This document shows positions 1-64,000 of a stretch of DNA of 64,000 nt, one piece after another. The stretch is from Pocillopora damicornis. Taxonomy: Eukaryota. The stretch spans positions 124,001 through 188,000 of the forward strand of contig NW_020846005.1 of assembly GCF_003704095.1 (NCBI RefSeq). The letters run 5' to 3'. How positions within the stretch are numbered: position 1 is the stretch's first letter; every line of letters starts with the position of its first letter. The notes under the pieces were generated by a model. That model did no database searches. It worked only from the letters and a program-made list of their open reading frames with translations, and had not been told where the DNA came from. The translations under genes were made by a program, and so were the position numbers.

Positions 1-1180
1 AATAACCAATTGCACAATGTTGCAGGATATTTGTACTCTATTTGCACATTATTTGTACTCTACTTTGCACAGTTGGATAATAATCTGTTTAATTAGCAGG
101 ATTGGGAAAAATGGTTAAAAATTTGTCACTGAACTCTTGCCGTGATGTGTTTGTTTTATGATTGCTATTTCCATTTCTATGTGGTCATTAAGGCAGACAT
201 GGAAACTACAATTATTGCTTTTATTGAAAAGTGAAAAAACTGCATTAAGAACATCTGTCAAAAAAAGTCATTTTCATAGGTGCTTGACCTTCAAATTATA
301 ATATCTAATTAAGTAATTTTCACTTTTGATGAATCTTTGTATTTATGTATCTGTAAATTGATAAAGTATTCATTTAATTTTTTTTTCTTAAATGAGTTTC
401 CATCAATCATTTCTGAAATATCAAGCCCAGTTTGTCAGTCACAATTAATGTCAATTTCCAATAATGGACTTTTCTCTGCTAATGTTATTACAGCTTACTG
501 TAATCACTGGAAATCCATTTAAAATGATTTTTGACTTTTAAGGTTGTGTAGCAGTAAAATTGACAGGTATATTCATGGTCTGTTTGTGTTAAAAAATAAG
601 CACTATTATTGTAATGATTACATTTTACTGTTTTCTGAGAAAAGTATTTTGTTCCTGTTAGGCCAGTGAAAAATGTAGTGAAAGGTGACAGAGTGCAATA
701 GAAGTTATGAAGTCCATTCTTTAAGTGTCTATGAAAACACTAGAAAAGGTGTTATCTTATTGTCCTATTTCCTCTCGAAATCATTAGAGGAGAATTTCTG
801 CATTTTCTTGTGCAGTAATTTTTGTGGGAATAGAAAAAGTGTAAAATATTTGTTTAAACTGGCTCTGCATTTGAATTTCTCAGATTGCATTTAGATTTTC
901 AAAAAATCACTTGTACCCATAACATATAATAAATACACAAATGTTAAAAAAATTTCCACCTGATCATCACTGAATTTTTTATAAACAGGCTTATTTTCCT
1001 TTAGACTGATTGTAATATGTTTACCTAAATTAACTTTAAGTTTTTATTATCTTGTCATTTTTTTTTTAAACAATACATACACGTGAACATCTTTTCTACT
1101 TATTTCCTCATGTTGTTTAAGTAAATTTACTCACTTCAGTAAAACTTCAAGACCTTTTGGGTACTCAGCTAACAGTAACT

Positions 1181-1350
1181 ATTAACACCCTAACATCTGT
1201 GTGTAAGTTCAATATGAGTTCTCTATACATTTCCAATATTACTTAACAGGAGAATTTGACTCAAAGTCAAGAGCTTCTTGAGTTCACAATCCCTTCCTTC
1301 CTTCCTTTATTCTCATGACCTTAATGTTTGATTCAGGGGTGAAACTGTTA
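1181..1350. mobile_element. TTAA MITE subfamily B, degraded copy
   Basis: acaccctaacatc...ttctctatacatttcc...ggagaattt...ctcatgaccttaatgtttgattcaggggtga. Confidence 0.6.
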
Positions 1351-1462
1351 TTTTGCTGGTATTTCTGAAGTTCAAGGAAATATTTTGCAAAGAGCCAACA
1401 GAAATATACTTTCAGAAAAATTGGCAAAGAATATTTTTACTAATAATTTCATTACTCTTCAG

Positions 1463-4400
1463 TCCAAACAACAGCCGATTGAGGTCCTTAGAAAATGTGA
1501 TTGAGTATCTCAAGACAGATGGAACCTGTAAATGTGGACTGGAGTGTCCCTTTTTCATTCACAAAGTGTTCAACTTTGATGCAAGAATTCCAAGCAAGCC
1601 TATTCTAGTGAACAGCAGAGCAGAACCTTTGCAATCAGGGTGCAAACACTGTGTTATTGACTATTTGGATGTTTCAAACAACCTTCAGCAGTCATCAGAA
1701 GCCACAGGAAATGAAGCTAGTGATGCCAAACTGTCAGGATTTTCAGCAGTGGCCCCTAAAAGAGGTATTGTATGTGAACATTGATAGGCAAAAATGCTGT
1801 AGAAAAACTATGATAGTTTACAGGTAATTTAGAGTTAACAACTGAGTTGAAAACGCAAATTGGCCATTGTAAAGGGCAAAAAAGCTGACATTTCGAGCAT
1901 TAGCCCTTCGCAATCAGAGCAATTGCAAAGGGCTTACACTCAAAACGTCAGCTTTTTTACTCTTTATGGTGGCCAATTTACATTTTCAACTCAGTTGTTC
2001 ACACTAAATTACCTGCTATACTCTCCCACCGATGCAGTACCACAGTTTCTTTGGAAACTTACCCCCTTTATATGATAGTTTACAGTTTATTTCAAGCGTT
2101 CAGTGTATTTTGACTGAGTGTCATTAAATTTGAGGAAAAGTGATAATCTTTTTCTTACTTGCCATGATGGCCCTTTTGGTTGCCTCTTTAAGTAGTGCTT
2201 TAAATAAATACGCTATCAATCCTGTTACCAATTTATTAGCCATTTTGCTGTGTCATGTGTTTCAAGCTTTTCTTTTCTTTCCTCTTTCTCTCCTTCTTGT
2301 TTCTTAGTCACCAGTATTTGGGTGATTAACCCTTTACCTCCCAGGAGTGATTAACATCTAAATTCTCCCTGCAATATTCATACATTATCCAGCCAACAGG
2401 TAATGAGAATATTCAAACATATCAATTAGAAGTTGTCGTCTTGATCTAACACCAAATTCTTGTAACTAATTTACAAGGAAATATGTAATAGCTGGAGGGG
2501 GGAATTGACTATCAGATCTTGGGAGTTAAAGGGTTAACACACAGATTTTAAACCTTTTACTTTGTAACTTATCTTGGCTTTGTCGTGATGGTTTTGTTTT
2601 CAGGTCCAGGAAGACCTCGCAATCCCTTATCCAAGTCACGGAGAGTTGCTGTACTAAAGCATGACCTTGACAGATCAACCTCACCACTCCACAACATTCC
2701 TCTTCCTGTTCCAAGCTCCATTGCCAACAGTCCTGTCCAGAGTGTTCCAGCCAACATTGCAGTTGAACAGGGCCCCTTGCCAAGCTTTGCGACCATTGTG
2801 AGTAGTTCAAAACTCTTTAACCCAGGAGCAGGCCTGGGGAATACTAAGTTGGTGAGTAGTACTGTAACAAGTGTGGTAAACGGTTCTCCTATAGCAGCAG
2901 TGACAGCACATCCATCAAAGACAGCCACTACAACAGCTAGTGTTAACTCAGCTCCAAGCCACAGTGCCTCAGCAACTACATCAGCTGTTACTACTTTGGC
3001 TACAATGGGACAGACTGTAATGGAAGTTACTAAAACTACAGCCTCTGTTGCAACCACAGTAGTTGTCAGTCATCAGCACACAGCAGTTGCTGCAGCATCA
3101 CAACCGATTAGAGACCAAACAGAAAATACTCTGCCAAAGAGTACTAGTTCTTTGATCTTTGGTGCAGCAAATACTCCCTCAACCAATTTGCCATCCAATA
3201 GTAAGGAACCTAGCAGGTTAACAGTATCAAGTTCAGTGGTGTCCACAAGCACAACAACAATTTCAACTGGCACACAGGGTGTAAAGTCAGTTGCCAATAT
3301 TAATAAACTTCCTGATGTCAAAGCTACACCCAAAGTGTCTGCTCCACGCACCAGCAAAGCAGCGAAATCTTATGGACCAAGAAAAACAGTTGCAGCGACT
3401 CTCAAAGCTGCTGCTGCTGCGAAGGCATCCAATCCCACAGCTGATGCCGCAAAACCTGGTGTTAGTGACCTTATTCAACGAACATATCAAACGACTTCTA
3501 CTGCCGCTGCTTCTGTTCCCTCTTCTGAGAAGAAGCTGGCAGCCAGTAATGCATCGAAATCTCCCGCACTGTCTACACCAAGTGTCGCAACTACTGTTCA
3601 AGCACCAGCGTTATTCCATAGTGTGCTTAAAGATGCAATAATGAATGAACAAGGTAGCGCTGTTACTTCAACTTCACCAAGTACAACTACTACTGTAAAA
3701 AATATTACCAGCACAACAAATGCCGCACTCGATCACAGTTCAAGAGGATCTCAGTCTACGAGTAGTGCTTCCTCTCGTAGTAAGTCTGCAGCAAACAAGG
3801 AAACAACCCAAGTGACAACAGCTTTGCTTCATGGCGTCCAAGTGAGTCATTTACCACCAAGTGTGTCCCAGAAGGTACCAGCTCACAGGCCTTCACCACA
3901 ACTGCCAGGATACCCCATTTCGTCAGGTGCCTTTGGCAGCCAAGCGCCACTTGCAACAACAAGTCAACAGCAGAATGTTACAGCTGCCACCATGGCTCAA
4001 AGTTCGGCTCAAACATCAGCTCCTGTGAGCATCTATGGACAGGCGCAGCATACAGCTGGCTCGTCTCAAATACCATCCTTGCAGATCACAGCATCGCAAG
4101 CTCAGGGAGGTGTTTTCTTTCAAGGCAACGGAAATCAAGTATTCCAAATGAATGTGGATTCAAGCCAGCTGAAGGGCGCTTATCAACTTCATGGAGCACT
4201 TTACCAAGGAGCTATTCCAGCGACATTTCTTGCTACAACTAATGTGAACAAGGCTGCATCATCTAATACACCAGGAGGGATCCCTCATACGATGTACCCC
4301 ACGAACCCCTATATGCTTGGCATTGTGATGCCCGCTGCCTTAACGCAATCTATGCCAAACCAGCCTGGTCAATCTGCACCAACAACAGCAACGTCTCCAT

Positions 4401-7400
4401 CAGCAACAGCTGCTGCGGCTGCGGCTGTTGCTGCGGCAACCCCAGTAGCGTCGTACTCTTACAATAATCAAAATGCAGCAATCGCTGCAGCATTTGAGTC
4501 ATTTGTTCCCATTGCACCAGCTGCGTCTCCAAGGTTTTCCCAAACTCTGGCTCATTTAGCAAGTGCGTACACCCCATTTTTGCCAAGGGGTGCTGTGCAA
4601 GGCAACGCCCCAGTGCAATTTGCTGCACAAAGGATGTTATCGATGGGAACGATGCATCCTCAATCAGGTGGAAACAGTCAAATGGGGCAGACAGTTCTTA
4701 ATCTTGGAGATTACACCGTTAAATATCCACTAAATACGGCGAAACCTGGATCATACGGTACACAATCACCCTCTGTTAGTAGCGTTAGTCAAGCTAACAC
4801 TCATCAACAACAGACAGCTGTCGTTGCTGCAATGCCATATGTCGCGTTCGGCCAAGTCAACCATCCTCGCTTTCCGTTTTCTGTGAATTTTGCGTCGCCA
4901 AGTGCCAGTACAACTCCGTCCGTGACATCATCTTCGCCGTCACCAGCTTGTAGTTTCGTCACATCTGCCACCACACCTCATCAATATGGGGCCTGTAGTA
5001 GCTCAGATTCCCACGCCGTGCCCGGGTATGTGGCGATGCCGTTTAGCACCAGCTCAGGAAGTACAACTCACTCTTCTTCAGCTCCCACCCCACATCCTGG
5101 CAGTGCATTCTCTCCTCCCTCCAGTCATACGGCTACAAGCCACAGTAGTCAAAGGGTGGATGTATCAGGACCTGCTCCACACCTATCTTCATGGTGTGGA
5201 ACTAAAAGTTTAACTGGAGCAACAAATCAACGAAGATGCAGTACTCCTGAGAGTACAAGCACAGGGGCTTGCAGTGTGGCTAATTCAAGTGCTTTTTCTG
5301 TTCCATCAAGCAGAAGTAGCTGTATGGAAGTCAGTACTTCGTCTGTGACTGCGCCCAAAACACCAAGTTTCAGCCCGTCGCCCAGGCTTCCTGGAGTTAC
5401 GTCTCCCTTGAACTCACCACTGACTATGCTTCCTCCTAATCAGGGGGTATCTGCTTGCCGCGCGTCACCAAAGAGTGATTCATCCCTTTCAAGCGGTAGA
5501 AGCAACATAGAAAGCGTTCCGTCTCGTTGTCAATCGTTAAGTGTGAATGAAAGTCACCCGACGAAAACGTCTTCATCTGATACTTCTTGCGCTCCTAAGA
5601 GAGCTTCTTATAGTGACTCTAGTGATCAATCCAAAAAGGCGAAATATGATGAGTCAGCGTATTATGAAGCATATCCGCTACTGGGTCTGAAGAGATCTTG
5701 TGAGGCCATAGAAGCGTATTGCAGCCCAGAGAGAGACGATGAGGAGGAGGAGGACAATGAAATAGGTGATCGTACGGTGTCAAAAAACGATTCACCTTCC
5801 CCTGTAAACCACCAATCAGGGGAAGAAAATGTAACCAGCAAAAAATGTAGCAACTTAAACAACGAAAACGGCAGCAGAGGTAAGTTATAATCCTGCCACC
5901 ATTTACCAGAGATGGTTTCTAATAGAACTCTGAGTATCGGTTGTACCCTCAAACCTCAGAAGTTAGGGCGAGATTTTTTCTATTTTTCCTTTTTATTTTT
6001 ACGAAATTGATGCTTTATTCAGCAAGCAAGCGATATGGTGATTTAATGCCAAATTCTCTCAATTAAACTAGTTGGAAAGGGTTAGAAGCTTGGGTGGAGA
6101 ATTGCAGACCAGATCCTGTGGTCAGAGGGCCTAAATCCGGGTTTTCCCACATTGGGAGATATGAGACGAAATACAGTTTGGTCATTGTTCAGCCTGTATA
6201 TTAAGTAAACTGCTGTTCATTTGATACGATTTGATAAAGTTCACTTCATAGCACACTTTTTTGCAGGATTAGCAAACAGCGACAATGAACCAGTCAGCGA
6301 CAAGCGCCAGTCTCACTCGGTGTATAACGGAGACGTTTCAGCCAATCAAAAAGAGAGATCAAGAGACCAAAGTGGTGAGAATAAGCAAATAGTAGACGAC
6401 GTAGAAAACTACGTTTGAATAGGAGGAAACCTGGAAATAAAATCTAGGAAGTGAAGACATTGTAGTGAGGGAGAAAGTTACTTAAAAAGGAACAAGGAAG
6501 GTTGTGATGGATAAGATAAGCTTAAATTTTTAAGTAGGAGAATTTCAGAGAGTATCCGAGGTGCTTATCTGCTTGTTACATGTGCAGGTGCTCTACGGAA
6601 TTGCCAGTAACGCGCACGCGCACAAGAGAGGGAGAGAGAGAGAATGTGTGTGTGTCTTAATTGCTTGCTTCCAATGCAGGATATGTGATGGGGCAACCGT
6701 AGTACCAAACAAAAGTTCATGGGTTCGTCTGTGGTTATGAGCATCACGAATTTTGATTTCCCGAGTAACTAACTCAAAAACAACATCTTTCTTTCCTTTT
6801 AACTTTCCAGTACAAATGGTCACTGACAACGCGTTTCCTAATGTCAAGACGAATCCCTTGTCATCTAACACGCCCAATAACCAAGAATGTCTGCGCGGGC
6901 CTTCCGTACCCATTACAAGACCCCAGTTTGATATCGGTGATATTGTATGGGCACAGGCGAGGGGACTGCCATCTTGGCCGGGCAAGGTCGTGGATGCAAG
7001 CGAGGTTGGGAAAGGAAGACCTGATGATGGAAAGGTATCTGGAAAGTATTTCTTTTTGTAAGTTGACGTGAAGTGTCAAGTTGATCATTGAGTTGATTCC
7101 GAAATGACTACATTTTCTATACCATTCACTGTAAATTTACGCTCGCATTCTTGAGAGAATGCGGCTGAATGCAAATTACGAGTTAGTCCAAGATTCCAAA
7201 CTCTCGCTTACCTTTTCATGAAAATTTTGATTTTTCTATGAAAGTTGTTTCAGCCTGAGGTGATAACACTCGTTGGGTCCCTTAACAGAGAACTGTTTTT
7301 GTCTCTTATCTTAGCATTTTACTATAATTCAATCTCATATGGCCTTTATACCAACTGTGTTTTAAGTGGACTGAAATTTGATGAAACTGGATTAACGACG

Positions 7401-8721
7401 AGTCTTTTAGATAGTTCCAACGACGGACAGCATGCCTAGTCTTTCCCGGTTTTTGCAATATGAGGTGACCAATAAATTTGCTACTCGCTCTAGAGTCCAG
7501 TCCACCACAGGTTTCGCTCGATCACTAGTTGGTTTATCAAACAATTCACACTCCTGATCAGGATGGAGAGAGAGGCACTGGTTCATACTTCTGGCCAGGG
7601 TGGTGAGAGATATTTCCCAAGAACAAATTCACCTCGGCCAGTTATAACGGTCGGACAGCTTGTTCTAGTTTTCAGGCCACCGCATCTCGCAAAATTTACG
7701 ATGTGATATAATGTATTTGTACCTGTCATATTTCAGCGGTGGGTGATGTGGTTTGGTGACCATACATTCAGTCAAGTTGAAGTGGATAGACTCAAGACTC
7801 TCTCTGAAGGACTTAGAACACTCGACGACAAAGCTCGCAAGAAAAAGTACAAGTAAGTGACGTTCGTAGATAAATTACCCAAGAACAACCCGAGTGTGCG
7901 CCAATTGATGAGCGAACGTTTCCGAAGTTGCGCGTGAATTGAATAACCTCTCAGGACCTTTCTAGCGCTGTATTATTTTAGTTGTCTGATGTAAAGTTCT
8001 ATACATTTTAGGGCTAAGAAGGCAAGGATTGGGTTGGAACAAGCAATTAGTGAGGCTTTAGAGGCTCTCGATGTGGTGAGTGGAATACAACCTGAGACAA
8101 GCTCTATATGTTTGAGTTTTTTTTTTTTTTCTTTTAGAAATGGCTGGTGATAATTTTCTGTGGTTTGAATTTAAGCGTCTCTTTTAATTATATGCTTTCT
8201 GTGTTTTTTTAATTTAGAGGGAACGTCTTCGAGGTAGGCAAGGTGAGTTAACCTCGTCTCAATAACTCTTTTTTCGATGAAACTTCGGAATTCTAATTCG
8301 TACTCGACAGCAGCCGGTGAACTGCCGAGTAAACAAACGGAGATCAACTTTTTGTTGTAAGTGTTTGCTCGAATTCTTGACACATAGCGGCGCGTCCAAT
8401 ACGGGGTCATGTCATGTGTCATGAAAAAAGGAAAAAACTGAAATTACAAATAAAATTTTAACCTGGCCAGTTCTGAATTTGTATAAATATGTTAACTTAT
8501 CTATCTCGCGAGTAAGCTACAATATACCAAACTTTTATATGACAGGCATCGTGTGTGTACTGCGAGATTCAGCGATGTCGATAACTTCCCGTGGTCGCTT
8601 GGTCGTTGGAGCAATTTCTACGTTAGATCTTATTTGTTAAGTCTTGTTGTTTTCTAATGGTCATTTGTTTTGTTTTTTTTTAGCTTCCAGATCGAAAGCC
8701 AAAAAGAAACGCCTTAGATGA
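1463..8721 (+). CDS. MBD5: MBD5/MBD6-like methyl-CpG-binding-domain + PWWP chromatin protein, 5'-partial. Exons 1463-1764, 2604-5879, 6267-6374, 6811-7034, 7737-7852, 8012-8075, 8218-8242, 8684-8721
   Basis: SPNNSRLRSLENVIEYLKTDGTCKCGLECPFFIHKVFNFD matches the MBD5/6-type MBD (TDGTCKCGLECP). PWWP domain FDIGDIVWAQARGLPSWPGKVV...RWVMWFGD. All exons are AG/GT-flanked with consistent phase. Ends ASRSKAKKKRLR-TGA. The first exon(s) were not found in 1-1462 and presumably lie upstream. Confidence 0.88.
1821..2071. mobile_element. Fold-back repeat resembling Penelope-like-element termini, with degenerate hammerhead-like cores
   Basis: 1823-1872 and 1962-2013 are inverted copies. The centre has CTGA-ttg-CGAAGGGCTAATGCTCGAAATGTCAG on the minus strand. 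Related fragments at ~15336-15462 and ~48885-49020. Confidence 0.55.
2326..2537. mobile_element. TTAA-flanked MITE (piggyBac-like ends), subfamily A
   Basis: TTAACCCTTTACCTCCCA ... TGGGAGTTAAAGGGTTAA terminal inverted repeats, 212 bp. Closely similar to the copy at 56870-57081. Confidence 0.8.
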
Positions 8722-9288
8722 CGACGCAAGCAGCAATTGAATCGTATTTGAATTCTTTTTAAGTGGGTCTCGTAGAATTTGTGCTTATATTATAGACAAG
8801 TAGTAATATATTACTGGTACTAAACCAAACACGCAAGCTAAGTACACAGGAAGTTAGTGGTTGTGAAGTACTCATTTACTACAAATAACTTTTTATCTTT
8901 AGAGCCAATTTTTTGAGCAGAAAGAGAAACAGAACCATTTCTCCATAATGAGTTTCTTAGCAATTAATCATAATTCTGCAATCTTTTATAGACTAAAAAA
9001 ACGCAGGAAAACTTAATTGATATGTAATAATTTCAACCAGGGCCATGTGTATAAGTATCTTTAAAAAAATCGAAGCAAAAACGTGCAGCCGACCCTATGT
9101 CATTTAATTGGCTAAGGGGACGATGGTCACAGTATGATATGCGTATTCTGCTAACCAGTAACCCACGGTTAGAAAACTGGGTCGAGTACTCGAAGTCGAG
9201 GCTTTAATCTATAAGGCAAACAAACTCTTCTTTTGTGGTTTGACTTGTGTCTTCTGTTTTTTTTTTTTGTCGTGTTGCGAGAACTTTT

Positions 9289-9296
9289 TATAATTA

Positions 9297-9340
<44 letters not shown>

Positions 9341-9358
9341 TTACTATTATTATTATTG
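9289..9358. repeat. (TTA)n microsatellite
   Basis: Direct reading. Confidence 0.95.
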
Positions 9359-11964
9359 TCAATATTAGCTCGATGTTCGCCGTCCTCTCGAATGCGGACT
9401 TCGATCCTCCCAAGACTAAAAAAAGGAATGAGTGTGGGCTCATTTCCCGTACAGCGGCAAGCCACTAAACTAAGCGATTTGTTTCTTGTTTTATTTTTGG
9501 CGCCAAGTAAGCTTCGACTTTGTGTGCACGACCTACTTTTCATGGTTCATTTACAACGATATGGAACGCGACCCACCGGGAATCTTAGATTGACCATCCT
9601 GGAGGAATATTTATTTAATTTTGATGAAACTTTTTTTTCGCAGGAATTGACGTATTTTCTAGTAATCGTTTGTTTATCGTTTTCTTTGCACCTCCTAGTC
9701 CACGCCTGTTTCTCGCAATCCTCCTCTTCGAATTGGCACATCTTTATGTTTTATTTGTCTGTGTATTTGTGCTATTTTCTGTACCTTGGTCCTGACGCAG
9801 TGAAACTGATAAAAATGGAACAAAAATGTTCTTATACTTCTTGTGATTGACTTGAAGTTGCTTGTTCAAGTTTTCCTTGTTATCACTTACCTACGTTTAA
9901 GTATTTTGAACAGTTTTTCACAGACTCAAAAAACTGACTGTAGGTGTCTATACTGACGTACTAACATAACTCACTACAGAAAGTAAGCATTGGAGAGGAG
10001 AGCCCAAATTAAAAGGTGATACTGAGGAATAGCGGGCTTAAACTCCAATTGTTAAAGGCGATTTTGAAAAACTGAGGCTCAATTTTTTAGATATACGAAC
10101 TATGAAGTAGTTCCTTCAAACCACACATGAGAGTCCCAATGTATTTCTTGCGGGGTGGGGTGGGGGGGCAGGGCAGGCGGTTCGTACCTTTTTTTGAGGG
10201 GAGGGGATAGTATTCACATGAAATTAAATAGTGTTGAGTAGTCTTCCTGTAGGCGTTTCATCAAATCAACGGATGATTTTATGGCAAGAAATTGCCACCT
10301 GTAAATAATAGTTTGTTGCCCGAGTCTTTCCGCATGAATTTGGTACAGCATGTAAATTTCTTTTGTACAGTCTCAGAGTCCCACCCTTCTTTGTTGTTAA
10401 ATGGGACAGCAGCTCAAAGATTTTCTCCGCAATACCAAGCGTTGCGTGACCACTTAATTGACAGCCGTAATAATAGCTCATGTCACGCAATTCGCCGACT
10501 AACATGGTACATTGCGTATTATTCCGGGTGCTTTTCTCGAAGTTACGCTATAACGATGTCTGTAGATCCATGAAAACCTGGCCTGTTATATGATACCCGG
10601 GCACAAACGGGTGTATAAATTAGTCGGGTTTATTTTTGTAAGGGAACTTGGTATTGTACATAGCTGTAATTAAATTTTTTCAGTGGTTACTAATTTATCG
10701 TCGATTTGGGTGTAGATCCAATTCGAATTCTTGGATCTAATTGCTCAGCTTTCTCCAAAGTAGTTACGGACTAAAGTTGAACAGATGCTAACTTCAATCA
10801 TTAAAATTAACGTGTTAAAATTTAGTAGTTCTTTGTTGTAAGTGTCAATGGTTTTCCTTGAATTGAATCAAAGGGAGAAAGAAATCTGATCTGGAAAAGT
10901 GAACGCGAACTGTAGACCCACGAAACGTAAACTCCTAGGGACCTTGGCCCTACGCCGCATCGTGTTCAATTTTCACTAGACGTGATCGCTAATCGACCAC
11001 CCTTTAGTATTTTCAGATTCCCTCCCCTCTCCCCCTTAGCCGTTAGGCGTAAAAATTGACGAATTTCAACCGATAGTCGTTAAAAAAGTTTATCATAGAA
11101 AAAATTTCTGGTCACAACAACGGAATGATAAAAACCGTTAGCTGTAAAATGGCCAAGGTATTGACCGTTCACCGTCAAAGCCATCACCACATTGAGACTC
11201 TCCTCCAAGAAAGCCCGAAATTTCGTGACTTTGCTATTAAAATTGGGAGTACTTAAAAGCGGCTCTATTAATTTCCCAGTAAGGATCATGATTAGGCCAT
11301 AACCTTAATTCTTACAGGAAAATTAATGGAGCCATTTTAAGTATTCCCAATTTTGGCAATATTTAAAGCGGCTCAATCTTCAGTCACTGATTTGAAGTCA
11401 GTCTTTACCGTTCCCTATATTCACTCTTCGGAGATTTTGATTGATCTTCTCAATGGCAGCATTTTTCAAACAGACAAGGAATTTGAGAGAGAATTACCAC
11501 TGGTTTTTCGATAAGAATGACTTCGAAGTTTTCAGCAGTACTGCATACAACTTTCTACGCTTATTTTCAGAATGCTTAAAACGAAAATGCCGCCAAGCGT
11601 ATAAACGATCGTGACTTTTTCTTAACCTTAACTTGCCCTAATAAGACGGCTGCACTGCAGGCACCAATCAAGGCGAAGATATGATTTTTAAAATCTGAGT
11701 AAACAGGGACGTGATTAACATACCTAGTAGGATGAAATTATGCAAATTTCAACCTGACAGCTCCGTTCCTGAAAAAGAAAACCACGACTGTTGACAATGA
11801 ATACTGCACCTTGCTACATTTGACCACTGATATCAAATCGTGTCAGGAGGGAACATAGATCTTCCTTGATACTTTAGGTTCTATAGGAGGAATTCTTGGC
11901 CTCAGTAACATTCCTTGCTCACCACGAATCAGCGACCTCAATCCAGTTTACTATTTTTTTGAGA

Positions 11965-14900
11965 ATGGTAGAAACTTCAAACGAGTTGAGGTGAGTTTTC
12001 TGTCTTACTCACTGAAAACAATCTACAATCGAGCAAATTATCAGCGACAGTTATGGTGAATGGATTGAGTATTCGCCTATTAAATATCCTGCAGGCATGC
12101 CGGCGGAACACACAGTGTTTGAAAACTAATAATCTTTTGACTCTAAATCAAAGAACTGATCGAGGCATTCCGAAGCATTTATTGACCGACTAAATCGACG
12201 CGCTCTTATGAAGGGTACAGTCGACGACTGTGATCTTTAGGACTTAGACAAGACGCTTCAAATATATTTAGTGGTCAAACTTTTGCGCATGTATGAACGT
12301 TATAGTGGCTAGGTGGCGTTCTTTCAGGCTTTCAGAAACAAATTGTCTGAAACCACGCAAGTCATTCTTAAGTTACATAAAATATCACGGTTGCTACGAT
12401 ATCTCCGCCACCATCTCCCGAAAAGTCTCCGGTTTTTCTTCGGAAGGTCCTCGTTCTTCCCCGCCCAGGGATTGCTTGATCCAAACATACCGAAGTTATT
12501 TTATTGCTTTTTGACTGTTTTAGGAAAGTTAACTTAAACGAATTGGTATTGGTCAGACAACATAAAATTCTCCGAAGTTCCTGGACATGCCACCGAGAGC
12601 TTTTACTTTTTTTGGCCCTGGTTTTAATAGCATTGGGAATACTTGCTTACTATTTCGGAACAACGCAGTATTTTACAGTACAAGGTAAGGCCCACTACCT
12701 TATAGTTTCTGAGAAGCAGTTACTGCTGCTTAAAAAGCTATTAAACCGATAAGATGATCTTAGAGACCTACTCGTGGAAAACTATGCCTTCACCTTTACA
12801 TATTAGGTTCTTATTGACCTTGTGGGAGGGCTGGACGGGAAAGTCCGTGCGTCACGACCGCGAGCTTAATATTATGCCGTTCGGCTCGACCAAACTCAGT
12901 CTAAAAGCATTTTATCATATGAACGCAATGAACGGGCGCGCTCGTTTGTGCTTCCCTTCAAGGTTTCGCCGTGTTCTATAGGGCCAGACGGCTTTTTCCG
13001 GACCGGCTCACGTCAACACGTCTGGCCAAACACTTTGGTTTACTATGGGTTTGCGCGCGCGGTGTCAGACGGGCCATATGTTAGTATTGAGTATTAAGTA
13101 TTTTCTCCTTCCCTTCACAGGGCAGTTTGTGAACTTAAATGCTGATACTGTCATCCAGTATTTCGGTAGCTCCGAAAATAGAGAGGAAGATGGGAGGAGT
13201 TCAAAACCAGTCGTCGTTGAAACGAAAATTAACCTTGAGACTACCCTTCCCTCACAGATGAAAAATATTAACAATACAATAATTTTTTCTGACATGGCAA
13301 ATAGTTTTACCACAGAAAGTTCCAAACAAACAAAAGTTCATATCAATTCGAAAGCAAGTGTAAAACTTTCCCCGCCTACCGGAAAGAGGAAATCCTCGAA
13401 AAGCGAACAAACTGCTCCAGAATTGAAGAATAAATCGTTCTTTTCCTCGATGAAAGACTTATTTATCCCGACAAAAAGAAGTAAAACGAAACTTTCAAAA
13501 ATAGAAAGTTTCCAAAGAAAAGGTCACGTCATTCCGAGAAGTTCAAATCTTCCAACCAAAAGTGTGAAATCCACGGTCAGAAAAGTTCAAGGAACTTTAA
13601 GAGAAATGAAGAATATCAAGTATTCAGATTTACAACGAAAATCTTCAACTGCACCAAGTCCTCTACCGAGGACGAAATTCAACTTTGATTCGTGGTATCG
13701 TAAAAAGACAGTTGAGATATGTGGAAGTGGATGGCAGGACAAATACCGTGAATTACATGACGATATTCTAAGTAGGCGTCGCCAAGAGAAATATCTCGTG
13801 TATCTATGTCCTGGCACTCGACAAGGTTGTTGTGGTTATGGAAACAGACTCAGAGCTGTAGCGTCGCTATTTTACCTTTCAGTTCTTACTGACAGGGCTT
13901 TTCTGATTGATTGGCGTGCGCCTGAACCAATAGAAAATCATCTGACACCGCGAAACATCCAATGGAATTATAGCGAACCCATTGATATTTGCACGGGATT
14001 ACAAATACGCAAACACTATTGGGGATCTACGAAAACGGACGTTCGCGAAGCTGAAGGGTACATTATTCAAGAACCAAAACGCTTCAAAAAATGGTTCACT
14101 TCTACAGATTTAAAGCAATTTTTTGACTGGCCGGTGGAAGAAATAACCACGATATGGTACTTCGCCGAGGGTGGGATAAAAAACAATCCATTTCTTATGA
14201 AGCGCGCCAAAGACTTAGGAATAACACCCTTGATTTCCAACACACCAAAGTTTAATCTCATAGGATGTGCGTTTGACTTTTTGTTCTCAAAGTCGGAAGC
14301 TTTGGAAAGTAAACTGAACGAAATGAGAGCACAGTTACAGTTTGATAAAGGGCCAGTTATTGGGGTACACATACGAACAGGGGACGACCAATTTGATTAT
14401 TTTTCCTCCGAAAACGTCCGCACATGGAATGCCAGAAACGTTTCAAAATTCTTCGAGTGCGCAACTAAAGTAGAGAACGAACTATTTTTAAACGAGACAG
14501 ACGGACGAGAAAAAGTCCGTTGGTTTCTCTCCACTGATAACGAGCAAGTGAGAACTTTAGTTCAAGAAATCTACCCACACAAGGTAGTCGCGACCAATTT
14601 AACAATCTTACACCTGGATATTCTCTTCAACACCACAATCTTCAACTTTACGGCACAGTGTAACTACACGGATGAAACTAACACAACTCTAGTGTGCTAC
14701 AATGTCGAAATATTAAATGTAACTGCATATTGCCTAAACCGCACAAAATATAATTTTACTCAAGAAATAGAAAATAACTCTACAATTTATGGCACAGGGA
14801 TGGCCACAGAAGGCATTATTGCTATGTTAGTGGATCATTTCTTGTTAGCTGAAAGCGATTTTCTTGTCTTGTGCGACAGCAGTTTTGGTTCAACAGCGGT

Positions 14901-15015
14901 GGGATTGGGTATGCGTAACACAGATAGCTATATCTTGGCCGATCGAGGTTGTGTTGACTTTGCGACGGCGCAGAAAGATACAAGATTGAGGTTTTTCGGA
15001 AGACGAAGACGGTGA
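11965..15015 (+). CDS. Type II membrane fucosyltransferase-superfamily glycosyltransferase (GT23/GT37/NodZ-like fold), 693 aa. Exons 11965-11990, 12524-12684, 13121-15015
   Basis: Spliced N-terminus MVETSNELR|KVNL..., TM segment LLLFLALVLIALGILAYYF, then a Lys/Ser-rich stem. Catalytic motifs: GYGNRLRAVASLFYLSVLTDRAFLIDW, motif I VIGVHIRTGD, motif II WFLSTD, motif III DHFLLAESDFLVLCDSSFGSTA. Exon lengths 26+161+1895 = 2082 nt, in frame. The 26-nt first exon is the least certain part. Confidence 0.8.
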
Positions 15016-15335
15016 CCCATGTTCTTCAACTCTGTTTATTTTGACTGAATTGCCCATCTTCTCGTAATTGAGAGTACATCTTCGTTAATATACCACTGTG
15101 CTTTTACCTTCAAAACAGATCATTTTGAGCGAGTACCACGAACTAAACCAAAGTTGAGTAAAAGAACTCAGAATCAGTTAACGTGGACGTCATCAATCGC
15201 TAAAAACGCTGGCGACTTATTAGCATTTGTTTCAATCGTTTCTAAATTGCATTAAAATTGCTCTTTCTCAAAAGCTTGGCACCTCGAACCTTACACGACC
15301 ACACTATACACCTATCATTAAACTTACACGTGAAT

Positions 15336-15369
<34 letters not shown>

Positions 15370-15462
15370 TCGTCGGTGGGAGAGTATAACAGGTAATATA
15401 AAGAGTACTCTTTACGGTGGTCAATTTACGTTTTCAACTCAGTTGTTAACACTAAATTACCT
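15336..15462. repeat. Fragments of the repeat family at 1821-2071
   Basis: gggggtaagtttctaaagaaactgtggtgc... is the reverse complement of 2012-2070, and ttttcaactcagttgttaacactaaattacct is a direct match. Confidence 0.7.
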
Positions 15463-16035
15463 ATTAAACTTACACGGACCTGGTTATAAAGAAATACTAC
15501 CACCATGACGATTTTCAGGACATTTTCATAAAATATTTTTATTTAAGCCATTTGTAATACACCGTTTTCAATATGGTTATACAGTAAACTTCCGAAAAAT
15601 TAGCACGTAGGTTACCAGACTAAAGCAGAGATGTAGAGAGTAGCTCTTACCTTTACATGCATCATAAAGTCTAGTCACACTGGAATGGTACCATACTGCT
15701 ACATACATCACCAGATTAAAAATGACACCGTTCAGAAGAACATTTGTTTTGATATAATGGATGTGTAAATAAACTTCACTTTGCACATGAAAAAGTTTCC
15801 CAGTTGAATTTTAGCAAAATCATTAAGGAAAGAAATAGGGGCATATTTTCCCTTCCTGTTGGATCTTATTTTGTAGACATGTTTAAGGAATGGCACAACA
15901 AGATATAATTATCCCAGGATCTACTGCAAATGAATGAGAGAAAGGCAGAGGTTTTGCAATTTCAGTGGCACTCTAATTTATCTTATTTCAGTCACTGAAT
16001 CTCTTTGCTCAAGCTAACCAAAAAATTAATTTCTT

Positions 16036-18626
16036 CTACTCCTCTTTCTTTTTTATTCTCCCAAGCCAGTGTTCCAACATAAAATTCACCAAAGTTTTTT
16101 CCTTTAAGAAAACAAACACTGCCACAGTCAACAAACAAACACCACCAATTCCAATGTGAAGAATGCGGTAATACCATCCATGTTCACAACATAGCTTTGC
16201 TTCTGATGTTGCAGTTATGCCCCAGGACAAGGCAAATGCAATCAACACTAGAGGTGATGGGAAAAGTCCTTGTAAAGGTTTGAGATGAGGGGCTGACTTG
16301 TAATAGTTGTAGATAAATATAAGACTGAAAAACAAAAGATAGAGAAAGAAGTGAGATGTTCTCAAGACTTGGTTAAAGGAGCTACATAGTTTTTTTTCTT
16401 TTTTTTCTGTAATCAGATTGGATGTGGGAGTGTAAGTCTATCATGTAAAGTGGTCATCTGGACATAGGTTGTCTACTGAATCATCACAGACTCTAGAAAT
16501 GACTTGTGCTGAGGTTTTCGAAATGTTTGTCACTTTTACCAACCACAGTTCTTTTCAGGAATACTATCACATGGACAATAACATTAAACAGTCAAAGGAG
16601 TGTTCTTGTGGGGTGTAAAGGACAGTTCAGCAGCTTCAGTGAATGATTAAATCAGAACTGCATAATTTACTTGATTCTGACAATGACTTTAGCTCAGGTT
16701 TCCAAAATTCAAATATCTCTACTTACAAAACACCTTTGAAGGGATACAATAAATCAGGGGAGCATAGTATAATCAACAACTTACTAACCTGTGATAAATG
16801 CGCAGGAGCATGTTAAGGCAGTTAGCTATGACAAATCCAACACTCCCAAAAATAGTGAGATACCAAGATGCTGCTAAGAACACTGCTGAGAATGCCATCA
16901 TTTTGTAATTGTAGGAGTCAACGTCATCTTTGCTCATGGTTGCAAACATGAAGCACTCTGTCATGCCATTGACAGCAATAATCAATACGTAAACACAATA
17001 CCATCGCAGCAGAGAGGGACCTAAAATGAACATAAAAATTAATTAGTAACTAGTAGATAGGGTAGCTAAGAAACTATCCTACTGCACTTTCCATGGCTGA
17101 TTCTCACATAAAATATTTCACTCAAAAAAGTACTGCTACTGCTATTAACCCTTTACATCCTAACATCAAAATGCATTTTCTGTATACTATTTTCTATACA
17201 TTCCTAAGGTGCTGATGAGGAGAATTTGAGTAACAATCAAGAGCTCTCTTAGTTGGTCATCATTTTCTTTATTCTTGTGACCTTAATGAGCGATTTGGGG
17301 ATGACATTGTCAGGAGAAATTACATGTAGATGCTAGTCTCTCTTAGAGGTCAAAGAGTTATGATTGGTAGCATGCACCCTGACCCAAATTTTGATTTCAG
17401 TAACATTTTCCATTTCCTTTCCTTGCTCCAGTTTCTATCCCTTCCAAAACCCCCCAATGCTGTTACATCAGCCAGGATATATTATGTGATACTTCAATGT
17501 CTAAATCACCTTCTCCAGTGCTCAGAGTTTTCCCTCCATAGATGTCAAGCAGAAGGAATGAGTAGCTGTAGCCAAATACCAAAAATGTCAATCCAACTAG
17601 AACAACAAACTTCAGAACAACTTCCAATGTATCCGAAGCCATTTTTGCTGACTGAGGTGTTTGCTTCTCAGCAGAGCTACCTCTTTCCAAAGTATATGCA
17701 AAGAAAGTGTAATAACTCTCTTCTATTGGCATAAAGACACATCTAGCAACCAGAGAACCAAGATTGTTAATCACATCATAAATTCCTTGTTGAGAAAATG
17801 TCAAAACCTTGAAAAGTGTCATAATATAGCGTTCACCTTCAGTCAAAATCTTTTTCAAGAAGGATTGCTTAAAAAAGCTCCATGTAAGATGTGCCAGTGC
17901 CCCACTTAAAAAACTCTTCCTTGATAGAGTTCTTGGGAAAAAGTCTCGCAAAGATCTAAGAGGAAAGTCGCTTTCTTCTTTATTTTGATATCTGGGGGCG
18001 GTTTTGATATAGTATATGAAATATACGTAGTATAAAACCATTACCAAAACTGAAAATGCCGTTTGTGCAATACAAAATGCAATGATCCCAAGATCTGGTA
18101 CAAAAACTACCAGTCCCAAAGTGATGACACATCGTGCAAAGTTTGCGATGCCTTCTATGACAACTTTAAGGCGCAAAAATACAAACGCTTGAGCAACGAC
18201 CCACAGTTGCTCTGACAAAAGTTCGATTGACCCACTGGCTGCAAAAACCAACACTGCTAACGGGTAGTTTGCAATTTTAACTGGATCAGGAATCTCTAGA
18301 TAGTACAACCACACATAACTGAGGATGACAGACAATACAACACCAAGAGGAAACACACACCAGAGAAGGTTAATGACCTGAGTCCATCTTTTATCCGCTG
18401 ACTTGCTGAGACACGCTTTTCGGAATGCCTCGCGAGCAACGAAGACGATAGTTTGATTGAGAAGCATCAGTCGCACGTTCACAACTCCGATCATATCTTT
18501 CGTGGTGTAGCGTAAGAGGATGCCATTCATTACAAAGGTGAGTATCCTAAATGTAACCTGCACAATGACATTGTATGAAGCAGAACGAACAGTGCTCCCA
18601 ACAAGGGTTTCTTTCTCGTCTGCCAT
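16036..18626 (-). CDS. RFT1: RFT1, ER multi-pass protein for Man5GlcNAc2-PP-dolichol translocation, 545 aa. Exons 18626-17510, 17020-16789, 16324-16036
   Basis: Conserved segments VNVRLMLLNQTIVFVAREAFRKACL, FFKQSFLKKILTEGERYIM, QGIYDVINNLGSLVARCVFMPIEESYYTFF, AVNGMTECF and GFVIANCLNMLLRIYHS. Canonical splice sites, 1638 nt in frame. C-terminal KKKEE resembles a dilysine ER-retrieval signal. Confidence 0.95.
17145..17361. mobile_element. TTAA MITE subfamily B
   Basis: TTAACCCTTTACATCCTAACATC...GGTCAAAGAGTTA. Homologous to the copies at 23493, 44806, 53636 and ~1181. Confidence 0.75.
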
Positions 18627-18987
18627 TTTGTTACGATCGCTTGACTGCAACAAAGACAAATCTGATTGGACAGTTCTGGAATATATTATCCAATAAACTA
18701 TCTTGTTTTATTGATATTTGTCATAAAACTGCTGGTCATATACACTGACGTTGTGAGCCTTCCTTTGAATAAAAGAATTATTTCTATTGGTTTATAATAG
18801 CTTTCTTCTGTTTCAAGTAGCCAATTAAAATGGATATGTTTATTATACCCTCCCCGGTCCTGTGCGTAGAATCTACTGAACCCAGTCTCCAGTCACACGT
18901 GGCAAAACATCGTACTACACATTATTACGAATTTGCAAGTTTTCTGGAACTTGTAACCGATAAGTAATTTTAATTTTCGCCAGTAAG
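18627..18987. promoter_or_regulatory. Putative bidirectional promoter between RFT1 and PDIA5-like
   Basis: 361 bp between divergent ATGs. Four CCAAT/ATTGG boxes (~18665, ~18690, ~18786, ~18821), TGACGT at ~18746 and ACACGTGGC at ~18895. Confidence 0.65.
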
Positions 18988-21900
18988 ATGGCGAAGAAAA
19001 ATTTTTGGTTCAACAGCTTTATATGGCTTGTGTTTGTAAGTATCCTTTATGGTTCTTCTTTGAAAAAGATTATGTTGGTTGCCATTTTTTTCTCTTAAAG
19101 TGCTAGTTACAGTAAATCGCTAATAGCTAATCATTTTCAATTATCTGTGAATCTAACCTTGCAACATTGTATTAATTTAACTGGATAGGTCGTGGGTCTC
19201 TCCAAGCAAGCCAAGAAGAAAATTGACAAAAGCTCCATCATAGAAATAAATGATATTAAGCCATTCAAGAAATTACAAAGGACCCATACCAATTTGCTTG
19301 TTTTATTTGCTCAAAGCGGTAGGTACTTTACAGAGGATTCTGTGCGATGCACTGCTTGTAGGAATGCACAGGAAATAAATCAGCTGGTGTTGATTTGTTG
19401 CTTTTTTTACTCTTGCTTAGGAAATAATGTGCTTGAAAATTTCACTATGGGAACTATATCCTACAATTACAAAATTTCGTCACTCAGTTACCACGATTCA
19501 GTGTGTACAGCTGATATTAATATTTTCTTTTGAAACGTTGCTATTATTTCTGTTTTCGAATGCAACTGCTTGGAAAGCGAGATGCATCAACCTGATACTC
19601 TTAACTAAATATTGATAAGACCTGATTGCGTGTGCTCTCGCTCCCATACTATTATGTGTTTACAATTCCTTTCCTTTTTCAATATTTGGTGCATTTTCAG
19701 CTCCGAATATTGTAACCCTGGAAACCAAAAAATCTCACAGAACAGGTTATTGAAAAATTATGCTTTGCGGTGACAAAAGATAAAATATTTTGTAGAACGT
19801 GATGCGTCAAGTCGATTTGAAGTCTTGGCACGAGTTGCAGAAGAAATTAAAGGCAGGGGGACTGTTGCATACATAAATTGTGGGTGAGTATTAATTGGTC
19901 AGCAGGAGGCTGTATTATTTAAATATTTTAATCAACATGAATTGATTTAAATTAGGAGGACTTTACTGTATTTTTTTTTGAGTTACTCTTCATTCTTGTT
20001 TTTTATTTGCATTCTTATAAAACCTTGGGGCTAAGGTTTGTTCTTAGAAATCTGTTCTCAATTTATTTTCACAGTTTCACCAGCTTTGATAGACTTCCCC
20101 TGATCATGGAGAGAATAAGATTAAATGAACAATGATAAAAAGTCCCATTACCCAGATGGCAATCAATCTCTTAACTCCCAAAAGTGATTAATATGTAATC
20201 TCTCCCAGTAATATCTGTATACTATCCAGCAACAGTGAATGAGAATACTCAAAATTTTCAGTTAGAAGCTGTTATCTTGATCTAATACCAAATTCACATA
20301 CCAGTAACTAATTACAAGGAAATGTCTAGCAGCTACAGGGGAGAATGAATGCTAAGATCTTGGGAGTTTTTAAGGGGTTGATTGAAATTGGTAGAGGATG
20401 TACTTAATTTTATATTTATTCTGCCCAAGATTATCGTCATGAGCTGCTCCTCTATACCTTGCCTATCTCCCTTTCATATTATTTCAGAATGAAAAGCAAT
20501 AGTTTTAAGAAGGATACCTTTAGACTGAGATAATTTTCTCTCCACAGGGGGAGCTAATCAATTATCATAATTGTATTTTTACAGAGAAAGCAAAGATACA
20601 AAAAAAATGTGCAAGAAGCTCAGAGTTTCTCCTCAACCTGTGGTGTTAAAACATTACAAGTGAGTTCAACCACCTTGTTGTTTCATTACTCATCCTGCTG
20701 CTTGCTTTGCACTCAAATTACATCTTTCCTTTACTTCCTGTTAGAATTTTGCAATTATCCACCCTTCCCTTTCACTGACTCCTGTCTCCTTTTATACTCT
20801 GCTTTCCTCCAAGGCTTGCCACTTTTTCCACTATTTTACAAACCATACCCCTCTTCTTTTCCACTTTATTTTATGTTACACTCCCCCCCCACTCTCTTCA
20901 TCTATTATTCACCCTACCTCCCTACTGACATCATCTTCCCACATACTCACCTCCTAAGCCTTTTTCTCGTGCTTCTTTGTTCATGTACTTACCCACCCCC
21001 CCTTCCCATGTCTTATTGACTAACTCCTTCTCCCCCTGAATCCAAAGCATCCTACTGATCTTCCACACCCTCAACTGGTGTTATATATAACTCAGTCCAT
21101 TTAGCCATAATAACTTTTTTAAATAATCCCATCCTCACTTTGTCGGGATGTCTTCGATAACTTTGCTTTTACATCAGGTACCCAATGATTATTCTAAGCT
21201 AAGGCACAATTTTGTGTTCACTTCTCCATCTGGAATTCATCCTATCCTCTCATCACCTTCTCACCCTGTCCAACTTTGTTACCTCAAATCCATACCACCC
21301 CAATCAGCCTATTTTAGTGGAGCTTGCAGAGCTTAGCCCCATAATTATACAAAATAGTAGTAACCCATCAAGCCGGAAATATTTGGATGTACGACCGTAT
21401 CACCATACGATCATACAAGATACTACTTTTAACATGTGTGGTCAAATGTACCGCAGGCATGCCAATGCTACGGCTTTGTTTAGTAGTCCAGTGGTCAGTG
21501 CACTGGGCTCTGAGTCAGAAGACCCAGGTTCTAGTCCTGGCTGGGGCAAGGCATTGTGCCCTTGAGACATGCAGGAAAAAAAATACGCGCTCCACTTTTA
21601 GGCTTGGCTAAATCTATATATTATATTACTTGGAACACATTCCTTCTGTTCTTCCTTTATCTTCATTTCTTCAATCCTTATGTTTCCAAACACTCTTGGT
21701 ATTGCATGGACAGGTGTACTATTTAATTTTTTTTAAATATTAATATAAGTTAAATGTTCCCCTTTTCACAGAGATGGGGATTTTAACAAAGATTATGATA
21801 GGAGGAACACAGTTAAGGTGAGTGAAATCATTGATTTTATCATGGTATTGTTTATGTTGTTTTTGTACTTTTAGTAGAAAAGTTAATAAGAAGCAACCCT

Positions 21901-24900
21901 CATTTTTAATCTTATATTTATCGCAACATTTACCCAATTTTTAAAATTTTCTGCAGTCAATGTTAAACTTTATGAATGATCCTACGGGAGAAATGCCTTG
22001 GGAAGAAGAAGAAGGCACAGAGGATGTACGACATGTTCACACAAGTAGTGTAAGTTGTGTAGTATAAAAAAACTTTTGAAAATCTTCAGAGTTACAGATA
22101 CTTGATGTTAAGTGATCAGGGCAGGAAAATTGATTTCCATGAAAAAATGTTTTTTTCTGTTTTTCAGGAATTTGTCAAACTGACAACAAAAGAGAAGAAA
22201 CCAATCATGGTCATGTTCTATGCTCCATGTGAGTCAAATTTTTGTAAATTTTTGCCAAAATCTGTAATGATCTGTGGTTGCTCACCCTTTCTGTTCCCTG
22301 CTGATCCCTGCTGACCCCTGTTTTTCCTTCCTAACCCCATCTCACACCTACTGACCCATGCTGGCCCCTGCTTACCCTTGTTTAACCCTGCTTGCTCTTG
22401 CTCAGCCCTGTNNNNNNNNNNNNNNNNNNNNNNNNNNNNNNNNNNNNNNNNNNNNNNNNNNNNNNNNNNNNNNNNNNNNNNNNNNCCTGCTCACCCCTGC
22501 TTACTCTTGCTTACCCTTGTTCATCCCTGCTCATTCCTGTGTGCCCTTCCTCAACGCTGCTTGCTCTTGCTGGTCCATGCTTGTTTGCGTTATTGTGACT
22601 TCATTGTATCTCATTATTTGAATTTTAGGGTGTGGTTATTGTAAAAAGTTAAAACCTGACTATGCTGTAGCAGCCACTGAACTTAAAGGAGAAGCTGTAA
22701 GTTTTTTTCAAACAAATTCATGACATATTGGGTGGTGAACATGTTAATGGGATTGGTTGTTGAAACATCAGTTACCACTGAGAAAACTCCTTCTCAGGAT
22801 GACTCTCACTTGGATGATCATGCCACACAATCAATCAATCACTGTCACCAACAATAACCTTTTTTAGGACTACACTTTTGTAGACATTCAGACTTCAAAG
22901 ATAGATAGATACATTCTTTATTGGATACAGAATTCTTAAATTTAATACATAGTTATAATGAAGCAGTGCATCAATAATTAAATTTATAAAAAATTAGAAT
23001 GGGACAAAGTAAAATATTGATATTAATTGTAAGTAGTTCAATATACAAAATATAACATTGACAGAAATTATGCTAATAAAGTTATTTAGGCCTAGACTTA
23101 AGAAATTTTCTCCTATTGAAAATTCACCAGTAGAAAATTACTTAAGTGACCTAAATCCTTTTATTGTAATACTGAGACTGTTGTGTAGTTAAGCAACCAT
23201 GTAGGAAAAAGACCTGTGGCCAGATTTTGAATTTATTTTGACCATGTGCAGATTACATGACCAGCTGTTACTCCTTGGTTCATGAAAGTTCCATGTCCAT
23301 GTAATTTGGTAGTCATACCAATTTTTTATTCCAACAGATAATGGCTGGAATGGATGTAGATACTTATGAAGCATATCAAATCAGAGAAAAATTCAATATC
23401 ACAGGATTTCCAACTTTAATATATTTTGAGTAAGGCCCAGTTATACATTTATTTCAAATTTTTTTGGAACTGACTTCTGTAGAGGTGTATTTTTAACCTT
23501 TTTACCCCTACGAGTGACTAGCATCTAATTTCTCTTCACAATGTCACACTTGAATCACTCATTAAAGGTCACAAGAATGAAGGGGATGATAACCAACTAA
23601 AGAAGCTCTAAAATTTTTATACAAATTCTCCCTGTCTGCAACTCAGGAAATTTAGAGAGAACAGTATAGAGAATATGGATTCTGATGTTGGGGTGTAAAG
23701 GGTTAATTGCTGGTTGAACTGAAGAGTTCAACTGAAGATGCAGCTTTCTGTAACTCTCTAAGTATGCCTTGAACTGTTTTTGAGTTAGTTGGGTCCTGCT
23801 GTCAGTATATGCATATTTATGGAAAATCTTATTATTTATTTGTGACCATTCTTATGAGTATTTCAAGAGGAATCAATAGTTGTCTATTTCTTTATGTATT
23901 TACACAGTATAATATTTTGATTAATCTGTCTGAATATTAACCTTAAAAAGATTTGGCAAAGATTTTAATTTCAGTTGTCACTGAATCAATGTCTGTCATA
24001 AACTTGATCTTCTTAGAAATGGTGAAGAAAAATATCGTTATCAAGGAAAACATGATAAAGATTCTCTTGTAGAGTGGATGAGAAAGTAAGTCTTATTTTG
24101 TATATCTGGAGTTACTAATGAATTAATGCAACCATTCCTGTCCTGGTTCTCTATTAGACAGTAGTGTAACAATTTTGGACTTGTGTCCAATGTATGACAC
24201 TAGTTTTGGATTTTAGATCTTGTGTTGGATTTTAGGCAGTAGTATCTGATTTTGGACACTGGCTAGACACTAGATGCTTGTGTCCAATTTTAGATGCTAG
24301 TGCCTGATTTTAACACTTGTGTCTAGTTTTAGACAATAGTGTCTGGGTTTAGACTCTAATGTCTGGTTTTAGCCACTAACTAGTGTCTGCTTTCTCGACA
24401 CCTTTGTCCAATTTTCATCACTTTGTCTGACTTAAGAGTCCATTTTAGATACTAGTGTCTGGATATTAGACAATTTTTCTTGGTACTGTGCTTATACAAT
24501 GGACTGTAAAAATATTTTGAGAAGAGTTTTTGAAGTTGTCTTTTAACTCTTTGACTTTATGTATGACAGACCAACACCAAATTTATTCTTACAATATCAA
24601 TACAATCTCAAGTATGAAAGTGATGAGAAAAAACACAAATGTCAATTAGGGGATTATTAGTTGATCCAATATCATATTATCCAAACTAAAATCATGAAAA
24701 ATGTCTGGCAGACAGTAAGGAGAATTACTAATTAGAACTTGGGAGTAAAATGGTTGAAAGGATCTACAATATCAATTGCTATATGACTCTCTTTACCATG
24801 TATGTAATCTTCAAGAGTAATTAAGATTTGTTAATTTTAAACTTGTGTATAATGTTGTTTTATTTTAGCCCTGCTCCTTCAACTCCACCTGCTAAGGAAG

Positions 24901-27900
24901 AGGAGTGGAGTGACATACCTAGTGATGTTGTCCATCTCAAAGATGACACATTTGATGACTTTATTGCAAACAATCCATCTGTTCTTGTCATGTTTTATGC
25001 TCCTTGTAAGTATCATTTTTTTTTTATTTCTACTTGCCTGGCCTTGTAGGAACTCGAAAGTCAAAATCTCTTACTTGTCTTTTTAGTGTTTCTTGCTATC
25101 ACTTTGTGATAAATTGATTTTTGTTAAAAAAAAGAAGCAATTCAGAGTGAATGGGTAACATACATAAATGTTATGTCAGGCCCACAAAGGTCTTCTCTAG
25201 GAAGACAAGATCATGGAACAACAGTTATGGACAGTTTCATGAGCAGCCTTTTATGTATTGATTCTTGGCCTTTCAGGGTGTGGTCACTGCAAAGCTATGA
25301 AGCCTGAATACACAGATGCAGCCAAAACAATGAAGGAGGAGGAGGTACTTTCAGTTTAAATATTTGACAGAGTGCAATAAATTTGATTTTGAGTGAGTAG
25401 TGTAAAACCAACTATTCTTACTGTATATCTTTAATGATAATTCTAAATTTCTTACTTGTGTGTTGAAGGCTGACTGGTAACAATGATTTCAGGTTCCTGG
25501 TGTGATAGCAGCAGTAGATGCAACAAAGGAAACAGCAGTTGGCAAAAGATTCAAAATTGAGGGCTATCCAACAGGTAACTGAGTTGATCAACAACCTCTT
25601 AGTGACTTTCTGAGCCAAGACTTTTTCACCCCTCTTGTTTGCAAGTGTTGATGCTGCCTTTGTGTTTCAGTGTGCACATGCTGTTTTGCCAAGATTAAAA
25701 AACCTGTTCTTATTGGAAAGTTTTGCAAATGGATCTGATACTGGCTTGGCCTGTGTCTTGCACTGGTGTTTTCCCATCTAGAGCTGGAGGTTTTGGAGAA
25801 ACAATGATCATTTGCAAAGGCTTTCTTTTACTTGAATTGGCTTCCACATATTTTTGCTTATGTAAAGTTAAAATGTGATATTCAAACTTTCAATCCACAG
25901 GTATGAGAGTTGACCTGTCCATCCACAAATAATGTTTTTCCTAGCAAATAGTTTCTTCCCAGGCCACCTCTTTGCTACTGTGGCAAAGGGATCCTGTTGA
26001 AATGGAAGTTTCAGTCGTGCTCCCCTGACATTGAATGCAACCATGATTTTTCTTTGGCTGAATGAAACTGTCAAGTGACCACCTGATTTCATTTCAAGGA
26101 CTTTGTGAACAAATGTATTAGTGCCTATGTAGACCTTGTGCTGGTTGGTTTGTGTTACTTGCTCATCACTTACCTGCTTTCTTTTTCTCATCTGTTTTCA
26201 GTGAAATATTTCAAGTAAGTGAAAGGTTTTACATTTGTGTTTGGGTTGAGACTTGTAGAGTTAACTGCCTTGTTTGGTTTGGGAAAAATTGACATAAAAT
26301 TTGTGAAATTTTTTTTATTATCAGAGATGGTGAATTTGCTTTTGATGTGAACGAGAGAACGGCTGACAAGATTGTGGCATTTATGAAAGAGTAAGTGCAT
26401 ATTGTGTGCTTAATCTTTGTATACAATGTAAATTGATACTGACAGAGTTTTTTTTTGTTTTATCCAGTCCAAAAGAACCACCCCCACCCCCTCCCCCAGA
26501 GAAAGATTGGAGTGACGTGGAGAGTGAGGTGGAACACCTGACAGATGACACTTTCAAAGGATTCCTGAAGAAAAAGAAACATGTCTTGGTCATGTTTTAT
26601 GCACCATGTAAGTTGAATATCAGAGAGAGTAACAACGATCTCTTTTCATGGGACCTTGATCCAGAGAGTTTAGTGCTGAGATGTAAGGAGAGTGGTGACA
26701 AAAGGGAGAAACCCGTCCAAAACAGGGAGCTAAATTAAATATGAGGTGGAAATAGAAATTTAAACATCTGACCCTTTGAATCATCACTTGGTTTCTGTAA
26801 CACTGAGCTACAGTCTGAGCTACATCTTATATTTGATATATGATGGCTATTTTTTTCTCTTAATTTTATTTTTTGCATTTTTTGATGTGTCAAAAAGGTT
26901 TCTTGTATCCATTTTAGGGTGTGGTCACTGCAAGAAAGCTAAACCAGAATTTATGGAAGCTGCTAAACATGATGCGGAAAACTCTAAGGTTAGACAACTT
27001 TATCAAGTGATTGTTTTGTAAATTTGAAGTCGTGTCTCATGTGCTAGTTAATCAACTGTCACAGAAATGTTTTTGACATTTTTGATGCTTTTCTTATAGA
27101 TAGGCTCATTCTTTCTCATGATAGACTCTTTGATGGTTGAAGAATAAGTTTTAACTTTGCAAAATTCTTAAGACGCTTAAGTCTCATTATTTAAACAAAA
27201 TTTAGCCGTTGTTTAACAAAACCGCGTCCTAAATAGTTCCCTACTTAGCCGAACGCTAACAATTGAAGGGCATTTATTTCATGAAATCAACATTCTTATA
27301 GATAAAAGCCTGAGGCCCACTGATTGCGTAAAAACCGTGGCTTGGGCTATACCTCGTGTAAATAAACCGGCCCTTAAGTTTTAGTCCAGTCAAGAGTTAT
27401 CTGAGATCAGATCCTCAATTACCGGTATCTCTGCTATTCAGAAATGATTTGACACTCGAGAGGGCAGCTGAAATGGACCTTTGAGGAGGATTGGAAAGTG
27501 TAGTAAACGAAGATAAATACCTTTAGTAATAAGTGTGTCTTAAAAGTTGCTTGAATCACCAAAACTTCTTGGCTCTTTTGTTAGGTTGCATACGCTGCAG
27601 TTGATTGTACAGTCCACAGATCTGTGTGTAACCAGTTTGACGTGCAGGGGTGTGTACTTCTTCGTTGTTCCCTGACTATGTATGAGAGCGAGGTGATAAA
27701 AGTTTTGAAATTCCAACGCTGAAATATCAGGAAACGAAACAGAATGCGCCCAGATTCGCACTTCTATTCCTTAGATATAGATAGGGCTTCAGTGGCTCGT
27801 ACCTTTATCAGGAATTTCGAGAAACGGGCCCCGGAAATGTATTGATAATTGTAAAAGTTAAGATAGGTTATCAAAAAACTGCGGCAAACGTATCCGCATG

Positions 27901-30900
27901 CGTCAACTTCTAGAAAAATGACGGACCGGAAGCTCAATTTTTTTACTCATGCGCAGTGCGTTTTACCGCGGTGTTGGTTATCAACTATTTTCCAGATACC
28001 CTACCTTCCGCTACTTCAACTACGGCAAGAAGGACTTCAAGTACATCGGAGGACGGGTGGCTAAGGACTTTATTCAGTTCATGGAGAATCCTCGTGAAGG
28101 TCCCCCACCCCCACCCTCTGAACCAGAGTGGAAAGATATGCCAAGTCACGTCACCCACCTAACTGACGATACTTTTGAGGAATTTGTGAAGACACACCAT
28201 TCGGTTCTTGTCATGTTCTATGCACCTTGTAAGTATGTTTGTGTCTTGCTCGATTTCTTGGACATGAAAATCATGTAACTGGGAACTTTTTTTCTTTAGA
28301 TTTTTTGCTTTACCTTAGTAAAGGCGATGTTTCAGCTTTATATTATGAATCAACCCATTGGCACAAACCTGTCCTAACTTATACTATTTGTGATGTAAGT
28401 CCTGTGACAGAAGGCGATTCAAGATTTTTTACTTTAGTTAAGAATTTTTTTTTTTCTTTGTTCAGTCGAGATTCTTCTTTGAGACTAGAATTGTTCTGTA
28501 ATTGAGAGTCAGACATTTTCGACCGTGAAAAAGAGTTGACTCGAATTGGACATCTTATGAAGCGGAATCACTGGGAGCCGCTCTTGATCACTCTGGCTCT
28601 CAATGTGTTCTTGTTGAATTAGTTTAATCGGCTTCTGGTTACGCACTGTCGAACCTCTAATGACGGCCATCTCTCCAAAACAACTCCGTAACACCCGTGT
28701 TACTTCACCAGATAGCTTTTTCTCAGGACGGCCGATGGCTAAACAGGTAGGCTAGGTTAAGGTAGGCCAGGCTATTGAAGTTTCTATCCTCTCGTTCGAT
28801 AATTTCAGGGTGTGGTCACTGCAAAGCAATGAAGCCTGCTTACATGGAAGCCGCTGAAGAGTTGCACAGTAAAAATGTGAGTCGCAAAATTACAGAGAAA
28901 GCTAAATGATGAGTCATTGTGGCTCATCAACACTTCTCTTGGTTGTTCAACGTTTCTTAATACAACTAGGAATATTGCAGAGAGAGAACCTGCTTTGCAT
29001 CATCGGTGGGTTAGAGAAACGGCAAATTGTAGCTGACTGTCAGCGTGAAAATCAAGGAGATGTTAACAATTTTCAATGAGAATAAGACTCCCAAGAGATA
29101 TCGGAACACAGCCAATAGCACTTTTGCGATTGGAAGCTCTCCCAAAAGACCTTCAAGAACTTGTATACGAACAGGGTTAGACATTCTGGATTTATATATC
29201 ACAACGCTGATATATAGACAAGTATTTCATTTATCTTTGGATGCAATGTCCAGCCTCCTTCGCCCTCCCTACAATGTCACAAGCNNNNNNNNNNNNNNNN
29301 NNNNNNNNNNNNNNNNNNNNNNNNNNNNNNNNNNNNNNNNNNNNNNNNNNNNNNNNNNNNNNNNNNNNNNNNNNNNNNNNNNNNNNNNNNNNNNNNNNNN
29401 NNNNNNNNNNNNNNNNNNNNNNNNNNNNNNNNNNNNNNNNNNNNNNNNNNNNNNNNNNNNNNNNNNNNNNNNNNNNNNNNNNNNNNNNNNNNNNNNNNNN
29501 NNNNNNNNNNNNNNNNNNNNNNNNNNNNNTTTGTCGTTCTTCTGGTAATCTTAACAGGCTCGCAGTGTTTTGGCCGCTGTAGATTGTACCAAAGAGAAAT
29601 CGTTGGCACAAAAGTATGACATTGATGGATTTCCTACAAGTGAGTTCAAACAAATATCAATTTATTTAAAAAAAAANNNNNNNNNNNNNNNNNNNNNNNN
29701 NNNNNNNNNNNNNNNNNNNNNNNNNNNNNNNNNNNNNNNNNNNNNNNNNNNNNNNNNNNNNNNNNNNNNNNNNNNNGGGGGGGGGGAAATAACGCGATGC
29801 GTGACAAGCTCTCCTCCCAGGGATGAAACATGTTGCGTTATCGGATCAAACAACGACTAGCCTGAAATCTAGATAATTGTATACTAGATGAAAATATTTT
29901 TTGTACTATATCATGCAATGGGTAATATTTTCTCTACAGGACCACTCAAGCTTTCTTTTATTTTTCGTGTTGTAGGTCCGAGGCCTCAGCACCTGCAGAC
30001 GCCAAAACAGCCAAACCTGAAAAACCAGTTGAACCAGCTTGGAGTGATGAAGATACAGACGTGGTCCATTTAACAGCAAGCACATTTCAGGAGTTTATTA
30101 AGTCACACAGTTCAGCCCTTGTCATGTTTTATGCTCCCTGTAAGTTCTAAGAAAAAGCACTTTTTGTTGTCTATTTGTTACGTTTGCGATATGTCCTTTC
30201 TTTTTTATGTCGCAATTGTTAAATCTGTCTCGTTCGCTTTAATTTATTGGTTTTTAATACCTTATTATGTGGTTTTGGCTGTTCTGTCTTTCATTTGATG
30301 TTATTGTAAGATTTCTTTTCTGATTTTGTTGTTTTCTACTTATTTAGGGTGTCCACATTGCAAAAAGATAAAACCCGAGTTTTCGGAGGTGGCCAAAGAA
30401 GTCAACACCGAGAACAAGGTAATCAAATATTCTTTCATATCAACGAGAGTTGCGCAACTTCCTCAGAACCTAGCTCCAATGAAACGAATGAAGACTTCTT
30501 CTACTTGTGTTTCCGAAAAAAGTTTTTGCTTTACTCGGTCCCTCTTGTCAGTTGGAAACAAACACAAATTTTGCAGTAACTTTCCATGCTTTAAATCAGA
30601 ATCACATTTTTATCTTTGAAAGCAAAGCCAGATTTTGGGAAAAATCAAGAACAAAAAGAAATACGCTTGACCTCTTTATCTCTATAATTGAGTGAATCTT
30701 GGCTGTTTTTGTTTTTGTTTTTGTTTTTTTTTTATTTATTTATTTATTTTTGGGGGGGGGGGGGTGTTTCGACGCAAATTCTCATTTTCCACGATTTTGC
30801 TTTTCAGGTCCCTGGTGCCCTGGGTGCGGTGGATTGTACTGTGGATGGTGATCTTTGTACTGAACAGGAAGTCAAGCGTTATCCCACATGTGAGTCTTTT

Positions 30901-33515
30901 ACTTCCCGTCATATTCTAGTAACACGTGTCTTTGAAACGTTGCCAGATGTTATCTCCTTTTCACACGCACTCACCAACTCACGTATATACGTTCACAGGC
31001 CTAATACTTTTTTTTAGAACGACCTTCACCCAGACAATGACGCTTGACGATACAGTAACTTTGAATCGCATACGGTGGTTGAAAAGTTATCTTAATTGCT
31101 CGGTGTATGAAGTGTAACACCCAAACTGTTTTCTCGAGCAAAGAAAAAGACGATTTTCCCCTTGAATATCTATTGCAGTTTTGAAAGTTAATTATAACAA
31201 ATACTGATTTTTTGTTTTTCTTATCTCTCTCTGGAACTATGTTGGAACAGTAAAGTACTACAAGTAAGTGTATCTATTTCACAAACAACATCTTCCATGC
31301 CTAACTATGTCATGTCATGTAAAATTCAACATGCACTGATTTCAATATTCTATTTGTTGCTTGAACTGATGATATAAAACCTTACCTGTCTTCCATTTTC
31401 TAGTTTTGTTTTCTCTTTTGAACGAGGATGTTTTAAGATGCAATTCAAACGATTAAGGAAGGACATAAATCATCGCTGCCGGCGTGAACCCGCGAGGTTT
31501 AAATCTTGTGCTACAGAAATTGTCAACGTCGTTCCCAGTTCCCTTTCTTCATACCCTCAGGGATCGAGGTCAAGAAATTATCAGAATGTTCTACCTCATA
31601 ACACAGTAACGTTAAGAAGTGTAACTGCCTAGAATAGCAAGTGATGATGTCATAATTCTTACAGAGATGGGGAATTTGCTTACAAGTACACAAAGAAAAG
31701 GAAAGCAGAGGACATGCTAGCCTTCATGAAAGAGTACGGTATTATTTCCATCTTGTCGCCAAAAATTATATTAAAATGATTTGTGCTTTGCATGTCATTG
31801 GCCAACCTACTTTTTCATAAATTATCAAAGTGTAGTGTTAAGGAAATCATGAACCTTGGATACATACGAATGTGAAATTTTTACTGACTAATTTTGCTTG
31901 GAGAATAATTATATCTGTTCAAAAATTGTTTTAAATTTGCTCATCTCTTTCTCAGTCCCCAGAAACCTGCACCTCCTCCTCCACCACCTGATTGGAGTAA
32001 GGAGTCTGGTAAAGTGCATTTCCTGACTAACGAGACTTGGGATTCATTCATGGCCGAACATCCTTCTGTGCTGGTCATGTTTTTTGCTCCTTGTATGTAC
32101 AAACAATTAATTTCTTATCATTTCAATTATTATTTAACCTTTTTTTCTGTTGATACAGCGGTAGATTATTAAAGTTTTAACCCAACGTGAACGGCTAGTC
32201 GTTTTGATATCACATGTACGAGTCACGTATAATTCACTTATCACGTGCCATTCACGTGTCAATCTAAGGTAAGGGAACGACTCTGTTAATTGGTTCACTG
32301 AAAATTATGTTAGGTTCAATGGAGGTTCATTGGTTCGAGAGGAATCACATGACTCACCAATTGTATCAGATTTTTACACTCGAAGGTTAGAGGTTCGATG
32401 CTTGGTGGAAAACTAGGATTTTTCCTCATCTCATTCTCGTGACGGAACAAATGACATTTTTTTCCTTAATTTAATCGTAATGTGGTCAGTTCGTTTTTCA
32501 TGATACAGCAAAAGAAAGGGGAACTAAATGAGATGCTGTTGATACGTTAGTCTCTATGTAGCAATTATTTACCGTTGTGGAGGACAACCACCATTTTACC
32601 CACACTGAGGTTAATAATTGTATTAGTAAATACCACACACACACACACAAAAAAAAGGTTTATTTCTTTCAATATACCGAATCATGGTCAGAAATTAAAC
32701 TCTAGACACGCGATTTTGTCCCATAGGCTGCTCGGAGGTGAATAAAACTTACTATTCACTTCCGAACCAGCCAATCAGCGCGCGCGATAAGCATTACTAA
32801 CCTGTGTGGTTTATACTAACAACACTAATTTATTTGTTCATTTATTTACTTTTTTTAATCCATTTTTTGACGTGTGTTTTTAGGGTGTGGTTACTGTAAA
32901 GCTATGAAGCCAAACTTCTTTAAAGCCGCTGAGATCCTTAGTGAACAACATGTAAGTCTCTCTAAACTTGTTCTGGGAATGTTTCACAAAAATTCTTTGT
33001 TCTTTGCAGGTGTATCATCTTGCCTTGCCTTAATGTTTTCACCTCCGTTTTGCTTTTCGTGAGTTATCGATTATTATCTTATCGATTTGGTTTCCGCTGA
33101 AGTATATATGCACAGTATACTGATGTACTATCTAACTTTATTTAGCCGTCTGAAGCGTTAGCAGCTGTTGACTGCACGAAATTCAAATCTATTTGCAAGC
33201 GGACCGGTCTCAAGGGATATCCCACAGGTAAAACTCGTCTCTTCTTTCGGTACGTCTAGTTTGACCATGTTTCACGTTAAAATACTGCTAAAAACGAACG
33301 GTATGGTATAATTTTTTGACGAAAGCTGTCATGCTTTGACAAAACTCCGACGACTTTTAAATCGGACAAATCGTCGAAATGGGCGTTTTGCATGTCATGG
33401 CTTTTAAACCTCTATGAGCAGAACAGCGAATCGATTCAATGACTTTAAGTGGACTTCTTAGTTGCTTTTCCATTGTATAAACTCTTTAGCTGTAAATATA
33501 ATTTTTGTCTGACGA

Positions 33516-33552
<37 letters not shown>

Positions 33553-35842
33553 GCGCTTGTTCGACTTGTAACGTTTAATGGGCCATAACTCTTATTTGGT
33601 ATAATGTTTCTTCTCTTTTCTTCAATGTCCTTGACTGACCTGCAAAAGTGAAATACTACAAGTAAGTAATAATGATTTGTCATCTTCACCTTTCTACTTC
33701 TTCATTTCAAACGGTTTGTTAATGTTCCTAAATATGTCGTCAGCTTCTCGATATGTTTATTTTTCCACATCCTAGTTTTGATGGAAATTGTAAATGCTAA
33801 GGCCAGAAGCGTGTGACAATAACTGGCAAAAATAAAAAGGCCTCGCGTCTTTTGCACATATTCAACGCAAATGGAATCTTTATCTTAACAAAAAATCCGG
33901 AAAAATTATCGAGGCGATAGCGATGTTCTGTTATGTAAGAACTGATTTTCTTCAGTCATTCACCATGTTAAAACGTTGTAGAAAAAAACACCTTTTCAGA
34001 AGGTGGATGACTGATAAGGGTGGAATAGAGAAATTTATATCGAAGTACTGCCATTTTTCATATTCTTGTCGGAAACAATTTGTTGCGCTGAACACATGCA
34101 ACTTTATGTTTTCTCGTCACAAAAGAGATTTGAAAGTTTTATTAATTTAGGTGCCAGTAGCTTATTTTCATGGCTTCTTGTCAAGCAATTAAGCGTCGCA
34201 TTAAACAGTATCCTCTTTTTGGTAAATTTCTTCTTTTTTTTTTCTTATTTAACGTCTGTACGTGGATACTTAGAGAGAAATTGATGCTTGTATCTTGTCG
34301 TAGTAAATAAAACTAAAAAAATGTTAGCTATAAGTTCGTTTCAAGAGATTATATTTTCTTGGTCTGTTTATAGTATATGACTTTCTTTCATTGTTTATCA
34401 TAGAAATGGCGAAATGGAAAAAGATTATGATGGTGATAGGTCGGCTGAAGATATAATTAACTTTATGAAGAGGTAACTTCAATCATTCGTTACGCGACCA
34501 TTGTCGCGCATGTGCAAGAAACGGAGTGTGCGCGTACGCTCCTAGCGACGCCGCCATTGTTTTCTTGGGGTCTCTCTGTTATATGTGCCATGACAGGTTA
34601 TTAACTTTGAATAGTAATTTCTTATGATTGTCCAAGCTTTCCATCAAAGCATAGCTTTGTCATCATATCAACGCAAGACACTGAATTTGAGTACCACAAG
34701 AGTTCTTTGAGAAACTTCTTGTTCATGATTTAACAGCAAATTAACGCGTTTTGTGTTAGTAGGAGAAACTGGAATATGTCCAGTTTCCCCTCTGGTGCAT
34801 CATCTAATCCTTCTGTTCTCTTCAGCATGAGTGGTGTGGACACTGTACCTGAAGAAACGAAAGGAACTGAGACAGAAAAAGAAGAATCAGATGGATTGAA
34901 GATCTTAGCTTCTGCAAACTTTGAATCCTTCTTGTCCGAGACAGAACACGTGTTGGTTATGTTCTTTGCCCCATGTAAGTCCCACGAAAAGTAAACTACT
35001 ACCTCACAATCTTTATCAACTCTTGGTTTGAGTCACAGAAATTCTCTTCAATTTTGCAGATGTTCAGGATCAATTTCTGTTGACCTAACAGTCTATTGTG
35101 AATCTTCTTATTCCTTTAGGGTGTGGTCATTGTCAGAATGCCAAACCCAAATTCCTGAAAGCTTCTGAAGCGTTTGCCGAGGAAGCTAATAAAGCTTTCA
35201 CTGCAGTTGACTGCACTCAGGATAGCGGTACGTTTAACAAAAGTATTTCTTGTCTCTGAAAGAGTGAGGTTCAAAATGAAAAAATAATCATTGAGCTCGT
35301 TAAGTCTTAATTCCTCCATTCGTATTCCTTCTTAATCACTGCACACCAATCAAAAGACATGAATGCTTGTGAACGCGTTACAAGGGCAATTAGAATCATG
35401 GGAAGAACATAGGCTGCCTTTGGAATAGCCTATTCCAAGCGTTCATGTGCACGATAGCAAAGAAGTGAACAAGCGAGGGAGGTCTGGGTCGGGTATTATA
35501 TGATCCAGACCTCCCTAGTTTTTCACTCCTTTGCCACTATCGTGTCGTTTACTATCTTTGGATGGATTAAATTAGGTTTGCAGCCTAAAAAGAAAAGACT
35601 GGTAACGAGTTACTGGAAACTGTCACAACTTACTTTTGACATTTCCCTTAACAGATTTGTGTGATAAACAAGGCGTGAACGGATATCCGACCATCAAGTA
35701 TTACAGATATGGTGCTTTTGTTGTTGAATACGACGGCGACAGAACTGAAGAAGACTTTTTGTCCTTCATGAAGTCACCCCCCAACCCCCTCCCCCCTGAT
35801 CAACCAGACAGCAACCAAGATGAAAAGCGAGACGAACTTTAA
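18988..35842 (+). CDS. PDIA5: PDIA5/PDIR-like protein disulfide isomerase: signal peptide, one non-catalytic Trx-like domain, seven catalytic Trx domains, C-terminal RDEL. About 37 exons, some hidden in gap 29677-29776
   Basis: N-terminal domain resembles PDIA5 (NLLVLF..VAEEIKGRGTVAYINCG.SKDTKKMCKKLRV..HYKDGDFNKDYDR). Active-site exons start at 22629 (CGYC), 25277 (CGHC), 26918 (CGHC), 28809 (CGHC), 30348 (CPHC), 32884 (CGYC) and 35120 (CGHC), each preceded by a VMF(Y/F)AP exon. Last exon 35655-35842 ends EKRDEL-TAA. Confidence 0.92.
20171..20381. mobile_element. TTAA MITE subfamily A, degraded copy
   Basis: Same internal sequence as 2326-2537 (gtgattaa..tgagaatactcaaa..tacaaggaaatgtctagcagctacaggggagaat). 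Confidence 0.7.
21315..21628 (+). mobile_element. ~300-bp non-autonomous element (Helentron/HINE-like) with internal tRNA/SINE-like head, copy 1
   Basis: Aligns end to end with 60627-60921. Subterminal IR AGTGGAGC...GCTCCACT, 3' hairpin TTTAG-GCTTGG-CTAAA, B-box-like GGTTCTAGTCC. Confidence 0.65.
22277..22582. repeat. Degenerate ~10-bp pyrimidine-rich tandem repeat (TGCTCACCCC-like) spanning an N gap
   Basis: tgctcaccct / tgctgacccc / tgcttaccct units on both sides of the gap 22412-22485. Confidence 0.7.
23493..23706. mobile_element. TTAA MITE subfamily B, reverse orientation
   Basis: Ends GATGTTGGGGTGTAAAGGGTTAA, the reverse complement of the subfamily B start. Confidence 0.75.
24168..24475. 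repeat. Degenerate ~20-bp minisatellite, consensus about TTTTAGACACTAGTGTCTGG, ~14-15 units
   Basis: Recurrent ttttagaca..agtgtct units. The consensus core AGACACTAGTGTCT is a palindrome. Confidence 0.75.
24543..24757. mobile_element. TTAA MITE, related degraded copy
   Basis: ttaactctttgac...aaggagaattactaattagaacttgggagtaaaatggttgaa, similar to the subfamily A end. Confidence 0.55.
26202..26214 (+). other. 13-nt coding micro-exon of PDIA5-like, domain 2 (V-K-Y-F-K)
   Basis: ttttcag|TGAAATATTTCAA|gtaagt. Needed to join the phase-1 end of the GYPT exon to the phase-2 start of the DGEFAF exon. Confidence 0.85.
29677..29776. other. 100-N assembly gap hiding PDIA5-like exons
   Basis: Flanking exons are phase-incompatible, and the KYxK and xGE..FM segments of domain 4 are absent. 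Confidence 0.85.
31251..31263 (+). other. 13-nt coding micro-exon of PDIA5-like, domain 5 (L-K-Y-Y-K)
   Basis: aacag|TAAAGTACTACAA|gtaagt. Restores frame between RYPT and DGEFAY. Confidence 0.85.
32623..32819. mobile_element. Small inverted-repeat-bounded element
   Basis: TTAGTAAATACCACAC ... GTGTGGTTTATACTAA imperfect inverted repeats. Confidence 0.45.
33516..33550. repeat. Poly-G tract
   Basis: Over 30 consecutive G, ~100 nt upstream of the micro-exon at 33649. Confidence 0.9.
33649..33661 (+). other. 13-nt coding micro-exon of PDIA5-like, domain 6 (V-K-Y-Y-K)
   Basis: caaaag|TGAAATACTACAA|gtaagt. Restores frame between GYPT and NGEMEK. Confidence 0.83.
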
Positions 35843-37421
35843 CTTCGAGTTTTGTATTTCAAATTTAGCTTTAAATTATCCTTTTAAATTCGGCCATAGC
35901 GAAATAATTCCGATGTTTTTACGAATAATTCTGTAGAGTTTAGTAGATGCACCCGACGTTAAAAACGTCTCATCAGGAAAATTTACGACCACGTCTGCAG
36001 CATACACCAACCGCGAATTCACCTCTGTTTTCGTTCACTTTTCTACCAATACTAAAAACGATCAACAGGAAAGTGATAATAAATAAATTATTTCTGTCTT
36101 TCGGCCTCGAACGCAAGTATTTCCTCTTTAGTTTGGTTGAAAAACAGACTTTAATGCTCACTTTTTCCATTCTTTGTACGCTTAGACGTGGTTGTAAGTT
36201 TTTATCATCAGACTAATTGCTCTCCATCACTCTCGCTTCGTAGGTTTACTGTAAATTTTTTTTTTTTCATCAAAAATTTTCAAATCAGGAAGTGCACTTT
36301 TCAAGTCAAAATGGCCTTCAATTCATCTCACGACAGTCGATTAAAGTTTTTTTTTTAAGAAAAGGGAATTATTCATTCAGCTTGCTTATTTCCGAAAAAC
36401 ATTTTTGATTTATTTATGAAATGAAATTGCTCTTCTACAGCCTGTTATGTTATGATGTAAATTTGACATTCTGTCAAACTAATGTGCTTTAGCAGTCAAA
36501 TTTCCGAGAAGACTCTCGACGAAGCGGTAGCTTAAATCAACTATAGATAATTGCAAAGAGATAGGTAATCATTATTGAAATAACCCAGAAAAAGACCTAC
36601 TAACGAGTCACAGATTGTTAGGCAACGCTCCATAAGCTCTATGTGACATTACAAACAAATGCGTGAGGTCAAACAAAGGAGAGTGTTCAAAAATATTTTT
36701 TTGTCAGATATTTTTCTCCATGAAAATGCCGGTATCGTTTTAACTACAGATTAAAGGTCCAAATAAAGACAATTACGTACTACAAGTTTTCTTGTGCTTT
36801 ATTTTAAATGAATAAACACGCCCAGTCCAGTTCTGCCTCTCTCTGATTGTCATGCAATGTCGCGACAGGCGCCCTGAACATCATGGCCATGTTTACGGTT
36901 ACAAAAATAAAATACAGCAAAACAAAAATCCTTCAGTTTTTACTTCAAATCGCCCCATTACTTTTCAATCGTGCTAAGAAATCCGACGGATTTTCTTTTC
37001 CTCTCTATTTTTAGGGTCTAAGAGCACCTGTAAATGACGTATGATGAACTTGTAAAATTTCAACATCTCGTGTACTGCGTATCTGTGTTATGTACATTGA
37101 AGAATATTTTGCTGGCCAGCATCGAGAGGACCAGAACTATTTTATTATATATTGAAACTATTTAAATGACACTCAAAGAATTAAAATTTGCCGGTGTGTC
37201 GTGGTACGCTTAGGAAAGAGCTGGAGAATGAGGTCTCTTAAAGCCAACTTAGAGACGAGAAGACGAATGCTACATAGAAATCATCACAACACAATTGAAA
37301 AGTATTTGTTCTCGTGCAGGATATTACAAGGCCCTGCGCACACGAAGCTCTCACACGTCCACGTAAGCTCGCTATTGAGCTGTGAAAACAGTCATGGCTA
37401 CTGAGTCTCAACAGAATTAGG

Positions 37422-40400
37422 TTACAAGATGGTGCATGCGCTGCTCTCATTTCTTCTCTCTGCAGGAGCTCGACCCGTTGTTGCAGGAGCGGAGGCATGA
37501 GGGGCAGTCGTCTGAGTGTTTGAATTCATTTCTCCAATAATGGCCCGCAGTTCGGATATCTGGAAACAAATTATTGAATTAGAGGATGATCATCTGTCAC
37601 GCACGTTGGGCTACGAAATGATTGTCTCGAGAGGAAGCAGTCCCTGGCCAGCTCCGATTTCGCGGTCAAATTCTCCACTAACTCCTGAGCTTCAAGGACA
37701 TTGGTACGTCAGACCATATGCCAGGTTCACATTTGAAAAGCGTCCTGTATACTGTTAGGATTAGCAATATCGACAGCGTCCAGGATCGAACTTTAGCCTT
37801 CTTGGAAACTGACAATTATGATGGACTGTTACACTTTAAGGGGTGGGGAGGGGGGTAATTGTCATTGACCAACAGCACGGTGGTACATTTTTCAAATTTA
37901 AGGGTGCACATGGCGTTTTTTTAGAGATGGGCAAGGGTTTTCCATGTTTTTCTTCAAAAATTGTCCAATCACTCGGACACAAAAGCTCACCCCTACAGGG
38001 AATAAATAAAGCCATGTGAGAGTGAACTGTAACACACTACTTTTAAATGTTTTCATCGTCAACATAGACAGTGCACATACCGGTACATCACTTTTGCCTT
38101 CGGACTGTTTCTTGTCACAGAGCTGGCGAAGATGATTCTGAAAGACAACAGAACTGAAGTTATAATTGTTCAGGGAGCATTATCGCAGTTCGTCTAAAAG
38201 ATCAACACGTTCCCGTAAGCAGATAACGCGGGTTAACAACCTGCGTGAGGAAATGAGTGCAATACTCTACACTAAAAATAATACTACCATCGACTTTGAA
38301 ATTTGAGGAACTTTTCCTGGTTTACAAGAATTTCCTTAGAATCTCTCCCGTGCTAACTAAGACGGTTTTTGTGAAGTACTGTTATTTTTTTTGTGTGGAT
38401 AACATACATTGTTTTGGATAGGGAAACAATTTAACATGGGGAATTTACTTGAACAGGGTTGGTTTCTAGAAGTGTCCTAAAGATTTTTGTTAAGGGCTGT
38501 TGCCAAAGATTAGTCTGCGATTGCAGGTATTGTTATTGCACCAACGACTGGAAACCTATCAAATTCACCAGTTGGAAGAGAAAACGGAAAGCTCTCTCTC
38601 CGAGAAAAAAATTTAGGCAATCGCTCGGGATGGTGTTACTTTACGATACACTGAAAAATAAGTCATCAACCTACCATTTTGTCTTGGAGTCGTTTGTTCT
38701 GCTTCTTTAATGTTGCATTGTCTGCCATTCCTTTTACTACAGCAGGAGTGAGAGACACCTACAGAACAGTGTTTCACAGAATGAATCAATTTTGCAGTCA
38801 ACATACTTCACAGGAAATAATTCCTGTTTAAGTCTGTTGTGAAATCAGCCTGAAAAACTTAAGGTAGTATTGAGTTCGTGCTCACGTTTTTCTTTAGTGT
38901 TTCTGCTCTCATAATTGCTTTGGTATCTTTTCCTTTCTTGGCAGTTTTGTTGACCGGTTTCTTGTCGACCACTTGCTTTCCCCAGAGCTGTATAATGACC
39001 TCCTTGTTTTTCAGAAACTGGATTAACTGAAAAGGAATAACGAGAAGTGATGTGACTATTTTAATCTCACTTTCCCTACTAAAGAAATCAATGTGACCAA
39101 TAAAAAGGGCTTGAGTGGTACAGTAAGAATAACAGGTAAGGAGTTACACTGCGCGCGCTACGAGCGCTGCGAGCTCCGCTACTACTTTCTCAGATTTCCG
39201 TCATCGGAAAATTATGCTTACATGAATATCAGACTGTCATTCTACTCCGAATATAGTGCACCATTTTGGCTAACCAGTCCCAGGAGTTTCGAAATGACAG
39301 CAATCTTCTGCAACCGCATTACATCATGGCATCCCTTACCCAAGTAATTTTAACTTCTCCGTCTATGGTAAGGATGACACCTTTGTGTGTGAGCATGTAG
39401 ACGAAAGCTACTTTCTGTATTTCTTGTGGTACAGTTTATTATGCTGTACAAGGTGGCTCTAACTTTAAAGTCAGTTCATGAAACCCTAAAATGAACGGTA
39501 CAGAGAAGCACTTTCAAATGGTACATTGTACCTATAAAACTGTTTGGTTCTCGAGTTTCAAAAGTGGAATTGAAAGAGGAAGCATTCAGTTTGAAGCTCC
39601 TAAAACTTTGAGTTACCTTCGGTGGAACTCTCTCAAAACTGAAAGTTCTTTCGTAGTTAAATTCGGGATTCCTTGTTCCAGATTTTACTTCCGTCTTAAG
39701 ATCCGCTTCAAGGTACATGGAATATTTACAGTACACGTCCTGTTTTGAGAAAAAGAGACCAGTCTTGATATCGTTAAAAGGCAGCAGTCATGTATAAAAA
39801 GTGGTGAAATACAAAAACACCGAAGTGTTATTAATCGTCTCACGATGAAGTAACTTCTGATGTGGTTCACGATGTTTCGACTACATTCTACTTGCATTCT
39901 TCAACCGGTGAGGTCCAGTAGTTATGGGTCACATTTTAAGGAATTTTCCCTTTTTCCCCGCGAAGTTTTTAAACTTTTAATTACCAGTTCCCATTAAATC
40001 TCTCTGATGTCACCCTTTGTCTAATCTAAGCAGTAAAAACGGAAATCAATACTTAGATCTTACCGTGTAGCGCTTTGGAATTCCCTTTGCACTCTGCACT
40101 CGCACCACAAACACAAGCTTTTTACCTTCCTGTAGAAGAGAAACACGTACTGTCACATTTCAAATTTCCTCAGCTGTTCACCCCAGGAGCTTAACGTCAA
40201 ATCTTTTGAGAATCCTCTTTTCTTGCATGAGTTATCAATTCCTTACAACGGCCGTTTTTATGCTCTCGAGACGACTTTAACGTCTTAGACAACTTTAACG
40301 CTATCGATGACTGAAGATCGGTGGGTGAGAAAAACAGACAAGACTAAGTAATGCACCACGGCGGAAGAAAGATGGTTAAGAGTTAAGAATTTAGAATGAT

Positions 40401-43400
40401 TTACCAGTTGACTAGGATCGTCAATAAAGATGTCATCTTCTTCTGTGATTTCTTTTCCATTTTCGTTTAAAGGAACGACTTCTACCTACGGGAAAAGACA
40501 CAGATATGCCAAGTTCAAAGTTGCTGAAGAGGCCATAGACGCCATGTTGAAGGCAAAAGGATCGGGTTGGAATGAAAAAGAAAGCGGGACAGTACTTACA
40601 TTAAGATAGCCCAGTTCTTTTCCTTTATAATCAGTGATACTCAGCTGTTCTCTCATATCAAGCTGAAAGGGAAACAAGAAGAAATCAAGACATGTTTGCC
40701 TTAAAACGAAAAATCAGACGTTTGGAAAACATGAGAAGCTTCTGAAAACGAATTGAGGCAATGTTTAATAATGATTTAAGTAACTTGAGTGACAAGTGCA
40801 CGGCATTCAGTAATCTAAAAGACGGTATAAAAATCTTCTCGGTCCGGCCATGTCCTCGTCTATCGTCAATCGGTCACTTTATCAACTTTGATGCGATTCA
40901 ATCAAGTTGTAACGAAATTAAATGGAAGGGTGAAAATAAGAAGCAAGGCAGGAGACTCCGAGGTTTTTTTTTTTATTTAGGCTTTACGGCTACAGAAAAA
41001 TAAAAACGTCTTATAGGAAAAAAGCAACCGAACAAACGACACTCATCTAGCTATTATTGAACTAAAATTTTCGAGACAATAATAAGCTAAAAGGAACCAG
41101 GATAATTAAAAATAAGGGAAAATAACACAGATCATTACAGCAAACAATTATGGCATGCTTACCACATATCCCAGACTCTGCATAGGAACAGCCACACAGC
41201 CAATCAGACTCTCGACATCCGGGCTTTCAGTAAAAGGATCTTTCTCGTCTTCGAGTTGCCAATCATCGCCGTCTTCGAAATTTTCGTACATTTCGTCCAT
41301 GACGTATTTCCTGTTGATAAACTTGGCTTTTGGCCAGAGGTATTCGACGCCAGTTTGTAAGTCCCGCATGACTACGTATGGCTAGCACGCAAAAAAAAGA
41401 TAAAACATCATGCATTGCGAATTCCTTGTTGCATAATGTTAGAATTCAAGATGAGTTTATCGTGTGAAGCGGACAACATAAACGGTGTCACGCTGTTATA
41501 CACAAATTGACAAAATAACACAAAGAGAATGTACCTCGGGTCTTCCTTCGGGGAGTCCGCGAGCCTTGGCAGAGACAACGGAGACTTCAAACGAAACCTG
41601 GAAAATAAGGGAAAGAGATCAGACTCATGACGATTTCTTAGAGGCTCCTTTGGACAAATGTAGCCACACAGTATTACATGCATTGTAAGATACAAAATGG
41701 AGATTCTTTTTTAGTACCTTCTTATCCAACTCTTGACTGATGGCATTTGCTTCATTTACCATCGGCATCAGATCTGCCAGATCTTCTCGTAACAACATTG
41801 CTTCTGAATATATGAAGGCAACAGGGAGTGAATTTCTAAAGCTGGAAATGTTTCCTTCGATTTACGATGAACAGCCAACTAATTGGCTGATGAACGACTG
41901 ACTGACTGACTAACAGCCGACCGACTAACTGACTGACCGAGTAACTTACAAACCAGCTGACCACCCAACCGACTGACTGGTTGACTGACCGACTCACTGA
42001 CTGATCAACTGACATTACATTTCACTGTCAAATGGACTGACTGATTCATCCACCGAAATCAACAGCTACTCAACTCAACATCTTCTTCACCTTTTGACTC
42101 CTGATCATCCACGTCAAGTCCGGCGTTCTTGGCGATTTCCTCCTGCGCCATTTCATATGTTATGTCCGCCTGCTTCAAAGAAGACGACTGCGCCTCAGCA
42201 GGATGATGAAAGACATAAAGGTGACTTGTGCCAAACATAACTCTACAGACACACCCAAAAAAACACATGTAAGACGCAGGGAAATTAAAGTCAGAGTCAG
42301 GTTCCGTTGTCAAATTATTCCATGCCCGTCTCACACCTAATAGCTCCGGCATCACCTGCGTGTAAGGGCGTGCGAGATTGAGCTCTCTCGGGTGCTCTTA
42401 ATACTGGAAGGATTGTGACTATTTTGAACTATCGTCTTCATTATCTAGCACTGAACACTCCACTACATTTTATGAACAGTTCCCACCGGTGCACACCTAC
42501 CCTTCCCCTAACCTAAAATTAACAATGACTTGTTATCAGTTGTTAGGGGAGTTAGGTTGGTTAGAGGTTTATGGGAAGGGTGGGTGCGCAGTTGCTCAGA
42601 TACTGACATTGATCCTTGCTGCTCGTATTACGATCGTAAATTCTGCAAACATATCCCATCATTCTAGCGGGTGGTTACCTGTCCAGATGGTGAAGTTCTT
42701 CTTCTTCGTCATCATCAACCGGTTCTCCATTGACGAGGACTTTAGCTTCGCCAAAGGTTTTGATGGTGATCTTTTTAGAACCTTCATTTTTAATTTCACA
42801 GTGTTGCTTCAGGATGCTAAACAAATGGAAACAACCAAGACGGATATGGAAATAGGTAAAAATTAGGTAATTACATGATGAAAAATATTTATCGTAATTC
42901 GATGTCAATTACGAGTAGTCCTCCAGAAAAAGAAGGTACAAAAGATGTTGAAGATTTCTCCTCCCTGGGGATTTGAACCCCGCCCTACTGCAGTTTCTAG
43001 AACGAATCTCATGCTAATAAAACCGGAGTATTGAGAACTCGTGGAGGAGGAAAATGGACGGCTCGGTTGTCGAGTAAAGAAAGCTGATATCCGACAATGT
43101 TCAAAAGACAACTTACTTTAATCCATGAAGAACAATGTCTGCTGGCGGATCACCCTTTTTGTTGCCGACTTTTACGACTCCTAGCATTTGAAAAGTAAAA
43201 CAAATTGAGATCACAAAAAGCAGAAAAGTGCCATAACCTTTATTCAAGATGATATAGCATACCTGATTTAACCATGTGCACAATCATTCCCGTCAGCTGG
43301 GGATCTGGGTTCAAGTTCCACAGATGAGGAGTTGACTGACGTTCTTTCTTTTCAGCTTCTTTATCCTGATGGAAAACAGGTGAAACGCACAGGAAACACG

Positions 43401-46400
43401 TCAGAAATAAACAAAAATTATCAATGTGCAGAACGAAAAAACAAATACGCAAATGTACTACTATTGAGAGGTATCATGCTCATAGAGTACTCTTCACGAT
43501 TAATATTGTTGTCAAACCAAAACTAAGTGGTGAACTAAACCGCGAGTCAGAAAAACGAAAAATTCAGAAAGAGCTAAATAAGACCACAAAGAAAACAAGC
43601 AAGCTTTCCCAAGAGTATGTGCGGGAAAACGCGTCGGGTACTCGCGTTTGGTTTTTTAACTATGCATCTGATTGGTTGAAGAGGTGGCTATTACAAAGTT
43701 TGTCAAAGTGAAATGGCTACTATCCTAGAACAGCGAAATGAAATCACGCCCGTTGATGCCCGTTGAGTTCCTATTAACTGTTGTACAGCAATACCTTTAG
43801 TTTGGTTTCACAACTCTGGTCAAAAAATGTTCTCTGTGTAACCACCAAGAAGGTAATCGCGGTGTCAAGAAGCCTGCTGGCATTTACGCAACAAAATTGT
43901 GGCCACAATGATTCGAATTAAACACTATTTGAATAATCTAATACAAAACAGTTAATGTTCCACCTTGATATCCTTTTTATTTTCAGCAACTCTATCATCC
44001 CAACTCTTATTCATGTCCTGTGTTTCCTGCTCTGTTTGTGCCATAGATGCTTTTATCTCCTCTTCAATCTGTTTCCTGAGTTCGGCCATTTCCTCTTCAG
44101 ACAATCCTTCCTTCTCGCCGTCATCATCGTCATCGTCGGCTGATATCTTCACAGATTCGCCTGCTTGAGCTTTCTTTAACATTTCCATGAGTTTGTCATT
44201 TTCTTCTTTCAACTCCCTGATCAGTTTCTCTGTAGGATCCTCGTTGACTTTCGCTGATGTTTTGATCTGTTTAGCACGGTCAGCTGTCATAGAATTATGA
44301 AGTTGAATTTTGATATGTTCTACTGTTATGATCTATCAGAACACTCGTACACAATTAACGTTATAGAAATTTTGTTTCCACCGTTTTGCGTAACTTTAAA
44401 AATGATCACAAAATTATTGTGATCATAGGAAGAGAAAACTTAATTTTTCTCCAAGATTCTAAACAATGGCTAAAAAAGAGTCTTAGACTGGTGTCTTGAA
44501 ATAAGTTCTTTGAAAAAAGCCTAAGCCGATCATCTTTTTTTTTTTTTTTGCACGATTTTGCGCTCATAAATTAGTTTAAGTAAGTAAGTAAGAACACTCT
44601 TTATTTAAAGAGGGCAGCACTTTATAGCCAAAAGGCTAATAACCTTGAAGTCTATAAAATCTTTCAATAAGAAAGACATAAGAAGACAGCATAAAACTCA
44701 CCATATCTTAAGGTTGAGAGAGTTTCATCATAGTTTATGTCCGCAGGACTGATGGCAGCAATCTGGTTTGATGAGATGTAAAATTAATTTTTTAATTAGG
44801 ACCTTTAGTCCTTTACACCCTAACATCAGTATGCATATTCTCCACACTGTTCTCTATACATTTCCAAAGAGGCTTACATGGAGAATTTGTTTAACAATCA
44901 AGAGGTGCTTGTTGGTGATCTTCTCCTCTATTCTCATGACTTTTGTGTTTGATTCAGGGGTGATATAGTAAGGAGNNNNNNNNNNNNNNNNNNNNNNNNN
45001 NNNNNNNNNNNNNNNNNNNNNNNNNNNNNNNNNNNNNNNNNNNNNNNNNNNNNNNNNNNNNNNNNNNNNNNNNNNTCATGTTTGTGGCTGCTACAGTCCT
45101 GTTTGTTGTTCCTTCCTCCATGCGCATTTCAATATCTTTGTATTCACTAACAGGCACAGTCTTAAGTCCGTCAGCATAGAACCCTTTTGAAGGATGTTGG
45201 CGCACCCGCAAGCCACCCTTATTGGTGGAAGGGTTCAAAAGGTCACGCACCTTCTCATTGTAGATTTCAAGCATACTGAAAAACACCTGCAATTGAACAT
45301 CAATTGTGAGCAATATTTTACTCCTGAAGAGTTTGTTGATCTCTTAAATCTTTTGTATACATCATGTCAGAAGTCTCTGAAATCAGTTATGGTATGGCAT
45401 CCATCCAGGCATGCTCTTGCATTATATTACAGGTTTTTATTGACAAATAAATCCTGCTGTTGGCATTTCCAAGGACAACACTTATGTGTCCTGCAGAAAA
45501 GTCAGCTCAGCAGCGTCATACAAATAAGTACATAAATACATAAGTGGCAGCCTGATTGATGTCAAAGTGGCATTTGGTGGTCTCAGCACTACAACAGGTG
45601 CAGCAAAACTGGTTTCTTAAAATGGTGGTTGCTTAATTTCCTTTAAAATTCAGATAAACCACAAATTTGTGTAATATCTTTAGCCAAAATTCTAAGAAAT
45701 TAAACAGTACCTCAAATTGTGCCTCATCTCCTCCTTGCTTTTTCTCATCAATTCCTTTGAAAATTTCTTCACAAAAGATTGGTACAATGCCTGTAATCAA
45801 ATGTAGAATAATTGTTTTGGAATTAATTACTTCCCATACAGGGGCAATATTCTCCTTACTAAAGAGATGTGACTACTAGACTTGACAAGCAACCATTGTT
45901 CAGGATTCTACCTTTAAAGGACCTGTAAATAAGACAAATTGAATGTAATGAACTGGGAAAACAGTAGAAATCAAAACTAGGTGAATAAAAGTGAGATGCT
46001 GCAAATGTTAAGTCAATAACACCAAAAAAATAATAATAATAAAAAAACAAAGCAAAAGAAAGAGAGAATGGACTGATGTTACCTTTGTTTGTACCATATC
46101 CAACAATTGACCAAGATTTCCCTGAACCAGTCTGTCCATAGGCAAAGAGTGACGTGTTGAATCCTTCCCAAGCATTTGTCAAAACTCCTTTACCAAGATC
46201 ATTATACACTTTCATCTATAAAATCAATAGACAATCTCTTAGTCAAATGTGGCACAAAAGGTCTGAATCTTATTTGAAGCCTTTTTTTTCCCCTAACTTT
46301 GTCAATCTCCCCTCCTCTATAACAATTTTTTTTTACAAATTCTGTGGCTGTCTGTGATTGTGTGATTGTGTTTAGAGTTTTGTGTGAGGAAAAAAAGGAT

Positions 46401-47850
46401 CAGACTTTGAGTGATGCTTTTTCTACAAAGAGTAGCTGAAATGAAGATCCACATCAATAGCACACCAAGACATCAAATACTGAATTAAAGGGAAAAATCC
46501 TTTTAAAAAAGGGGTGTGGTCACAAGACCCCCTGCCATAAGTCTGTCCTTGCACTGCAAGGAAATGTCATAGTGAAAGAAGCCGTGTGACAGGCATATGC
46601 ATGGGGTCAGGGGAGCTGACACTCCCATAACTTGAGGAATGATTCTGATTTCCACAGGTCATGATTTCCCAGCCTATATACTGGTGAGAAAGGAGCAGCC
46701 GGCCTCCATCCTTGATAGAATCACCCCATCAGTCTTCTCATAAGATCACACTTCTGACAAAATAATTGTTTTCTGTAGTACCTGATCAGCATATTTTGGA
46801 TTGGTAGCTCCCAGGTAGCCGTTTGGTTTTTCTTCGAATCCGTCATGAGACCAATAACTGTAGTCGAACGTGAATTTTTTGGGTTCTTCACCAGGCTCTT
46901 CTGGATTTGTTAAGTACGTTGTTTGACCTTTCATTTCAACTATCAAAGTTGCATTTCGGGCCTTTTCACGTTTATTGTGTGAAGTGTTAAGGAAATCGCT
47001 AGCTCCAGCTTGAGGAAAGCTGTTAGATTGCTCATTTGTTGCTTATCACTGGCAGACTGTAGAGAAAAGTGCAGAGTTTAACGGAGTTACAATGGTCTCC
47101 TTCGAGTGGATTACGAACCCTGAGCGGCCAGCCTAGTAACTTTAAAATAAATCTCCGATCCTTTATTTAAACTTTAACTGGGTTGCGATATAAACACTAC
47201 AATCAAGAGGAATGGAAGTGTAGTGCCTCTGATATTTCCTCTTCTCTCGTTCAGTTGCAAATCTATTGTAGTTCATTATGACCTTGGTTCAGATTTCTCA
47301 ACAGCGTCACACAATCCAAGATACTTGGTAAAACGTTGTACCTTGCTTTACCAGCTGTTTTTTAACGCTGGTCGTATTGTGCTTCAAACTTCACTTCACT
47401 GTGACTTTTGTTAATAAGAAGTAGTCTAAATGAAAATCGTTTAGAAAGTTTTGGTGAACAGCAAACCGTCAGAGACGGTAGATCAATATTATTCATGCCC
47501 TACTGTTGCGTACACAAAAAAAAAACAAGTGTGACGATTGTGCAAACATCTAGACATGAAAGTTAGAACGTAATGAAATAAGATGATAATACCGTTCTTA
47601 GTGGGCGAGGAAAAATTGATGTGGACTGCCATATAAAAAATTATACGGCCAATATAATAATCTAATATGGGATGTCAAACTATTCGAAAGGATAAACTAA
47701 CAGCTACGTTGACACGTCCTACAACCAGATACACACAAACTTTGTCGCACTGGCTGCATTAGGACTAGCTGGATTATATCGTCGTTAAAAGGATATAAAA
47801 GGCCTCACTCTAACGGCCACCTTGACGTTTTCTGCTTCTCCGTCCGACAT
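37422..47850 (-). CDS. KIF28: Kinesin-3 family KIF28/KLP-6-like motor (motor, coiled coil, FHA-like region, C2-like region, C-terminal CaaX). Part of the motor domain is hidden in gap 44976-45075
   Basis: MSDGEAENVKVAVRVRPF|NKRE, FTFDYSYWSHDGF, P-loop FAYGQTGSGKSWS, SMLEIYNEKVRDLL, IAAISPADINYDETLSTLRY|ADRAKQI, PHLWNLNPDPQL, DR|VMFGTSHLYVF, VNEANAISQELDK. Final phase-0 exons 39026-38886, 38758-38675, 38137-38081 and 37559-37422 end ESSACTIL-TAA. Confidence 0.9.
41895..42048. repeat. Degenerate (ACTG)n microsatellite
   Basis: gactgactgactgactaac...actgaccga runs. Confidence 0.8.
44806..44975. mobile_element. TTAA MITE subfamily B, truncated by assembly gap
   Basis: cctttacaccctaacatcagtatgcatattctcc... 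runs into the N run. Confidence 0.72.
44976..45075. other. 100-N assembly gap hiding part of the kinesin motor domain
   Basis: Coding sequence stops at RTVAATNM and resumes at IAAISPA. Switch I (SSRxH), switch II (DLAGSE) and the PYRxS segment are missing. Confidence 0.9.
46977..47796 (-). other. U12-type AT-AC intron (intron 1 of the kinesin)
   Basis: 5' end ATATCCTTTT, branch TTCCTTAAC (46994-46986), 3' end ...CACAC. Removing it restores the conserved VRVRPF-N-x-RE motif. Confidence 0.95.
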
Positions 47851-50146
47851 TTCTGCTATAACAACCAAGCGTCACGTCTCTATGTCAAATGAAGAATCAA
47901 AACTACTGATGTCTTTCCACGAAGCAAATCGATCAGATGTAACTTGTCGAGTAGATAGTTAAAAAAGTCTGGAAATTTTCCTCGAAGTAAACAAGGTACG
48001 AAGTTGATTTTGGGTAATTTTGTGCGTCATAAATGGATAGCAATCAATGTTCTTGATGAATAGTGCTCTGTTGCCATGTTGATCGGCCAAATGTAAACTT
48101 TACTGTAATAATTTATGAAAAAATATGCAAATAAGGTTTCCTTTCAATAAAATAAGCTCTACGGATTTGTTATGACAAAATCAAAATAGCAACCAATTTT
48201 CCTGTGGTTTTAAATATAAAGGAATAATTCTTTTGCGTAGAATGTGTAGAACAAAACGTTACGGGGCCACCAATGTCGAATCAGTCATGGTACAACAATA
48301 TATTAAGTTCACGGATTTTCACAGTACACAATTCATTTATTTTTATTTATTTAATTTCCCTAGTGATGGCAAAAAACAATCGTTAAAAATGTCTCATAGC
48401 AATACTATTCCTCCCTTCAAAACTACTAAAAGGGCATTTCAATGGTAACACATTGTTTCAAAAAACAAATGGCTTGCAGAAAGAGAAGGCTTTACTGATA
48501 ATCAAGACAAAGTTCAGTGCTTACTATAATATGCAGAAAGTTGATGTCAAAATCAATGACAAAAGCAGGGTACCATTGGCTCCTGGGTTTTTTTTAAACA
48601 CAAACCTGAAAGTAGTACTCATAACAATGCAGTTTTTAGATTTTACAAACACAAAGAATGTTAAAAATTATGGAAATAAATTTTTTGTCTGAACAGAATT
48701 TCCAAATTTATAAATAACAATATTTATCAAAAAAACACGCAAATGAGGTTGTGTATTTGGTTTAAATAAGCAATTTGTCTTTTAAAACAATATATTTGAA
48801 AATGATTGTGGCCTAAATTTCTCAGAAAATTGTTTTCCTGGTGAGTTTCAGCCCTACATCAGAGCACAAAACGAAGCTTAAAAGATGCTTGAAACACCAG
48901 CTTTAGAAACTGTTCACAGTGGCTCATTCACATTATCAACTCAGTTGATGAAACTGAACAATCTTGTGATACTCCCCACTGATGCAGCAACATAGTTTAC
49001 CTAGAAACTTAAACCTTTTATCACAGTGTGCAGCATGTTCAAAGAACATGAAGAGAAAATTTAAAACCAATTTTACATTGGTTAAATTTTCAAAGAAGAA
49101 TTTCAGTTTCTAAATTCTTCATATTACACTGCATGAACACCTAATGTAATAAAGCTCATATGGCACATAGAACTAGCATATCACTGTGTTGTTGTGCTTT
49201 TCACAAACAAGTAAACTCTGGCATTGATAGCCTTACTTCTGATCATGTCTTACACTGTTGGTTAACCTGCTAAAACGAAAGAACTAAAAAGAAAAGAAAA
49301 ATAGCAAATTGGCCTGCACCTGTCAACACCATTTCAGGAAACCAAACTTTGCACACACTTAAAAATCATTCTAACTTGATGATCTTACAAAGTCCACTAC
49401 TTGGTCTACAGGAGTCTAATAAATAAAAACGATTTGATGAGAGTAAGTTAAAACCTTCTGGGTTCTACCAAATATTACCTGTAAACTCTAGTTGTTCTTT
49501 TACAGTGGTTAAATTTGTAAAGAATGTCATCCATAGCAACACACAGTGAAGATAAATCAATCCATGCTCTGTCAAGATTCTCCTTTCTGATATTGGGATG
49601 ATCTAAGCAGAAGCCAGTTGAGTAAATTTGTATAACCTGTTTGTTAATATATACTAATGAATTTTCACTACATGCTAATCAGATGAACAATTAAGAAAAG
49701 TTGTGAACATTTATTCAATCAACCAATGCTGCAAAGGGTGGTGATTTTTTGTAGGGTGGTAGTGATGTAAAGTAACAAAAATAAACAAAAAGGAAAGTAT
49801 ATTCAAAAGACCTACACATATACATGCATATCTATTACCTTTTGGCACCACAGAATGTTCATGGCTTGTCCTCAACTAGAATAACACTTGTTTTGTACAG
49901 TCTAGTACATTCCAACATGCGCCTAATATTCTTGTGACCTATTTCACACTTGAGGGATTGATGTGTTCAAATCTGTTCTAAATTGTTCTTCACAATATCA
50001 TTTTGTGACAAACTCATTAGCATATAGTGAACAAGGTATACTGATTCACTCTAGCAGCTTATGAAATTTAACTGCATGACTTCATAAATGATCACTTATT
50101 TAATTGATCAAATTTCAATCATCTAAAAACCTTTTATAAGAGTTAT

Positions 50147-50359
50147 TTAATCCTTCAACTACAAGAAGTGATTAACATTTTTACTTTTCCTTACTATATC
50201 ATTACAGTGTCAAGTAGATAGGTAGCGAGATCTCTTAAACTTAACAGTTTCAGGATATTTGCTTGAATTAGATGTAACACCAAATTCTCATTACTAATTA
50301 ACAAGGAAATGTACAACAACTTGATGGGAGAATTGCAAATCACACATTCGAAGGGTTAA
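50147..50359. mobile_element. TTAA MITE subfamily A, degraded copy
   Basis: aagtgattaacat...accaaattctc...caaggaaatgta...gggagaatt...aagggttaa. Confidence 0.65.
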
Positions 50360-50598
50360 AAATAATATACCTGCGGCAAAATGTGAACGCAAAAGAAAGT
50401 ACCAAACCAGAACTTGCAGAGTTTATGTTATACATGTTGAGTAAGCACATCAGAAGGGGAAACACATTAAACATTCTTATCACAGCCCAGAAGAGAAGAG
50501 TTACATAGAACTCCTTCATTCCAAGGTACTCCAGCTTACATCTACCCCTAAGCATTGATCGAAAGTTTAAGACAAATAAGTTTTGTTGATGTGACTAT

Positions 50599-52617
50599 CT
50601 AAGTCTTTGCTGGAATGGCTCCTAACTGTGCTTGGACTTGAGCTTGAACTTTTGCACTGAGCATATCCTGAACAGCTGCCAAGAAAGAAACAATCTTCTT
50701 GTAAATAACTATATAAGTGTGAAAAATTGGGTTTTAGATATTACGATCTACATGTAGATGTCATATATCAACAGTAAAATATGGTAACACAACTTGTGGA
50801 TGGTTAAGAAGGGTAAAAACACAGATCAATGAAATAAATCACATTTAAAAGGTTAAGGAGTCTCTAAATACAGATATTTGAAACAAACCATAATGTACAA
50901 TATCAAAATGTTGAAGATACAATAATCATTCCTACAATGAGGAAAATAAGAAGAAAGCATCATAGAGGACTACCTTGTCTTAATTTATGTTTTTCTATTA
51001 ATTTAGGTTGCAGTAGTTCCAGCTGTTTAGTCACCAGATCCACTTTTCTTCCAAAATATTCCTCAGCTTCCTTTAACCCCTAAATGTAACATAATAAAAT
51101 AAAACAGAGAAATAAATAAAAGCTAAGAAAACTTTAAACTTTGAATTTCTATTCTTTTGGGAAAAAGAAAACAATTTTAGCTCAAAGAATATTGCACTAA
51201 AATCTGTCAAGACTGTGTTTGAAAAAAATGCAAGAGGAAGTTTGTAAGCAGCATTAAAATGAACAAGTCAAAAAAGAATGGAGACTTTCCAGTGGTTTAT
51301 AGCATCTCAAGGGAAAAACAACTTTCTTGTACATACCTTTTCTACAAAATAACCAGTTCCAATGTTTACTAAAACTGATGTTGTGTTTTCAAGAGTCCCA
51401 GGAACATACATCTGAAGTGACTTAAGGATTTATTGACTTTACAAGTCTGCAACTTTAAGTCCAAGTTTATAGATTACATTGGATTCCTTACTTAGTGCTG
51501 GTTTCAAATGGTTTTAATCTATAAAGGCAGATGGATTTATAAGGCCTTGCATTTGAACAGGACCACACTAGTCTGTTCTGGTGAAGTCACCTTACAGATT
51601 GTGATTAATTAATGGAAAGAGTCCACATGGAGTCAAATGACTGACTAGATCCATACTACCTTGTTGTTAACTGTTGTAAGTCCTTTCACTCCAAGAAGGG
51701 ATTAATAACTCATGACTTCTCCTTATACATCGATCAAATTGAAGTTTAAACATTCTTCCTAAACAAACCCTGGCATTTGAACTTAAGAAGATTAATTTAT
51801 TATAATTCTTGCCCTCCTGGACAAAATCTAGACAAAATCTGGAAAAACCTGCCTTCATATGTCCCACCCAAGCACAATTTTTTATTGAACAATTCTTTGA
51901 TCATTGGATTAATTAAATTCATCTAGTAACAGTAGTCACCATGCTATGACACAATTTTTTTGGCTAATTTGTAACTAACATACAAAGACAGGCGAAAGAT
52001 ATGCAAAGGAGATCAGATTTTGGAAATAAATCAAAGCATTAGCATGAACAGCCCTATATGAGTGATCACACGTGGTATTGGAATTGGAATTAGATTTCTG
52101 AAGGGTTCAAGGTAGTGTTCACTTTGAAAACCTGAGATCGGTCAACATCTCTACCTCTTTAATGAAAATGAGAGAAGAACTGTCGTTGAAGACAAGATTT
52201 GGATAGCGAAAGAACAGTTATGCGCGGATCAAAGGATACAGAACTTGTAAGTGGTACCAGAATAGGTTTTCCTGTTGAATAAATTTGTAAAAAGTCATTC
52301 AGTACGGGCAAAAGACAAAATAAAATACGTCGTTTTAATATTGTGAAAGACTAGAGCTCACCTGACTCCTTGTTAATAAGTTTCTTGACATTTTCTTTCG
52401 AATCTCCAAACTTTTGCTGGGCGATCTTTAGCTGGCTCATGGAATCTCCCAGCAGTTTTACTTCCTAAGTGAAACGAATCATTTTCTTAAAGTGCATCCA
52501 AATGGTAAAATTCAGTTGTAAGAAACACTAAATGCTTACCTCTTCAAGCTGAGACCTGAGATTCTCCAAATGAGGTATCTGAAGTTGACTAAGTTCCACC
52601 GCCTCGCCAGCCGCCAT
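50599..52617 (-). CDS. PFDN5: Prefoldin subunit 5. Exons 52617-52540, 52464-52362, 52271-52240, 51411-51337, 51079-50974, 50675-50599
   Basis: Alpha-prefoldin signature ILVPLTSS|MYVPGTL...VLVNIGTGYFVEK...AEEYFGRKV. Phases are consistent. Not present in the ORF track because the exons are short. Confidence 0.95.
51412..52239 (-). other. U12-type GT-AG intron (intron 3 of PFDN5)
   Basis: Donor GTATCCTTTG. Branch TCCTTAAG (51428-51421) followed by TCACTTCAG, with no long polypyrimidine tract. Confidence 0.92.
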
Positions 52618-53635
52618 CTTAAAATTTTTGACAGTGTTGGAACCAGGCCTCTTTACTTCTCACCTTTCAATCAAGTAAGTTATCGCATGAGGGAAGTGGG
52701 GGGAGGGGGGGGGGAGGTCAGTGATTGCCAACAAAGGAATTGTAGTTATTTGACTAATTAACTGCCAATTAACTGTCATTGAAGGGGGATCTGGTAAATT
52801 TTATTAAGAAACAACCAAAATGTTGTTATTGTTATTATCATTATCACAGACAGTGTCACAATAACAAGTGCCTTTGCAAAAAGAAATGACCCTCTTTTTA
52901 TTAAAAATTTCCCATATACATGTATTGCTGTTACTAAATTTACAAACTATGATTTACAATAATTATTACCATAATTCTCTCTGCAATCCAGGCACATCTT
53001 TGTCTGAGCATCACTGATTTTCTCAAGATTTTGTCAACTTCTGATTCCCATAATATAAACAAAGAACTATATTACTATCTATGTACTATATATGTGTCAT
53101 TCCTTGTTAAAGGAGACTGAAACAAAATGCTAGTCAACCCAAACTGTATGTCTTGAGTATTATAAATGGGAAACTTTATTATGCTCATCTATGAAGTCAT
53201 GCCAGCTAACTTCTCACAAACATTTCAAATACATTAAAATAAATAATTCCTAAGTAATATGAACACTGCTCTATAACAAAACCCCATGTATTTGATATGA
53301 ATTCAAAACTGATCTTAACAATACAATACTTGTACATCAATATGGGTGTTTACTGCATGTACAATTGCCAATTCAACTGCCAGCATTTTTTCTAGCATTA
53401 CATAGAATGCTTTTCTGATAGGCCAACAAAAGAAATTTGAATTGACATTTGTACACAAAGTATATATCTGTAACCAAAGGTGCAATTATCAGAAGAGCAA
53501 TAAAAAACAATTGTTCCAAAAAAGTAAATTTGCAAAAGTATTTGGCTCAAACCTATTTCAACTTGAATAAAAGCTGCAATTGGTCTTGGCTGTTGAAAAT
53601 ACACAGAACTACCTGAATTAACACAATCTAGCCTC

Positions 53636-53848
53636 TTAACCCTTTACACCCTAACATCAGTATTCATACTCTCCATACTGTTCTCTGTACATTTACTAAT
53701 GTGCTGCAAAAGGAGAATTTGTCTAATAATCAAGAGTTGCTTTTTTTGGTGATCATTTCCTTTATTCTCACGACATTAATGTGTGATTAAGTGATGATAT
53801 TGTTTGGAGAAATTAGAAACCAGTCACTTTTCGGGGTTAAAGGCTTAA
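53636..53848. mobile_element. TTAA MITE subfamily B, just downstream of the INPP1 stop codon
   Basis: TTAACCCTTTACACCCTAACATCAG...GGGGTTAAAGGCTTAA. Confidence 0.78.
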
Positions 53849-53882
53849 TTCATATCTCTTTCTGTTTTGATAATTGTCTGCC

Positions 53883-55685
53883 TTATGAACCAAAACATTC
53901 TAAGAGCTCAAAAACTCTTTGATGAGATTTAAAAGCTATCAGTCCACTGCTATTACTCCATTTCTTCGCAATACCATCATCAGGTTTGTTGTATTTTAGT
54001 TCACACTTATCAAAACTTATCTTATCAATTTCTTTTGTAGTTGATTTCAATAACAGGGCTTCCTTATAACCTACCACCCCTCCCCCCATGGAACACAAAA
54101 TTGCATGCGCTGCACAGGTATCCCACTTGAAGGAAAAGGCACTGGAAAGGACATAGAAGTCAACATTGTCATCAATAACATGAAGGAGTTTGTTGCCAGC
54201 ACCTGAACTTGGAAATAATCTAATTCCTGAAGACATTAGAGTCTCCTTCACATTTTCACTTTCACTTCCACTTATTGTTACCTTAAAAGTACTGCTAATT
54301 TGGGTATCTGTTGATGCTTTATTGGATTTCCTTTTATTTCCCAGGGAATAACAGGCATGTCCAGCATGATTTACTCCCCAGAGCCTCCTTCCATTCCAAC
54401 GTCTTGAGGTTGTATTCTCTTGGATTAGCGTAGAAAATGGCTGATTGATCACACCAGCCACAGGTACACCAGTTTCAAGATGAAATACTCCAATTAAAAC
54501 AGTAGCACAAGGTAAACCTGAAACTACAATGCCATCAACTTCCTTCCCTGGAGAATTTTTGAGGTACTCTGATGTAGAATCTGTAAAAAGAAGTTTGTGT
54601 ATGATTCAAAAAGGGTGCTGGAGTATGGGACAATAGCAACCCTAATGAAACCCTTGTAAATGCCTCTTATTTGTCATATCCAAAACATTAGCTATGACAG
54701 TGGGGAAATATGAGTTACAGTACCTATCCAAACTATTCATAATGGAGTTAAGTGATATTTTGGGGGGTAACACGCCATGTTCAACAGGAAATCGTTTAAG
54801 CCTAACAGTAATTCAGGATTATCCTTGCCTGAACTAATGCACTTCAAAATCAACGTTAAGATTTCCGCACAGCCCCATACTACTACTGAAATACAAAGCC
54901 GTAGTCCCAAAGGCAATCTATTTTAAGTTTCACCCTTTTTTATCCAAGAACTGTATCCATGATGAGGTATGGGGTGTGCCTAAATCTTACCAAATTAACT
55001 TAAGAAATTCTTATTTTAAAAATACGAAAGCATCTAAAAATACACTCCACCTTAAATTTCCAAGGTAAATATTTTTAATTGCACTTGTTACAATATAATT
55101 ATATTACCGATTGGATCAATCCAGATTCCTAACTCATTCAGGGGAAGCTCAAAATCCAACTGCTCCTCCATTACTTTTATTTCTTCCGTTTCCAATACGA
55201 TATCAGTATGAATGAGCTCTGCCAGCAGTCGAGCAGCAATCTCATTTCCGCACAAAACTGTAGTCAGATGTCTTGAAGTAGATTCCGAGTCTTCTCGAAC
55301 CTCAATTCGAATTTCTTGGCCAAAGCTGTTTTTGAATATGTTGGATTCCTCGCCCAAAATATGGTCTCTCAGTTCAGGAAACTATATGATAAGAAAAAAA
55401 ATTACACCGATGATGAATAGATTCTTGTTTTAAGAACGATTGCACAAAATAATGTAAACGATCAATTCAGCTCACTTTCAGCGAAACATCATGCTTTACT
55501 ACTTCCTGTACCAGAACGTCGGCCAGCGTTTTAAAATCACGAACAAACCGCTCATTCTTCTCCTTCTCTGCTTTTTCCTCAACCATTAATTCAAAAAGCT
55601 CCTCCTGACAGCGCCATGCTCGCGCAATCTTGGCGGATTTTTCGCTCACTTGAAGCAAAATCTCGACGAGCTCTTTCGCGGCCAT
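53883..55685 (-). CDS. INPP1: Inositol polyphosphate 1-phosphatase. Exons 55685-55476, 55381-55108, 54580-53883
   Basis: SEKSAKIARAWR, DFKTLADVLVQEVVKHD, ILGEESN, metal-binding WIDPI|DST, AGVINQPF, GAGNKLL, FKWDTCAAHAIL. Confidence 0.94.
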
Positions 55686-56055
55686 TGGAAGACAGCAGCT
55701 GAGTAAACAACATTAACATTCGAAGGGAGGGGAGGGTAGAGATAAGAACCGTCATAGGCCCGTCTATTACTATGATTGGTCAGTGGAGGAGGCCTCAAAT
55801 TTGTGAATTTTCTTTTATTGCATTTTAATCTTCACCATTTTAGAGAGATGATATAAAAACTTTTTTTTCCAGGTATTTTAGAAAATTGGAGTACGAGGAA
55901 AAACTGGCCGAAATAATTACCCCATACTCCGTCCCATTCCCACCCGGAAACTTCTGGCGACTACCGCTGACACGTCAGATGTATTTGCCGCCATTTTTGA
56001 CTTTCTTTGCCCTTGTCAAGGTTTTCGTTTCTGAATCGTTGCAATTTGACTCGAG
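55686..56055. promoter_or_regulatory. Putative bidirectional promoter between INPP1 and gamma-tubulin
   Basis: 370 bp between divergent ATGs. ATTGG box at ~55775, ETS-like CCGGAA at ~55944, TGACACGTCA at ~55968, YY1-like GCCGCCATTTT at 55987-55997. Confidence 0.6.
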
Positions 56056-63181
<7,126 letters not shown>

Positions 63182-63315
63182 TTTCAAGAACACGGGAAAC
63201 AGATTTTCAATTTTGTATCTCTTGTGCTGGGATTCGGCTTAAAGACCGACTCACAGCGACATAAGAATCAGCGAGCTTTGACGGTAAAAACGACAATCTC
63301 TTTGAAACGGAGGGC

Positions 63316-63377
63316 CGGCCTATGCAGGGGTGTGGAGGGGAGGAGTCGGCCTATGCAGGGGTGTGGAGGGGAGGAGT
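63316..63377. repeat. 31-bp direct tandem repeat downstream of TUBG
   Basis: cggcctatgcaggggtgtggaggggaggagt occurs twice. Confidence 0.9.
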
Positions 63378-64000
63378 TAGTAAATTCGAGTGCAGAGAAA
63401 GCGTAAAGTAGAATCGTTGAGTCCGGGGATGGTATTCACGGTTTACGCAGCAGATTGAAGAAATATGGCCTCCTTTCGATTCGGGCATTTCTTTCTTGTT
63501 CGTTACTAGATCCTGCACTCTGATAAATTTTCCTCTCTTCCTCGCATGTTAGGCCAGCCACGCATGTTTCAAGCTTTTGTTACTATAATGCGCAGTTTAA
63601 ATGATGTCAAACAGACAGTCTGTCCAACTGAGATTGAAGAACAGAAATGTTAGTCTTCGTAGACAGCACCGCCCAGAAGCACAACCTGACAAACTTTGTA
63701 GTATTATCTCCTGTGGTTAGACCCTTGAGACTAAATCGAAATCACTGACAGTAAACCTCGCCTTGCGTTCATCATTTTTGCCACTCTAACATTTTTGATA
63801 AGTAATCTAAGAAAAGTCGTGTTTATAGTATTCCTAGGGCGCTAGTCCATTAAGAATAGGTATATTAGTCTCCCTCGCCAGGTCACTCAATTTTTTCATA
63901 TGATGAAGTTGTTTTAGATTCCCCTGTAAACTTTGTGTTCTTGTGGATCAGTCGGGAATAAATGCAAGAGCTGAACGCTCTATTAAGAGACTGACTCGAC

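Follow-up and report, generated by a model that had tools for sequence, protein, structure and literature searches.

A seven-site PDIA5/PDIR orthologue encoded by one spliced gene in the coral Pocillopora damicornis

We analysed a window of 64,000 nt from Pocillopora damicornis (GCF_003704095.1, NW_020846005.1, 124,001-188,000, forward strand), and all coordinates below are positions in this window. It holds a PDIA5/PDIR gene (Table 1), for which a coordinate-built exon model gave 34 visible exons, 21 before a gap of N and 13 after it, and all 33 junctions have a GT donor and an AG acceptor. RFT1, whose first exon (Pfam Rft-1, E 2.5e-21) occupies 18390-18626 on the minus strand, lies head to head with this gene at a distance of about 360 bases; both genes act in ER glycoprotein biogenesis, and a shared promoter is possible. 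Further along the window are open reading frame pieces which we take, from resemblance, to belong to a kinesin-3-type motor (about 39400-47050, minus strand), an inositol polyphosphate 1-phosphatase (53880-55700, minus strand) and a gamma-tubulin (57100-61450, plus strand).

Table 1. Layout of the PDIA5/PDIR gene in window positions
Feature	Position	Strand	Details and basis
PDIA5/PDIR gene	18988..35842	+	34 visible exons + 82 coding bases within N gap; 1,029 aa
Exon 1, most of likely signal peptide	18988..19035	+	Sequence; predicted helix 2-23
Non-catalytic b domain, PDIA5 type, exons 2-6; final exon extends into a1	19189..22049	+	PDB 4i6x match; Cys pair and basic residues checked
Catalytic domain a1, CGYC 22631-22642	22168..24085	+	Exon model, domain tree, intron map
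Catalytic domain a2, CGHC 25279-25290; 13-nt micro-exon 26202-26214	24869..26390	+	Exon model, RNA contigs
Catalytic domain a3, CGHC 26920-26931; end approximate, within exon 27996-28228	26468..28100	+	Exon model, tree
Catalytic domain a4 (a2-like), CGHC 28811-28822; start approximate; final 28 aa inside gap	28130..29639	+	Exon model, P. verrucosa protein, profiles
Assembly gap with 82 coding bases	29677..29776	.	RNA joint 29639-29976; 13-nt micro-exon + 69-nt exon inferred from a5/a6 pattern
Catalytic domain a5 (a2-like), CPHC 30350-30361; micro-exon 31251-31263	29976..31733	+	Exon model, RNA contigs, profiles
Catalytic domain a6 (a2-like), CGYC 32886-32897; micro-exon 33649-33661	31956..34472	+	Exon model, RNA contigs, profiles
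Catalytic domain a7 (a3-like), CGHC 35122-35133; RDEL 35828-35839 then stop	34826..35842	+	Exon model, tree, profiles

The two halves of the gene flanking the gap encode 598 aa with four CxxC motifs and 403 aa with three CxxC motifs and an RDEL end, with no internal stops. Once the 82 bases of the gap are added the product is 1,029 aa (exactly 1,029 codons), in keeping with the roughly 1,000 aa proposed in an earlier note on this DNA. The seven intact CxxC sites of that note were all found in the order it gave (CGYC, CGHC, CGHC, CGHC, CPHC, CGYC, CGHC), as were the three proline-rich linkers it quoted, and the single terminal RDEL it described is the only [KHR][DE]EL-stop in six frames of the 64-kb window, at 35828. 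In all seven motifs the codon for the active-site W is interrupted by a phase-1 intron. By-eye inspection and a predicted helix at residues 2-23 point to a likely signal peptide at the N-terminus. After the N-terminal b domain every domain is of the catalytic type (7/7), none lacking CxxC, and a Pfam Thioredoxin count, which the earlier note had proposed as a check, gave seven stretches in the Pocillopora verrucosa orthologue (P0004), each with CxxC. The 13-nt micro-exons recur in a2, a5 and a6, and their letters were seen in RNA contigs; the P. damicornis database models fall short by 10 and 26 aa, perhaps because such micro-exons were missed. When the P. damicornis genome was searched with one PDIA5 exon, all six matches lay within the same gene, which weakly argues against a second genomic copy. 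We also considered alternative last exons in the coral gene and rejected them for the sequence outside the gap, where no further in-frame retention motif was found and the four visible domain-end introns run into a stop within 15 codons.

The exons flanking the gap do not share a phase, and their direct join leads to a stop at aa 631, so the gap must either conceal coding sequence or separate two genes. A boundary between two genes, or a misjoin, at 29677 was what the earlier note had named as fatal to its reading. Contigs from 6 of 22 listed sequencing runs, derived from other individuals or close species, were compared with the window. In all three RNA-type runs, from three studies (X11, X15 and X5, the last only guessed to be an RNA run), single contigs splice 29639 to 29976 with 82 bases between, and in run X20 unspliced sequence enters the gap from both sides. 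Among the matches listed, the RNA contigs also show many other predicted junctions and the letters of the micro-exons; a contig spanning the whole gene was not among the matches listed for the runs examined, and this, together with the phase of the flanking exons, is what an artefact would have in its favour. Ten Logan proteins of 1,028-1,029 aa, with seven sites each, are encoded on single contigs of 3.5-5.9 kb, as compared with a gene span of 16.9 kb. The closest protein, P. verrucosa P0004 (1,029 aa, 99% identical overall), is identical at 594/598 and 398/403 positions of the two halves and places 28 aa between them, and neither a second signal peptide nor a second retention motif was found in the gene model. 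Given the gap-spanning RNA contigs, the exact fit of 82 bases to the frame and the full-length Logan proteins, the PDIA5 region is one gene across the gap. Two genes or a misjoin are ruled out by the RNA contigs and the P. verrucosa protein, and we give practically no weight to a seven-domain protein produced by such an artefact.

The assignment to PDIA5/PDIR made in the earlier note was borne out by the N-terminal domain. PDB 4i6x, the b domain of human PDIA5, matches residues 35-157 of the coral protein, and for the b-domain protein P0094 it was the sole PDB match (E 2.3e-21). According to the accessible part of Vinaik 2013 (PMC3629029), the PDIR b domain contains a structural disulfide as well as a calreticulin-binding surface formed by six basic residues. 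Using the 4i6x alignment and the construct described in that part of the paper to map human residues onto the coral protein, we found the equivalents of human C85-C94 kept as C88 and C98 in the window model, and those of K37, K40, R44, K92, K95 and K96 kept in all six cases as K40, K43, R47, K96, K99 and K100. Domains a1-a3 are orthologous, position by position, to their counterparts in other PDIA5 proteins: every a1 domain falls in a single clade (100/95), which includes stickleback, sponge and choanoflagellate, and the a3 domains group together (81/97), while a2 was not resolved as a clade in the tree, yet has its best identity with position-matched domains.

Human PDIA5 has a b-a-a-a arrangement (CSMC, CGHC, CPHC) with a KEEL end, and its catalytic domains number three in the text of PMC3500226 available to us. 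The coral protein shares with it a PDIR-type b domain at the N-terminus, including the structural disulfide and the basic surface, the catalytic domains that alone follow, and an ER retention motif, but has seven catalytic domains instead of three and CGYC instead of CSMC at the first site. Moreover, the coral CPHC lies in the a2-like a5, whereas the coral a3 has CGHC, and the CPHC common to both proteins is therefore likely convergent. PDIA4/ERp72 also has several CGHC domains and good per-domain similarity to the coral protein (3idv), and RefSeq labels the Pocillopora, Acropora and Montipora proteins "probable PDI A4". However, the coral protein lacks the internal non-catalytic b-b' pair of PDIA4, its N-terminal domain matches PDIA5 alone, and it has Met in place of Glu before the active site; the RefSeq naming is a misannotation contradicted by the architecture. 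ERp46/TXNDC5, the top PDB sequence match, likewise carries tandem catalytic domains on linkers, but has three of them and no PDIR b domain. The domains of ERp46 act independently, and it is the closest model for independent domain action.

Catalytic domains were then counted in related proteins with a purpose-built profile; because the searches lean towards proteins similar to the query, the counts describe a sample rather than a full survey. Of the 12 named anthozoan species for which a complete model was available, taken as one with b domain and retention motif, 10 have seven domains with all CxxC intact, namely two Pocillopora, Oculina, Porites, three Acropora, two Montipora and the octocoral Dendronephthya, for which a six-domain isoform is also modelled. 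The exceptions are Acropora cervicornis, with six, and a low-quality A. digitifera model, with four; incomplete records of Exaiptasia (6), Paramuricea (6) and Nematostella (3) and a Desmophyllum fragment were left out. Elsewhere the count was 8-11 in amphioxus (with up to 10 CGHC sites), 5 each in a hemichordate, two sea cucumbers and two annelids, 5-7 in molluscs (7 in the gastropod Gigantopelta), 4 in most insects and a spider, 3 in some insects, and 4 in both the sponge Oscarella and the choanoflagellate Salpingoeca. An amoebozoan transcript has 3, with contamination possible. Defined by exactly three catalytic domains, as in the human description, the family would not admit the coral protein, and its orthologues run from 3 to 11. 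To judge from these sequences, anthozoans normally have seven, and the invertebrates retrieved have, as a rule, more than three.

Extra PDIA5 domains in invertebrates are an already published phenomenon. PDIR orthologues in which a PDIR b domain is followed by extra catalytic domains towards the C-terminus have been reported from mosquito, with four, and from Hydra, with eight, the latter a cnidarian like the coral with its seven; the accessible part of that paper gives the expansion two sentences and a figure panel, without history or function (Vinaik 2013, PMC3629029). The "lineage-specific" protein of the earlier note thus did not survive: seven domains occur in an octocoral as well as in stony corals, other invertebrates have 3-11, and the mosquito and Hydra expansions are in print. 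A seven-domain PDIA5 as the invertebrate norm, which the note had held would overturn it, proved correct for anthozoans, while invertebrates elsewhere mostly exceed three within that range. A literature search, covering mostly titles and listings and few subscription papers, turned up no work that treats the seven-domain form of anthozoans or how its domains arose. The part of a Conus paper that could be consulted (PMC4747531) has only partial PDIA5-like pieces and no domain count. For an Acropora "PDIA5" in an FST peak, the authors align the product to TXNDC12 in the portion consulted (PMC6505131), and it is probably another gene.

Several of the retrieved models differ in organization. In Branchiostoma (P0001, P0002, P0003, P0208) there are younger internal copies, a5, a8, a9 and a10 being 62-77% identical, and isoform models differ by whole modules. 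Three proteins of one JGI/IMG cluster (P0351, P0017, P0361) have 4-, 6- and 8-domain forms with shared domains 99-100% identical, but different C-termini with the retention motifs REDL, REDL and KDEL; their a1 and a3 group with those of the jellyfish Sanderia. This looks like alternative last exons setting the number of active sites, although assembly artefacts could also produce it. Sanderia P0018 is extended at its N-terminus by a long segment with a homeobox match, likely a fused gene model, and in Trichoplax P0241 most sites are degenerate and a long acidic stretch is inserted.

Within the coral protein the domains are 25-52% identical to one another, whereas domains at the same position are 71-87% identical between Pocillopora and Porites and 47-76% identical to those of the octocoral. 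As same-position identity across species is higher than identity within the protein, the expansion is old. A tree was built from 108 domains of 20 proteins (LG+G4, 112 columns), in which the bootstrap had not settled and 48 of 105 inner branches stayed open; vertebrates entered it with no complete sequence, the stickleback record having two readable domains. Besides the a1 clade, the tree contains a group (98/97) made up of all a3 domains and the terminal ones from anthozoans, medusozoans, amphioxus, a hemichordate, an echinoderm, an annelid and two molluscs, and the coral a7 falls in this group. The domains a2, a4 and a6 were poorly resolved, and the choanoflagellate a4 was oddly placed. In this per-domain phylogeny, of a kind suggested by the earlier note, a stony-coral-only origin of a4-a7, a hypothesis that comes from the same note, was rejected as a constrained grouping (AU p=0.0026, in a test run after the tree was seen). 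Constraining the cnidarian and bilaterian terminal a3-like domains together, a group named only after the tree was seen, gave a p-AU of 0.416, which is compatible with a clade yet no proof of one.

Profiles from 20 non-cnidarian proteins scored a4 at 158 bits as a2 and 135 as a3, a5 at 130 and 123, and a6 at 135 and 122, the margins for a5 and a6 being small; the coral a7 scored 136 bits as a3 and 108 as a2. Domains a2, a5 and a6 have five intron positions in common, including the 13-nt micro-exon, and the hidden 82 bases of a4 equal 13+69. Judged from sequence, domains 4-6 appear to be copied from domain 2, and domain 7 from domain 3. The history may have begun with an old b-a1-a2-a3 core, followed by an early duplication of the a2-a3 pair and then by further a2-type modules, with seven domains reached, we infer, before the hexacoral/octocoral split. 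The comparisons allow such an early pair duplication with a later loss in vertebrates. More tentatively, and at somewhat less than even odds, the three-site vertebrate PDIA5 would be derived, the cnidarian-bilaterian ancestor would have had at least five domains (a1-a2-a3-a2'-a3'), and animals would tune the number of sites by module duplication and, in the medusozoan-like lineage, by alternative last exons giving 4-, 6- and 8-site isoforms with their own retention motifs.

Human PDIA5 has a role in ATF6 activation. For the coral gene we favour, at a probability of roughly 0.8, a PDIA5/PDIR orthologue with a b domain and seven CxxC domains that is likely an ER-resident thiol-disulfide oxidoreductase docked on calreticulin. 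The basic surface of its b domain would bind the P-domain of calreticulin, as shown for the human domain, and this docking would place a string of seven catalytic domains, loosely tethered, near glycoprotein clients. In the AlphaFold model (mean pLDDT 85.6) eight thioredoxin folds are predicted with confidence and the linkers with low confidence; the pTM of 0.33 leaves their mutual arrangement unpredicted and is not proof of chain flexibility. All seven domains have the cis-Pro motif G[YF]PT. Each may act largely alone, and the extra domains would raise local catalyst concentration and avidity without new chemistry. Met stands at the position of the PDIA4 charge-pair Glu, and Glu was found in 0 of 818 pattern-matched family domains, a count that includes members of near-identical clusters. 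All seven domains lack the charge-pair glutamate, which would slow each site. The charge pair of PDI is described as important for proton transfer in a passage of PMC3991636.

Instead of adding to one another, the domains could be specialized, with the differing potentials of CGYC, CGHC and CPHC, which the earlier note proposed and which the motifs alone suggest, dividing oxidation, isomerization and reduction for large Cys-rich clients, for example minicollagens, mucins or proteins of the skeletal matrix. The much closer match of orthologous domains between Pocillopora and Porites than of domains within one protein suits this view, and so does the CPHC at a5, fixed in all hexacorals seen; the human PDIR sites, too, are unequal in activity and client preference in the accessible parts of PMC3500226 and PMC3629029. 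The seven intact sites and the long-kept CPHC hint at domain-specific roles over pure redundancy. However, CGHC occupies a5 in both the octocoral and the medusozoan-like proteins, and the motifs in domains 6 and 7 differ between coral genera. In domain 1, CGYC or CGFC is a common motif among the invertebrate orthologues. The equal or larger numbers in amphioxus and Gigantopelta, neither of which has cnidocysts or a coral skeleton, argue against a cnidarian-specific driver, and no tie to stinging cells or skeleton was found in the counts, motifs and domain tree compared here. We consider such a division of labour unlikely. A near-neutral drift, in which phase-compatible modules are easily gained and lost and seven has no functional meaning, appears less likely still. 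It would account for the spread of counts across taxa, for the younger copies in amphioxus and for the same-phase introns that bound each module, but ten anthozoan species keep seven intact sites with best matches colinear by position (weakly so for a6), which implies purifying selection on every domain.

The coral PDIA5 is a largely ordinary protein with the usual anthozoan domain count. Its structure corrects the PDIA4 database naming and closes the assembly gap in the gene model, and it places the textbook three-site PDIR at the low end of its family. If the five-domain ancestor and the isoforms of alternative valency are true, these proteins would form a natural series in which to ask what added sites give a PDI. 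Finally, a short repeated element in several introns of the coral gene (about 20200-20350, 23490-23710 and 24610-24750) is covered to great depth, with numerous loose contig ends, by RNA and DNA runs alike, and is likely a small interspersed repeat.

What the first reader, a model, noticed from the sequence alone, without database searches (positions are those of the whole stretch)
37422..37559. Kinesin-3 (KIF28/KLP-6-like) ending in a CaaL prenylation box: candidate lipid-anchored motor
Seen: a chain of phase-0 exons (LIQFLK..KKN | VSLTP..LKKQNKRLQDKM | NHLRQLCDKK..DVP | ISELRAII..) ends ...PAERRNESSACTIL-stop, after a short coiled-coil-like segment and an A/T/P-rich linker. No PH or CAP-Gly tail is visible. 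Known: CaaX with X = Leu is the geranylgeranyltransferase-I signal. Kinesin-3 motors usually bind membranes through PH, PX or CAP-Gly domains, and the well-known prenylated kinesin is CENP-E (farnesylated, kinesin-7). Inference: this motor may attach directly to cargo or ciliary membranes through a geranylgeranyl anchor. I know of no description of this for the KIF28/KLP-6 clade. The ORF track does not show it.
Basis: partly seen in the sequence, partly recalled or inferred. Interest (0 to 1): 0.8.

Follow-up and report, generated by a model that had tools for sequence, protein, structure and literature searches.

The report
Kinesin-3 KIF28 with conserved lipid-anchor tag
This coral KIF28/KLP-6-type kinesin motor really does end in a four-residue lipid-attachment signal (CTIL). 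The same signal sits at the end of KIF28 proteins from choanoflagellates to sea urchins but is missing in vertebrates and nematodes, the only animals where this motor has been studied, so the family probably attaches through a lipid tail that the papers I could search do not describe.

Summary
On the minus strand, four phase-0 exons with canonical GT-AG borders (39026-38886, 38758-38675, 38137-38081, 37559-37422) end in ...ERRNESSACTIL-TAA. A spliced mRNA contig from a related coral joins the same exons and ends ...SSTCVIL.

The gene is a kinesin-3 of the KIF28/KLP-6 subfamily: motor, FHA, MBS/KIF1B and a beta-sandwich tail, with no PH, PX or CAP-Gly domain.

The CaaX box is a family trait, not chance. 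Of 175 non-vertebrate homologues, 142 end in S-x-[AVT]-C-x-[LIV]-[QML]. Cys at -4 is the only invariant residue in an otherwise unconserved, disordered tail, and Ser at -7 is present in 88 of 90.

The last residue follows the paralogue:
- The window's clade has Leu (geranylgeranyl type), or Met in echinoderms and hemichordates.
- A second clade has Gln (farnesyl type). It includes this genome's own paralogue, which ends CSIQ.
- Tetrapods, a fish and nematodes have no CaaX.

The tetrapeptide CTIL was prenylated without farnesyltransferase in a published yeast reporter. No searchable paper links KIF28 with prenylation.

Lipid attachment itself and the membrane-anchor role remain inferred. RNA-seq from this species could not be obtained.

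The parts
37422..37559 (-). Last coding exon (45 codons plus TAA). It encodes a short helix, an A/T/P-rich linker and the end ...ERRNESSACTIL.
   Evidence: Colinear with the end of the related-coral mRNA L004/P0003.
37425..37436 (-). CaaX box Cys-Thr-Ile-Leu (TGC ACC ATC TTG). The stop TAA follows at 37424-37422.
   Evidence: Cys is invariant in 45 of 45 aligned homologues. CTIL was prenylated in a reporter without FTase (PMC11152559).
37443..37445 (-). Ser at -7 from the C-terminus (three residues before the Cys), nearly invariant in the family.
   Evidence: Ser in 88 of 90 non-redundant CaaX-bearing homologues; at least 90% conserved.
38081..38137 (-). Exon C (19 codons, NHLRQLCDKK...DVP), phase 0, donor gtatgt.
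38675..38758 (-). Exon B (28 codons, helical segment VSLTP...LQDKM), phase 0.
38886..39026 (-). Exon A (47 codons): last strands of the beta-sandwich tail domain and a basic stretch.
39617..40662 (-). Four phase-0 exons (40662-40600, 40485-40405, 40129-40064, 39739-39617) encoding most of the beta-sandwich tail domain. Pfam calls it C2-like and the KLP-6 structure paper calls it MATH.
   Evidence: splice sites. (C2, 22.7 bits, at the cut-off). (fold of orthologue P0214, pLDDT about 90, matches 7WRG).
41163..41381 (-). KIF1B/MBS domain exon (73 codons).
   Evidence: PF12423, 1.3e-08. (7WRG KLP-6, 1.1e-12). Used as the query.
42092..43368 (-). FHA-domain exons (43368-43255, 43181-43119, 42818-42678, 42244-42092).
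43964..44332 (-). End of motor, neck coil and CC1 (Kinesin_assoc).
44697..47850 (-). Motor-domain exons from the start codon (about 47850), including the P-loop exon 46215-46083. They are interrupted by the 100-N gap at 44976-45075, which hides about 100 residues of the motor core.
37141..37146 (-). AATAAA, a candidate polyadenylation signal about 280 nt after the stop. A longer 3' UTR is possible, because the relative's UTR matches 36540-36499.

Best explanation
The window holds the complete 3' end of a kinesin-3 gene of the KIF28/KLP-6 subfamily, clade A. Its protein ends in a genuine CaaX box, Cys-Thr-Ile-Leu, that has been kept over long evolutionary time. Inferred mechanism: after translation the Cys is geranylgeranylated by GGTase-I because X is Leu. 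The last three residues are then most likely removed and the new end methylated. The result is a hydrophobic anchor at the tip of a roughly 35-residue disordered linker behind the beta-sandwich tail domain. The anchor lets the motor attach directly to a cargo or organelle membrane, or to a prenyl-binding partner, in place of the PH, PX or CAP-Gly modules used by other kinesin-3 subfamilies. Shown: exon structure, stop codon, family membership, conservation of the motif, the paralogue-specific last residue, and prenylation competence of the tetrapeptide in a published reporter. Inferred: lipidation of this protein in vivo, the lipid type, and membrane anchoring as its purpose.
For: Sequence and splice sites. 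A spliced mRNA of a related coral joins the same exons and ends CVIL. KIF28/KLP-6 identity. Conservation: Cys at -4 in 93 of 120 and 49 of 55 homologues. These come from Cnidaria, Placozoa, Porifera, Ctenophora, echinoderms, hemichordates, amphioxus, tunicates, molluscs, annelids, brachiopods, nemerteans, flatworms, priapulids, arthropods, a choanoflagellate and another non-animal entry. Position pattern: a1 is free, a2 is always Leu, Ile, Val or Met, and X is Gln, Met or Leu. By established knowledge this is the recognition pattern of CaaX prenyltransferases. In the 45-sequence alignment the Cys is the only invariant column in the last ~130 residues. The 37 residues before it are disordered in the AlphaFold model (pLDDT below 50). 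The last residue tracks the clades on a tree built without the last eight residues. CTIL and CVIL were prenylated without FTase, and GGTase-I does not accept CaaQ/S (PMC11152559). The genome holds three prenyltransferase beta-type loci and an ICMT locus.
Against: There is no biochemical evidence for any KIF28. No RNA-seq from this species was obtained, so the dominant 3' end here is inferred from a relative. Some species have predicted isoforms that stop just before the linker and CaaX. No polybasic stretch or extra Cys accompanies the box, so a single prenyl group may bind membranes only weakly or may serve protein binding instead. C. elegans KLP-6 relatives and tetrapod KIF28 work without the motif. 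A 100-N gap hides part of the motor, so integrity of the whole gene cannot be shown.
Confidence: 0.72

Rival explanations
1. The Cys is prenylated, but the lipid serves protein-protein contacts or autoinhibition rather than a membrane anchor. It could dock into a prenyl-binding chaperone or adaptor, or into the motor's own beta-sandwich tail domain, as farnesyl does for CENP-E/Spindly at kinetochores.
For: No second membrane signal lies next to the box: net charge is near zero and there is no extra Cys. The invariant Ser three residues before the Cys points to a specific recognition or a phospho-switch. KLP-6 is regulated by a compact self-folded state in which the tail domains take part (PMC9314371). 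For CENP-E, farnesylation affects association with microtubules, not with membranes (PMC3206815).
Against: Geranylgeranyl alone is usually enough for stable membrane binding (established knowledge). The anchor sits on a long disordered linker, as in membrane-targeted small GTPases. Kinesin-3 motors are typically membrane-cargo transporters.
Confidence: 0.17
2. The conserved C-terminal motif is not a prenylation site. It is a docking peptide for another partner, or a redox or metal-binding Cys.
For: Prenylation has not been shown for any KIF28. Ser at -7 and Ala at -5 are conserved beyond what CaaX enzymes are known to need.
Against: The Cys is always exactly four residues from the end. a2 is always aliphatic and X is restricted to residues that FTase or GGTase-I accept. 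Gln is not a usual PDZ-ligand end. The motif is not a PTS1. CTIL and CVIL are prenylated in a reporter.
Confidence: 0.06
3. It is a gene-model artefact in this species. The real mRNA uses another last exon, or the gene is broken, and the CaaX exon is not part of the main product.
For: There are no reads from this species. A gap lies in the motor domain. CaaX-less isoforms are predicted in some other species.
Against: All splice signals are canonical and in phase. A relative's spliced mRNA has the same exon chain and end. The exon's coding sequence is conserved down to the stop in anthozoans (Exaiptasia ...ERRNESSACAIL). The locus is single-copy.
Confidence: 0.05

Closest known systems
C. elegans KLP-6 (PDB 7WRG) and rat KLP6/KIF28P
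   Same: Same kinesin-3 subfamily and architecture: motor, neck, CC1, FHA, CC2, MBS/KIF1B, beta-sandwich (MATH) tail. The orthologue model superposes on 7WRG at TM 0.82 with 45% identity. The MBS exon hits 7WRG at 1e-12.
   Different: Nematode relatives and tetrapod KIF28 proteins have no CaaX box. Here an extra helical segment, a disordered linker and CTIL follow the beta-sandwich. The KLP-6 structure paper names no lipid or membrane-binding element.
CENP-E (kinesin-7), the classic farnesylated kinesin
   Same: An N-terminal motor with a C-terminal CaaX box that is lipid-modified (PMC3206815).
   Different: It belongs to a different kinesin family and has a mitotic kinetochore role. It is farnesylated, not geranylgeranylated. 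The lipid acts in kinetochore and microtubule association, not cargo-membrane binding.
Trypanosoma brucei KinesinCaaX (CVIM)
   Same: A kinesin shown experimentally to be farnesylated at a conserved C-terminal CaaX that is needed for function (PMC3206815).
   Different: It is restricted to kinetoplastids, is unrelated to kinesin-3, and has a conserved extra Cys upstream (possible palmitoylation) that KIF28 lacks.
KIF1A/UNC-104 (PH), KIF16B (PX) and KIF13 (CAP-Gly) tails
   Same: Kinesin-3 motors that need a C-terminal element to attach to cargo. PH and PX bind membrane lipids directly.
   Different: Those are folded lipid- or protein-binding domains. Here the proposed attachment is a covalent isoprenoid on a disordered tail. 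None of these domains is found in the gene.
Geranylgeranylated CaaL proteins (Rho/Rac/Rap GTPases, G-gamma subunits; human proteins ending CTIL or CVIL)
   Same: The same terminal signal. CTIL and CVIL taken from human proteins were prenylated in yeast without FTase (PMC11152559). The signal likewise sits on a flexible hydrophilic linker.
   Different: Those are small signalling proteins, often with a polybasic or palmitoyl second signal. This is a motor of about 1000 residues without such a second signal.

Membership tests
Kinesin-3, KIF28/KLP-6 subfamily | N-terminal kinesin motor domain with P-loop | tested here: met
   PF00225 matches two exons (6e-10 and 3e-16). A GQTGSGKS exon lies at 46215-46083. 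The motor core is partly hidden by the N gap.
Kinesin-3, KIF28/KLP-6 subfamily | FHA domain after the neck and CC1 | tested here: met
   One exon alone gives a weak FHA hit (0.008). PF00498 is in the precomputed list of the colinear relative P0003. The FHA strands are modelled in P0214.
Kinesin-3, KIF28/KLP-6 subfamily | MBS/KIF1B domain closest to KLP-6 | tested here: met
   PF12423 at 1.3e-08. The only significant PDB hit is 7WRG, 1.1e-12.
Kinesin-3, KIF28/KLP-6 subfamily | Beta-sandwich (MATH-like) tail domain packed on the MBS, and whole-chain similarity to KLP-6 | tested here: met
   Tested on the close orthologue P0214, not on the joined window protein. Residues 713-858 have pLDDT about 90. 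Foldseek finds 7WRG at E 1e-83, TM 0.82.
Kinesin-3, KIF28/KLP-6 subfamily | Groups with proteins annotated KIF28/KIF28P rather than KIF1, KIF13, KIF14 or KIF16 | tested here: met
   The best relatives of the exons are P0003, P0214 and Exaiptasia P0195. These lie in clade A of a tree of proteins that sources name KIF28P. No outgroup kinesin-3 was in the tree.
CaaX substrates of GGTase-I | Cys exactly four residues from the C-terminus | tested here: met
   TGC at 37436-37434, stop at 37424-37422.
CaaX substrates of GGTase-I | Aliphatic a2 and X = Leu (or Phe) | tested here: met
   a2 is Ile and X is Leu. All anthozoan, placozoan, mollusc, annelid, brachiopod and chelicerate clade-A members sampled in the tree also end in Leu.
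CaaX substrates of GGTase-I | Flexible, hydrophilic linker before the box | tested here: met
   The A/T/P/S-rich sequence is seen directly. Residues 948-984 of the orthologue have pLDDT below 50 and no secondary structure. Polar or small residues make up 0.87 of the linker in the Leu group.
CaaX substrates of GGTase-I | Motif conserved among orthologues | tested here: met
   142 of 175 non-vertebrate homologues carry it. The Cys is invariant in alignment A1.
CaaX substrates of GGTase-I | The tetrapeptide is accepted by the enzyme | not testable with these tools
   Literature only: Ydj1-CTIL and Ydj1-CVIL still shift without FTase (PMC11152559). PrePS was not available.
CaaX substrates of GGTase-I | Covalent geranylgeranyl group on the protein in vivo | not testable with these tools
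   This needs labelling or mass spectrometry.
CaaX substrates of GGTase-I | Prenylation and processing enzymes encoded in the genome | tested here: inconclusive
   There are three loci with PF00432 beta-subunit repeats and one ICMT locus. Which locus is the GGTase-I beta subunit was not resolved.
CENP-E-type farnesylated kinesin (kinesin-7) | Kinesin-7 motor with a long coiled-coil stalk and a kinetochore-binding tail | tested here: not met
   The domain set and structure match kinesin-3 KLP-6. Only the presence of a CaaX is shared.

The most novel reading that the evidence does not exclude
KIF28 motors are ancestrally lipid-anchored kinesins, and the kind of lipid is part of their identity. 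An old duplication produced a geranylgeranyl-type paralogue (CaaL, the window gene) and a farnesyl-only paralogue (CaaQ, on contig C308 of this genome), and the two lipids sort the motors to different membranes or prenyl-binding carriers. The invariant Ser three residues before the Cys is a phospho-switch. Alternative last exons turn the anchor on, off or over to another type. Vertebrates and nematodes lost the anchor, which is why it went unnoticed.
Probability: 0.3. Interest if true: 0.8.

Novelty: new variant of a known kind. Interest (0 to 1): 0.66.

Why it matters
How KIF28/KLP-6 motors bind cargo is not known, and the KLP-6 structure paper only guesses at the MBS or MATH domains. A covalent isoprenoid anchor kept since before animals arose, with a paralogue-specific choice of lipid type, gives a concrete and cheap-to-test attachment mechanism for a whole kinesin-3 subfamily. 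It would also add a transport motor to the short list of prenylated kinesins (CENP-E and trypanosome KinesinCaaX). It explains the blind spot in the literature, because the two models studied, rat and C. elegans, are among the lineages that lost the motif. It also points to tractable systems that still have it: Nematostella or Exaiptasia, sea urchin, amphioxus and Ciona-like tunicates.

Tried and rejected
- **Exact DNA pattern.** A 30-base pattern from the end of the last exon found nothing in metagenome contigs.
- **Joined sequences left out.** Exons were searched one by one by reference, and database orthologues (P0003, P0214, P0195) stood in for the whole protein in the alignment, tree and structure.
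- **Chance CaaX.** Rejected on conservation.
- **PDZ ligand or PTS1.** Rejected: Gln, Met and Leu ends with a fixed Cys at -4 and aliphatic a2 do not fit either.
- **Second membrane signal.** I looked for a polybasic run or a palmitoylatable Cys and found none.
- **Second copy of the last exon in the genome.** None was found.
- **PH, PX or CAP-Gly in the tail.** None was found.
- **Literature.** KIF28 with 'prenylation', 'farnesyl' or 'CAAX', and phrases such as 'prenylated kinesin', returned nothing relevant. The main text of the PRENbase paper has no kinesin, and no supplements are held for it.
- **Human fragment.** One hit of the representative search (P0141) is a human fragment. It was not used further.
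- **Assembly gap.** The N gap in the motor domain was not filled.
Full report
**1. What is in the sequence**

The finding lies on the minus strand.
- Window 37559-37422 follows a pyrimidine tract and a cag acceptor. It reads 45 codons ending ...ERRNESSACTIL, then TAA.
- Three exons upstream are all phase 0 with GT donors and AG acceptors: 39026-38886, 38758-38675 and 38137-38081.
- An AATAAA lies about 280 nt after the stop.
- No competing gene is evident on either strand. Only short ORFs without matches overlap the exon.

**2. The whole gene**

Open stretches on the minus strand from about 47850 to 37422 encode the following:
- a kinesin motor, with the P-loop exon at 46215-46083;
- neck and Kinesin_assoc;
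- FHA;
- a KIF1B/MBS exon at 41381-41163;
- five phase-0 exons of a beta-sandwich domain, which Pfam scores as C2-like at its cut-off.

The KIF1B exon has one significant PDB match, the full-length C. elegans KLP-6 structure 7WRG (1.1e-12). An FHA-region exon also hits 7WRG. No PH, PX or CAP-Gly domain was found in the exons or in the precomputed Pfam lists of the orthologues.

A 100-N gap at 44976-45075 falls inside the motor. About 100 residues of the motor core have no counterpart in the window. I did not fill it.

**3. Is the last exon really used?**

An exact 30-base pattern from the exon end found nothing in metagenome contigs.

Indirect transcript evidence is good.
- P0003 is encoded without introns on a 3.4-kb JGI metatranscriptome contig, L004.
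- tblastn and blastn of P0003/L004 against the window are colinear exon by exon. Query coordinates adjoin across 38758-38675 | 38137-38081 | 37559-37425, and the protein ends ...SSTCVIL-stop.

So a related coral splices the same chain and has the same kind of end. Orthologues from the databases stood in for it.

**4. The CaaX box is a family trait**

- Of the long proteins among the 150 representatives, about half ended in Cys-x-x-x.
- Sources name these proteins KIF28 or KIF28P. They come from sea urchin, sea cucumber, horseshoe crab, snail, brachiopod, millipede and a choanoflagellate.
- Two word searches with the tails of a sea-urchin and an amphioxus protein added more: 93 of 120 and 49 of 55 end in a CaaX box.
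- The taxa span cnidarians, Trichoplax, sponges, a ctenophore, echinoderms, hemichordates, amphioxus, tunicates, molluscs, annelids, nemerteans, flatworms, a priapulid, arthropods, a choanoflagellate and another non-animal EukProt entry.
- Most exceptions are truncated models or predicted second isoforms that stop right after the equivalent of exon C.

Counts at each of the last 14 positions, from 90 non-redundant ends:

| Position from C-terminus | Residues found |
|---|---|
| -7 | Ser in 88 of 90 |
| -5 | Ala 55, Val 14, Thr 10 |
| -4 | Cys in 90 of 90 |
| -3 (a1) | free |
| -2 (a2) | only Leu, Ile, Val or Met |
| -1 (X) | Gln 44, Met 22, Leu 21 |

A tolerant a1, an aliphatic a2 and an enzyme-determining X are the known recognition rules of CaaX prenyltransferases (established knowledge). 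In a 45-sequence alignment the Cys is the only invariant column in the last ~130 residues.

**5. The lipid type follows the paralogue**

I built a tree of 72 proteins without their last eight residues.

| Clade | Support (SH-aLRT) | Members | Last residue |
|---|---|---|---|
| A | 98 | the window gene's closest relatives, other anthozoans, Trichoplax, a sponge, lophotrochozoans, chelicerates, ambulacrarians | Leu; Met in echinoderms and hemichordates |
| B | 93 | cnidarians, amphioxus, echinoderms, lophotrochozoans and others | almost always Gln |
| Third group | 95 | vertebrate KIF28 with a nemertean and a sea-cucumber protein | vertebrates have no CaaX |

- This genome has its own clade-B gene on contig C308. 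Its last exon ends ...SSTCSIQ-stop.
- None of the 119 vertebrate proteins listed (tetrapods and one fish) has a family-type CaaX. They end like ...KKKRECLLHSE or ...KKKRESIA. Four end in Cys-x-x-x by the bare test, two on truncated models and two as CSKP, without the family motif.
- Nematode relatives also have none.
- The tree is unrooted and has no outgroup kinesin-3, so the order of gains and losses is not settled.

**6. Is CTIL a working signal?**

In a published yeast reporter study, all CaaL/I/M variants except CSFL were prenylated. CTIL and CVIL still shifted when FTase was absent, meaning they are geranylgeranylated or alternately prenylated. Human GGTase-I did not take CaaS/Q ends (PMC11152559). 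This fits geranylgeranyl for the window gene and farnesyl only for the Gln paralogue.

The genome has three loci with prenyltransferase beta-subunit repeats and an ICMT locus. Which locus is the GGTase-I subunit was not resolved.

**7. Structural context**

I ran AlphaFold2 on the close full-length orthologue P0214 with the 45-row alignment (mean pLDDT 74).
- The beta-sandwich at 713-858 has pLDDT about 90.
- Helices lie at 875-927 and 935-943.
- Residues 948-984 are a disordered stretch running up to the box.
- Foldseek places the model on full-length KLP-6 (7WRG) at E 1e-83, TM 0.82 and 45% identity.

The KLP-6 paper calls the beta-sandwich a MATH domain. It proposes cargo binding through MBS and/or MATH and names no lipid-binding element (PMC9314371).

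No polybasic run or extra Cys accompanies the box in any group.

**8. Interpretation**

Most likely (0.72) the protein is geranylgeranylated at Cys -4 and uses the lipid, on a flexible tether, to attach to cargo membranes.

Rivals:
- The lipid serves a protein contact or autoinhibition (0.17).
- The motif does something other than prenylation (0.06).
- In this species the exon is not in the main transcript (0.05).

Lipidation, lipid type and membrane role are inferences. Exon structure, family membership and conservation are shown.

**9. Novelty**

Prenylated kinesins are known: CENP-E, and T. brucei KinesinCaaX (PMC3206815). Searches of about 8.4 million full texts found no paper linking KIF28/KLP6 to CAAX, farnesyl or prenylation. 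The main text of the PRENbase paper mentions no kinesin.

The likely reason is that the two studied members, rat and C. elegans, belong to lineages without the motif. I rate this a new variant of a known kind, of real interest to motor-protein specialists and easy to test.

The assembly size and contig count fit Pocillopora damicornis from memory only.

Noticed in passing
G000:C308:61937-82059 (+); last exon in L012 (G000:C308:81700-82300): A second KIF28 paralogue lies in the same genome. Its last exon ends ...DGKITSSTCSIQ-stop, a farnesyl-type CaaQ box, and it belongs to clade B with Stylophora, Porites, Hydra and Clytia.
   Followed up: partly
window 44976-45075: A 100-N gap lies inside the kinesin motor domain. 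About 100 residues of the motor core (the region of switch I/II in orthologue P0214, residues 215-322) have no counterpart in the window. I did not fill it.
   Followed up: partly
proteins P0097, P0154-P0159 (Apostichopus japonicus KIF28 isoforms): Isoforms X1/X3/X5 end SKACIVQ and X2/X4/X6 end SSRMCVVM. This looks like alternative last exons, each carrying its own CaaX box of a different type.
   Followed up: no
proteins P0152, P0193, P0199, P0203, P0204: Predicted second isoforms in a snail, a chiton, a barnacle and unnamed transcripts stop at ...EKGK(H), right after the equivalent of exon C. They would lack the linker and CaaX, so the anchor might be switched off by 3'-end choice.
   Followed up: no
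proteins P0347-P0465 (vertebrate KIF28): Vertebrate KIF28 proteins lack the CaaX. Many mammals end KKKRE-C-L-L-H-x-E, a polybasic run followed by Cys-Leu-Leu-His two residues short of the end. This could be a relic of a CaaX box.
   Followed up: no
window 37443-37445 and alignment A1: Ser three residues before the prenyl-Cys is nearly invariant across the family (88 of 90), more than CaaX enzymes are known to need. A phospho-switch or partner contact is possible.
   Followed up: no
window about 55700-53886 (-): The upstream neighbour on the same strand is an inositol monophosphatase family gene (PF00459, 3e-21 on the last large exon).
   Followed up: partly
window about 52659-50963 (-): Short exons between the two genes read like a prefoldin subunit (by eye only). 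Pfam gave no hit on two single exons.
   Followed up: partly
window 38886-41381 (-): All nine exons from the KIF1B/MBS exon to the stop are phase 0, so skipping any of them would keep the reading frame.
   Followed up: no
G000:C1365:250027-251022 (-): A full-length prenyltransferase beta-subunit match (PF00432, 7e-113) lies in a single open frame of 467 codons, so it appears intron-less. The other two beta-type loci are split into exons.
   Followed up: no
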